Assembly (NCBI GenBank): GCA_977030845.1
Contig: OZ365117.1
Span: 3,100,001-3,164,000, forward strand
Reading direction: 5' to 3'
Length of the DNA: 64,000 nt
Source of the DNA: Fimbriosthenelais zetlandica
Taxonomy: Eukaryota
Part shown: piece after piece, positions 1 through 64,000 of the stretch
How positions within the stretch are numbered: the stretch's first letter is position 1
How the letters are laid out: every line of letters begins with the position of its first letter
Notes under the pieces: generated by a model
The model's input: only the letters and a program-made list of their open reading frames with translations
What the model was told of the DNA's origin: nothing
Database searches by the model: none
Made by a program: the position numbers and the translations under genes

Positions 1-211
1 GACAAAAACAAAGATAAGAAATAAATATTTAGGAGCTGAACCCTCCATTGAATCAGCGAGGAAATGCTCAGCTTGAAATTCAACATAGAGTTCACTCCAA
101 GATGCAAGATAGAAATGCAGTTTGGGTTAGTTGGCTAACTAAGACTTTGTTATTTAAAATAATCGGGCGTTTTAAAGTTTTTTTTTGTTTTTTTCTGGGG
201 TTACCACCCAC

Positions 212-253
212 CTTCAGCTGCCTTTGGAGCGGCAGGTGCAGCAGTCTCCTTTT
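212..253 (-). CDS. 42-nt symmetric microexon (EKETAAPAAPKAAE), phase 1-1
   Basis: Acceptor tcttgctgtaaatag|AA, donor GAA G|gtgggt; GC-rich island with A/P/K/E peptide inside AT-rich intron. Confidence 0.7.
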
Positions 254-3200
254 CTATTTACAGCAAGAGATGGATCATAGTAATAAGCGATAAAACAAAG
301 ACGGGTTTTTGAAGAGAGAGAAAGAGAAAGAGAGGTCTTGAAAGAGAGTCATGGTACTTGTCTGTACAATGTTTGGGATTCTTCATAACTGCAATCCACC
401 CCTCCCTATTCACTTAGTGTCATGTATTGAGGTCTTTCAAACTAAATATAAATTGTAATGTTAAATCAATAAACAAATTTGGAATATTTACTGAATTTAT
501 CACAGAGAAAAGGGAGATTGCTGGTATAAATACCCCTGATTCTCCACCAAGACCAACTCTTTCATAAGGATATTTCCGTGGAATATATTTGACAGAATTA
601 GGGCATTTTAGTTTTGGGGAACTCTACTTCTTTTTCTATATATGTAACCCTAGGTATTCAGAACACAGATTCCTACATAGAACTCTGGATAATATTTACA
701 AAGCATAACATATTTCTTATTGTATGTCCATGCCTTGTTGAAGGTATGACTAAACAATAAGATAATAATAAAACTGCTGAGTGAAGCAAGGTGTACAGAT
801 CTTAATACTAAAGGTGTATAATTATCTAACATTGAATCTAACAAAGCCAACAGGTGGGCACATAGGTGCTTATCAAATGTATACTACACATCATGCATTT
901 TAAGAGAAACATATGTATACAATTCTATAGGCTCTAAAAGCCACAAGATTGAGATTAATATTTTACATAGTTTATTGGCAAATGTGAGGATATTTTTAAT
1001 TTAAATTTGCGGGAAGCAACTGCTTAAAGTTATGAGTTATGTTTATAGAACAACTAATAAAAGGAAGCAGAATATTTGGAATTCTAAACAACACTTTGAT
1101 GTCGAAAGTAACGCTATATTATTCAATTGAGGGAAGTTAATTGTTTCTGAGATCCATTAGGGACAATTTGTTAGTATATTTATATAGTAATTTTAGGGGT
1201 TTCTTACATTTTTACATTAAATGTTTCTTACATTTCTCTTTATAAAGTACAGAGTATACTTTTCTTATTGTATTTGTTACAAGTATCCAGAAAATGACAA
1301 AAATAAAGTTATTTTTAGGAAAATTATTAGCAGTTTCTTTTCTGAAAGTTTCCATATAGTGTGTCATACGTTTCGTCTACCTGTACATTGCTCTATATGT
1401 ATATACAATGTACCTAGGATAATAATAAAGCCTCCAGACTTACCAGTGACTGTGACGTTGGCCTCATGCACGGCCTCACCCGCGTTATTCTTCACCACAC
1501 ACTTGTAGACACCGGCTTGTTTCTGGGTAATCTTCTCAATGATGAGCACGCTCGAGTCAGGACGGGTCGTAATCCTTGACCTGAGTGTGGACACTACCTC
1601 AGTTTTATTGCTGAAAATAAACAGAAATTTACTATGAAATGTCCTGAGCAAATGGTTGAGCCAGTGGCAAAGAAGAAGCAAGCGAATAACAACAATCATA
1701 AGTGAAATTTGTGCATATATTTAGTGCATAAAAGTCTTGTAGACAAGCTTCATATGCAGGAATCACTGCAAGAATCACCAGGCAATGATCCCTGGTATGT
1801 TACCAATTAACTTACCAGGTCATTTGAAATATCTACTAGATATTCATGACTTGCAATCCTTGCAAAGTTTCATACCCATGTTTTCCTATGCCTGCCCACA
1901 GAGCAGGTTATCAAGATATGTAGCAATAAACTCGCCCTAACTTACCATGTCCAGGTGACCCTTGGTGGTGGTTTCCCTTTGAACTTGGTCTTCAGTTCAA
2001 GCTTAGTTGTTTCCATCAGAGACTGTATGGTACAAAGAAACAAAGCATTAAGGAAGTTCCGGATTAATTTCATGTTGTGTTGAACTACTCAATCAAAAGC
2101 TGTGGTTTTAACAGAAAAATTCAACTCACAATGTCCTCATAGGTCTCAGTGAAGACAGGAGCGCCCGGTCTCTTGGGTTTCTCCTCTGGTTTTTTCTCTG
2201 GCGTTTTCTCCTTGGGTTTCTCTGGAGACTTGTCTTTGGGTTTCTTCGTGTCTGCTGGTTTGACTTCCTCAGGTACAGCAGGTTCCGGCGTAGCCGGCTC
2301 CTTCACTGGCGATTTCTTCTTCATGGCTTCAGGTACCTTCTTCTCAGGTACCTTTTCTGGAGTCTTCTCTTTGGGTTTAGCTGCAGATAGGATCAATTGA
2401 TCAATTTTTCGTGTAGGAATTAGCTCAAGACAAAGGATTTCCACCTACATCTAAACATATCACAAATCTGAACTACAAGACATGAAGCATTTACATTCTT
2501 TACAGGATATATTATGTCAATCTAAAGACCTTACCAATGACTTTTAGCTTGGCGCTAGCACTCAGAGTGCCTTGGTTATTCGTTGCCTTGACGACAATCA
2601 GTCCAGCCTGTGACGTGGTGCACTCTTTCAGAGTGAGGCTGTACACTTGACCTTCACTGGTGTAGATGACCTTGTCTGAGGGGACAAGTTTCTCCTCGCC
2701 CTTGAACCATTCCACCTCTGGCGTTGGTTTACCAGAGACGGTGGTCTCAAAGCGAGCATCCTCCTGTTCCTTGATTTCTACATCATTAGGTTTCTTCAGG
2801 AACTTTGGCTTGTCCATTTTGGCTGTCACTTTTACATTGGCGTAGCAAGAATCTTCCCCTGCTGGATTTTTGGCGACAAATTTGTAGGCAGCTGCGTCTG
2901 CCTCTGTCAGTTCATCCAAGGTGAGCACAACATTCAGCTCTTGACGAACGTCCTTGAAGTCGACCTTGGTACGACTATCTGGTTTGAGAGGCTCATCATT
3001 CTTGAAGACTGTGATTTCTGGTTTGGGTGTACCCTTAGCTTGTGCTGCCAGTTTGACACCTTGACCCTCTTTGACATCTTTGTTCATGGGTTTCAGTGTG
3101 AATTTGGCGGGTTCCATCTTCTTACAGATGGTGACCTTGGATGAATGTTCACACTGACCAAACTTGTTTGTGGCCACTACTTTATACACGCCACTCATTT

Positions 3201-6200
3201 TCTCTGTCATACCCGCGATGGTGAGAGAACAGTCCTCTCCTTTACGAGCGACTTTATTTTTGAAGTTTGGTTTGAGCTCAGTGTCGTCACGGAACCATTT
3301 CACTTCCGGTTCCGGTTTACCTTTGACTTTAGTCTTCAAGATGAGAGTTTTCTTCTCTTCCAGTGTCTGAAGGAATTACATTAAAAATATGAAATGATCC
3401 ATCAACAATAATCATGAGTTAATTATAATAATTATTATGTTTTTTCTGCAATGTATCTACTGGCAAATGAGAATTTTGATTTCGTACTGGGCCATTAAAT
3501 TGAAAAGATAATTCAGAAGACTTTATAACATTTAATTTTGCTTTGTGTTGGTATTTCTTGATCAATATCAGTTATGAATAGCTTCAAGCTAATGTTATAC
3601 TTTTCTGTAAACGCACCGACGCTAAATAAAGTTTGAAATGAAATGAAATCTTTACCGTCTCTTCATAGACCTCTATGAACTCGGGTCCATTCCCTTCTTT
3701 CTTGATGACCTCAATTGTGGCCTTGGTGCGGATTTCTCCAAACGTGTTCTTGGCCACGACTTCATACTCTCCGATCTCCTCCACAGTGACTTGTGTGATC
3801 TCCAGGTAATGGACGTCATATCTGTAGGTGACGGTGAAGCGACCTTCTGATTTAACCTCTTTACCCTTGAAGAACCAGGTGACGTCTGGTGTGGGTTCAC
3901 CCAGGACCTGGCACGTCAGGGCAGCTGGTTCACCTTCGTTGACCTTGGTGGGTTGGGGTTTGATCACGAATTCTGGAGCTTCACCTTTAGGTTCTGGCTT
4001 TGGAGCTTCAGGTGTTGGTGCTGTTTCGACAACTGGAGCTTCTTCCACTGCAGGTGGTGAAGGCTCTTCTGGAACTGGTAGTGACAAGCAAAAACTGTTG
4101 TTGTTTACTGCAGAAAGTGTGTATCATATAATTTATATTCTCACAGAATGAGTCTTGTATTAGGTACTGTACTGCAAATCAACATAACACAAATTTATGG
4201 CATTTTCAAATCCTTACTTGGCCGTTCAACTTTGGCTTCTGTTGTGAGAGTAACTTATTTGTTAATAAGACCAAATCAACATTAAATAATGTCTTAATTT
4301 TAAATGTGGAGTGTTATATCTATAATTGCTTTGTCAACCAAATATATTAGAGGCACATATTTCCTTTGACACTGAACCGGAAGCCGAAACCGTAAATAGA
4401 AAGGAACCAGAGAACTGCATAAGCCGGACTGTCTGCTTAAATGTATGAATGGCGTTTCACATTTCGCTGAGATAAGTCTGCTCAGTCTCTTCGCTGCCTG
4501 GATTCTCCGTCTGTGGTCTAGCCAGTCTAGTCAATGCTTGTGAGATGTAAGTATATCTCGCATTACGATGATCTGTACAAGAAATTTCTTAGCTATCTCC
4601 AACTTTAATGAGTCTTAATGTCTATCTTAATGATGTCTATCTTAACTATCTTTAATAAGAATCTTACGCTAATCTATCATGTATTTCGTTAGAAACTTAT
4701 TATATGTTTCTTATTGGATTATTAAAGGAGGACTACACTATGAAGATCCAGGATTGTCAGAATCTACATGGAGCAGACATCCCATGTCCTCACTAAGGTA
4801 CTTACTCTCATCTTCTATGCCTTTAAACAAATATTTTTATCAGCTGCAATTATCTTTAAAATACTATGTAACTTCTAACTTAATTCTATGAATGTGTCTT
4901 AACAATGTTTAATCTAAAAATACTAAGTAACTTCTAACTTAATTCTATGAATGTGTCTTAACAATATTAAATGAACGGTACTATAAACTCCTTATATAAG
5001 TAGTGTCTTAAGAAGTAACTCTATGAAGGTATACTATACCAGTAGGACATTGCTTGAGGAGATAACATGATACACCTTGACCAGGGTGGTGGACAATGTC
5101 TAACAGTGAGCTCTAAACATGTCTACCAAGCGAACCAGTAACACCTGCATTATGGAGAAAGGTTAATGGACATTCAAAAATTCCTAAAAACTTCTCATTT
5201 TCCCCAATGTTAATAAAGTGAGAAATACTGAGATTTTTGGAATTTGTGAACAAGGAGTAATATGCAAACATCAAGCAATGCACTGGCAGTATGTCATGCA
5301 AAAAACGAGTGGGGTGAACAAGAGGGAAGAATAAAAACTTGACAAGCAAAGAACTTATAAAGGATGCAATTACATTTTAATATCTTTATTAATTAAACAA
5401 CAAGGATTGATTATAAATTCTAGGTGTAAGGTAAAGACATAACAATGTTGAACACATGTTACCTCTACAAAAACCAAATAGTACATTATATGGTCATCGG
5501 GCGCTAGGCATAAAGTATGAGAGCCCAGCCACCATGCTGTGACGTCAGTGATCAGGGAATTAATGGCTGTAACCACGTTTAAATGAAGCATCAGAAAATC
5601 ATGGGAATATTTCTACATGAAATACTACATAACATAAAACACACTACCGTACATACAGACACAACTTGATGAAAATAGGGATTTACATGTGTCATGCATT
5701 TTGGTATCAAACAAAGGGTGTGGTGGGATATCAGAATGAATACTCGTATATATACGCACACCATGCGATAACTAAGGTCGGGGTTTACAACATATAATAT
5801 AACCAACTAATACTAAAGGAATGTTGGCAAGTATAATGTCCATTTGTAACGCTCACTTTACATAGTCTGCTATAGTATATCATCACACAGGTTTACTTGA
5901 CGCAGCTCAACTTTTGCCCAGACTTTCATCTGGTGTATTTGTCAGATTAGGTTTCATAAGCTTGCTTTACTTTGCATCCATTAGATTAAAGCTAATGTAC
6001 AATTAATGCCGAAAGATAATGTTTGTTATAAGTCATTTATATGAAGACTTTGTGAGAAATTGTTTGCCGCGATATCCCAAGCATGATAGGCTATAAATAA
6101 ACTAATAAATCATTGACTTTGATAATATCAGACTTAGTAGCAATATATCTCTGTTTGTGACGAAAGCTAATATTGTCTTTATGTTAGATCATCTTATACA

Positions 6201-9200
6201 TAAGAAATACTTGTGATTATTTATAATGTCAGTATGCCAAGGCTGCCTGCATTTCTCGATTACAAATCAACTTCAGTTGATTGTAACTTCAATAAAATAA
6301 AAATAACTATGTTGATTGACGGTGATGCAGACGTAAGAGTATAAAGAGGAATATAAGTATAAGTATAACAATAATGAGGAGTAGTAGGAGGTTACTGGAA
6401 GCACCCAGCAGATTAACCATGAGAGCACTAGTTAGGGCGGAGTAAGCTAAAGCGGACACCGGAACCTTAGCAGGGGGTATACTACCCTCCTCGGTGACTT
6501 TACCTGAAAACAAGACACAGCAAAACCAATGTTCTTAATTATTAACATTCCTTACATTAATAACAAAGGTTCAACAGGGAAAAGTCAACATCAGGCTGGT
6601 TCTTCGACAATTAATTCACACATTGAGTATTGTATTTGCCGGTGCATAAGTCACCCATTTCTCCTGCTGTCCCTTAAGAAGTCTTAGTCTCTCACTTTCA
6701 AAAGTTTGTTTAGGGCCACATATAGACTAAAGAGTGACTTATATGCCGGCAGATACAGTATTTGAAAAGGAACACACAGAAGGTTAACCTAAGATTAACT
6801 TTAACAAAGAACAATTATACTTATGAAGATATCATGGAACTAATGTAACACAACAAAGCAAACTACCTTGGTCACAAGGTCCAATAAACATGCATAGATA
6901 AGATTACAAAATTTAAAACATTCAAACCTGGTAGGTTTTAGTACTAATATCAAGTAAGAGTAACACAATATTAAGGCTTATTTGGCATGCTTATGGTTTG
7001 AAAGCGGGATGGGGTAGTTAACCATTCTCAGGGAAATCGAATAAAGCAGGACTTTAGTTCAAATCAAGGCTGGAGCAGTCAGTCATGGGAACCCTAGTAT
7101 ACTACATCATGTGTAAAATGTTTACACATTTGTCACCTCCAGGAAAGTAGTTTAGAACTTACATGCATTTGGATAATTAATGTTAGAAAAATTCACACTG
7201 CTTAAAATGTAGACGCTCTTCTTAAATTCAGAAGTTCAAAATTGTAAATATAGTCACCAAATTGGCAGGCACCAGGATCAAGATGAATAACATTATTTCA
7301 GGCAATGCAACAGGAGCAGCTTGGCAGGTCAAGGACATCCAGCCCAATGTGAAGATTGACAAGGTCAGGGGAGGCACATTATTAACAAGAAACAATTCAT
7401 TCCCTACAAATTACTCAAACATTGTGGTTAGAATGTCGACATGTTTGTTTCCAGAGGAAAAGCAAAAACAAAAAACCTCCAAATACCCAGCATCCAGACC
7501 TTGGAAGCTTTCCCTGGGTTTTAGTGCATGCCTGAGATTAAGCGAGGTCTTACACAATGAATCTAGCCACATGAAGGGGTCTAATGGTTGTATGATTGTT
7601 CACTACTCTGACTCTTATATACATGATTACACCAGAGTTAATTGTGGACGGTAGGGTAGCAGGCAGGAGGTGGTGTCCCTGAACGGATGGCAGGTCTTAC
7701 CGGGAGAACCATGCATAGGAGAGCAGAGACGTAGAGTGGAGATAGAAAGACTAACAAACCTTGAAGGATCAGGTGAGCCTCTGAGATGGCTTCACCCGCT
7801 AAGTTTCTGGCTTGACACATATATGTCATCTCAGTGTCGTCAATCGTGACGTTGGTTATAGTCAGTTGAACGACATCCTCTTGTCGCATCATCTGGTATT
7901 TTTCTGAAGCACCTATGGCCATTCCTGATATCAGCCATTTTGTTTCTGGTTCTGGCTTGCCAGCGACGCGGCACTCAAGTGTCACGTCACTTTTCAATGT
8001 CACTGGGGTGTCCTTGAGAGGTTCAGTGAAGAGGGGAAGGACAAAGTCTATGGTAACATCAGCAGATGATGTGGTGGTACCAAAGTCGTTAGACACAACG
8101 ATGGTGTATTCTGCTGAGTCTTCTACGGTAGAGTAGGGGATCTCCAACGTAAAGGTCAGATCTTCTGTCTGACTCGTTCTGTAAGTAATCGCCAATATGA
8201 TTTGGAACATAAGGATGTTAAAAATTACCATCAGCATAAAGTTTTATAAATCTCATATATTGTATTAAATGGAGGGAATTAATGAAAAAAGTACAGCCAA
8301 ATTTCAGACGATTGGACACCGGACGATTGGACACTAGACCATTTGACACTAGACCATTGGACACTAGACCATTGGACACTAGACCATTGGACACTAGACC
8401 ATTGAACACTAGACCATTGGAGACCAGACAAAGACGGATGAGACTTACATGTATCTGTCACCAATGAGTTCCTGTTGCTGCCTCAGCCAAGTGACAGTCA
8501 CCTCTTGCTGACTGGAGACTTGACAGGTCAGTGTAATCGTCTGGCCAACAAAGACAGTGATAGACTCCAGGTATCGTACAAAGGTAGGAGCATCACCCGT
8601 GATGGCCTGAGAGTCGACCTGTACCAACAATGACACCTTAATATATCATCACAAATACACACCAATATATTCTCCTCAAAGTCCTTTTATTTATCTTTTT
8701 TATGGTTTTATGTTATGAGAATGTATAGAGTTTGAGGACATTGAAATGCATATTATCCTACCAAGGTATGAACTATACAGCTGCAGTTTATAATTATCTA
8801 AAACATGCAAGCTGCTTCTTGAAAATCATAAGGAGTTACTAGAAAACTTATAAGAATGAAATGCACTACTCGAACATAATATATCAAAGGCACTACAGTT
8901 TAAATAAATGATAATAAGCATAAATCATAAAAGTTAAAAGAAAATTGAAGTAAATGTCCAAAGCCTTAATCTAGATACTTATGAACTAAGCCTTAAAATT
9001 ATCTAAGAACCTTAAAGGAAATATAATTGATATTTATGTGATCAATAATATAATAAACTATTGTTAATTTATTAGTGCTTTTTCACACAATTTTCACACA
9101 ATTGTCATGAGGTGTTAAGGTTTTAATCATAATAAAACACATGATTAGTGAGTTTTATATATTACCAGATCTTTCTCGGAGCTGGTCTCTCGCTTGGCAG

Positions 9201-12200
9201 CCTCGATGGATTCCTCCACCAGGGATTGAGCGATCTCAGTCACATCAGGGGTAACTTCCGGTTCAGGGAGCACACTAGGTTTAGGTTCTACATCCTCCAA
9301 GGGGAGCACACCTTCTTCAGGGGCTTCCTCCATCAGGATGACTTCCCCTTCAACATGCTGGGGAGGTTCAGTGTCAGGTTTGGGGGTTTCAATCACTTTT
9401 TCAGTTTCAGTTGGTAATGTTAGTTCAATAGAATCGGCTTCATCAGCCTTTTCCTCTGGGATTGTCATAGTCAATGTTTCTTCTGTTGTCTCAGTCTGTT
9501 GTTCAGGCTGTGTTATTACCTCAGTAACAAACTCTTCTGTTTTCTCAGTTGGTTTCACCTCTAGAGGTTCTTCTGGTTTCACCAACAGTTGCTCAGTTGC
9601 TTCCTCTTCAAGTACAACCATCTGCACTTCTGGCACATCAGGCTCAACCTTCTCTGAAACAACTTCCTCAGGTATCTCTTTCTTTTCAGCCATTTTGACT
9701 TCAAGAGTCTTCTCTGGGGTTGTTGCTTCTTCTTGGATGGTAATTTCCTCTTTTGGTTCCTCTTTCAAAAGGATTTCTTCAGCCACTTGTACTTTCTCCT
9801 CAGGCTCTTTGTCTTTGATCTTTTCTGCCTCAGGGGCTTTTGACAAAGGAAGGGCTTCCTCTGTCACTTCCCCGAGCACTAATTCAACTGCTGCCTCCTC
9901 TACAACTTGAGGTGTTGGTTCTTTTAGTTCCTCCACTATTTCTCCTTCCTCTGTGAGTATTGTCTCATCAGTTGAGATCTCTTCTGCTTGTTTTACTGGG
10001 AGTATCATTTCAGCAGCCTCTTCAACAGTTGTTGGTTGTTCTGGCACAATTGGTTTTATTTCTGTCACTTCCTCAACAGACTCAACAGTTGCTGGTTCCA
10101 CTTTGAGTATCGTCTCATCAGTTGAGATCTCTTCTGCTTGTTGTAGTGGAAGTATCATTTCAGCAGCCTCTTCAACAGTTGTAGGTTCCTCTGAGACAAC
10201 TGGTTTTATTTCTTTCACTTCCTCAAAGCCTGTTTCATCAACAGACTCTTCAACAGTTGCTGGTTCCACTTTGAGTATTGTCTCATCAATTGAGACCTCT
10301 TCAGCTTGTTGTACTGGGAGTACCATTTCAGCAGCCTCTTTAACAGTTGTTGGTTCCTCTGGAGCAATTGGTACTACTTCTTCCACTTGTTCAAAGGTCG
10401 TTTCTTCCTCAGGTTTCACTTCCTGTACTGTTTCATCTGTTGAGATCTCTTCTGTTTGTTTTACTGGGAGTACCATTTCAGCAGCTTCTTCAACAGTTGT
10501 TGGTTCTTTTGGCTCAATTGGTTTTATTTCTTTCACTTCCTCAACAGACTCAACAGTTGCTGGTTCCACTTTGAGTATTGTCTCATCAATTGAGATATCT
10601 TCTGCCTGTTGTACAGGGAGTACCATTTCAGCAGCCTCTTCAACGTTTGCTGGTTCCACTTTGACTATTTCTTCTGCTTGTTTTGCTGGAAGCACCATTT
10701 CAGCGGCCTCTTGAACAGTTGTTGGTTCTTCTGTCACAATTGGTTTTATTTCGGTCACTTCCTCAACAGATTCAACAGTTGCTGGTTCCACTTTGAGTAT
10801 TGTCTCATCAATTGAGATCTCTTCTGCTTGTTTTACTGGAAGTTCCATTTCAGCGGCCTCTTCAACAGTTGTAGGTTCCTCTGAGACAATTGGTACTACT
10901 TCGCCCACTTGTTCAAAGGTCGTTTCTTCCTCAGGTTTCATTTTGTGTACTGTTTTATCGGTTGAGATCTTTTCAGCTTGTTTTACTGGAAGCACCATTT
11001 CAGCAGCCTCTTCAACAGTTGTTGGTTCCTCTGGCACAATTGGTTTTATTTCTGTCACTTCCTCAAAGCCTGTTTCTTCATCAGTTGCTGGTTCCACTTT
11101 GACTTTTGCCTCATCAATTGAGATCTCTTCTGCTTGTTTTGCAGGGAGTACCATTTCAGCGGCCTCTTCAACAGTTGTTGGTTCCTCTGACACAATTGGT
11201 TTTATTTCTGTCACTTCCTCAACAGACTCAACAGTTGCTGGTTCCACTTTGAGTATTGTCTCATCAATTGAGATCTCTTCAGCTCGTTTTACTGGAAGCA
11301 CCATTTCAGCGGCTTCTTCAACAGCTATTGGTTCCTCTGGCGCAATTGGTACTACTTCTTCCACTTGTTCAAAGGTCGTTTCTTCCTCAGGTTTCACTGC
11401 CTGTACTGTTTTATCTGTTGAGATCTCTTCTGCCTGTTTTACTGGGAGCACCATTTCAGCAGCCTCTTCAACAGTTGTTGGTTCCTCTGACACAACTGGT
11501 TTTATTTCTTTGATATCATCAAGAACTGTTTCTTCTTCTGGAACCTCTAATACTTTTTCTTCCACTGCTACAAGTTCAGCTGGCCTCTCTGGTGATTGTG
11601 ATTTGTCAATCAATTCCTCTTGAACAACAGGTTCTTCCGGTAGCTCCTTTTGCAGTACTATCTGCTCTGTTTCTTGAATAAGTGTTTTCTCCTCTGGATG
11701 TTCAACAACAGACTCTGTAGCATCCTCAAATATTTCCTCTTCTTCTTCCACTGTTTCTTCAGGCATTTCTTCCTCAGTTATTTCAGCCTTGAGAGGTGTT
11801 GCTGGCTCTGTTATCTTCTTTTCCACTGGCCTTTCTTCTGGAAGTGCCTTATCAAGAACCACTTCAACCACTTGTGTCTCTCCAGTTTCCAGGGCAGGTT
11901 CTAAAGGCAATATATCTTCAGCTTCCACAAATATTTCCTCTTCCTCAGGCACTTTCTTCACTAATATTTTCTCTTCTGCTGAAACAGACTCTTCCACCTT
12001 TTCAGGTGATATTGGGAGTTCTTTCTCAACTGATACTTCTTCTGAAATTCCTTTATCAAGCTTCTTTTCCACATCTTGAACAACTTCTACCTTTCCATGA
12101 ATTTCTGTTATTAGTTCCTCAGGTTGTTCAAATGTTTCAGCTGCTTCTTCTGTTGCTTTAAATAATTCAGATGGTTCATCTTCTGATAATTTCTCTGTGG

Positions 12201-15200
12201 GAATTTCTTTAGGTACTTCCACTTCAGTGGGTTGCACTTCAGGTAATTTGTCTTTGTCTTCAGGCTTCTTTTCCGTGACCTTTTCTTCCTCAGGTGTCAT
12301 TAGCTCAGGTACAATTTCCTTGGGTTTTTCAGGAACTACCTCATCAGCTGGTTCTACTGGTGTTTCCGCCTTGTATACAAGCTCTTTAGGGACTTCTTCT
12401 GCCACTAACTGAGGCAACTCTTCAACTGATTTCATCAATGTTTCCTCCTGTTTGGGTTCTTCAAGTGGGATCACCTGTTCAGAAACATCTTCAAGTTCGC
12501 TTTCTTTTTCCTTACGCTGCTGGAATGGTTGGGGAATCATGCAAATCATTTGAAACTCAACACAACAAGTACACCACAACCAAATGTAGATTAGAGTTTT
12601 GCATCTTATTAAACTTAGACCCTTAGAAGTATTTGGTGTAAAATCTTAATTTGTATGAATTCTCGTCCGATGCCAGGAAGGTAAGTAATATGTGGAAAAA
12701 CTCGGTAAAGGGGGGCATTAAATATTAATGAATACACACAGATTCTTAACAAGTGAAGTGATTATAAGAAACTGAAGAATATTAGAACTTATGTTCGTAA
12801 TATCCTAATACAAAGATTCCTCAGGACCACATCCCAATAGAGTTGTCTTAGATTTGTAATAGTAAATCACTGCTGCGAAAATTAAGTATACTTTAAAGAT
12901 ACATTTTCTTTTCATTTCATACTAAACCAGAAAGATAATCAATTCCGGATCTTTTCAACCTTAAAGAGCAGTATACTTAATTTTCACAGGAGTTCTTGTG
13001 AATAGGATCTTACACAGGAACACACTTAAAAGTTATGTCAGAAAAACACCACAATGTAGCAGGCATTCGTGTCTTACCTGTTCTTCTTTGAGGACCTTGA
13101 CTTTCTGTCTGGCCTGCATACCGCGGAATGCTGCCTGAATCTTCACGGCAGCATCCTCATGCGTTTCCTCTTGTGTAGTTATCATAGTCTCCTCAGCGAA
13201 GAGTTCTGTGTTAATAGAGTAGCGTAAAGAAACTCATTAATCTATTACATAACAGCTCTCTGATCTATTACTTAGCAGAGGTGGCATATAGCCAAGTAAA
13301 CTATCCATTAGTACTGAAATGTAGGACTCAGAGTGGTATGTAGTGCATGCTGACTCAAAACATGCTGAACATCCAAGACCTCCTTTTAAAATTTGTAATT
13401 TGTTGAGAACATGCTGAACACTCCATTATAATGGTTTTTCAAAAGATCCCACAATTTAAAAACAAACATGGCAGGGAGAAACAAAAGTCTAGAACATTCT
13501 AGGTTAAAAGGTTTCAACAGGTTCAATTTCGGTAGGTATTATTTGTTCTGTTCTGTCATAAATAAAATAACATTCCAACTAGGTAAACCAACCATTTGAA
13601 ATCCAAATGTGTAACATTGAATTAATAAGGTAGTGAACTATGGTAAATGCTATATAATTGATCCTATAAAGTGTGATTTTAACATGTTATCATCATGCAG
13701 TCACTCACCATCTACAATCAACATAGCATTGCGTTCTTGCACGCCAAGGTGGTTGGTAGCCTTGACGGTATATATGCCAGCATCCTCAGGGAAGGCCTCG
13801 GGGAGGTAGAGGGAGTGCGTGCCATCCTCCTCTGCCTCCACCACATATATATCATCACTCTGTAACAATTCTCCTTCAAAGTACCACAACACTTCAATCT
13901 CAGACGTGCCACTCACGTTACAAACAAACCGAGCAGGCTCACCTTCACGGACGTGGACATCCTCTGGTGCTTGTTCGAAGGTTACTGCACCCTACATACA
14001 GAGGCAACGGTTTACAGTGAAAAATATATTCATACACATTGATAAGTAAAGCCCGACATCCACTGTACGATCTTTGGACAAACAGATTTTTTTGATCGGA
14101 AAAGATCAAAATTAAATCTTTCCTGATCATTTCTCTATTGATTTAACATTGAAAAATCGCCGCCGATCCCAAGATTTTGGCATCCACCAGCCGATCATCT
14201 GTTTTTGGGGTACCGATCGCCTGTGATCGCTTAAGATCGCAAAATCGGGATGAAAATCGGACTGGTGGATGTCGGGCTTTAATCGGTGATTGCCAACAGT
14301 ATAATTTTCAGACAATAGTCCAAATAAATGAGGCTTTGAAGAGGGTTTGGTTCCAATATTAATGAATAGCTGCCAGGGCTTCACTGCATGAAATTACATC
14401 TATTAACATGTCACTTTTTTATGTAAGTCAAATTGTATGTTACAGACTTGAATAATTATATTCACAAACGGTGGCATTATTTCATTTAAAAACAAAATAG
14501 ATTAAGAGCATTCTTCCCAAGTCAAAAGCCAATACAGTAAATATATAGACTCCAAATACCCGGAGAACAGAGATTAAATTCAGAAGTTATGTGGAGAAGA
14601 ATAAAATCATGCAATTAGTAGTATCATACAGGGTGAAGTCCTGGTTAAGGATGTGTCTCATTTCACAAATAAAAGATGTATATTAAACAGGGAAAGGACT
14701 AAATATTTAGGGAGGAGAACAAACCTCGGGAAGGCGTGAGACTCGTCTGTGTTCATGAGTAGAATGCCTTCTTTTGTTCTCATCAACTTCTGTTTTAACA
14801 TCATTTTCGTCATGTTTTGACTGAGTTTTTTCTGACGCTTCATCAGTGGATGGTCCAGAGGGGGCCTCACACCTTAAATCTACTTCAATAGTACTTTGTT
14901 CTTGATCTGCTGGACTATTACCAGCAGCACTGCCATTGATTTGCCCATTATTTTCATCAGAAGCAACAATGTTTATTGTGGGAACAGAAATTCCAAATTG
15001 CTTTGATACAATTTCTTGTTCTTCAAATGTTTCAGCTTCAGATAGTTTCCCGGGAAATACTTTTGGTTCACTTTCACAATCGTATGAAGCAGCTTCTGTG
15101 GGTATGCTCTCACTATTGTCTTGCTGTGAGAATTCCAGACAGTCTTCAGCATCTTCCTGAGCAAATTCTTCCATCAACTGTTCAGCAAACGATGAACTTC

Positions 15201-18200
15201 GGCGAGGCATATACTTGTGACCCACAGAATCATCTATGTCTGACCCTGGTGGGCTAATGTCAGGTTCTGGAGGGCAGGAGACAGGGGCAGAGTCTATGGA
15301 GTCATGCACATCAAGATCATGCGCCATGTTGTCTTTGTCATTTGATTCTTCAGAGGAGAGAGGTAGGTGAGGGTATGGTGTAGTCTTATCGGGAGTAGGT
15401 AAGGTGGTTTTAGGGGTGTCAGAGGTATCAGAAGTGGCATGCATGTGAAAGTCAGTCAGAGATAAGTCAGGAATGTGTTGAGAATCATCGTCACCTAGCA
15501 ACCCATGACAATGGGAAGCGTCCCTTACCTCAACTGTTTCTTCCCTGTGGATAAAACAAAATGAAATTAATACATTTAAACAATGCAGATACTCAAAATG
15601 TAACCAACTTGAATGTCATTATATGTATTAGGGAGGAAATCAAAACATGCAATCCTGTGGGTACAAAAATTAATGTTGAAGCCTTGATATACTCGTATTT
15701 CTCAGGCCCATAATCATATAAATCAAGAAAATGAAATGGCCAGCACAAGCAAAAACAATGAAAAAAGGGGTTAAATTAGATTAATGAAAGAAATTTTAAG
15801 GTATTAAAGTGCATTAGGCTACACAGTATAATGATTGTTATGTGGGCTAAAAGGATCATAATTAAAGAGTTAATGTGTTAAAACTTACATGCGATTTAAA
15901 CCACGTTTTTTTAGTATTCCACGAAAGTCAGAGTTTTTAGCAGGTGCAACACTTGGTTCCTGTCTAACCCTGATGAATAAGTCATCAACATTAAATGGAA
16001 TTTAATGTTATGATATAAATAAAAACCCCTCCACCAAAGAAAACAATTTGTAAAATGTTAACAGAAATATTTGAATTTTTAGAAATATTTTTCTTTAAAA
16101 AATTAGATGTAGATCTTACTTAGAAGATGATGATTAAAGAGTTGTAGTAATCATGTTAGACTTTGTTTTGTTTTTTTATAATACCCATGATCCAGAAAAA
16201 TTATTCTGGCAAGACTCACTTGGAGGTGGACTTTAATATGCTTCTGAAGTCTTTTTGTTCTGGTTCATTCTTTTTTTCAGGGATTTTCCTATTGTACAAT
16301 CAATGATAGGCATTCAGGTTCACACAAAACAGGCATTTCATGCATAGTGGATTACTTAATGGTGCATTAATTTAAAATAAAGAACAAGAAGTAAATAAAA
16401 GTGAGTTACTTACGTTGTCTGTTTAAGTGTCTTTTTGACTTCAATAGTCTCTTTTACAGCACCTAAAAAGTTCAGTAAGACTTTATATAACCAGACCATA
16501 AAGTTTAGGAAAACTTTATATTATTATACTTGAGATATAATAGGCAATATTTTTCACTTTTGGATAGGTAAACCAGTCCGTTCACAAGTCCAGAGGACGT
16601 TGTGAGGACGTCTTGTGCCTGCTGGGATGACTTGGAATCGGACTTAGCATTTATTATGCCACAAATTACTGTATATTGACTCTAGTGTGTCATGTTTAGT
16701 CTTTAACCAGAAAAGGCGACCTCTATTAACTAATTTTGAATAACATTTACAAGAAAATAAGTGGCTTGTTTTATTGTTCAGAGAATTTATGGAAATTCAG
16801 AACGAACATGGAAAATCAAGCAGTAAGAAATTTCTGAAATTTGAAGTACATAGCGTATATAGTCTCCATGTCTCTTAAAAAGTACAGAGAACCATGCAGG
16901 AGGTAGTCATGCAAATGATGTGGTGAAGAGTGGAAAGATGAAGAAAATCAAAACCGGAAGTAACTGGAAAAAATAGGCACATGACCTTGCATGACCTTGG
17001 ATGATGAATAATGCACTCAAGTATCTAACGACTATAGACAGAAATAAACTAGAATCATCAAAATAATGGTGTGCAGCATTTATAGTAGTATCGATGGAAT
17101 GTTGTGAAATAATGTAAGCTGTAAAAATGTATGAATGTAAAAACAAAATAAAGATAAAACTTTAAGGAAATGTGCCAGAAGATGGAATGTAATATCCGTG
17201 ACAAGATGCTTATGTTTTTGAATGTGCTCAAAAGGACAAAGCCAGTGCATCATCTCATAAAAGTATTTTCATGTCCATATATTTCGAGGTGTATGGTTTT
17301 CGAAACAAAAATGTTATAAAACAAAAAATTGAAAATATCAAAAACATATAATCATCAAAGGTTTTTTGATGGTATATGTATTTTTCATTAACAAAAGAAG
17401 CCTCAAGTTCGTCAGCCATGTATGAATGCAAAAGTAACAAGTGGCATAAAAATAAGACAAAGCTAGAATCATTTCAGCATATCATTCAGTGAAATAAAAT
17501 ATACTTGTGTATGATACTTCCCTTATAAAAGCGAGGGTGCAGCAATATCTAGCAATAACTTAATATATCTATCAGTACTAGATAGCGAACGATAGATAGT
17601 TCATACCAACTTATTATATCTATCAATACTAGACAGCGATAGATAGTTCATATCAGCTTTGGACTATTAGCAAATCATACCCTAATTTATACTCTCTCAA
17701 AATGTATTGGAATGCATACAACTATGTATGTAAGTAAGCCTTTATACTGTGGTCACTAGAATAGTTCATATCTACGTATTGTATGAGGAACATGTTGATA
17801 CTTACGCAATTATTTATCAACTTTACTTTACTCTTTTCAAAAAGAGGTGTTTTTATTTGTCAAAAACACTGAACAAAACAATATATTGCAGGAAACATTG
17901 TTGGACGGTTTACACAATAACAAATGGGTGGTTGAAGTTGGGGTCTACCAGACTAGAATCTCTAGAATATACCATTTTAAGAGAGTATAGATCTGCCAAA
18001 GCACTTTCCATAGAACTGTTACGGAACTTCTTCAATATGGCTTCTGCATATTGCAAGTAAACAATTTTATAGAAAAACAAACAATGTATAAAAATATATA
18101 AAATAATATAGTGTCTATTTGTGCACAAGACAAGAAACAAAGTATAATACAACATAAAGATGGTAAAGATGGTTCCTTGTTCAGCCTTATCATCAAACTA

Positions 18201-21200
18201 GGATTCTTCACATCCTTCTAAAGTCCTGGTCATGTAAAGTCCTAAAGTTAATTGGTTCAGTACACAACCCCGAGGCAAATATAATAGTGCTTTTTTAAGA
18301 TAACATCTATGTTACTATTAGTTGAATTTTAGTTTGATAATAAGGCCTGAACCTGGGCCATATTCACAGCAATCAAGTCATATACAGCATGTATTTTAGC
18401 GTTTGTTGTCAGCAGCCTCGACTCAGCTGTCATATAGAAAGAAATCTGCTGTTAACAAACTGCAACAAGTCTTCAACCATCCTAAAGTCTGGTGAAATGA
18501 TGAGTATGTCTCCTTAAAGAAACATTCCTTGATGGTTGAAGACAGGTTGACAGATAAAATAAGAAAGATTAGGTGTGATGTGGTGGGTGATATGGCGATA
18601 TAGGTTAGTAGCACTGATGAAAACCATCATACATCATGGACTAATCAAATGATTGCTTCCAGCAGTTACTGATACATTGCATCAAGGACCATTAACCTCC
18701 TCTGCTGTAAACAAAGTGTAAGCCACTCAAGGACAACAGCTCGCCATACAAGATGGCCGACAGTGTCATCGTCAGCTGCTGTCCTTTAATCAACCAAGTG
18801 GCAAGTGAACGAGTTAACTATTAAAGTCATTCAAATGCTCACTATTAGTATGAAAAAATCCCTTAGACATCAAGGGACATTTCATCAACTAAAGAACAAC
18901 TATCCTTATTCTAGTATCATGGAAAATAATGATTATAATACAAACCAATGAATGCTGAAACTTATCATATTTACAGGAAGAGTTTGTCGAGTTTTAAGGG
19001 TTAACTTACGGTTTACGATGAGGGAGACAGACATGTTGAGTTCACCGTACTCGTTGTTGGCCACCACCTTGTAGCTGCCAGCATCTTGCTGGGTGATCTC
19101 ATTAATGTGGAGCATCACAGTGTACGTGTTGTCATCCTGTCTCACTTCACTCTCATACCGTCCCTCAAGATTCTCAACGATGAATTCATTGTGTGTCCAA
19201 TAGATCTGATGAAGAAAGATTATTGTTTAAAGAGAGTGAATGCAGGAAGAGTCTGGCCCCATCATGAAGGGAAAAGCAGTGCAAAAACTGATGGCGATCA
19301 ATAGTCAACTATGTGAGAATGATGACTTACCATTGGTGTTGGATATGCGTTTATTTTAGCCTCAAATGTAACCGATTCTCCTTCAGTCACAGTCTGGGCT
19401 TTGGGTTTAGAGACAATGCTGGGAGCCATGCCTGCTTCCTTTGGTTCCTCAGGAGCTGATGAAAAACAACATTGATTGAAATAAAGAACTAAACAAATGA
19501 TAGTGGAATGTAGAATTCATCTCAGGATAAAGCAGTTTCTTGCCATAGTTCATTTAGCGATATCATATCAAATATTTCACTGATAACATTATAACATTAT
19601 ATTTCCATCATTATATCTAAAGACATTGAACTGAAAGAGTTTAAAGCTTATCGCTATCTAAAGTGCAGAAAATATAAGCGAAAGAATGAACTGAATTGAA
19701 TGGTTAGGAGAGGACATGCATATTTCTTGTAACAAATTAAACAAATCAAACCATGCTCTTACCCTCGAGTACGACCAGCTCAGCTGAACATGTGGTCGTG
19801 CCTGCTGGGTTTTTAGCTACCACAGTGTACCTGCCTGTATCCTCAGGGAACACCTCCTTGATGACCAGTGAACACAGATTATCATCATCGTAGAACTGTA
19901 GGAAATCTGGTGACGGTTCAATAAGACAGCTGTCTCTGAACCATCGTATGCTGGGCTCTGGTTTACCAATCAAACCACACTCAAACCGTGCCATGCAACC
20001 ATCAATGATACTCTGACTCTTCAAAGGTTTTGTAAACTCAGGAGCCTGTACTTCCCCATCATATTCATCTAAAGAATCTGGGGAAAATTAACAAAAGAAA
20101 ATACTGATGAAATATCTTTTCAGCCTTTCCAAGCAATGCTTGTATGCACTCCTGGTCTAAGTGATGATATGGATCATGATGTCATTAAGTAACCAAAAGC
20201 TCATATAAGGCTTTGCTCGACTGGGAAGTGTTAAAAAATAAAATTTCAGTAAAAAAAAATGACAAAAATCTTTATCCCGAGGATCTTACTTGTGTCAACA
20301 TGAATGTCGTCAATGGCCCTTGTCAACTGCCGCTCAACTAGACGGTTATAATCTGCCTTCTCTTTGAGGTAAGTACCAGGCACCCAGCCTTCCTTCCCAT
20401 TAAATGACTTCTTCACAAGCCACCAGTCATCCTGGGAGTCGTCGAGCACCTCTACCTTCTCACCCTCGTGAAGTGACATCACCTCATCTGACTCAGGATC
20501 GTATGTACTGATGGCTATAAAGTATAACCTGTCATCTCCCCGATCAGAACCACTGAATATAGAGTGAGATGACATCCCATCTGATTCAGGAACAGTCCCC
20601 AGTGAAGGAGCTGATACAGATATGTTATCACCTTCTTCAGGCTTCTGTTCAGCCACCGCTGAGTGAGTGTAGATACTCTCTTGTCTCTCTCGGCTTTTTC
20701 TGAGTTCCTTTAAGTCCGTGTCTGTACTGATTTCAGTGTGTTGTTCTAGCGATACTCCGCCACTGCTTTTCAGTTCCATCTTGATTGTTTTAACTTCAGT
20801 TACTTTTGTATGGACAGTAACTTCTTCTAATAGCTGAGATTCCTCTGTTTTGTAAACTTTGTCTGTCTCCAGTTGTAAACCAACTAGATTTTCCACACCT
20901 TTATCACCGTGAGAGAAGACCATGTCTGGTCTGAGAGTCACCTCAAATGTTGGTTCTAATGGTTCACGTTTTGGCGTTGCTCTGATCTGATATTCCTCCT
21001 CAGAATCATCAGGAGAGATGGACACCTCCTGCTCTATCTCTCGTACCACCATCTGTTTCACTTGTTCAGCTTTTATCTGATCGTTTTTAACAGTGGGGTG
21101 GGGTATGATTGTAACGCTTGTCGTTTCATAGACAAAAGGTTCAGACTGGGTTATAGTCATCTCCCTCAACCTCTCGTTAGTAAATGAAGGTTTCCCTGCC

Positions 21201-24200
21201 TCATCCACTCCCTCCATCTCACTGTACTGCCTCTGTACGTCTGTACCTTCAGGTTTCAGTTTGGCGATCTCTGCCTTCTTCTCATCTATCTTTTCAGCGA
21301 TACTTTCAATGTTGATCAACTCTTCCATTTCAGCAGCGATGACTCGGGACTCAGACTGGACGGAATCACCGTCAGATGATTCACCATCTCCAGCTTTAGT
21401 TAGTAGATTCAACTCACTGTCTTCCTCGTCTTCTGAGGAAGGAGATTCTGACTCTTCACTCGCCCAGACTTGAGGCTGGACTTTAAGAGTTGGCGACTGT
21501 GGAGACTCATACTCCACAGTCTCCATCTCTGTTTTTATTTCTTGTACCTCAACAATTTCCTTTTTCTGGGGAACAACAGGCTCTTCCCGGGCCTCTTCGT
21601 CACTCTCTTCTACATCATGAGTGTCCTCAGTAACTACATATCCAAGGGAATCTGTATTTTTCTGTGAATCTTGCATTTCTAGATCTGACTCCTCTGAGGA
21701 GCTATCTGAAGGCAGTTTGAGCCTGGGTACTGGTAGAACCACCCGGTCACTCTTCACTGATATAATCTCTGTCTCTGACACTTCCAGGTCGGAGTATTCG
21801 TCCTCTGAGATGATCTCCTCCACTTCCTTACCGTCTCTAAGTTCGTCTTCTACCTCAGGAACTTCTCGCTCTTCCTCAGCTGTAACATGCACACAGCAAG
21901 TTCCAAATGAACCAAACGTCATGCAAAAACTTCAAACCAAAACTAAGGGAATATAATAAATTCGATGATAAAGAAATAAAGTAAGGATATGTGAACATAA
22001 ACGGGATAGAATGTAATATACTATTGCTTACGTGTACATGCATTATACTCTAAAAGGGGTGTTTCAAAAAGTGAGGGCAAACAAAAGGTAAATGAAAACA
22101 TCTTAAGGTACCTTGAACTGTTAGACCAGCCTGTACATCCTGAGTTGTCTGTATGGTCATGGTGGCCTCGCCAGCATCAACAGTGTCCTGACTGATACTG
22201 AAGTTAACACATGGACATCTGGATTAGTGGGTAGGTTCTTACACTTTAATCTATTTTATTTTAAATTTAATTCAGAGGAAGGATAATCTTATTTCACTTA
22301 ACATGATCTTAAGAAGGGTATTATTAACCAAATTCATTAAAGAGCCAATTTATTTCCTCTGATTCTTGCCAAGCTGTATACTTAGCAAGCCCTTTGATAC
22401 GGCTACCAATGCCTTAAGGGCAAATGGAAATATGTGAAATTGAATATGAATTGATTTTCATTTATGTCTTGCAGTTATATGGAATGAAAATGGAAAGAAT
22501 TTTGTGCCGTTGACAGTTGAAACCATCTGATTATTTGGTTCGCTACGGGCAAAATTCGGGCCCTTTAATAAATTCAAATAAGATATTTACCTGAATACAG
22601 TCTCAGCCTGTTCAACTGCAGAAGCAAAAGAAATAAAAGGGCAAATATTATTCACTGCCATTTTCAACATTAGTAAGGGTTAGAACATTAGAAAACAATG
22701 AATAAAAGATTCAATTATTAAAACAATCCAGAACTTCAATTAAAACTTTTCTGATTATTGCAGAAGGTGTTTTTATATGTTGATATAATTTGATGAAATT
22801 TATTTCTTACTGATGTGAAAGTCAAAATTTAACTTTATTCAGTTATCATAAACCACACAAAAATGAAAGTTAATGTCTTCTGAAAAGAAAATCATGCATT
22901 AATAATATAAATGTATCTTGACATTAGTTCAAAAGAAAGATAAATAATCATTAGGGGATTGGGAACATGCCTTCAAAAACAGAAAAGAATGCACACATTA
23001 TCGCTATATATTGCGACCGTGATTTTCACATGAAAATCATTACAACTCTGAAACATGTGTAGAATACATGAGTATAAAACCATGTTGGCTACTCATGTGT
23101 TTTATCTGACAACATGATTTGATCTAAGAATAAATAGAAAATAAAAGTAGAGAACAACTTAACACATGCACTGTTTACACACCTGGCAATGCATGAAGAG
23201 TCATGAACCTGAACTCTACCAACCACATAATAATAATAATTATAAAGAAATGAAGAACTGATGTAAGAAACTTCCTACGTAAAATAAGCAGAAGTGAACA
23301 CTGAAACGCAAATCTCTTGCAATGGGCACAAACAGAGAACATGTTGATCAAGATAGCATACATGAAACAAAAAATGAATGTGGAAGACATGTCGCAGGCG
23401 CATAACATGAATGGGTTGATGTGAATGTAGGTATATTAAGTAGGATGGCAGGAAAATAGCGCGTCACACAAAATAGAGGCGCAAATAATGCAGAGATTCA
23501 AGAAGCAGGAAGATTTCTAGACTCATCAGCAGCGGAAAAGTTTGAACAGAGCGAAATAAAAGCGCTACAAATAATAGTATTAAAAACGAAATCTAATGAG
23601 GACAAAAGATATTGCACAACATTGAGAATGAAGCATACTATGCTGTGAATGTCAATGTCAGCAGTCATGCGTCAGTCATGCAGACAGGTACCTTGCTGAA
23701 TGCTCTCGGCTTGTACTGCTGTCTTCTTTGTCACTTTTACTTTCTTGGTCACGTCGGCAGTCTCCTGCTGCACAGCCTGCACCTCCATAACAGCTGCAGC
23801 TTCCTCAACCATTTCAGGCGCAATCTCAGCTTTCTGGCCAACCACTTCAGTCACTGTCTTCTTAGTGACTTTAGCTTTCTTGGTGGTTTTGGCAGTTTCA
23901 GCAGGCTTAGCCTCTTCAACAGCCATGGCCATGGTCTCTTCTGTCACTTCCGGTGCCAGTTGAGCTTCCTGAGCAGCAACTTGGGTGACAACTTTCTTGG
24001 TGACTTTAGCAGTCTCTGTCACTGTTGTGGTTTCTGTGGGTTGGACTTCATCGGTGGTAAATGTGACAGTCTCTTCTGTCACCTCAGGAGCCATCTGTGC
24101 TTCCTGGGTGCCGACCTTTGTCACGGTTTTCTTGGTGACTTTGGTTGTTCCCATTTGAACTTTACCCACATCTTCAGGCTGTACTTCTGCTGTTGTAAAG

Positions 24201-27200
24201 GTTACTGTTTCTTCAGTTGTTTCTGGTGCCATTTCCGCTTGCTGGGTGACAACTTTAGTAACTGTTTTCTTGGTCACTTGGGCCTTCTGAGTTACTTGTG
24301 TGATGTCAGTAGGTTGCGCCTCCTCAGTAGTAAATGTAACGGTTTCTTCAGTTGTTTCAGGAGCCATTTCAGCTTCCTGAGTAACAACTTTGCTGACAGT
24401 TTTCTTGGTGACCTTTGAAGTTGCAAGCTGAGTTTCACCAACTTGTTCTGGCTGCACTTCAGCCATTTTGAACTCAGTGGTTTCCTCAGTTGTCTCGGGT
24501 GCCATTTGGGCCTCCTGTGTTACAACTTGTGTTGTCTTTTTCTTGGTGACAACAGCTTTCTTGGTGACTTCAGCAGTATCAGTTGGTTTAGCCTCTTCAG
24601 TTGTGAAGGTGACAGTTTCCTCTGTTACTTCAGGAGCCATCTGTGCCTCCTGAGTCACAACCTTTGTCACAGTTTTCTTGGTGACTTTGGCTTGAGAAGT
24701 TTGCATCTCAGCGATTTGGTCTGGTTGGACTTCAGCAGTAGTGAAAGACACTGTTTCTTCTGTCGTTTCAGGAGCCATTTCGGCTTGCTGAGTGCTTACT
24801 TTGGTGGTCATTTTCTTAGTAACAGTCGCCTTGCCTTTCACCATTTGGGTAATTTCTTCTGGCATGGCTTCAGCAGTTGTGAATGTCACTGTTTCTTCAG
24901 TCGTCTCAGGGGCCATTTCTGCCTGCTGAGTGCTGACTTTGGTGATTGTCTTTTTAGTGACCATGGCCTTGCCTGTAACTGTTTGGGCAATTTCTTCTGG
25001 CATCGCCTCTGCAGTTGTGAAAGTCACTGTTTCTTCTGTCGTTTCTGGTGCCATTTCAGCCTGTTGAGTACTTACTTTTGTGATGGTCTTTTTAGTGACA
25101 GTAGCCTTACCACTGACTGTTTGGGCAATTTCTTCTGGCATCGCCTCTGCAGTTGTGAAAGTCACTGTTTCTTCAGTTGTCTCAGGAGCCATTTCTGCCT
25201 GCTGAGTGCTTACTTTTGTGATGGTCTTTTTAGTGACAGTAGCCTTACCACTGACTGTTTGGGCAATTTCTTCTGGCATTGCTTCAGCAGTTGTGAAAGT
25301 GACTGTTTCTTCAGTTGTCTCAGGAGCCATTTCTGCCTGCTGAGTGCTTACTTTTGTGATTGTCTTTTTAGTGACAGTAGCCTTACCACTGACTGTTTGG
25401 CCAATTTCTTCAGGCATTGCTTCAGCAGTTGTGAAAGTCACTGTTTCCTCTGTAGTCTCTGGGGCCATCACAGCTTCTTGTGTTGTCACCTTTGATACAG
25501 TTTTCTTTGTCACTTTAGAAGTAGCTAGCTGAGCTGGTGCAATTTCTTCAGGTTGGATCTCAGCCGTTGTGAAGGTGGAGACAGTTTCTTCGGTGGTCTC
25601 TGGAGCCATTTGTGCTTCCTGCATGCCTATCTTAGTCAGTGTTTTCTTTGTAATCATAGCTTCACCGGTTGCCATTTTGGCAATCTCTTCAGGCTGAATT
25701 TCAGCTGTTGTGAAAGTAACAGTTTCTTCTGTTGTCTCTGGGGCCATCTGTGCCTCTTGTATACCAACTTTAGTGATCATTTTCTTGGTAACTTGAGCCT
25801 GGCCGGTCACAAGCTGTGCTATTTCCTCAGGTGTGGCCTCAGCAGTGCTGAAGGTGACAGTTTCCTCTGTTACCTCAGGAGCCATCTGTGCCTCCTGAGT
25901 GACAACCTTTGTCACAGTTTTCTTGGTGACTTTGGCTTGAGAAGTTTGCATCTCAGCGATTTGGTCTGGTTGGACTTCAGCAGTAGTGAAAGACACTGTT
26001 TCTTCTGTCGTTTCAGGTGCCATCTCGGCTTGCTGAGTGCTTACTTTGGTGATAGTCTTTTTAGTGACTGTGGCCTTACCAGTGATTGTCTGGGCGATTT
26101 CTTCTGGCATAGCTTCAGCAGTGGTGAATGTTACTGTTTCTTGAGTGGTTTCTGGTGCCATTTCGGCTTGTTGAGTACTTACTTTTGTAACCATCTTTTT
26201 GGTCACAGTCGCCTTTCCACTGACCATTTGGGCAATTTCTTCTGGCATTGCTTCAGCAGTAGTAAATGTTACTGTTTCTTCGGTGGTTTCTGGTGCCATT
26301 TCGGCCTGCTGAGTGGTGACTTTTGTCACGGTTTTCTTTGTTACTTTAGATGTTGCCATCTCAGGCTGGCTGACTTCAGCAGGTTGAATCTCAGCTGTGG
26401 TGAAGGTAACTGTCTCCTCTGTTGTCTCTGGAGCCATTTGTGTCTCCTGCATTCCAACTTTGGTGATCATCTTCTTTGTAACCTCAGCCTGTCCCATTGC
26501 CATTTGTGCAATTTCCTGAGGCATGCTTTCAGCTGTTGTGAAGGTCACAGTTTCTTCTGTAGTTTCAGGAGCCATTTGTGCTTCCTGGGTGCTCACTTTG
26601 GTGATTGTCTTTTTGGTGACCATCGCCTGGCCTGTGACGGTCTGGGTGATGTCTTGTGGCATGGCTTCCTCTGTGGTATAAGTCACAGTTTCCTGGGTCG
26701 TTTCAGGAGCCATCTGAGCCTCTTGCATTCCAACCTTTGTCACTGTCTTCTTGGTGACCATAACCTGACCAGTTGCCATTTTGGCAATTTCCTCAGGCAT
26801 GGCAGCTTCTGTGCTATATGTCACTGTTTCCTCGGTTGTTTCTGGGGCCATACCAGCTTCTTGAGTAGACACTTTAGTGGTGACCTTCTTTGTGATTGTA
26901 GCCTGGGTCGTCTGCACTCCAGAGACTTCCATCGTTGCTAGTTCTTCTTCAGCATCGACAAAATCATCTTCTTCAGTTTGTTCTATTTGCAACTGGACTT
27001 GTTGCATTTGTCCCATAGCCTGTACCTGAGCTGGCATAGTGACACCAGCCTGAGTGGTTTGGACAAGGATTTCTCCAGTCTGAGCGGTCTCTCCTTCCAT
27101 AGTGACTGCCTGGTCCTGCACAGCCTCGATTCTCATCTCAGAGACTTGCATTTGACCCATAGCCTGAATCTGAGCAGGCATTGTCACGCCAGCTCTTGTG

Positions 27201-30200
27201 GTCTGGATGACGATTTGCCCGGTAGTGGCGGTCTCTTGTGATAGAGTCACTGGTTGATCTTGTACCATTTCAAGCGTCATCTGAGATTGCTGCATCTGAC
27301 CCATGGCCTGGATCTGTGCAGGCATGGTGACACCAGCTCGCGTCGTCTCAGTGACTATCTCAGCAGGAACTGCGCTCTCTTCTGTCACAGTCGTCGGCTG
27401 GTCTTGGACAATTTCAAAGGTCATTTGTGACTGTTGCATTTGTCCCATGGCTTGGACTTGAGCTGGCATTGTGACTCCAGCTTGAGTGGTGGCTGATAGA
27501 ATGTCATGAGTGACAGCTGTTTCCTGGGTGACCTTGGTTTCACCTTCCTGAACTATTTCCATCTTCATCTCAGCCATTTGCATCTGGCCCATGGCTTGGA
27601 CCTGAGCTGGCATGGTGACGCCAGCCTGTGTCATCTCGACTGTTATCTGGCCAGGCTCAGCCTCAGCTTCAGTGAATGTTGTAGGTTGGTCCTGGACTGT
27701 CTCCATAGTCAGGTGAGCTTGGTGGATATGACCCAAAGCCTGGACCTGTGCAGGAAGTGTCATTCCAGCTTGGGTCATTCTTTGTGAGACCTCGCTAGGC
27801 CACACACTCTCACTAACCTCTTCTGTTATACTGTCTGATATTGTCTCAGTAGGGATGTCCATCTTTTGCATACCAACTTGCATTTGAGATGGCATTTGTT
27901 TGCTGTCGATTGAAATCATGGTCGAGCTTATTTCCATGGGAATGGCAGTTTGCTCAGAAACTGGCTCAATACCCTCTTGTGTGAATTCTATTTTGACCTC
28001 TGAAAAGTGGTAGACACAAATAAATGATCAGTAACTTAAAATACATGAGCAAGTAGCGCATAGATCTTAACTAGAGTTTTGAAAGATTCTTAAGGAGAAA
28101 GAAGAGAGACATAGACTTAGAGAAATTCAGGAGAGATGTGACGTAGGATATTTAAAACGATTGATATACATTTGAAACTTATATAATCTAAATTATACAT
28201 GAAAAAACAAAACGGCACATGCACACGGCGCTCACATAATGCTTAGCAAGGCATAAACTGACAAATAAAAAGTAAATAATAGAAATAAAATTCAAATGGC
28301 ACAAACTAATATTGCATGAGAATAATGTGCAGAAAGCAAAAGAAATGAACAGAGAAATATATAAACTATACATAAAGTGTGAGAAGAAGAAACAACTGAA
28401 AATTAGACCAGATAAATGACATATAATAACGAAAATGGGTGGACACGGAGGGTGGATTATACCTTACTTGTATTATATGGAAATAAAAGGGGTAGGATAT
28501 CTACTAGGACAAAGGGATCTTAGCATTTTGACCTATTAAATAAGAAATGAGTGAGTGAACCAAATAAACTTCTTCGATAGTATAGACATGAACAGAAGTG
28601 AATCTGAAATAAATGGTAAGTGAATAACTTAAAGAAAAGCTCTAGAGAAGATAAATGAACTGATCCTGAAATGAGACATGCGCGCAAATAATCAGTGAGA
28701 TCATGCAACTACGTGGAGGTGTAGGTGAACATAGAGAGGGACAGATAAAAACATAGAATAAGTCATACATTTAGAACGAGAATAAATGTATCACAAACTT
28801 GTCTGAACATAAGAGCTTTAGTCACTCCGCCCAGTAAAGGCAGCAGAGAAAAGGCATACATAACCTAGAATAAAACAGATGAATAAAGAAGGCTGCGCAC
28901 ATGCCCAAATGGTGCTGCTGCCGCATGTCAACCAATTGGAGCAAATACAGAAGATTCATGCAAAAAGAAATATGAAATATTAAGTTGTCATGCCCAGCCC
29001 TACAATACTTGTAGAACTAATCTAATATCTAAGATGCTACGGCAACAAAAATTCTGTGCAAGCGCTGAACGGTGTGGCATAGTCATGCTCTGAGGACCAG
29101 AGCATGAAGCAGAAACCTGATCATGGTTTCAGTGACATACGGCCATGCTTGAATCCACATGATATACCTTCACATTCTTCCGGAGCATCGCCAAGTTTCT
29201 CCTTCACTTCTAATGCTTCAACAGAAGGTTTCTTCATGTCCAGAGTGACGTCTTCAGGAACCAGGGACATGTCAGACGGCATGGTGAAGTCCCCAGCAGC
29301 TGTATCTTCTGTCGTTACTTCAGTAAACTGAACACCAGCCTGCATCTCTCTCAACAACTCAGGTTCTACTTTAACTTTCTCATCAGGAATGTCTGTGCTA
29401 CTAATCTCTGTGCTGGCTATTTCCTGGACTTCCTCAGTGATTTCTGGTTGAATTTCGGAAGTTATTTGACCAGCCTGTGCTTCTTTGGGAAGCTCAAACT
29501 GAACAGTACCATAATCAGTTGTAATGTGTGATGGTTCCACAGATTCATGCTCCTGAGGCTTCAACTCCTCTGATACAGTTTCAGTTTTTATTTCCTCTTG
29601 CTGGAGACCAATCTGAGATGGTTCAGGCAGCACAACACCTGCACTGAAGATCTCAACTTTGGTATCAGTTGGTTGGACTTCTTCACCAGTTTCGATTGTA
29701 ATTTCTTCTGAAATCATTTCTGGTTTCAATTCAGCTTGTTGTAGTCCTATCTGAGTTGGTTGTGGCATTTCTATTCCAGCAGTTGAGATTTCCATCGTCA
29801 CTTGAGATGGTTCAATGCCTTCGTCCTTCTGGATTACAATTTCCTGGCTTACACTTTCTTGCTTAAGCTCAGCTTGTTGGATTCCTATCTGAGTTGGTTG
29901 TGGCATTTCAATCCCTGCCGTTGAGATTTCCATTGTAACCTGTGATGGTTCAATGCCTTCGTCCTTCTGGATTATGATTTCTTGGCTTACACTTTCTGGT
30001 TTGAGCTCAGCCTGCTGGATTCCTATCTGAGTTGGTTGAGGCATTTCTATGCCAGCAGTTGAGATTTCCATTGTCACTTGTGATGGTTCAATGCCTTCGT
30101 CCTTCTGGATTACAATTTCCTGGCTTACGGTTTCTGGCTTATGCTCAGCTTGTTGTATTCCTATCTGAGTTGGTTGTGGCATTTCAACACCAGCAGTTGA

Positions 30201-33200
30201 GATCTCCATTGTCACTTGTGAGGGTTCAATACCTTCATCTTTCTGGATTACAATTTCCTGGCTTACACTTTCTTGCTTAAGCTCAGCTTGTTGTATTCCA
30301 ATCTGAGTTGGTTGAGGCATTTCAACACCGGCTGTTGAGATTTCCATGGTCACTTTTGAAGGTTCAATTCCTTCATCTTTCTGGATTACAATTTCTTGGC
30401 TTACACTTTCTTGCTTAAGCTCAGCTTGTTGAATTCCAATCTGAGTTGGTTGAGGCATTTCAACACCGGCTGTTGAGATCTCCATGGTCACTTGAGATGG
30501 CTCAATGCCTTCGTCCTTTTGAATTACAATTTCCTGGCTTACGGTTTCTGGCTTGAGTTCAGCTTGTTGGATACCTATCTGAGTTGGTTGAGGCATTTCT
30601 ATGCCAGCAGTTGAGATTTCCATTGTCACTTGAGATGACTCAATGCCTTCATCCTTCTGGATTGTGATTTCTTGGCTTACGGTTTCTGGCTTGAGTTCAG
30701 CCTGTTGTATTCCTATCTGAGTTGGTTGAGGCATTTCTATGCCAGCAGTTGAGATTTCCATGGTCACTTGTGAGGGTTCAATACCTTCGTCCTTCTGGAT
30801 TACAATTTCCTGGCTTACGGTTTCTGGCTTGAGTTCAGCCTGCTGGATTCCTATCTGAGTTGGTTGTGGCATTTCTATGCCAGCAGTTGAGATTTCCATG
30901 GTCACTTGTGAGGGTTCAATACCTTCGTCCTTCTGGATTACAATTTCCTGGCTTACGGTTTCTGGCTTGAGTTCAGCCTGTTGTATTCCTATCTGAGTTG
31001 GTTGCGGCATTTCTATTCCAGCAGTTGAGATTTCCATTGTCACTTGCGATGGTTCAATGCCTTCATCCTTCTGGATTACAATTTCCTGGCTTACACTTTC
31101 TTGCTTAAGCTCAGCTTGTTGTATTCCAATCTGAGTTGGTTGAGGCATTTCTATGCCAGCAGTTGAGATTTCCATTGTCACTTGCGATGGTTCAATGCCT
31201 TCGTCCTTCTGGATTACAATTTCTTGGCTTACAGTTTCTGGTTTGAGTTCTTCTTGCTGAATACCAACCTGGGCTGGCTTTGGCAGCTCAATTCCAGCTG
31301 TAGACACATCAAGTGTTATTTCTGATGGCTGAATTCCTTCATCTTTTTGTACAACTATTTCCTCTGATACAGTTTCAGGTTTCATCTGTGATTCCTGGAT
31401 ACCAACTTGACTGGGTTGTGGAAGTTCAACACCTGCCGTTGATACCTCGAATGTTATTTCAGATGGGGCAACCATTTCATCCTTCTGAATAGTGATTTCC
31501 TCAGAGACGGACTCAGGTTGGAGTTCAGCCATTTGCATGACAGCTTTGGTGGGTTCAGGGAGAGTTATACCAGCAGTAGATACCTCTTTGGTTGTTTGCA
31601 CAGGCTCTACTCCCTCATCTTTCTGAACCACTATTTCCTCCTTCACCATTTCTGTGGTCAGTTCAGCTTCCTGGATTCCAACTTTAGTTGGTTTTGGCAG
31701 ATCAACATCTGCCGTAGACACCTGGAAGGAGATCTCAGATGGAGCGACCCCCTCGTCTTTCTGGACTCCGATTTCCTCAGAGATCATCTCGGGGGCGAGT
31801 TCAGTGACCTGCATGCCAGCTTGTGTGAGTTGTGGCATGACAATAGAAGCAGTAGAAATATCCATGGTAATCTCTGACGTTTTCACTGTCTCATCCTTCT
31901 GAATTGTTATTTCTTGTGAGACAGTTTCTGGCTTTAATTCAGCTTCCTGTACACCCACTTGTGCAGGTTGTGGCAGTTGAATACCAGCAGTACTAATGTC
32001 CATGGTGATGACTGAAGGCTGGATTGTCTCATCTTTTTGGATGGTTATTTCGTCGCCCATTTGTTCTGGTTTCAACACAGCTTCCTGAACTCCCACTTGA
32101 GTTGGCTGTGATGGTTGAATACCCGCCATTGATATCTCCATTTTGATTTCAGAGGGTTCAACGCCCTCATCAGTCGGTAGGGCAATCTCTTCTGAAATCA
32201 TTTCTTGAGTGATTTGAGCAATTTGAGTGCCAGCTTGGGTTGGAGCGGGTAGCTGAATACCAGCTGTGGATATTTCTTGGGTGATTTGCATCGGTTCGAC
32301 CCCCTCATCAGTTGGGATAGTGATTTCCTGAGTGATCATTTCTTGCTTGAGTTCTGCTTGCTGTTCACCTACTTTGACTGGTTGAGGGAAGCTGATACCA
32401 GCTGTAGAGATTTCCATTGTAACCTCAGATGATTTCGTACCCTCATCCTTTTGGACAACCAGCTCCTCCGTGATTGTCTCAGGCTGGAGTTGGCTCTCCT
32501 GAACGCCCACTTGCATGGGTTGTGGTAATTTTATACCAGCTGTTGAAATGTCTTGAGTGATTTCGGATGGCTTGGCGCCTTCATCTATCTGTACCTGAAT
32601 GACTTGTGTTATGATTTCCTCACTTTGTTCAGTGACTTGTGTGTCTACTTTAGCTGGTTCAGGGAGCTGAATACCAGCCGTCGTTATGTCAAGTGTCACT
32701 TGGGACGGTTCCACGGCTTCATCTCTCTGCAGTGTAATCTCCTGGGTAATTGTCTCTTGTTTCATCTCAGCCTTTTGGACACCGACCTGAGTAGGTTCAG
32801 GCATCACAATACCGGCTGTAGAAACCTCCATGGTGATTTGAGTTGGAGTGACTTCCTCGTCTTTCTGGATCGTTATTTCCTCTGAAACAGTCTCTGGACG
32901 CACCACGTGTTGCTGCATGCTGATCTGCATGGGTTGCTTCGCGCCTATTTCAGCAGTGGAGATTTCCATTGTAATTTCAGAAGGCTGTGCTGTTTCATCC
33001 TTTTGAACAACAATCTCTCCAGACACTGTTTCAGGTTTCATTTCGGTTTCCTGGATACTTATTTGGGTAGGTTGGCGCATCTTGATGCCAGCAGTGGAAA
33101 TGTCCATCACAATTTCTGAAGGTTGAATCTCTTCATCTGTTGGGATAGTGATTTCTTCTCTTACAGTTTCTTGTTCGAGTACAGCTTGCTGGATACGAAC

Positions 33201-36200
33201 CTGAGTGGGTTGTGGTTGAACAACGCCAGCACTGGATATGTCCATTTGTATCTCAGATGGGAGAGCGGCTTCATCGACCTGTTCTCCAATCATCTGAGTT
33301 ATGGTTTCTTGTTGTAACTGAGCTACCTGTACACCAGTGACAGTGGGTTCAGGCATGACGATACCAGCTGTGGTCACCTGCATGGTTATCTCAGTTGATT
33401 TAATTCCCTCGTCTTTCTGTACACTGATTTCCTCTGTGATAGTCTCTGGTGTGAGTTCTGCTTGCTGAATGCCTATTTGTGTAGGTTGGGGGAGATCGAT
33501 CCCTGGTGTGGACACGTCCATAACGATCTGTGACGGACTGACTTCTTCACCTTTCTGGATCACTATCTCCTCTGTGATGATTTCCTGTTTCACTTCTTCC
33601 CTCTGCATCTCTATCTGAGATGGCTGAGGCATTTTGATGCCAGCAGTTGAGATCTCAAAGGTCACCTTGGTGGGTTCTAACCCTTCATCACTGGGCATAG
33701 CAACACCTTCCATCACCATTTCTTGTGTTAATGTAGCCTGCTGAACGCCCGCCTGTGTAGGCATTGGCATATCTATAGCAGCAGTACTGATTTCTTTGGT
33801 GACTTCTAGTGGTTGCACTTCCTCATCTTTCTGTTCTGCAAACACTTCAGTGATTGTCTCTTGCATCAGTTCAAACTTCTGCATGCCAACCTGAGCTGGT
33901 GTCGGCAGATCCATGGACACTGTGCTAATAGTAGTCACTGTTTCTGTTGTTGAAGCATCCTCAAATGAAGTATCAAGAGCGTCTTCAAAGTCATCTTCTT
34001 CAATTTCCTCTGATACTACATCAACTTGCATTGTTTCTGGAAGGTCTTTGATAGCCACTTCCCTCTCGGCTGTTATTTCATCAGGTTGGACTACTTTCTC
34101 TTCTGTAGTGACTACAACTTCAGACACGGTTTCAGTGATAACCTGTTCTTGTTGGATCTGGACTTGTGCAGGTTGTGGCATGTCAATGCCAGCTGTAGAG
34201 ACATCTAGTGATATTTCCTGTGGTAGAAGAGTCTTGTCATCTCTAGTGATAACCACTTCAGATGTATATTCTGGCTGAACAAGTTCCTGTTGGATATCAA
34301 CTTGAGCTGGAGCAGGCATTGTTACACCAGCAGTTGAGACATGCATTGTAATCTCTTGAGATTGTACTGTCATATCTTCACGACTCACAACCACTTCTGT
34401 AGTGAATTCTCCAGGTATTTCTTCAATCTGTTCTCTAACACCTACAGGTTTAGGCATTGTTACACCTGCGGTCGAGACATGCATTGTAATTTCCTTGGGC
34501 TGGACAGTCATATCTTCACGACTTACAACCACTTCTGTAGTGAATTCTCCAGGGATTTCTGCGATCTGTTCTTGAACACCTACAGGTTTAGGCATTGTTA
34601 CACCTGCGGTCGAGACATGCATTGTGATCTCCTGAGATTGTACTGTCATATCTTCACGACTGACAACCACTTCTGAAGTGAATTCTGAAGGGATTTCTTC
34701 TACCAATTCCTGGACACCAACTGGTTTAGGCATTGTTACACCAGCGGTTGACACATGCATTGTAATCTCTTTGGGCTGGACAGTCATATCTTCCCGACTT
34801 ACAACCACTTCTGTGGTGAATTCAGAAGGAATCTCTTCAATCTGTTCTTGAACTCCTACGGCTTTAGGCATTGTTACACCTGCGGTTGAGACATGCATTG
34901 TTATCTCTTGAGATTGTACAGTCATATCTTCTCGACTCACGACCACTTCTGTGGTGAATTCTCCAGGGATTTCCTCAATCTGTTCTTGAACTCCTACTGG
35001 TTTAGGCATTGTTACACCAGCAGTTGAGACATGCATTGTTATTTCTTTGGGTTGTATAGTCATATCTTCACGAGATACTATCACCTCAGAAGTGTATTCT
35101 GAAGGAATCTCTGCGATCTGTTCTTGAACACCTACAGGCTTAGGCATTGTTACACCAGCAGTTGAGACATGCATTGTTATCTCCTGAGATTGCACAGTCA
35201 TATCTTCACGACTAACAACCACTTCTGAAGTGAATTCTGAAGGGATTTCTTCTACCAATTCCTGGACACCCACTGGTTTAGGCATTGTTACACCAGCGGT
35301 TGAGACATGCATTGTTATCTCTTTGGGTTCTATAGTCATATCTTCCCGAGTCACAATAACTTCTGAAGTGAATTCAGAAGGGATTTCTTCAATCTGTTCT
35401 TGAACTCCTACGGCTCTAGGCATTGTTACACCAGCGGTTGAGACATGCATTGTGATTTCTTGCGGTTGTACAGTCATATCTTCCCGAGTCACAATAACTT
35501 CTGTGGTAAATTCAGAAGGGATTTCTTCAATCTGTTCCTTGACCCCAACTGGTTTAGGCATTGTTACACCCGCGGTCGAGACATGCATTGTAATCTCTTG
35601 CGGATGTACTGTCATGTCTTCCCGAGTCACAATAACTTCTGAGGTGTACTCCCCAGGGATCTCTTCCACCTGTTCTTTAACACCTACCGGTTTAGGCATT
35701 GTGATTTCAATAGTGCTTAGTTCGCGCTCAGTTTGCGAGGGCTCAACATGTTTTTCTTCCGTTGTGATTAGAAACTCTGATGTGTACTCTTGAGTTAGAA
35801 CCTCCTTCTGTTCATCCACTTCAGAAGGAACAGGCATATCACGTCCAGCAGTTGAAATCTCATAGGTATATTCTGAAGGTAGGGCAGATTCCTCCTCGTA
35901 TGTGATTGTCACTTCAGATGTGCACTCAGCAGGGGTATCCTCCTGCTGGGTGTCTACCCTTGCTAGTTTTGGTCTTTCTAAACTGGCCAGTGACACCTCA
36001 GTTCTTGTATGTGAGGGTTGGATCTCCTCATCTTCTGGTTCAAGCATCACTTCTGATGTACACTCACTCGGTATCATCTGGGTTTGTTCTCGGGTTTGAG
36101 CCAGTAGTGGTTGTTCAACATCAGCTGTTGACACTTCAAGTGTAATCACTCCAGGTTCAACAGTTTGTTCTTTAGGTCCAGAGAGAGTCTCATCTCCAAT

Positions 36201-39200
36201 GGCCTCAGGAGAAACCTCATCAGACACCTCATACACTTGGCTTATTTCTTGCTCAGAAGTGAAAGATTTTATTTCTTTTATGACTTCAGTGGACTGCGCT
36301 AACTGTTCTGCGGTAGCAATTTCAAAAGAGACAGGTTCAAAACCGCGTCTCTCAGCAGTTTCTAACACGATTTGTTCAGATACATATTCAGTCTCTGGTT
36401 GTCTTTCTTCTAACTGCAAAGTTGTAGTTGATAGCTGTACTTCAGAACGCTGCAAGGCTATAAGAACAGGAAAAAACTCAACCACCACCCATACTATGTA
36501 ATACAAAAAACACCTACCACCTATAAAAGATACTAATTTGCTGGTAGATAGAAATCATATGCAGTATTATCATAAAGGCTATGAAGCATTTCTACTTTAG
36601 GTTTATATGACAAGATATTATCAGACAAATCACAGTATTGAGACATTATAGAAAAGACCTGAAACAAGAGGGCATGGATTTAAACTGACATGATACATAA
36701 TAACCTGGTAACTTTTACATGATAGAAAACAATGACATAATAACCTGGTAACTTTTACATGATAGAAAACAATGACATAATAACCTGGTAACTTTTACAT
36801 GATTGAAAACAATGAGACAGTATTGGTTAAAAAGAATCACAAGACACTACAGTAAATCATGACAGACAAATAAATGGAGGAAAATAAGACATAATGCAAA
36901 CAATGATACATGACAATACGACTTGCAGTGAGAACATAAGAGTCTACAGTATAACAATCTCATCTAGAAATGCTCGCTTGCATTTTGAAGGTTACCATAC
37001 ATAGTACGTCCACATTCAAAGCAATAACGAATCACCTGAACATTTTCTTGGAAACTAAAATAAAGATTCAGACATCAGGCATAATTTATATTCCTAGAAA
37101 CAGAAAGAAACTATGTTCATGAGTAAATAAAAGGACAATAAAAGGACAATACCGGGATTATAGACAGAAATAAAAGAGAAGGGGTATAATGATGATTAGA
37201 GGTCATTCGGGGCCGGTGTTAAGTTTTGTGAGGCACAGAGTATCTGACAACAGCTGTCTCAGATACTGGTCATGTGACGTATAATAAGAAGCTAACAGTG
37301 CTGTTTACTATTCTAAATCACTATTGTATCTATAGTACACTGAGGTACAAAACCAATAAGGCCATATTGCGGCCCCTATATGGCACAGCTCCTTGGTTCT
37401 GTAAATTTGTTTCTATCAGCAACATATATATCAAAAAGTCAAGGACCATTGATGACAATGGTAGTGACTGACAGCTGGTGAGCGTCTGTGTGTCACTTTA
37501 TGGGCTAAACTACACACAAAATAATGAAGACTCAGCCACTAGTGTCTAGTAGGCCATGCATCTCACTGTCTTCTCAATTAACATGGCAACATCCAAAAAT
37601 CAAGTCTGGCATTCAGTTGAGCAGTAAGATCCATCTTGAAGGTTTTCAGGCAACATGCTATCACTTGAGTGTTATATCACGTTCATATGTCATGTTACAT
37701 AATCCATCTATGCTGTAACGTAAACGTATCCCACTATTGAACAGTAGGCTAAACTACCACAATATGTATATTGCGATATGCATATATAAGTACCTTCATC
37801 TTCAGTTGTCGTTGATGCATGTTGGGGTGATGTTTCTTTTAGAACTGTTTCTGGTTCTGTTTCAGTTCTTTCTGGAGATTCTGGTGTTTCTGGAGACATC
37901 TCAGCCACAAACTTAGTATCAACAGTCACCTCTACCAAACCCTGACTTACTTCAGTCACCAGTGGTGAATCTCTAGGTACACTTTCTACTGACTTTTCAA
38001 CCATAGTCTGCTCTATTTCTTTCATAGCTTCCTGAACTATTTCTTGTGCCAAAACCTGAGCAATTTTCTCCTCGCCAGTTCCTTGGGGACTGATTTCAGT
38101 TTCTTGAATGGTGTCTTCAAGATTTAAAAGAGTCGTCTCTTTTTCCGTTGATTCTATGAGGGCCAAACTGTACAAGTCTGTCTCCTTTGTTTTTTCTGCA
38201 TCAATAAATATAATCATTTCCTGAGATTCCTTGACTGGTTCCTGCACCCAGAGCTCATCCCTGTAGACAACATCCGAGATTTCTATCGATGTACTCTCGA
38301 TAATTTCAGTTGTATCATCAGATACTGATTCTGAAGTTACAATATCCTGAAGCTCACTCACTTCAGTGTCTGCAGCGACTGATTCAGTGAAAGTATCAAC
38401 TATTTCCTGTGTTGATTCCATGGTGATTGTTTCTTCCATTTCAGTTACTTGCAGTTTTTCCACTTCAGGCTGAGTGACCTCGATGGCCTTGGTATCTCTT
38501 TGTAAAGGCATGAACTCTAAAGACTCATCAGGGGACTCTAACGTGAGTGTGAATTCACCAGGGGTACTCTCCAGACTGTGGAGACTCTCCATTGATGGCA
38601 GTTTCTGTTCAAGCTGTTTTTCCTCGACTTTGGTAGATGTCTCAGATGTCTCGGTTGTTTCAAATGTAACAGTTTTTTCCTCTATTTCAGTCACTTCTTC
38701 CGTGGGTAATGTTTGAGTTGTTGGACTCTCTCCAGAGACAGGGAAGTGTGTCTCTGTTACCGACTCAGGTTCTTTAACTGGAACCTGAGAGACAGCAGCA
38801 GAATCCAACTCAGGCTGACTTTCTTCAGCCTTGGTCGTTGATATAGTCTGAACCTCCTGTGTAGCCTCGACTTCAACAGTCTGGACAACTTCCAACATTT
38901 GCAGCGCTTCCACCTCTGTTTGTGAAACTTCAACTTGACTATCCAAGGGCAGTACTGACTCCTCAGCCAACACGAAGACCTCTGGTTTACCTTCAAGTGA
39001 ATGAATGCTCTCCATAGATGACAGCTGAGCCTCAAGAGGGATCAGTGCATCTGATGTTTCGGTTGGTTGACCAGTGGATCTAGCAGGGATGTCCATTGTC
39101 ACTGTCTCTGGTGAGGGAGAGTGATGTTTTGCTGGTTCGTCTTCATCAGGTAATACTTCAGTAGGTTCTTCAACCTCATCCCCTTCAAGAATAGTGACTT

Positions 39201-42200
39201 CCTCCAGTGGAGTTATGTCCTCCACACTTTCTGTTAATTCCATAGTTTCTTCAGGCATTAAGGGTACTTCAGTAGGAGCCATTGTATCTGTAGTTGGGGT
39301 GTCCTGAGTCTGGTCAGCAACAATGGTTGTCTCCTCTAATTGTTCAGTCTCATGTACTTCCTCTGTTGTTGTTATTTCTCCAGTGGGCATCTTGACATCG
39401 AATGTCAAGGTTGTTTCTTGGGGCTTTGGATTGAGTTTTCGATCAAGTGTAGTGACATGTCTTTCCTTTGGTTGTTCAGAATCATCTGGCTGATCAGATT
39501 CAGTGACAATTGTCTGCACTGTGGTCTTCATGAGTGTGATATGCTCTTCAGTCAAGTGAGGTCCTAGGTCTACTGTTGTTTCCAGAGGCTCCTGTCTCAT
39601 AGGTGTCAACTCTGAAGGTTCGTCTGGGTGTAATACTTCTTCAACGGGAGCTTCTAAATCCTTAGTTTCAGGCTCCTGTGTCAGAATACTGACTGTTTCT
39701 GTTGTTTGTCGAACATCATGAACTTCCTCTGTTTTGGTTATTTCCCCAGTAGGGATTTTAACTCCAAAGGTTATGGTCCTTTCTGTGGTTTTAGGAGTGA
39801 TTTCTTGATCAAGTGTAGTGACATGTCTCTCTTCTGGTTGTTCTGAATCTGGCTGTTCAGTAGTGAGAGTTGTCTCTATTGTTGTTTTTGTCACTGTAAC
39901 ATGTTCTTCAGTTACATGTGGTCCAAGGTCCAGAGTTATTTCCTGAGGCTCCTGTTCAACAATTGTAGATTCTGAAGGCTCTTTTGGCTTTGTTGGCTCT
40001 TCATCAGGAACTTTCAGATCTTTAGTTTCAGGCTCCTGAGGAGTCTCATGGGGAACAAATATTGTTTCTATTGTTTGTTCCATCGCTTGTACTTCCTCTG
40101 TTTTTGTTATTTCTCCAGTAGGCATTTTGACATCGAAGGTCAAGGTCTGTTCTTGGGGCTTTGGATTGAGTTTTCGATCAAGTGTAGTGACATGTCTTTC
40201 CTTTGGTTGTTCAGAATCATCTGGCTGATCAGATTCAGTGACAATTGTCTGCACTGAGGTCTTCATGAGAGTGATATGCTCCTCAGTCAAGTGAGGTCCT
40301 AGGTCTACTGTTGTTTCCTGAGGCTCCTCTTTCATAGGTGTCAACTCTGAAGGTTCTTCTGGGTGTAATAGTTCTTCAACAGGAGCTTCTAAATCCTTAG
40401 GTTCAGGCCCAGGTGTCAGAACACTGACTGTTTCTGTTGTTTGTTGAACTTCATGAACTTCCTCTGTTTTTGTTATTTCCCCAGTAGGGATTTTAACTCC
40501 AAACGTTATGGTCCTTTCTGTGGTTTTAGGAGTGATTTCTTGATCAAGGGTTGTGATATGTCTCTCTTCAGGTTGTTTTGAGTCTGGCTGTTCAGTAGTG
40601 AGAGTTGTCTCTATTGTTGTTTTTGTCACTGTAACATGTTCTTCAGTTACATTGGGCCCAAGGTCCAGAGTTCTTTCCAATGGCCCTTGTTCAATGGTAT
40701 ACTCACTTGTCATGGTTTCAGGTTCTTGCCTTGTGGTAACTGTTTTCGTTAATGTTACCTCCTTCTGTGTGGTTTCTGGTCTTCCAACATCAAATGTGTA
40801 TTCAACTTCCTTTGGAAACCCTTGAACAATATGTTCAATAGATGAAATGCAATGTTCAGGAGTTTCTTGGAGCCGTTCAACCATTTCATTGACTTGCACG
40901 GTTTGTACAACATATCTCCTAGTCTTTTCAGCTTTTTCCACAGCATATTTTGTAATGTCAATGACAAAGACAATTTCCTGTGGATGTCCCCTGAGTGGAA
41001 GTTCCAATATGGTCACTTCATTTGGCTTCTTCAGTTCAAGATCAATTTGTGATGTGTATTTTTTCTTTACTTCTTCAGTGGGGAAAGGCACGTCCATGAC
41101 AAAGGTGACTGGTGATTGGGGTTTACCAGGCATCTCTATATACTCTGTCTGCATGGGCTCCATGAATGGTTCTTCAGTCAAGTGATGGTGCCTTGTGGTG
41201 ACATATTCTTGTACTTGTTTTGTGATAACTGTTGTCGTGTCCTCATCTTTTTTGGCCACATCAACAATTAGAGTAACCTCACGGGGAACACTGACTCTAG
41301 GTTGTATTTCTAAAGTAACAGATTCCCGTCTTTCAGGCTTCATTTGTGTCGTTTTGATCCCTGTAGTTGTGATATACCTTTGCTCTGTGATCTCATAATC
41401 ATCTCTAGTAGTTTCTGTTTCTGGTTGTAGTTCAACCTCCAAGCTCACGGTGTCTAAAGTCCTCCTCCGCTGCTTGATTTCCATTCCCGTGACGAAGCGT
41501 TCATCAATGTCCTGTGTATCAATACTTACCTCTTCCCTTTGTACTTCATCCCGTTGTTGCTGCATATGTTGATATTGGCTAACATCAAAACTGAGGGTCA
41601 TTTCAGGACCTGACAGGGGTATGTCCATTGTACTGGTCTCTCTCTGTCTATCACGAGGTCCTGAGAGAATCTCCATCGCAGTAACAAAATGTGTGTCTTC
41701 CTGGGTTTCATCAACAGTTTCACGTTGGTATGTTTCCTCTGTTGATTGATCAATATCCATCGTTGTAACCTGTTGTTGTTCAGAAACATCAAAGTCATAT
41801 GAGCTGACCATCTTTGTGTCCTCATCTTTGAGGATCCTTCTACGAGTAGTTCTCTCCTCAACATCCATCTGTGAATGATCTCTCATTTCTAGTTCAAACT
41901 GTTCATCATAAGGCACTAATGTCAGTATCCGCTCTTCCTCAATCTCCTGTTCAGCCATCCAGACATCCTCCTTGCTAACATCAGCTTCAGCAAAACTCTC
42001 AACAGTTTCTGAGTAAGCTATACCTTCATCTGGCTCACTGACATCTGAAGTGTCCTCAAGAGATATATGCTCCTCATGGATGGGTATGTCTTCTGAAATG
42101 TCTTCAATCACCATCGTGTCCTTCTTGTCATCAGTGTCCTCTTTTCTATGGGAAATTTCCTTCTCTGTAATAACAGTTTGGGGTTTCACGTCAAGTTGTA

Positions 42201-45200
42201 CCTCTGATGTTTCACTGGGTATTTTTCGTCTGACAGTTGTAGTCTCTTCTACATCAATGGAACATTGATCACGCATATCCAGATCAATCTGTGTGTCATG
42301 AGGGACAAGTTTCAGGATTCTAGTTTCTTCTATTTCCTGTTCAGCCATCCAGATGTCTGCTTCACTGACACCTGCCTCTGATAATTCAACATCAGGCTGA
42401 ACGTCCATTTTTTGGGCACTTGTTCCTTCCATGCCAATAATTTCTTCTGAAATATCAGCATCAAGATTGATTTGCTGTAAGTTTGTCTTTGAAACTGGTG
42501 CATCGACTGCCATTGCAGCTTCTTGTGGAGCCTGGATGGTTTCTGGCATTACTTGCTCATCATCCTGCTTTACCAAGTCAGCAGAGCTGTCATACTCTAG
42601 GACGACATGCTCAACATTGGTCTGACTAGGAACTGGGGAAGAAGCTGCAGCTGATTCCAATACAGGAACGGTGTCAGGGTGTGTGGTCGATTCAGATTCA
42701 CTCTCAATACTTTCAAACACCACCTCAGTCTTGTCCTCTATTTTCTGAGGCCTTGTTAATGATTCAGTTGGCTTGCCTTTGACAGCTGTTTCTGTTACAA
42801 AAGGCACCTGTTCTTCAGGAGCTGTTTCTTCCACAAGTGGAGCAGTCTCTGATGATAAGTCAAGTTGTACTGTCAGTGACTGTTCATCAGTCTGTGTTTG
42901 AATGGGAGATTCTGGTTTAACTTGGGATAATTCCAATTCGATTTCGTCCATAGGAGCAATCTCATCACTGACATGAGGCAGATCTGAAGGCTCCTCAACA
43001 TCAATATTACAGATCTGTGTATCAGCCTGCTGTTTGTCAGGGAGACCAAGGGCTGCTGTGTGAAGGTCGTACTGGACTTCTTCACCAGGAGCACTCTCAG
43101 GTGCTTCATCAGGAATATCTAAATGATCCTCAACATCCAGATTAAACTGTTGTTGATCTGTAGTCGAGGCCACTGGGGATTTCCTTTGTGCTTGTTCTAG
43201 AAGAACAGACACCTCCTCAGCTGGAGCTTCCTCCTGTGTCAGCTCAGGAACCTCAGTAGATATATCTAAATCAAGGACACATACTTGTTGTTGTGTTAGT
43301 GCCCCACTGGGTAGGTCTACTTGAGCTGTTTCAAAAGCATCAGATATTTCATGGGAAGGAGCCTCTTGCTCCACTGTTTCAGGGACATCCTCTGAGATAT
43401 CAACTTGTAATGTGAAAGCTTGTTGTTCAGTAAAGACACTACATGGCATGTCTTTCTGTGCTTCTATGAAGCTGTCTGGTATCTCAGTCACTGGTGCCTC
43501 AGCGTGAACTGTCTCAGGGACGCTCTCAGAGCTCATCAGTTCAAGAACAATGTGTTGTTGATCAGCCTGTGAACCAGATGGCATCTGGATGTCTACCTTT
43601 TGGAGACTGTCAGGTATTTCTTCAACTGGGGCTTCTTCATCCATTGTAACAGGCACCTCCCCAGGAACGTCAATCTCAAGTGTGAATGTCTGTTGCTCAG
43701 TCAAAGCTTCTGCTGGAATATCTTTGACAGCTTTCTCGAATTGATAAGGAATTTCAGACGCAGGTACCTCTGATTGACTTACTTCCGGTACAGGTTCTTC
43801 TGTGTCAATAACAAGGTTGTATTCTTGTTGTTCAATCTGTGTGCCAGTTGCCATTTCCTTCTCGGCTTTTACAAAAGTACTTGGTATTTCTTCAGCAGGT
43901 ACCAATGTATCTTCTGTCTCTGGGACTTGTTCTTCTGCGTCAAGCTGGAGCGAAAATTCTTGTTGTTCTGTAAGTACAACGGTTGGCAATTCCTTTTCAC
44001 TTGTCAAGAATGTATCCGGGATTTCTTGAACAGGAGCTTCCTCATCCTGAGTGTCTGAGATATTACCAGGCGATTCTAGATCGAGGGTGAACTCTTGTTG
44101 TCCAGTGAGGGCTTCAGAGGGTAGTTCTTTCGCAGCTGTCTTAAAACTATCAGGAATTTCAGTGGCTGGAACCTCTGCATCATCAGTTTGATGTATTGAA
44201 CTTTCACTGTCAAGTTCTAAAACAAATTCCTGTTGTTCTGTCAGTGCACCAGAAGGCATTTCTTGCTCAGCCTTCTCAAAAGTGTCAGGGATTTCTTCTG
44301 ATGGAACTGTCTCATCTAGGGTGTCTGGCACAGTGCCAGGTGAGTCAAGTTCAAGCACAAATTCTTGTTGTTCAGTCACAGCCCCTGAAGGGAAATCCAC
44401 TTGTGCTGTTTTGCAAGTGTTGGGTATTTCCTCAACAGGGGCGGTCAACTCTTCAGTGCTCGATAACTCTTCAGAAGTTTTCAGTTCTAGAATAAACTCT
44501 TGTTGTTCTGTCAATGCTTCTGAAGGCATTTCTGTTTCGGCTGTAATAAATGTGTCAGGGATATCTTCCTCAGGAACCTGTTCATCCACAGTTTCTGGCA
44601 CTACCCCTTCAGCATCAAGTTCAAGTACAAACATTTGCTGTTCAGTTTGAGCTGTTGATGGCAACTCTTTCTCAGCTTTAATGAAAGTATCAGGAATTTC
44701 CTCAGCTGGTACTTCCTCATCTTGAGTATCAGAGAGATTCCCAGGTGATTCAAGATCAAGAGTGAACTGTTGTTGGCCTGTTAGAGCACCTACAGCCAAC
44801 TCTTTCTCAGCCTTTTCAAACTTATCAGGTATTTCATCACCTGGTACTTCAGCATCAACTGTCTCAGGCACAGAACCTTCCAGATCCAATTCCAGAGTAA
44901 ATTCTTGTTGTTCAGTCAAGGCTCCAGATGGCATGTCTTTCTGGGCCTTTTCAAAAGGGTCGGGTACTTCCGCCACTGGTGCTTCTTCGTCAGTAGTTTC
45001 AGGAACAGTCTCTTCTACATCCAGCTCTAGAGTAAATTCCTGTTGTAGTGTGAAGGCCCCAGAAGGCAGATCCTTCTCAGCTTTTTCAAAAGTGTCTGGA
45101 ATTTCAGTGGCTGGGGCTTCAGCATCAATGGTGTCTGGTACCACATCCTCCACATCCAATGCAAGAACAAATTCTTGTTGCTCGGTCAATGCCTCTGAAG

Positions 45201-48200
45201 GCATTTCTGTTTCTGCGAATTCAAATATATCAAAAATGTCTTCCTCGGGGACCTGTTCATCAATGGTTTCAGGGATGAGACCTTCAGCATCCAGCTCAAG
45301 TACAGCCATTTGCTGTTCAGTCTGAGCTGGGGAAGGCATGTCTTTCTCAGCCTTAGTAAATGTATTTGGGATTTCGTCAGCAGGTACCTCCTCATCTTGG
45401 GTATCAGAGATATTACCAGGTGATTCAAGATCAAGATTGAATTCTTGTTGTTCTGTATATGCCCCAGAAGGCAGTTCTTTTCCCGCCTTTTTAAACGTAT
45501 CAGGGATTTCAGTATCAGGTGCTTCTGCATCCACAACATCTGGGACAGGTTCTTCAGCATCTAGTTGCAGAACAAATTCCTGTTGTTCTGTCAATGCCCC
45601 AGCTGGCATTTCTTTCTCGGCTTTCTCGAATGTGTCTGGGATTTCTTCAGAAGGTGCGTTCTCATCGATGGTCTCAGGAACAGTGCCAGGTGTATCAAGA
45701 TCAAGGGTGAACTCTTGTTGCTCTGTTACAGTACCTGGAGCAAAATCCACCTGAGCTGTTTCCAGCGTGTCAGGTATCTCTTCCACAGGTGCAGTGAGCT
45801 CAAGTTGACTTGGCAACTCTTCAGAGGATTTCAGCTCAAGAATGAATTCTTGTTGTTCTGTCTTTGCCTCTGACGGCATTTCTTTTGCTGCTTTCTCAAA
45901 GCTATCAGGGATATCCTCGCCAGGCACAGCCTCATCCACCAGTTCAGGGACAGCACCTTCAGCGTCTAATTCAAGCAGGAACACTTGTTGTTCCGTCTGT
46001 GCTGCTGAGGGCATTTCTTTTTCCGCCTTAAGGAAGGTATTAGGGATTTCCTCAGCTGGAATCTCTTCATCAGCAGTGTCAGATATGTTACCTGGTGACT
46101 GGAGATCAAGTACAAACTCTTGTTGCTTTGTGAATGCACCTGAAGGCATCTCTTTTTCAGCCTGTGAGAATGTATCCGGTATTTCAGATTCGGGAGCTTC
46201 AGCATCCTCAGTATCAGGGACAGTTTGTTCAATGTCCAAATCAAGGACAAATTCTTGTTGTTCAGTCAAGGCGCCTGATGGCATTTCTTTCTGAGCTTCT
46301 TCAAAACTATCAGGTACTTCTGAAGGAGCGACTTCCTCATCAATTGTTTCTGGGACATTACCTTCCATGTCTAATTCAAGAACAAACTGTTGTTGTTCTG
46401 TCATTGCCTCTGATGGGATCAGTTTCTCTGCTGTTTGTAAAGTATCAGGGATTTCCTCAGCAGGTACTTCCTCATCTTGAGTGTCTGAGAGATTACCTGG
46501 TGATTCTAGATCAAGATTGAACTCCTGTTGCAATGTGAATGTGCCAGATGGTAGTTCCTTCTCTGCTTTTTCAAAAGTATCAGGAATTTCCTCAGCTGGT
46601 ACTTCTGCATCATCTGGTTGAGGAATGAAACTTTCACTGTCAAGTTCCAGAACAAATTCTTGTTGTTCTGTCAATGCACCAGAAGGCATTTCTTGCTCAG
46701 CCTTCTCAAAAGTGTCAGGGATTTCTTCTGATGGAACTGTCTCATCTAGGGTGTCTGGCACAGTGCCAGGTGAGTCAAGTTCAAGCACAAATTCTTGTTG
46801 TTCAGTCACAGCCCCTGAAGGGAAATCCACTTGTGCTGTTTTGCAAGTGTTTGGTATTTCCTCAACAGGGGCAGTCAACTCTTCAGTGCTTGACAACTCT
46901 TCAGAAGTTTTCAGTTCTAGAATAAACTCTTGTTGTTCTGTCAATGCTTCGGAAGGCATTTCTGTTTCAGCTGTAATAAATGTGTCAGGGATATCTTCCT
47001 CAGGAACCTGTTCATCCACAGTTTCTGGCACTACCCCTTCAGCATCAAGTTCAAGTACAAACATTTGCTGTTCAGTTTGAGCTGCTGATGGCAACTCTTT
47101 CTCAGCTTTAATGAAAGTATCAGGAATTTCCTCAGCTGGTACTTCCTCATCTTGAGTATCAGAGAGATTCCCAGGTGATTCAAGATCAAGAGTGAACTGT
47201 TGCTGTCCTGTTAGAGCACCTACAGCCATCTCTTTCTCAGCCTTTTCAAACTTATCAGGTATTTCATCACCTGGTACTTCTGCATCAACTGTCTCAGGCA
47301 CAGAGCCTTCCAGATCCAATTCCAGAGTAAATTCTTGTTGTTCAGTCAAGGCTCCAGATGGCATGTCTTTCTGGGCCTTTTCAAAAGTGTCGGGTACTTC
47401 CGCCACAGGTGCTTCTTCGTCATTAGTTTCAGGAACATTCTCTTCTACATCCAGCTCTAGGGTAAATTCTTGTTGTTGTGTGAAGGCCCCAGAAGGCAGA
47501 TCCTTCTCAGCTTTTTCAAACGTGTCTGGAATTTCAGTGGCTGGAGCTTCAGCATCAATGGTGTCTGGTACAACATCCTCCACATCCAATGACAGAACAA
47601 ATTCTTGTTGCTCGGTCAATGCCTCTGATGGCATGTCTGTTTCTGCCATTTCAAATACATCAGGGATATCTTCCTCAGGAACCTGTTCATCTATAGTTTC
47701 AGGTACAACTTCTTCACTGTCCAATTCAAGAACATAAATCTGTTGTTCTATCTGAGCAGTAGAAGGCATATCTTTTTGGGCTTTTATGAAAGAATCCGGA
47801 ATTTCTTCTGCAGGAGCTTCCTCATCCAGAGTGTCTGAAATATTTCCAGAAGATTCCAGACTGAGAGTTAATTCTTGTGGCTCAGTATAAGCACCAGTGG
47901 GCTGCTCTTTCTCCACTGTTTTAAATGTGTCACTAATTTCTTCAGAAGGAGCCACAGCATCATCTACCTGGGGAATTGAACTCTCAGTATCCAGTGCCAG
48001 GACAAACTCCTGTTCCTCAATCATTGCCCCAGATGGGGTTTCCTTCTCAGCCTTTTTGAAAGTGTCTGGAATCTCTTCAGCTGGGATATCTGTATCATCA
48101 GTTTGGGGAATTGAGCCTTCAACATCCAATTCCAGGACAAATTCCTGTTGTTCTGTCAATGCTCCAGATGCAACTACTTTCTCAGCTTTCAAGAAAGTTT

Positions 48201-51200
48201 CAGGGATCTCTTCAGCAGGAGCCTCATCAAGAACAGTGTCAGGAACATTACCAGGCGTGTCAAGCTCCAGGGTAAACTCTTGTATTTGAGTTACTGCTCC
48301 CATAGGGAAGTCAGTTTGAGCAGTTTTGAAAGTATCTGGTATTTCCTGTACAGGTGCGGTTAGTTCTTCAGCACCTGGAAGTTCATCAGACGTTTTCAGC
48401 TCAAGGGTAAACATCTGTTGCTGGCTTAGAGCTTCCTGAGGCATTTCAAGAGTCGCTGAGGACAGTGTACTTGTTACCTCATCACTGGGAGCATGTTCAT
48501 CCACCGTCTCAGGAACACCAGTAGCTGAATCCAACTCAAGAACCATGTGTTGTTCCTCAATAACGCTCCCAGTTGGGTACTCCATTCTCACCTCTTTGAA
48601 TGTATTTTCAATTTCTTTCATTGGAGCCTCAGCTTCATCTACCGGTTTCACCTCTTCAGATATATCCATCTGAAGGGTTATCTCTTGCTGTTCGATCTTG
48701 GTTTCAGAGAGAGGGATTTGTAAAGCTGTTTTGAAGCTTTCTGGGATGGATTCAACAGGTGCTGTCTCATCCTTTGTTTCAGCAATGGTATCAGACTCTT
48801 CTAGGCTAAGTACCATCTCTTGTTGTAAAGTACTAGTTTCAACCAGTGACTTTCTTTGGACCATAATCATATTACTAGCCAGTTCCTGCTCCTGGGCGAC
48901 TTCATCTTCTGCACCAGGCAGTGGAGATGAACTGTCTAGTTGCAAGGTTAATGCTTGTTGTTCAGACATTGTTCCCATAGCATAAGATACATCTGCTTTT
49001 TCAAGAACATCTGGAATGCTTTCTTCAGGGGCTGTCTCGTCTACAAGGTCGGGAACGGGAGATGGGGATTCAAATTCCAGGTACAACTGTTCCTGTTGAG
49101 TCCAGGTGCTCTCAGGGAGGCCTTGACTGGCTCGTCTGAGATCATCAGGGACCTCTGTCACTGGGGCTGTCAGTGTATCAGATTGAGGAACGTCTGTAAA
49201 CTGTTCAACAGTCAGGGAAACCTCCTGGGTCTGTACATGTGATTCAATTGATACATCAGTTTCAACTTGGTGGGAGACATCAGGGACTTCTTGGGAAGGA
49301 ATGCTTTCTTCTGAGACACCGCTTATGTCAGTGGAGGTCTCAGCCTCAACCATTGAGGATACTTCCTGACTTAATGTACAAACTGGAATGTCTTTCTCCA
49401 CATGGCACAATTCAGTAAATTCAAGTTGAGCCACTTCTGGAGTCTCCTCCTGGAGAATGGTGACTCCCTCCCCTAAAGAGAACTCTATTTCATGAGTCAT
49501 CATTTCTGGTATAATACTTGATTCAGCTTCTATATGTTGAGAGGTTACTGAGGTGAATGGGGCTGACTCAGCCTTTACCTCAACAACATCAGTCAGCTCA
49601 CCTACATCAATCTGTAAAGTTTCAGGGACAGCTATGGTTTCTGTCAGGGTTTGTTCAGCGAGTTCAGTTCTACTTTGTGTACCTACAACAAATGCCTCCT
49701 TCATTTCCACTTGCTGAATAACATGGGTTTGGTCGGGGCTTTCGGTTAATACTTCGGTATGGGCGAGAGTCTCGAGAGCAACCTCTTTCTGGGCCACCCC
49801 CAATTTTCCAAGAACAACCTCCTCTTGTACAATTTCAGTCTCTTGAACAGATTCTTCATCTGCGACCCCTTCGACATCAAGAGATAGATGCTGTACTTGG
49901 ATATTGGACTGTTCTAGCGGTTGAGCAGTTTGCCTTGCTAGGCTTATCATTGTGGTTTCAGTTGTGGCAGTGAATATTTTTGGAGGCACTTCGCTGTCTT
50001 CAGGTTTCTCCAGAGTGAACGTGATCTCAGTTTGTGACGTCATAGCGGGTTGTACACCAACTTGTGGTTGGCCAAACTGAACGTGGATCTCTGATGAATG
50101 AGTATCGGCCATTTCTACCTGAGATATGGTTTCAATTTCTTCCACTGTTTGCTCGAGTGTTTGCGGGATAACGGTTGAGATCTGTGTCTTCTGTGTCAGG
50201 GGGATTTCAAGAGAAGACACAAGGGGCTGGCTGGGTTCTGGGATGGGAATCAAGACATACAAGAACCTTAAAAAACCTGTAGCCAGATGAGCTTCACAAG
50301 TTATACAGGTAGAATACAGTAGGGAAAAACTTCCAGAGCAAAGTTATTTAGCAAAGTTACTTTCAGATAACTGAGTGGGCATTATTTGAGATCATAAAAC
50401 AGAAAAGCATTTATGACTACACTTAAATATTAATTTAGTATATACTATAATGATATTTCCAAATTTAAATTATTAAAAAATGTAAACTGATACAAAATAC
50501 AATCTGACAATTAGATCAAAAAGATCAAAAATATTTCTAAAAATCCTGTAAAATAAAAGAACAACATTTATGCAAAATAAAATCACAAAAATTGATCACA
50601 GTTGTATGAAAAATATCAATATCATTCAACAAAGTCTACCCCTGATTTCATTAAACTTATTTTATAGGTGGAAGGAGGGAACACTCTTATGTACATTACA
50701 CTAGTGAGGTTGATATCATTCAAAGTGTAAGACCACAGGGACACGAGAATAACTAATCATTTATTATACTCAGAGAATGGTTTGAAGCAGATAGACGTAT
50801 GGTCAATATACTTATCCTAAGTGGGAGGTTTCTTATTAAGTGAGGGCAATAACACATCATGAATTTACAGACACGGGATCGGGGAAAAGTATGTGATGAA
50901 GAACATGGAAAAATAACATAATCATAATACACTGAACATTTCCTGGAAAATCAGAAGTTATTATTGTCCTGAAATAGAATATATATCATTACACATCACT
51001 GAGAATATAAAGGGCGAAGGGAATAGAACATGTGTGATTGGTTTGCAAGTATATATCACCCACATTTGATACACTCTGGCCAGTGTTTGCTTGTATTATC
51101 GCTCACTTTTTACACCATAACAACTGCACTGCGAAGGCTGCAGTCCAGTTTGAATGTGATAAAACTCCTTATGGCCTCCCGAGTTGATAGGTTAAAATCC

Positions 51201-54200
51201 GTAGGGCCGGCCTAGAAGGTATGTTATTCCGTGATAAAATTATCATAATTATTATAAAAAAAATCTACTGCCTTGGTGGTCTAGCCTCAAGACTCTTGGC
51301 ACAGGTAGGCTGAGCCACGAGTTTGGAAGGAAATCATTGAAGCGCGACTGACTTTGATTGGGGTGATTGGATGCCGAGGCAATCATAGTGGATTAGACTC
51401 GGACATGAGTGTGTCCCTACTATTCTTAGAGCGGAAGGTGGAGAGTGTCGTGTATCAACGGGGTCAACACACTCGAGCTTTTCTCTTAGTTGTTTTGGGA
51501 CGTAATAACAGCTCGAGTGTGTTAACCCCTAAATGACACCCCAACACTGAACGTGTCAATGACACTATTCTAAAGTTACTCCAGACTAGTAAGTCATATA
51601 ACTGTCTGACCACAGTCACATGAAGAATGTACATGGACTGTATAACACCATGATTGAATTGTACTGAGACACAAGACTTATGAGAAGGGACATGGAAAAG
51701 TGGTTTTCTCATTTCTGAAAGGGAAGCAGAAAACAAGAAAAGAATAGTCAAACATTTAATCAACAAGAGCAACTACAGAGTTTCTACAGTCAGAATATCT
51801 TACTGTAAGTGTAACTTATTATGATATATTTTTAGACAACTTTCTGCAGAAATTTCTTTTCAGTACAAATGTATTAACTATATTTCATGAAGCCATTTAA
51901 ATCTTACTTTTACGCTTAAGACAACGTATATTAATATAATAGTGATATAGCATAATTATTTTTTGGTAAATAAAAATGAAAACAATACTTAACCTTAATG
52001 TTAAACTAGAAGAAATTAAATCCTTACCATTGTCATAATACGCTAGTCTAAGCTGAAAGGGAAATCCACATGACAGGAAACACAGTAAGCCAGGGACAAG
52101 AGGAACCTTTGAGTTAAGTTTCATGGAAGTATAATCTTTTAGTCCAAATCTAAACTTAAATTTTTAACGTTTATACACTGTCAGTAACGATATATCAACA
52201 AGCATTTTTTAATATCATGTTGAATCGACAAATTGCAAATGGTTCTAGTCAACTATATATATTTTTCATTTAAATGAAATATTCATACTGAGTGAGAGCC
52301 AATCAGTATTTTGAGCACTTTAATTTCAAAATTCGTATATAGTTCTAGAGCTTTATGCAACCATTTTCTTCAAGTTTGTTTCAATCAAAGATTTGGTGAT
52401 TACTGACAGTGTTTGTATTTAAAATCTTAATAAAAATATAATTTGTTTTCAGGATTTTTTTGGTGAAGTTTTATGTTCCACTTGAACTGACCATGTTTAT
52501 CAAACAATCAGGGTGAAGAGGCCATTGATTTTGTTGTGAAATAAGTAAGTAATGGCAATAGTTTCTTTATGAAAATTAACTAAATATTCCTTGTATGAAG
52601 TTAGAGATGAAGTTGGTTATTAAAGTTTGGTTATTCTATAGTTTTTTCTTGCATTTTGTTCTTGACAAAACCATGCTGATCTATATAAGTTTGACTAAGA
52701 TCATTTTGTTACATTTTCCAAGACATAAAGTTATTTTTTCCAACTCACATCTTACTTAACATACAAGGAAGCTGGTAGTATTGATTGTTTGTTTTTCAAT
52801 TTTAAAACAAATTGCTTTTGGAGGGTTGAGAAATGGCCTTCTCCATACCTGTCAACAAAAACCTTCACTGCCGACTGAACTTTCACCAAAATATTCAATA
52901 CCAGAAGTTTTATGCAGGTTTAAGACCTGTAATAATTGACACTATATTCCCAATGATCCCATCAAATCCAAAATTCCCTTTTAATTATTTTGGCAAGTCT
53001 CATGGCAGGAAAGCTTTGTGTAACAAATTAAAATAAAAAAAATAAAAGTCGGAGATTACTGAATCAAACAAACCTGCTATAGTGAGGATAGCTGAGGTTT
53101 CAGCCACGCCGTGAGCATTGGTAGCTTTACAGCTGTATTCTCCATGTAACTCTCCACTAATCGCTTTAACCACCAGGATGTGAAGTCGGTCGCTGCTCGT
53201 CTCAAGCCTGAACCGTGTAGACTGCATGATGGTGATACCGTTATAGTACCAGCAGATACTCGGGTATGGTTCTCCACTGAAGCGGCATTCAAATCGTGCA
53301 TCCATTCCTTCCTTCACCGATACACTCTTCACTTGGAGCAGCACCTCGGGTTTGGTCATGGGTGGCCTCATGATGGTCTTGGTGGGAGGGAGGGGGGCAT
53401 TTTGTACTTGTGTCTCAACCTCTTCAGTGATTAATTCTTCTGTGACTATTTCTCTTTCTATCGTTTGAGAGTTCTGACGGGGCATTGTCAGCACCTTACT
53501 CGTTTCATGAATCTCATGACTCGTTTGTCGACTCTCATGACTAGTTTCATGACTCGTTTCATGACTTGTTGATCTAGTCTGGACAGTAGTAGAATCTGCA
53601 GAAATCACTGCGCCTGACTTTGAACCCACCTCCTGTTCAAACTGAATGAGATCTTTGAATCCCTGAGTACCCCTAACAGAGATGTCAGCCATGGCTTCCT
53701 GATGAACCTCCCTAGATACTCTAGTCTCACTCTCCTTACTCACATCTAGTCCCATTCTCATCGACATCAACTCATCCATTTCCTCATCTACACGTTTCTT
53801 AACGACTTGAGTTTCAACCTGGCTTTCTCTCAACCTGTTATCTACCTCTGACTCATCTATGATAGTTTTTGTCACCTGTATCTCACTTGCTGATTTCTTT
53901 TCAATCAACTTTGCTGCATCTTCAGTGGGTTTAGAATGGGGAGCTTCTTTGATTTTGATAATATTAACTTTCTGACTGATTTCAGCAAATCGTCTGGAGA
54001 TAACATCATCTTCATTGATCCAAACAGACATGTCGGGGACCTTCTCCATCATCTGGACCTGTTCTGCTGAAGCCATGGTCACCTTTTCTGGAGATCTCTC
54101 AGGCAGAATATCTTCAATATCCTGACCAAATATCTCTTTAGCTAACTCAGCCCGAGCAAGCGTTTCAATAGACATCTTCCTCACTTTCTGTATTCTAACA

Positions 54201-57200
54201 TCTTTGTTTTCTTGTGAGGCTACCGTCACCTTCTCTGGAGAGGAGTCCCTAATGATTTCCTCAACCTTCCCAACATCCTCTTTGGCCATTTCTGGTCTGG
54301 CCATGGTCTCGACTGACATACGTCTTAATTTATGTGTCTCCATCCTTTCTTTCTTTTCAACAACAGTGTCAGCAGCAGTAACAGGTTCAGATGTTATCTC
54401 AATGTCAAGTTGTTCTACTTGACCCACAGTTTCCTGCGTTGTTTCTGGTCTTGCCAAAGTCTCAATTGACATGCGACGTAGTTTGTGCTTCTTAACTTTC
54501 TTACTTTTCTCCACAACAGCATCAGATGCTTCTTCAGCTTTGAGGTCTTGCACAACTGACTCAGTTTGTTCCTCTCTGACTTCCTCATTGACAGGGGTTG
54601 TCTTGGAATAAACCTTTGGCATTCTCTGAGCTTTATCTATTCGAGGACCAACCACTAACTTCTCTTCCAAGTTTTCTTCAACAACTGAATCAGTCACATC
54701 TTCAGTGTCACTGACATGTACATCTTCTGCTAGTTCTTTGGTGTGTTCAGTGACACGTGAAACCACAGAAATATGTTCTGAAGTTGTTAGATCAACCTCA
54801 GTGATCACTTCTGGGATTTCATTAACAGAAACTTCATGTACTTCATCAGTATCTTCAGCAGCAACACTTTCAGATGTTTCCTGGGCATGAACACTCACCC
54901 TTTCTCCTAAACTAACTGCTTTGGTTTCGAACTCAAAAGGAATAATGTTTTCTGGTAACTCTTGGGTCACTGTCTCAACATGTTCCTCGATGTCCTCCAC
55001 CTGGATCACCTCAGAAGTTTGAGAGGTCAGTTTGGGGGTGCGTTCAAATACCTGGGCTTGACCGTCACATACATCAGCTATCACATTCTCAGGGACTTCT
55101 TCATGAACTACTTCACACACAGATTCAATCATTTCTTCATGGATTTGTTCACTTGTCTCATGAGTCATTCCGGGGATGGGTGCTCTCACAGCTGGTTTAT
55201 CTAGATGGTCTACTGTACCTGCTGCAGGTGTGGCCTCAGATAGAGCGTCAATCATCGCTACAAAATCAGATGTAGACTGGTCTTCATGTACGACCATGGC
55301 TTCTGATAATTTACCCTCATCACACACCTCTTGATGTGTCTCAGTCTCAACTGTTTCCTCCAGCTCTGTTGTTCTCATCGACACAGGTTCTCTAGCATGA
55401 GTAACAGTCTTCATATGTTCTTCTACAGCCACTTCTAGCGGTACTGATTCAGTGAGAGGAGACAAGGCCTTGTCTATCATCTCCTCAGAGACGTCTCCTG
55501 TCTGCAGCACTGTTTGCTCCAGCTTTCTTGGAGACACAGAAGCAGATTTGCGAGTCTCAACGTTCGAGACAGACTCTTGTACAACCTCCACTTCAACTTC
55601 TTGCAATGAAACGCCCTCTTCAGTCACCACTTCTTCAGTAACCTGCATAGTCTGTCTCTGAACCAACTCCCTAACTAAAGGCACAGATTCAACTGCTTGA
55701 CTCATCTCCTCAAAGACGAATTCTTCTACAGGTGCTTTCTCAATCACTTTTTCTGGACTTTTCTCTTTCATTTGCTCCACCACAGTCTCAACCACACTTT
55801 CAACCTGCTCTGAGATGTCTTCTCTTGCAGTAACTGCCATCTGCTCTGAGATTTGTGAATAAGCTTCCACAGTAGCATCAGAAACAAGACGTTCAGCCAC
55901 ACCATGCACTTCTTCAAGATTTAATTCACTTTGTGAAACCTCAGTAACAGTTTCCTGTACAATAGTTTCACCCTCAACTGTGACAGTTTCACTTACTTCT
56001 AGGTCTGTTTCTAATGTTTCAGACATCTGTGCCACTTGTGACTTCTCAGACTTCTCCTCAATATACTTTTCAACCACTTCCACCTCAGTATCCACCACCT
56101 CAGTGTGAGTATCTACAGTGGTAGACTCAGCCAGGGACTGTATATTCTTTGTCACTGTCACCTGGCTGTCATGGAACTCAGTGGCAGTCATTTCAGTGAC
56201 CTGCGTTTCAGACTGTAAGTGGGTTTCTGAGACTCTCTGTTCGACCTGTTCCTGAACCTCTAAAGCCTCGTTTGAAGGAGAAGGTTGAGAATCAGATTCA
56301 GAAGGCTCAGCTTGTTTGGGAGCTAATGACTCATGGACTTCTTCTGTTGTTTCTACCCAGATTTCTTCAATAACCTCAACAATAGTTTGTTTATTTCTAT
56401 CAGACCTGGCCTGTTCAGTGGCTTCATCTTCAACTTCTGATACATCAGCTGTTGTTCTTTCAGGAGAGATAGACTTGGGGCCAGTAGTTTCTGAACTCAC
56501 TTCATCAGACACTACAGATGTCATACTCGCTGGCCTCTCTCCCTTAGAAGCCTTTTGCTTCTCAACAATCTGTTCCAGATCCATTCTGGCAGCGCCTTCT
56601 GTTGTTATATCAGACTTGTACTGCTCATGGATTTCGGGATGGTGTTCTTCAGATGCCCCAGTTGGGACCTCTTCTGTTGGTTCAGAAGTAGCAAACTCCA
56701 TTCCTTCAGAACTAGACTGCTCTCTGACAGTAGTGGTAGCCTGTACTTCATCTTGACCTGTCACCTGTTCTGTCACACCCGTGGCCACCTCCTCAAGCAT
56801 CACATCAGTCTCTTGTGAAGGCTGTTCTCTCTTGGCTATAAAGTGATCTTGTTCAAAGTCTGCCATCTCAGCAACTGCCAGTTGAACTGTCTCTTCACTT
56901 TCAATATTTTCAGCCAAATCAATTGACGGTTCTTCACTAGCAGCGCTCAAGCGCTTGATTTGTTCAACAGTTAATTGCTCAGCACTCTCTGAAACCACCT
57001 CAGATGTCGATTCAGAAATCACCTGTTCCGTGCCTTGTGAACGCAGCTGAACCTGTGCCTGTGTTGCAGACACGGTGATGGATTCTCCCTCAACTTGCTC
57101 TGAGGTGTCAATACTAACTTTCTCACTGATGTCAGCAGCAAAACGTTCATTGACAGACGCCATGGCTTGACTTATAACATCAGATGCCATTTGCTCTGCA

Positions 57201-59970
57201 ACTTCTGTTGAAAACTGCTCACTGAATTCTGATCTAGTGTGAAGGGAGTCAATACGAACCTCATCTTTGGCTTCGTCAACAAGCTGCTCAGCAATTTCTG
57301 ACTGGATTTCCACCTTACTCTCAGGGACTTTCATTTCAGATTTCTGAATCAAACGTTGCTCAGTAAACTGAGTGGAGAAATCCCCAAAGGTCTCTACAGG
57401 GGCCTGGGATGTCAGGTGGAGTTCAGGCTCCTGGCCATAAGATATTTGAGTGACAGTCTTATTTGACACTGCACTGTCAGGAGCTTGTACCTCTGACTTT
57501 TCAATAGTAACCTGCTTTGATGTTTTCATCATTTCAAGTTTCTCTACAGGGGCCTGGGATGTCAGCTGGAGTTCAGGCTCCTGGCCATAAGATATTTGTG
57601 TGACAGTCTTATTGATCACTGCACTATCAGGAGCCTGTACCCCTGACTTTTCAATGGTAACCTGCTTTGATGTTTTCATCATTTCAAGTTTCTCAATCGG
57701 TATATGAGTAGCAGCCAGGGTTGAATCATCAAGGGTCTGAGATTTGGTGATTTTCATCTCCTGACCACTAGACAGCATGTTGGCTTGTAATTCCGACATG
57801 AGATCCTCTGACATCTGCTGGCTGAACTCTGACATCTGTTCTGTAGGCGCTCTGGTGACAGTGACAGTAGATGATGGTTCACTGCTGCTGGCAGGTAGAG
57901 TTTTTGTTACAGTAACAGACTCAGCTGTCCCCAGTTTCTCTCTAATCTGCATAGGTAGGCTCTCACGTAAACTGGTCTTTAAATCAACCTCAGCTTCGGC
58001 CACCAGCGCATTGAAATCTTCATCATCTACCCTGTTTGTTTGAGTGACAATGGTGCCACTTGATTCTAACAAATTGTTAATATCTAAATCCTCAAGATCC
58101 TCACTTGTGACAACCTCTTCTTTGACTACATGTGAAGGTGCCTTTGTCTCAACAGTCTGTGAGAAATACTTCTCAGCACTTGGTTTTGATGGTCTCATAT
58201 GGTCAGGGACTGCTATCTCAGTGACTGACTTCACAGTCTCACCCTCTGGTACTTCTCTCTCATCCTCAACCAACCTGTGTTCTACATCTTTACCTTTTTG
58301 GGTGATTGTTTCCTCCTTTGTCCTCTCAATGGGCCTTGTACGGGTGGTGACCTGAGACACAAACTTACCATCAGACATAACACTCGCCCTCACATGCTCT
58401 GGTAGCTCATCTATTGCTATATCTTTAACAGATTCTTTAGTTTCCCACATTTCATATTCCTGACTATACTCCACTTTAGCATGTCTCTTATGCTCTTCAA
58501 AATCACTGACTTTCACCACACGGGTATACTCCGTGATTTCCTCAAAGTGTTCGCTCAGTTCCTCTTGCTGATGAACCCAAACTGAATCATCTTTCACCTT
58601 CTTCTTAGCAACCTCAGCTACACCCTCTGAAACTTCAGCTGGTTCCTCATACGGTAAAGAATCTACCTCTCCCTCAGATGCAGTCAGCTCATCCTCAACG
58701 GCATTGTTCTCAACTAACTCTACCACCTCTTCCTTAAGTGTTTCCATCACCTCTTCTGTAGCTATCACTTCTTTCTCAACAGAAATCTCAGCCTCAACTA
58801 CCTTCTCTGTCTGTTCTAGAGTCTTTTCTACAATGACCTGGGTGTACTCCTCAACCTCTTTGAAATGTTCAATCAGTTCGTCCTGCTCATGCACCCACAT
58901 TTCATCATCGACCAGGACTTGTTGTTTGGGTGCATCCACAACATCCTCACTCATCTTTAGTAGTTCTGGAGTAGGGATAGAGTCCACATCACCAACAGAT
59001 GTTGGTGAAGGCGTCTCTTCTGAGAGTGCGGACTGCTCTTGAATGACCCTCTGATTCTGTTCTAACTGTTTCTCTACAACTACCTCTGTATATTCCTCAA
59101 CCTCTGAGTAATGTTCTATTAGCTCTTCTTGATGATGCACCCACACAGAGTCATCACTGACATGAGCTATGGGTGCATCAACGACATCCTCACTAATCTC
59201 TGTTAACTCGGGGCTGGGAATAGATTCTACATCACCCAGGGAAGTAGGAGTTGGGGTAAGTTCACTTAAGGCTTTTTTAAGTTGTTCTGCAGATTCTCTC
59301 TGTACGATCTCTCTATATTCCTCTACCTCTTTATAATGTTCAGTGAGCTCTTCATGGTGATGTATCCACACAGAGTCATCACTAGCTTCAGATGTGGGGG
59401 TGTCTAAAGTGAAGTCCTCAACGACTTCAATCATATCAGGGGTGGATATAGATGCAACCTCACCTTCGGACTTGTCGGACAGCTCCTCAGGTTCAATCAC
59501 AATCTCTTTCTTCAACCTTTTACCCATTTCGTCAGTGACGTTCATGTCGAACATCGGTAGAGCTTCAGCAAAATCAAGTTCAATCACGACCTGCTCCTGA
59601 ATCGGGGGATCTACATAAGCAAGCCCTGAAAAAGGAGTTGGTGATTTAACAGTGGTTACATCTTCAGGAAGGATTTCCTCCTCCTCGACCTCGTCGGGCC
59701 TGTCTGGAATTGGCGCATGAACCGGCTCATTGGCATCTGGAATAATGATGGGTTCATCAACAGGATAATCTTCAATAGGCTTCCTCATGGGGACTGGCAC
59801 CTGCACTGGGACGACAAGTTCTTCCTCTACTGGTTCCTCACCTTTAGTTTCAGTCTTGGCTACCTGCATGACGACCTCAGAGCGGCTGAGAGCTGCCCCA
59901 GCCTTCTTCACCTCGATCGTCTGCTTGGTAGTGTGGACGGTGGTGGCCAGTGTCTCCTCAGTGACCTCCT
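212..59970 (-). CDS. Giant titin/Sallimus(I-connectin)-like muscle protein gene, internal part (26 exons, about 13,218 codons in window; both ends outside window)
   Basis: All 26 exons listed below have AG/GT boundaries whose phases chain without a frameshift (sum 39,654 nt). Domain order: Ig - ~8,500 aa of acidic repeats - SH3 - Ig Ig - DFRxxL x2 - Ig - IQ - EVP repeats - Ig Ig - Ig x4 - PEVK/KSP - Ig. An SH3 after a long elastic region followed by Igs recalls Drosophila Sallimus and crustacean I-connectin. Exact orthology cannot be set without a search; a giant MLCK/stretchin-type gene is not excluded. Confidence 0.88.
1444..1610 (-). CDS. End of Ig domain (…QAGVYKCVVKNNAGEAVHEANVTVT), phase 2 to 1
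   Basis: Acceptor gtttattttcag|C AAT, donor ACT G|gtaagt. Confidence 0.92.
1946..2022 (-). CDS. 77-nt exon, middle of Ig (SLMETTKLELKTKFKGKPPPRVTWT), phase 0 to 2; not in ORF track
   Basis: Acceptor tgtaccatacag|, donor TG|gtaagt. Confidence 0.88.
2130..2380 (-). CDS. PEVK/KSP-rich linker plus start of Ig, phase 1 to 0
   Basis: Acceptor atcctatctgcag|CT, donor ATT|gtgagt; KEKTPEK, KKSPVK, KDKSPEK. Confidence 0.92.
2535..3366 (-). CDS. Exon completing three tandem Ig I-set domains, phase 0 to 1
   Basis: Acceptor aattccttcag|ACA, donor ATT G|gtaagg; three motifs of type GxPxPxVxW...G.Y...A.N..G. Confidence 0.94.
3656..4074 (-). CDS. P/E-rich linker, Ig domain and start of next Ig, phase 1 to 0
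   Basis: Acceptor gcttgtcactaccag|TT, donor ACG|gtaaag; APEFVIKPQPTKVNEGEPAALTCQVLGEPTPDVTWFF. Confidence 0.93.
4218..4238 (-). CDS. 21-nt symmetric microexon (EAKVERP), phase 1-1
   Basis: Acceptor actctcacaacag|AA, donor A|gtaagg; PEVK-like peptide. Confidence 0.65.
4806..4820 (-). CDS. Possible 15-nt symmetric microexon (GIEDE), phase 1-1
   Basis: Perfect donor A|gtaagt, weak acceptor atttgtttaaag|; acidic in-frame peptide. Not counted in the 26-exon model. Confidence 0.3.
4857..4970. repeat. Intronic tandem duplication, 2 x about 58 bp
   Basis: GTAACTTCTAACTTAATTCTATGAATGTGTCTTAACAAT occurs twice in tandem. Confidence 0.9.
5376..5390 (-). terminator. Candidate polyadenylation signals (AATAAA 5390-5385, ATTAAA 5381-5376) for the tail-anchor isoform
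   Basis: Two hexamers within 15 nt followed on the minus strand by a U/GU-rich tract (about 5350-5270). Such hexamers are common in AT-rich DNA, so support is weak. Confidence 0.35.
6307..6503 (-). CDS. Candidate alternative terminal exon encoding a C-terminal transmembrane tail anchor (GKVTEEGSIPPAKVP...LLLLLIIVILILIFLFILL-RLHHRQST*)
   Basis: Strong acceptor gctgtgtcttgttttcag|GT AAA in the phase (1) left by exon 7760; 19 consecutive hydrophobic residues (6334-6390), then a short basic tail and TAG; AATAAA/ATTAAA about 0.92 kb downstream. Confidence 0.6.
7760..8178 (-). CDS. Second half of one Ig plus a full Ig domain, phase 2 to 1
   Basis: Acceptor attacttacag|A ACG, donor CAA G|gtttgt; PLFTEPLKDTPVTLKSDVTLECRVAGKPEPETKWL...YMCQARNLAGEAISEAHLIL. 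Confidence 0.92.
8310..8429. repeat. Intronic minisatellite, 8 x 15 bp (CATTGGACACTAGAC)
   Basis: Eight consecutive copies with 0-3 substitutions. Confidence 0.95.
8449..8618 (-). CDS. First half of Ig domain (DAPTFVRYLESITVFVGQTITLTCQV...VTWLR), phase 0 to 2
   Basis: Acceptor ttgttggtacag|GTC, donor AT|gtaagt. Confidence 0.9.
9166..12519 (-). CDS. 3,354-nt PEVK-like (E/V/P/T) exon with ~50-aa repeats, phase 0-0
   Basis: NAGNAG acceptor ccattccag|CAG|CGT (start 12519 or 12516), donor CTG|gtaata; ORF 9145..12579. Confidence 0.92.
9960..11500 (-). repeat. Eleven ~150-bp / 50-aa units (EPTTVEEAAEMVLPVKQAEEISIDETILKVEPATVESVEEVTEIKPIV)
   Basis: AAEM landmarks at 11451, 11301, 11151, 10995, 10845, 10695, 10623, 10473, 10323, 10155 and 10005. 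Confidence 0.88.
13078..13205 (-). CDS. 128-nt exon encoding an IQ motif (THEDAAVKIQAAFRGMQARQKVKVLKEEQ), phase 1 to 0; not in ORF track
   Basis: Acceptor ctattaacacag|AA, donor CAG|gtaaga; matches IQxxxRGxxxR. Confidence 0.9.
13709..13991 (-). CDS. Ig I-set exon (283 nt, phase 0 to 1)
   Basis: Acceptor ctctgtatgtag|GGT, donor GAT G|gtgagt; AVTFEQAPEDVHVREGEPARFVCNVSG...VLWYF...EDAGIYTVKATNHLG. Confidence 0.93.
14047..14281. mobile_element. Non-autonomous DNA transposon (MITE), about 235 bp
   Basis: Perfect 17-bp inverted termini TAAAGCCCGACATCCAC (14047-14063) / GTGGATGTCGGGCTTTA (14265-14281); CpG-rich interior with an internal CATCCACCAG copy; T/A-rich junctions compatible with TA, TWA or TTAA target sites. 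Superfamily unresolved (PIF/Harbinger, Kolobok or Tc1/mariner-like). Confidence 0.8.
14707..15544 (-). CDS. Candidate alternative terminal (composite) exon: 16-nt microexon read through its donor into an acidic disordered tail ending ...RRVSRLPEVCSPP*
   Basis: ORF 14707..15501 is in frame with the microexon (42 nt offset, no stop); more than 270 stop-free codons in AT-rich intron context; D/E/S/P-rich composition. Confidence 0.6.
15529..15544 (-). CDS. 16-nt microexon (EETVE), phase 2 to 0; doubles as start of a read-through ORF
   Basis: Acceptor ttttgttttatccacag|G, donor GAG|gtaagg; supplies the phase 0 needed by exon 13991. Confidence 0.8.
15889..15969 (-). CDS. 81-nt microexon (VRQEPSVAPAKNSDFRGILKKRGLNRM) with second DFRxxL motif, phase 2-2
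   Basis: Acceptor cttattcatcag|G, perfect donor AT|gtaagt; open frame. Confidence 0.75.
16220..16288 (-). CDS. 69-nt microexon (KIPEKKNEPEQKDFRSILKSTSK) with DFRxxL motif, phase 2-2
   Basis: Acceptor ttgtacaatag|G, donor AA|gtgagt; open frame. Confidence 0.75.
16414..16462 (-). CDS. 49-nt microexon (RAVKETIEVKKTLKQTT), phase 1 to 2
   Basis: Acceptor gaactttttag|GT, perfect donor AC|gtaagt; required to connect phase 1 to the phase-2 microexons below. Confidence 0.75.
17564..17652. repeat. Imperfect intronic tandem duplication (TATATCTATCA.TACTAGA.AGCGA…TAGATAGTTCATA x2)
   Basis: Direct sequence comparison. Confidence 0.7.
17910..18043 (-). CDS. Candidate alternative terminal or poison exon (QAILKKFRNSSMESALADLYSLKMVYSRDSSLVDPNFNHPFVIV*)
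   Basis: Long U-rich tract then tatgcag|AA GCC in phase 1 (matches donor 19009); stop TAA at 17912-17910; AATAAA at 17857-17852; perfect GTAAGT at 17805-17800. Confidence 0.35.
19010..19205 (-). CDS. Second half of Ig domain (IYWTHNE...QDAGSYKVVANNEYGELNMSVSLIVN), phase 0 to 1
   Basis: Acceptor ctttcttcatcag|ATC, donor AAC C|gtaagt; in frame with ORF 18933..19145. Confidence 0.92.
19331..19455 (-). CDS. First half of Ig domain (APSIVSKPKAQTVTEGESVTFEAKINAYPTPM), phase 1 to 0; not in ORF track
   Basis: Acceptor gtttttcatcag|CT, donor ATG|gtaagt; 125 nt. Confidence 0.9.
19763..20077 (-). CDS. Ig I-set exon (315 nt, phase 1-1)
   Basis: Acceptor ttttccccag|AT TCT; donor GAG G|gtaaga; APEFTKPLKS...ARFECGLIGKPEPSIRWF...EDTGRYTVVAKNPAGTTTCSAELVV. 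Confidence 0.93.
20290..21879 (-). CDS. 1,590-nt exon (phase 1-1): acidic S/E/D region plus SH3 domain (about 20360-20530)
   Basis: Acceptor gtgcatgttacag|CT GAG; donor ACA A|gtaaga. LYFIAISTYDPESDEVMSLHEGEKVEVLDDSQDDWWLVKKSFNGKEGWVPGTYL has the ALYDY-like start, WW and GxVPxxY hallmarks of SH3. Confidence 0.93.
22112..22197 (-). CDS. 86-nt exon (SISQDTVDAGEATMTIQTTQDVQAGLTVQ), phase 2 to 1
   Basis: Acceptor gtgttaacttcag|, donor CAAG|gtacct; open frame with T/Q composition like the neighbouring exons. Confidence 0.78.
22591..22615 (-). CDS. 25-nt microexon (VEQAETVFS), phase 1 to 2
   Basis: Strong acceptor cttttatttcttttgcttctgcag| and donor CAG|gtaaat; with the next 86-nt exon it restores phase 1 (111 nt). 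Confidence 0.75.
23692..27999 (-). CDS. Giant exon D (4,308 nt, phase 1-1): 48-aa Q/M repeats then 46-aa T/K/E repeats
   Basis: Acceptor ctaccacttttcag|AG GTC; donor CAA G|gtacct; in frame with ORF 23672..27937. Confidence 0.92.
23750..26900 (-). repeat. About 22 units of 138 bp / 46 aa (KATVTKKTITKVSTQQAEMAPETTEETVTFTTAEAMPEEIAQTVSG)
   Basis: MAPE landmarks at 25050, 25188 and 25326 (138-bp spacing); the unit is visible throughout the ORF translation. Confidence 0.88.
27000..27790 (-). repeat. Six 144-bp / 48-aa units (T.AGVTMPAQ(V/I)QAMGQMQ…)
   Basis: Landmarks at 27033, 27177, 27321, 27465, 27609 and 27753. Confidence 0.85.
29168..36457 (-). CDS. Giant exon C (7,290 nt, phase 1-1): 46-aa repeats (EVSTAG/MPQP type)
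   Basis: Acceptor cctgttcttatag|CC TTG CAG (the CAG 8 nt downstream would be out of phase); donor GAA G|gtatat; ORF 29121..36506. Confidence 0.92.
29740..31300 (-). repeat. Eleven near-identical 138-bp / 46-aa units (AELKPETVSQEIVIQKDEGIEPSQVTMEISTAGIEMPQPTQIGIQQ); degenerate copies continue to about 33900
   Basis: The gttgagat landmark recurs every 138 bp from 29782 to 31162. Confidence 0.9.
34300..35720 (-). repeat. Ten near-identical 138-bp / 46-aa units (EEIPSEFTSEVVVSREDMTVQPKEITMHVSTAGVTMPKPVGVQEQI)
   Basis: The MHV landmark recurs every 138 bp from 35581 to 34339. Confidence 0.9.
36695..36814. repeat. Intronic tandem repeat, 3 x 40 bp (ACATAATAACCTGGTAACTTTTACATGATAGAAAACAATG)
   Basis: Three copies, one substitution in the third. 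Confidence 0.95.
37794..50237 (-). CDS. Giant exon B (12,444 nt, phase 1-1): acidic 45-aa repeat array plus T/E-rich duplicated block; no Ig
   Basis: Acceptor attcccatcccag|AA CCC; donor GAA G|gtactt; 4,148 uninterrupted codons (ORF 37708..50262). Confidence 0.93.
39330..40670 (-). repeat. Coding duplication with 735-bp (245-aa) offset, ABAB structure of DLGPH.TEEH…T/E-rich subunits
   Basis: Identical landmarks end at 40670/39935 and 40170/39435. Confidence 0.85.
42780..49100 (-). repeat. Coding tandem array of 135-bp / 45-aa units (…EQQEFVLELD..G.VPET.DEE.P.EEIPDTFEKAEKEMPSGALT…), roughly 47 units, with a 2,430-bp higher-order duplication
   Basis: Landmark LELK(T/S)S units end at 48405, 46920, 45840 and 44490 (offsets 11, 8 and 10 x 135 bp); near-identical blocks at 46712 vs 44282 and 47192 vs 44762 (offset 2,430 = 18 x 135). 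Confidence 0.9.
51460..51529 (-). other. 20-bp inverted repeat / RNA hairpin with 30-nt loop
   Basis: Arms 51460-51479 and 51510-51529 are reverse complements at 19/20; the one difference is a U-G wobble on the minus (sense) strand. Confidence 0.85.
51464..51714 (-). CDS. Candidate alternative terminal exon (EMRKPLFHVPSHK...RPKTTKRKARVC*)
   Basis: Very strong acceptor cttttcttgttttctgcttccctttcag|AA ATG in phase 1; 82 further codons to TGA. Confidence 0.35.
52028..52124 (-). CDS. Candidate alternative first coding exon (MKLNSKVPLVPGLLCFLSCGFPFQLRLAYYDN), phase-1 donor
   Basis: ATG at 52124, 32 codons, consensus donor AAT G|gtaagg in the phase accepted by exons 51714 and 50237; TATAAA at 52175-52170. 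Kozak context is poor (-3 T). Confidence 0.3.
53074..59970 (-). CDS. Giant exon A (6,897 nt, phase 1-1): E/V/S/T-rich disordered region ending in one Ig I-set domain
   Basis: Acceptor ttatgtttaacag|AG GAG GTC; donor GCA G|gtttgt; matches ORF 53000..59911. C-terminal PEVLLQVKSVSVKEGMDARFECRFSGEPYPSICWYY...GEYSCKATNAHGVAETSAILTI is a typical I-set domain. Confidence 0.93.
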
Positions 59971-60435
59971 CTGTTAAACATAAAACAGGGAGCCATCAGT
60001 TTAATTGTCAAATCATTAAATTATGAAAAAACCCAGAAAGCCTTTAGATTTATCCACATTGCATAACTACAGGGGCGCTGATAAGAAGGAAAATTCAAAA
60101 TAAAAAGTGAAAAATAAAAACAAAGGTTCAATACAAGACCATGTATGTTTCTCACTCATCCAACAAGTATATTCACTTTCCCATTCAACTTTCACTAATA
60201 TTCATTCGTCTATCACAACTCCAGATATAAACGGTCCATTTGAAAATAAAGAAAATTCTCAGCTTTGATATGCTAAGAAAATACAAGAAAATAATAAAGA
60301 GAACAAATTAAAATAATTGAAATGAACAGATTGAAATAAAAAACAGAAATGTTTTACAACTTGCTCATACTGAAAATATCACACATCTTTCATTCTTACA
60401 TCAAAATCACCTCTTCTGTCTCTGTAATAATTTAC

Positions 60436-60487
60436 CAGTAAATTCTGTGAATTTCTGATGGTGCTTGTAGTTTACAGTGATCTTTTT
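60436..60487 (-). CDS. Possible 52-nt exon upstream of giant exon A (KKITVNYKHHQKFTEFT), phase 0 to 1
   Basis: Acceptor gttttctcaaattattgacag|, donor ACT G|gtaaat; phase fits exon 59970; upstream partner exon not identified. Confidence 0.35.
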
Positions 60488-63400
60488 CTGTCAATAATTT
60501 GAGAAAACACGGAAGGGTTAAAAACTCACCACACGGGACCATGCATCAATATAAATGAGGAAACCTGCTAGGATAGAGTAAAAGGGAAGGTGGAATATTA
60601 ATAGGTTAAACAACTGGTTTATTCTATGTATTATACTCAAATGTATAAAAAATGTTAGTAAAGGTAAAACAGGTAGTATTACATACAAACTTGGTACAAC
60701 GCGGCGCACACTTGCAAGCGCATGTTGCCTGAACCACTCAGAAATACATCGAGCTTTCACTTCCAAAAGTAATTTTTACACTTCTTTATAATTCTACAAA
60801 TCTAGGTTTAGTCCTGAAATGATTTCTTCTTTTTGATGATCCTTCGTTTTCATGACCTTGGGTGACCTTCAGAAGGACCATTGAATGAAGTGCACGCTAT
60901 GCGGGAAGCTCTCATGATGATAGTCCAAGATGGGGACAAATAGATCCTGAATATTCATGACATGTCCATCAGCATGTGAATATTCTCTGTTTATCTGCAT
61001 GTAAGTGCAGATAAAAACAACGTGCAAAGTGCAATCATGCTAGTGAATACACTGGCTGACCCCATCATTGTCTGGACCTTACCAGACGCCAATTTCTGTC
61101 ACAATTTGACGAGTTAAACATACGCTCCTTACCTTAAATTAAGGAATTAGGACAGTTATGTTGCAGAGAGGGTTTCTTTGAGATGGTTTTGAGTACATAT
61201 ATCGTTACAGCTCCTAGATGGGGTGTACATTGTGTCAGTGTTTTCTTCTAGAGGTGGTTGCACCATGCAGCATAAACCATTAAAACGAACATCACCAAAA
61301 TCAGCTTGTTCAATAGTTGGCAGGTCAAACAGGGGGAGCGGAGGTGCACCTTCCTTTACAAAAAAGCATTGCAATCCAATGCAAATACAATGAGTGGCGT
61401 TTGTGTGAGAGTCATCACCAGAAAATAGAGGGCATATAGAGCATAGGTTATTAATAATGATCACTGTAAACTTATACTATACCCTTTGACTTGGTTGCGC
61501 TAGGCTGACTGCGTGTGACTAGATATTCTGCACAGGGAAATAGCTATACCAATGCAAAACCCAATGCATTATCAAATAAAGCACCAATGTCCCCCAGGTG
61601 GGAGACCGTAATTCTGAATTTTGTATTCCAAGAGTGTCAGAGGTGATTTGAATCTTTCTGGGCTTCCATTCCAGTCATGACACTTGACTGAGTGATTAAA
61701 GTTCAATCCATTTTTATTGCAGGTTGAAAAGCTTTCAGCTGTACATTTAATTGAAGTCACACAACCAGACGTTCATTTCACTCCCTTACGTTATTTTTAA
61801 TTTATAAAAAAAAACTGTACGGAGGATAGAGTGCCCTTCTCAAGTATTAAGACCTGCCAACTGTTTAACAGCAAGTATCGCACAGAGCCTGCCCAGAACT
61901 GCTGACACAATACACCACAGGAACAGTACAGTCTTCACACTACAGCCAACAGCAGAATATGAAGATGCATCGGGAGGATCTAAACATCTATATTATAGAC
62001 AACACAATACTATTGTGAATGTTAGGTGGAAGTAACTGGTATGGGGGTCTATTTTTACATTGTCTGTGGCGTGAGCAGTTCTGCGCAGTCTCTTTACAAT
62101 CAGTATTAACAAAAAAAAATACCACAGGCAACAACTAAATGTGGTTCATACCATCTACTACATTCCATGGTTCTAGATTTTAATAATTTGCAGAATAGCA
62201 AGAAACCAAGATCAACAGAAGTTTAACTACAAAGCACCAGTTTTTAAAGAAATCGTCAATTTCCATTTCATAACAAGCATTGTCATATTGAAGTCTTTAA
62301 GGAATAGCAGATATGTCACTATAGAATACAACAAGGTGAAAAAACATAATGAGAGTAGAAATTATCAAATATTACAGAGACTCGCGAAGGCGCATAAACA
62401 AAGATAAAGTGTACACAAAACAATCAAAAAGAGCAAAGTTGAAAAAGAAATCTGAAAAGAATACTAACAACGGCACATGTTCACAGAAGAAGAGCTGTCA
62501 AAAAATTGACTCAATTCTGAGTTGTGTGACTTCAGGCTACAGGACACTTGGTAAAATTATAAAGGGTACACCAACACTGGCACCAACATTGACTTCCTTC
62601 TGGCTAGATCACATTCTTGAAGGTAAGTTTCCAACTACCACTGATAACAAACTCAATTACTGCCATGGATATATCTACACATAAGACTGCATTTGCATCG
62701 GACTCGCGGTGGAAAATCTTTTGAAAAATATCTGACATATGATTAGTGAAATAGCAGGACTAGAGGGTCAGAAAAGAACTGCCATTTGAGAATCAAATAT
62801 CAGCAAAAACCCACAAAAAAACTTTTAAACAAAAATTGGCCATTCAAAGGTATCTGCTTTGCAAGTCTTGTAGTGGTGTTATACAAGCCCAGGTCTCCTG
62901 AGCTGAACTGACAGGGGCATGGCAATAATGGTAATTTTCACTCAAGTTGAAAATACCAGAATGTCATGCCAAATGTTGTGCCATGTATAAAACGGGAACT
63001 GATCAGTGCTGATGAGGAGTGATACTGCGAGCAATCGTGAAAACGAATGTCGGTGCGTAAACTTCATTGGAGTGCCTCAGAAAAAATCTTCATGAAAGCA
63101 GCTTTTGTCAAGCAAAGACAAGACGAAATAGACAGCTAGGGGATGAGGGGAGGTGTGAGAATCTGAAGACCAACAGAATTTGGCAAGGAGTAAAAGCGAA
63201 GACACCACACAAAGTGTAACAAGAACGTGTAGGGAGAGCACAGACAACAGCAACGACCAAGGTTGACGTTTCCACTACTGACATTAAAAATCACCGACAT
63301 TTTTATACATTTCCCCTCAGACAAAAGCTACAGCACATCCGATGAAGTTTTCTTAAAATTTGTCCATCCTGCAAAGCAGTAATGAAGTTTTTGTGATGAT

Positions 63401-64000
63401 ATAACTTTCCTTCAGCCCTGTACATAAGACATCATGGCCGACACTGTGGCGAAAAGTGTCTACACTGGAAATAGTAATGTTCAATCGATCCTGGTCAAGT
63501 TGCAAGGCTTGGGCACTTTTTATTAGTTTTTCGTCGCATTTTTTATATTTTTTTTGGTAGGAAAATATGATTCATGCTCATGAGCAATCAATGGGTCTTT
63601 AGAGCTTTCTTGAAAGCAACATATCACATAATTCTGGATCCTCTTGTGATTTGGTTGGTATGAGAAATTGGCATCACGCCTAACTGAGCAAACAAATCAT
63701 TGTATCTTCCTTTTTTGATGTCGGTAAATATGAGGACCTCACACGATTTTTTTTAGTTTTTTTGAAGGTATAAAAACTACAGTCGGGAGGGCCATCTTTG
63801 AGAAAGTTTTCCGTTATCCTCATTTTACCATTGTATAGAATAGACAGCCTTTGACCAGGTGATTGTAACATAGGGAATAGAAGGACCATAAAGTAGCTCC
63901 CCCTAGTGCAACCAACACGACTAGAGGGCATTGAGTGGGAGAGGGTATCCACCCAACATATCCGGGCAATTCCAACTCGCTGTAGTGAATATATATATTC

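What the first reader, a model, noticed from the sequence alone, without database searches (positions are those of the whole stretch)
6307..6503. Hidden terminal exon gives a titin-like giant a transmembrane tail anchor
Inside an intron, a strong acceptor (tcttgttttcag|) in exactly the phase left by the preceding Ig exon opens GKVTEEGSIPPAKVPVSALAYSALTSALMVNLLGASSN-LLLLLIIVILILIFLFILL-RLHHRQST*. This is 19 uninterrupted aliphatic/aromatic residues with only 8 residues after them, the architecture of a tail-anchored membrane protein, preceded by a second mildly hydrophobic segment. Clustered poly(A) hexamers lie 0.92 kb downstream. Titin/Sallimus-family proteins are known to me as purely cytoskeletal. 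It lacks the PPPX end of a KASH domain, so it is not a nesprin-type anchor. Inference: an isoform of up to more than 1 MDa inserted in SR/ER or another membrane.
Basis: partly seen in the sequence, partly recalled or inferred. Interest (0 to 1): 0.85.

Follow-up and report, generated by a model that had tools for sequence, protein, structure and literature searches.

The report
Unproven membrane-tail reading frame in titin intron
Inside an intron of a giant titin-like muscle gene there is a splice-site-plus-reading-frame that would end the protein in a very greasy membrane-type tail. Nothing I could reach shows that it is ever used, so it is at present an intriguing but unproven candidate and more likely a by-product of T-rich intron DNA.

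Summary
On the minus strand a good acceptor (CAG at 6506-6504) opens, in the phase left by the Ig exon ending at 7760, a 65-codon frame. It ends in 19 consecutive L/I/V/F residues, 8 more residues and TAG (6309-6307).

This is not trivial noise:
- It is the only hydrophobic run of 19 or more in all six frames of the window; about 0.01 is expected.
- Every second codon position in the run is T, while positions 1 and 3 vary.
- The 37 codons before the run are GC-rich (top 1% of non-exon windows) and purine-N-pyrimidine periodic (top 1.5%).

No evidence of use could be obtained:
- No RNA run was listed.
- The peptide has no relative among 1.84 billion cluster representatives.
- The only relative's contig stops about 400 nt short of the orthologous spot.

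A pure 19/19 T-at-position-2 run is unusual for an evolved membrane helix and typical of T-rich non-coding DNA. Similar chance cases are expected genome-wide.

Verdict: observation confirmed; the tail-anchored titin isoform cannot be judged (my estimate about 0.25). The most likely single reading is a cryptic, unconserved intronic frame (about 0.45).

I also found a weak constitutive donor, a conserved strong second donor 59 nt downstream, and conserved intronic elements, which suggest regulated splicing here.

The parts
7760..8178 (-). Upstream Ig exon (end of one I-set domain plus a whole one). It ends in phase 1 at 7760.
   Evidence: Pfam I-set E 4e-25. Boundaries read. The orthologous exon in the relative (P0001/L001) is 83.5% identical in protein and 77.7% in DNA.
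7754..7762 (-). Constitutive donor AAG|GTTTGT (cut 7760|7759). It is weak.
   Evidence: Rough donor PWM score 0.6. Identical in the relative. It is the only phase that fits the next exon at 4074.
7695..7703 (-). Second, strong donor CCG|GTAAGA (cut 7701|7700), phase 0, 59 nt into the intron.
   Evidence: Score 5.7, the best GT in the intron. Kept as TTG|GTAAGG in the relative, with an in-frame 3-nt length difference.
7299..7382 (-). Conserved intronic element.
   Evidence: 72-75% identical to L001 1392-1473, while 4-fold sites of the exon are only 44% identical.
6504..6523 (-). Candidate acceptor: pyrimidine/GT-rich tract plus CAG, directly followed by GTAAAG.
   Evidence: 10 of 14 pyrimidines at -18..-5. 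It is the only YAG|GTRAR site with a pyrimidine tract on the sense strand.
6391..6503 (-). First part of the candidate frame (38 residues, Gly-Lys-Val-Thr-Glu-Glu ... Ser-Ser-Asn).
   Evidence: GC 0.52 against an intron mean of 0.35, top 1% of non-exon windows, half of which are real small exons. R1+Y3 is 50 of 74, top 1.5% of open intronic windows, and G at position 1 is 14 of 37.
6334..6390 (-). 19-codon run coding only L/I/V/F.
   Evidence: T at codon position 2 in 19 of 19 codons. Positions 1 and 3 show lag-3 identity of 0.28. One G in 57 nt. (TATAAG)2.8 micro-repeat at 6352-6368.
6307..6333 (-). Eight-residue basic/polar end (Arg-Leu-His-His-Arg-Gln-Ser-Thr) and TAG stop.
5376..5390 (-). 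AATAAA plus ATTAAA, the nearest poly(A)-type hexamers downstream.
   Evidence: There are no others between 7760 and 5390.
3656..4074 (-). Next constitutive exon (PEVK-like lead plus I-set Ig). It needs a phase-1 donor.

Best explanation
Most likely this is a cryptic, non-conserved intronic reading frame and not a working exon. The sense strand of this gene's introns is T-rich. A G-poor patch with several short period-3 and period-6 micro-repeats happens to carry T at every second codon position in one frame, and that frame can only read as Leu/Ile/Val/Phe. A decoy acceptor lies 113 nt upstream in the same frame. If the acceptor is used at all, it would be at noise level or in a young, lineage-restricted transcript. 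The main product splices 7760 to 4074. Shown: the sequence features, the orphan status, and the frequency of decoy acceptors with open frames. Inferred: lack of expression and function.
For: - Strong acceptor plus an open frame of 50 or more codons is common in this window, also on the gene-free strand (14 and 6 cases).
- The run contains a tandem micro-repeat and only one G in 57 nt.
- All 19 residues are T-at-position-2 codons. From general knowledge of membrane helices this is unusual for an evolved helix, which normally carries some Ala/Gly/Ser/Thr/Cys/aromatic residues. It is what T-rich non-genic DNA gives (PMC7005711).
- No homologue among proteins of 36-112 aa in the 5.8 billion clusters, and none in 1.84 billion representatives; the single hit, P0002, is a spurious tandem-repeat ORF.
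- Atlas recognition is 1400 (below the 2300 mark) and the best score is 0.59.
- No Pfam hit.
- Synonymous codon use does not separate it from intronic ORFs; 17% of them score as high.
- The poly(A) hexamers are uninformative.
- Scaling the Markov rate to a whole animal genome gives several to tens of in-phase, sense-strand chance cases. A scan that flags any of them will meet some.
Against: - Within this window the run is a 0.01-level event in six frames, and about 0.0015 for the sense strand in the right phase.
- T is fixed at position 2 while positions 1 and 3 are at random-level lag-3 identity, so this is not a decayed trinucleotide microsatellite.
- The 111 nt after the acceptor are as GC-rich as real exons. 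Of the 8 high-GC blocks outside the giant exons, 4 are real small exons.
- Those 111 nt also show purine-N-pyrimidine periodicity in this frame only.
- The GC block starts at the acceptor.
- The flanking exon has a weak donor and conserved intronic elements, as alternatively processed exons often do.
Confidence: 0.45

Rival explanations
1. This is a genuine alternative terminal exon. Transcripts spliced 7760|6503 end near 5390 or earlier and encode a truncated giant isoform (all upstream Ig, SH3 and PEVK-like exons). Its last 27 residues are one membrane helix plus a short basic end, inserted after translation as a tail anchor into SR/ER or another membrane.
For: - The acceptor, phase, 65-codon frame and run are all present.
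- The run is statistically rare in this window.
- T is fixed at position 2 with variable positions 1 and 3, as selection for hydrophobicity would give.
- There is an exon-like GC block with purine-N-pyrimidine periodicity starting at the acceptor.
- No usable donor lies for 640 nt after the acceptor, so if it is an exon it is terminal.
- Titin-family genes do make truncated isoforms by internal termination: Kettin by an alternative poly-A site (PMC9886278), and Novex-3 (cited in PMC12198301).
- Weak donor and conserved intron elements sit next door.
Against: - No transcript evidence is obtainable.
- No homologue anywhere.
- The composition of the run is too pure for a typical evolved helix.
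- No membrane-spanning titin is described in the papers searched.
- The hexamers 0.9 kb away carry no weight.
Confidence: 0.25
2. The block is exon-derived but foreign or dead. It would be a fragment of another gene's last exon (for example the phase-1 membrane exon of an Ig-superfamily surface protein) or of a mobile element, inserted into the intron together with its acceptor and now unused by the titin-like gene.
For: Coding-like GC and periodicity. The layout 'stalk, helix, basic stop-transfer end' is that of a type I membrane protein's last exon. Phase 1 is the usual phase of Ig-superfamily exons (general knowledge), which would explain the phase match without selection in this gene.
Against: No source homologue in 1.84 billion representatives. 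No second copy in the window. No convincing terminal repeats; I2 arms are 72% complementary. No tRNA-like or Rfam match.
Confidence: 0.1
3. The acceptor is real but the frame behind it is irrelevant. CAG|GTAAAG is a juxtaposed acceptor and donor, that is, a recursive (zero-length exon) splice site. After a first splice it would replace the weak donor AAG|GTTTGT by AAG|GTAAAG. Alternatively an 18-nt micro-exon (Lys-Val-Thr-Glu-Glu-Gly) is used with the donor AGG|GTAGTA.
For: It is the only YAG|GTRAR site with a pyrimidine tract on the sense strand. As a donor it scores 4.1 against 0.6 for the constitutive donor. 18 nt keeps phase 1, and VTEE-type motifs are common in this gene's exons.
Against: The intron is only 3.7 kb, whereas known recursive sites serve very long introns (general knowledge). 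One such motif per strand per window is about the chance rate. The micro-exon donor scores -1.4, weaker than every real donor checked.
Confidence: 0.08
4. The alternative product uses the strong conserved donor at 7701|7700 (phase 0). This adds a 20-residue hydrophobic extension to the Ig exon. Entering the 6503 acceptor in phase 0 then gives only 18 basic residues and a stop, or the intron is simply retained. The membrane-like segment would then be the exon extension and not the reader's run.
For: The second donor and the 56-59 nt before it are kept in the relative, with an in-frame 3-nt length difference. Both read as hydrophobic peptides: 69-81% DNA identity against 44% at 4-fold sites. The phase-0 frame after 6503 is open for 18 codons.
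Against: Amino-acid changes in the extension are about as many as expected without protein-level constraint (9 replacements against 3 silent differences, read). After the second donor the two species differ by a 16-nt indel. U-rich stretches next to weak donors are a known type of splicing enhancer (general knowledge). No transcript data.
Confidence: 0.05

Closest known systems
Drosophila Sallimus short isoform (Kettin), made by an internal alternative poly-A site
   Same: An invertebrate titin-type gene (Ig, SH3, PEVK-like) that can be cut short after an Ig domain by an internal 3' end (PMC9886278). The gene here has I-set Ig, SH3 and acidic giant exons.
   Different: Kettin's end is soluble. 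No membrane helix is described, and use of the site here is unproven.
Vertebrate titin Novex-3 terminal exon (about 700 kDa isoform)
   Same: An alternative terminal exon in the I-band part of the gene that yields a truncated isoform with its own C-terminus (reference listed in PMC12198301).
   Different: Novex-3 binds obscurin and is not membrane-inserted. There is no sequence similarity.
Giant nesprins with a KASH tail
   Same: Proteins of up to about 1 MDa held in a membrane by a single C-terminal helix (general knowledge).
   Different: KASH has a luminal stretch of about 30 residues ending in PPPX. Here 8 residues end in Gln-Ser-Thr. Nesprins have spectrin repeats, not Ig.
Obscurin with small ankyrin-1 (ank1.5), the sarcomere-to-SR link
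   Same: The function proposed for the tail, tying a giant sarcomeric Ig protein to the SR (PMC2172649).
   Different: In that system the membrane anchor is a separate small protein that binds the giant one. Here it would be fused to the giant protein.
Membrane-helix-like ORFs arising from thymine-rich non-genic DNA
   Same: T-rich non-coding sequence reads as Leu/Ile/Val/Phe-rich helices in one frame (PMC7005711). The run here is 49% T with T at every position 2.
   Different: Those were described for yeast intergenic ORFs, not for an intron frame behind a splice acceptor.
Recursive splice sites (juxtaposed acceptor and donor)
   Same: Pyrimidine tract plus CAG|GTAAAG.
   Different: Known cases sit in introns of tens to hundreds of kb (general knowledge). 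This intron is 3.7 kb.

Membership tests
Tail-anchored membrane proteins | A single hydrophobic helix within about 30 residues of the C-terminus | tested here: met
   In the conceptual translation only: a 19-residue run with Kyte-Doolittle mean 3.94 and 8 residues after it.
Tail-anchored membrane proteins | No N-terminal signal peptide; cytosolic bulk | not testable with these tools
   The gene's 5' end lies outside the window. I-set, SH3 and IQ content fits a cytosolic protein.
Tail-anchored membrane proteins | The tail is actually transcribed, spliced on and translated | tested here: inconclusive
   No RNA run was listed. No protein in either collection carries the tail.
KASH-domain proteins | Luminal tail of about 30 residues ending in PPPX | tested here: not met
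   The 8-residue tail ends Arg-Gln-Ser-Thr.
Titin / connectin / Sallimus family (the host gene) | Tandem I-set Ig domains with long acidic or PEVK-like unique exons | tested here: met
   I-set hits in six exon ORFs. Giant open exons of 1,166 to 4,211 codons without Pfam hits.
Titin / connectin / Sallimus family (the host gene) | Ig/FN3 super-repeats and a C-terminal kinase | not tested
   These lie outside this window. Only first-stage notes mention them.
Alternative terminal exon | Usable acceptor in the right phase, an open frame to a stop, and no donor behind it | tested here: met
Alternative terminal exon | Conservation of the frame in relatives | tested here: inconclusive
   The relative's contigs L001/L002 end about 400 nt before the orthologous point. 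No ORF like it exists in the collections.
Alternative terminal exon | Poly(A) signal with 3' ends | tested here: inconclusive
   AATAAA and ATTAAA lie 0.92 kb downstream, at or below the background density. No reads.
Recursive splice site | Juxtaposed acceptor and donor consensus | tested here: met
   TTTTCAG|GTAAAG.
Recursive splice site | Host intron is very long | tested here: not met
   The intron 7759-4075 is 3,685 nt.

The most novel reading that the evidence does not exclude
An invertebrate titin/Sallimus-type gene makes, through a hidden terminal exon at 6503-6307, a truncated isoform of more than 1 MDa. Its own C-terminal helix inserts into SR/ER or the surface membrane. This would be a direct covalent sarcomere-to-membrane tether, doing in one molecule what obscurin plus small ankyrin-1 do in vertebrates.
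Probability: 0.22. Interest if true: 0.8.

Novelty: not a real feature. Interest (0 to 1): 0.38.

Why it matters
All described titin-family proteins are cytoskeletal. How myofibrils are tied to the SR or sarcolemma outside vertebrates is poorly understood. A titin isoform with its own membrane anchor would be a new architecture and directly testable. If instead it is a chance frame, the case is a useful calibration. T-rich sense-strand introns can imitate a membrane-tail exon down to phase, acceptor and stop, so such calls need junction reads or conservation. The conserved second donor and intronic elements beside the weak donor at 7760 are independent signs that splicing of this exon is regulated.

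Tried and rejected
- RNA evidence. Two searches for RNA runs, one over 5300-8000 and one over the exon 2512-3339, listed nothing.
- Homology of the tail. A word-indexed search, a full phmmer scan (whose only hit was the spurious repeat ORF P0002), the ESM Atlas and Pfam all found nothing.
- Conservation in a relative. The relative was found through the Ig exon, and contigs L001/L002 were fetched. tblastn of the tail against them found nothing. Colinear anchors then showed that the contigs stop short of the site, so this negative result is void.
- Extending the relative's sequence. The next exon found no relative, a metagenome scan found none, and the small called gene on L001 could not be looked up because it contains a stop.
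- Synonymous codon usage has too little bias in this gene to decide.
- Repeat or mobile-element origin. There is no second copy in the window, only weak inverted repeats, and no tRNA or Rfam match.
- A second hidden hydrophobic tail at 61263-61304 is a 14-residue run with no exon context.
- The idea that conservation of the first 60 intron bases proves a coding extension was rejected, because replacements are not depleted and other intron patches are equally conserved.

Full report
**What is there.** The gene lies on the minus strand. It is a titin/Sallimus-type gene.
- I-set Ig domains occur in the ORFs at 7761-8237, 3584-4087, 2512-3339, 1364-1699, 13701-13916, 19749-20087 and at the end of 53003-59995.
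- There is an SH3 domain in 20249-21931 and an IQ motif in 13036-13185.
- Giant open exons of 1,166 to 4,211 codons have no Pfam match.
- The Ig exon 8178-7760 ends CAAG|GTTTGT in phase 1.
- The next constitutive exon starts at 4074 and only reads correctly from a phase-1 donor. So 7759-4075 is a 3,685-nt intron.

**The observation.** 1,256 nt into this intron a pyrimidine/GT-rich tract ends in TTTTCAG (6510-6504).
- From 6503, in phase 1, the frame is open for 65 codons to TAG at 6309-6307.
- Codons 39-57 (6390-6334) encode only Leu, Ile, Val and Phe, with a Kyte-Doolittle 19-residue mean of 3.94. Eight residues follow.
- The upstream 'second hydrophobic segment' peaks at 1.48, which is sub-threshold.
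- AATAAA at 5390 and ATTAAA at 5381 lie 0.92 kb after the stop.

**Is it more than chance?** The evidence is mixed.

Points in favour of something real:
- It is the only hydrophobic run of 19 or more in six frames of the window; only one other reaches 14.
- Markov models of order 2 and 4, trained on the window's 23.8 kb of intron-like DNA, give 0.007-0.01 such runs in six frames. That is about 0.0015 for the sense strand in the right phase.
- The run has T at codon position 2 in 19 of 19 codons. Positions 1 and 3 have lag-3 identity of 0.28, which is the random level. So it is not a decayed trinucleotide repeat, although a (TATAAG)2.8 micro-repeat and short CTN and ATT repeats lie inside it.
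- The 111 nt between acceptor and run have GC 0.52 against an intron mean of 0.35. Only 0.96% of non-giant-exon windows reach this. Of the 8 blocks that do, 4 are real small exons.
- In this frame only, those 37 codons have purine at position 1 and pyrimidine at position 3 in 50 of 74 sites. That is the top 1.5% of open intronic windows. G at position 1 occurs in 14 of 37 codons, against an exon mean of 15.4 and an intron mean of 7.6.

Points against:
- A strong acceptor followed by an open frame of 50 or more codons is common: 14 times on the sense strand and 6 on the antisense control.
- The phase match is a one-in-three event.
- Synonymous codon usage cannot separate exon from intron in this gene.
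- The poly(A) hexamers are at or below background density.
- An all-T-at-position-2 helix is unusual for evolved membrane segments (general knowledge) and characteristic of T-rich non-genic DNA (PMC7005711).
- Scaled to a whole animal genome, the Markov rate predicts several to tens of in-phase, sense-strand chance cases. A scan that reports any of them will meet some.

**External evidence.**
- No RNA run was listed for the intron stretch or for a pure exon, so junctions could not be examined.
- The 64-residue peptide has no relative among proteins of 36-112 aa in the 5.8-billion-cluster collection.
- It has none in a full phmmer scan of 1.84 billion representatives. The one hit there is a tandem-repeat ORF scoring through five repeats.
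- The ESM Atlas gives recognition 1400 and a best score of 0.59.
- Papers searched mention no membrane-spanning titin.

**The one relative.**
- The Ig exon finds a single Logan protein, P0001, at 85% identity. It sits on 2.1-2.2 kb genomic contigs from ERR14368248/9.
- tblastn of the tail against these contigs finds nothing, and no forward frame beyond the exon read-through has a hydrophobic window of 2.0 or more.
- Sensitive alignment shows colinear anchors: window 7382-7299 with L001 1392-1473, and 7135-7106 with 1972-2000. These place the end of L001 opposite about 6900 in the window, roughly 400 nt before the candidate acceptor.
- The negative result therefore says nothing. Attempts to reach further failed.
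- Another agent's note calls this genome annelid-like. I did not test that.

**What the relative does show.**
- Four-fold degenerate sites of the exon are only 44% identical, and third positions 55%. Neutral DNA is therefore near saturation.
- Even so, the first 59 nt of the intron (69-81%), the next 74 nt (60-80%) and 7382-7299 (72-75%) are kept.
- The constitutive donor is weak, with a rough PWM score of 0.6.
- A strong donor, CCG|GTAAGA at 7701|7700 (score 5.7, the best GT in the intron), is kept in both species 59 and 56 nt downstream.
- The stretch between the two donors reads as a hydrophobic peptide in both species. But replacements are not depleted relative to silent changes (read). 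I therefore take it as a U-rich splicing-control region and not as proven coding sequence.
- These features suggest regulated processing at this exon. That raises the prior for some alternative event in this intron without pointing at the 6503 acceptor in particular.

**Other readings of the acceptor.**
- It is immediately followed by GTAAAG, giving CAG|GTAAAG, which is the form of a recursive splice site. It is the only such site with a pyrimidine tract on the sense strand, but one per strand per window is about the chance rate, and the intron is short.
- An 18-nt micro-exon would need the donor AGG|GTAGTA, which scores -1.4 and is weaker than every real donor checked.
- No donor scoring 1.5 or more lies between 6503 and 5857. 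If the block is an exon, it is terminal.
- Entered in phase 0 from the 7701 donor, it gives 18 residues and a stop.

**Weighing.** My estimates are:

| Reading | Probability |
|---|---|
| Cryptic, unconserved intronic frame | about 0.45 |
| Dead or foreign exon-derived fragment | about 0.10 |
| Recursive site or micro-exon | about 0.08 |
| Phase-0 entry from the second donor | about 0.05 |

The exon-like composition of the first 111 nt is the strongest point for a real exon. The orphan status and the too-pure run are the strongest points against. The decisive data are junction reads and the orthologous intron of relatives.

**Comparison with known systems.** Internal termination of titin-type genes is known, in Kettin (PMC9886278) and Novex-3 (cited in PMC12198301). 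Giant proteins held by one C-terminal helix are also known, namely the nesprins, but the KASH signature is absent here. The proposed function matches the obscurin and small ankyrin-1 link (PMC2172649). A titin-family protein with its own membrane helix has not been described in what I could search, so the reading would be new if true.

Noticed in passing
window 7695-7762 (-), L001 913-980: The Ig exon's constitutive donor AAG|GTTTGT is weak. A strong donor, CCG|GTAAGA, lies 59 nt downstream in phase 0. Both are kept in a relative whose 4-fold sites are only 44% identical, and the spacer differs by an in-frame 3 nt.
   Followed up: partly
window 7627-7700 and 7299-7382 (-), perhaps 7106-7135: Conserved intronic elements (60-80% identity to L001, against 44% at neutral sites), including an identical 17-mer CTACCCTACCGTCCACA near 7655-7640. 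Function unknown, possibly splicing control.
   Followed up: partly
window 6498-6510 (-): TTTTCAG|GTAAAG is an acceptor directly followed by a donor consensus, the form of a recursive splice site, inside a 3.7-kb intron.
   Followed up: partly
window 20249-21931 (-): SH3 domain (Pfam SH3_2, E 6.5e-12) at residues 470-524 of this exon ORF, as in arthropod Sallimus/I-connectin-type titins.
   Followed up: no
window 13036-13185 (-): IQ calmodulin-binding motif (Pfam IQ, E 4.6e-07) on a small exon-like ORF between Ig exons.
   Followed up: no
window 8306-8429: 15-nt tandem repeat, 8.3 copies at 90% match, starting about 20 nt downstream of the donor CAT|GTAAGT at 8449|8448.
   Followed up: no
window 37711-50343, 29124-36554, 53003-59995, 23675-28027, 9148-12645 (-): Five giant open exons (4,211, 2,477, 2,331, 1,451 and 1,166 codons), acidic and repeat-rich, with almost no Pfam match. 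The 9148-12645 exon carries about 50-residue repeats (…EEPTTVEEAAEMVLP…).
   Followed up: no
window 14100-14330 (-): GC-rich block with repeated GATCGG/CGATC motifs in an intron. It is not obviously coding and may be a mobile-element fragment.
   Followed up: no
window 4068-4076 (-): The next exon has two acceptors 6 nt apart (CCAG|TTCCAG|AAG), both compatible with phase 1. A two-residue (Val-Pro) difference would be possible.
   Followed up: no
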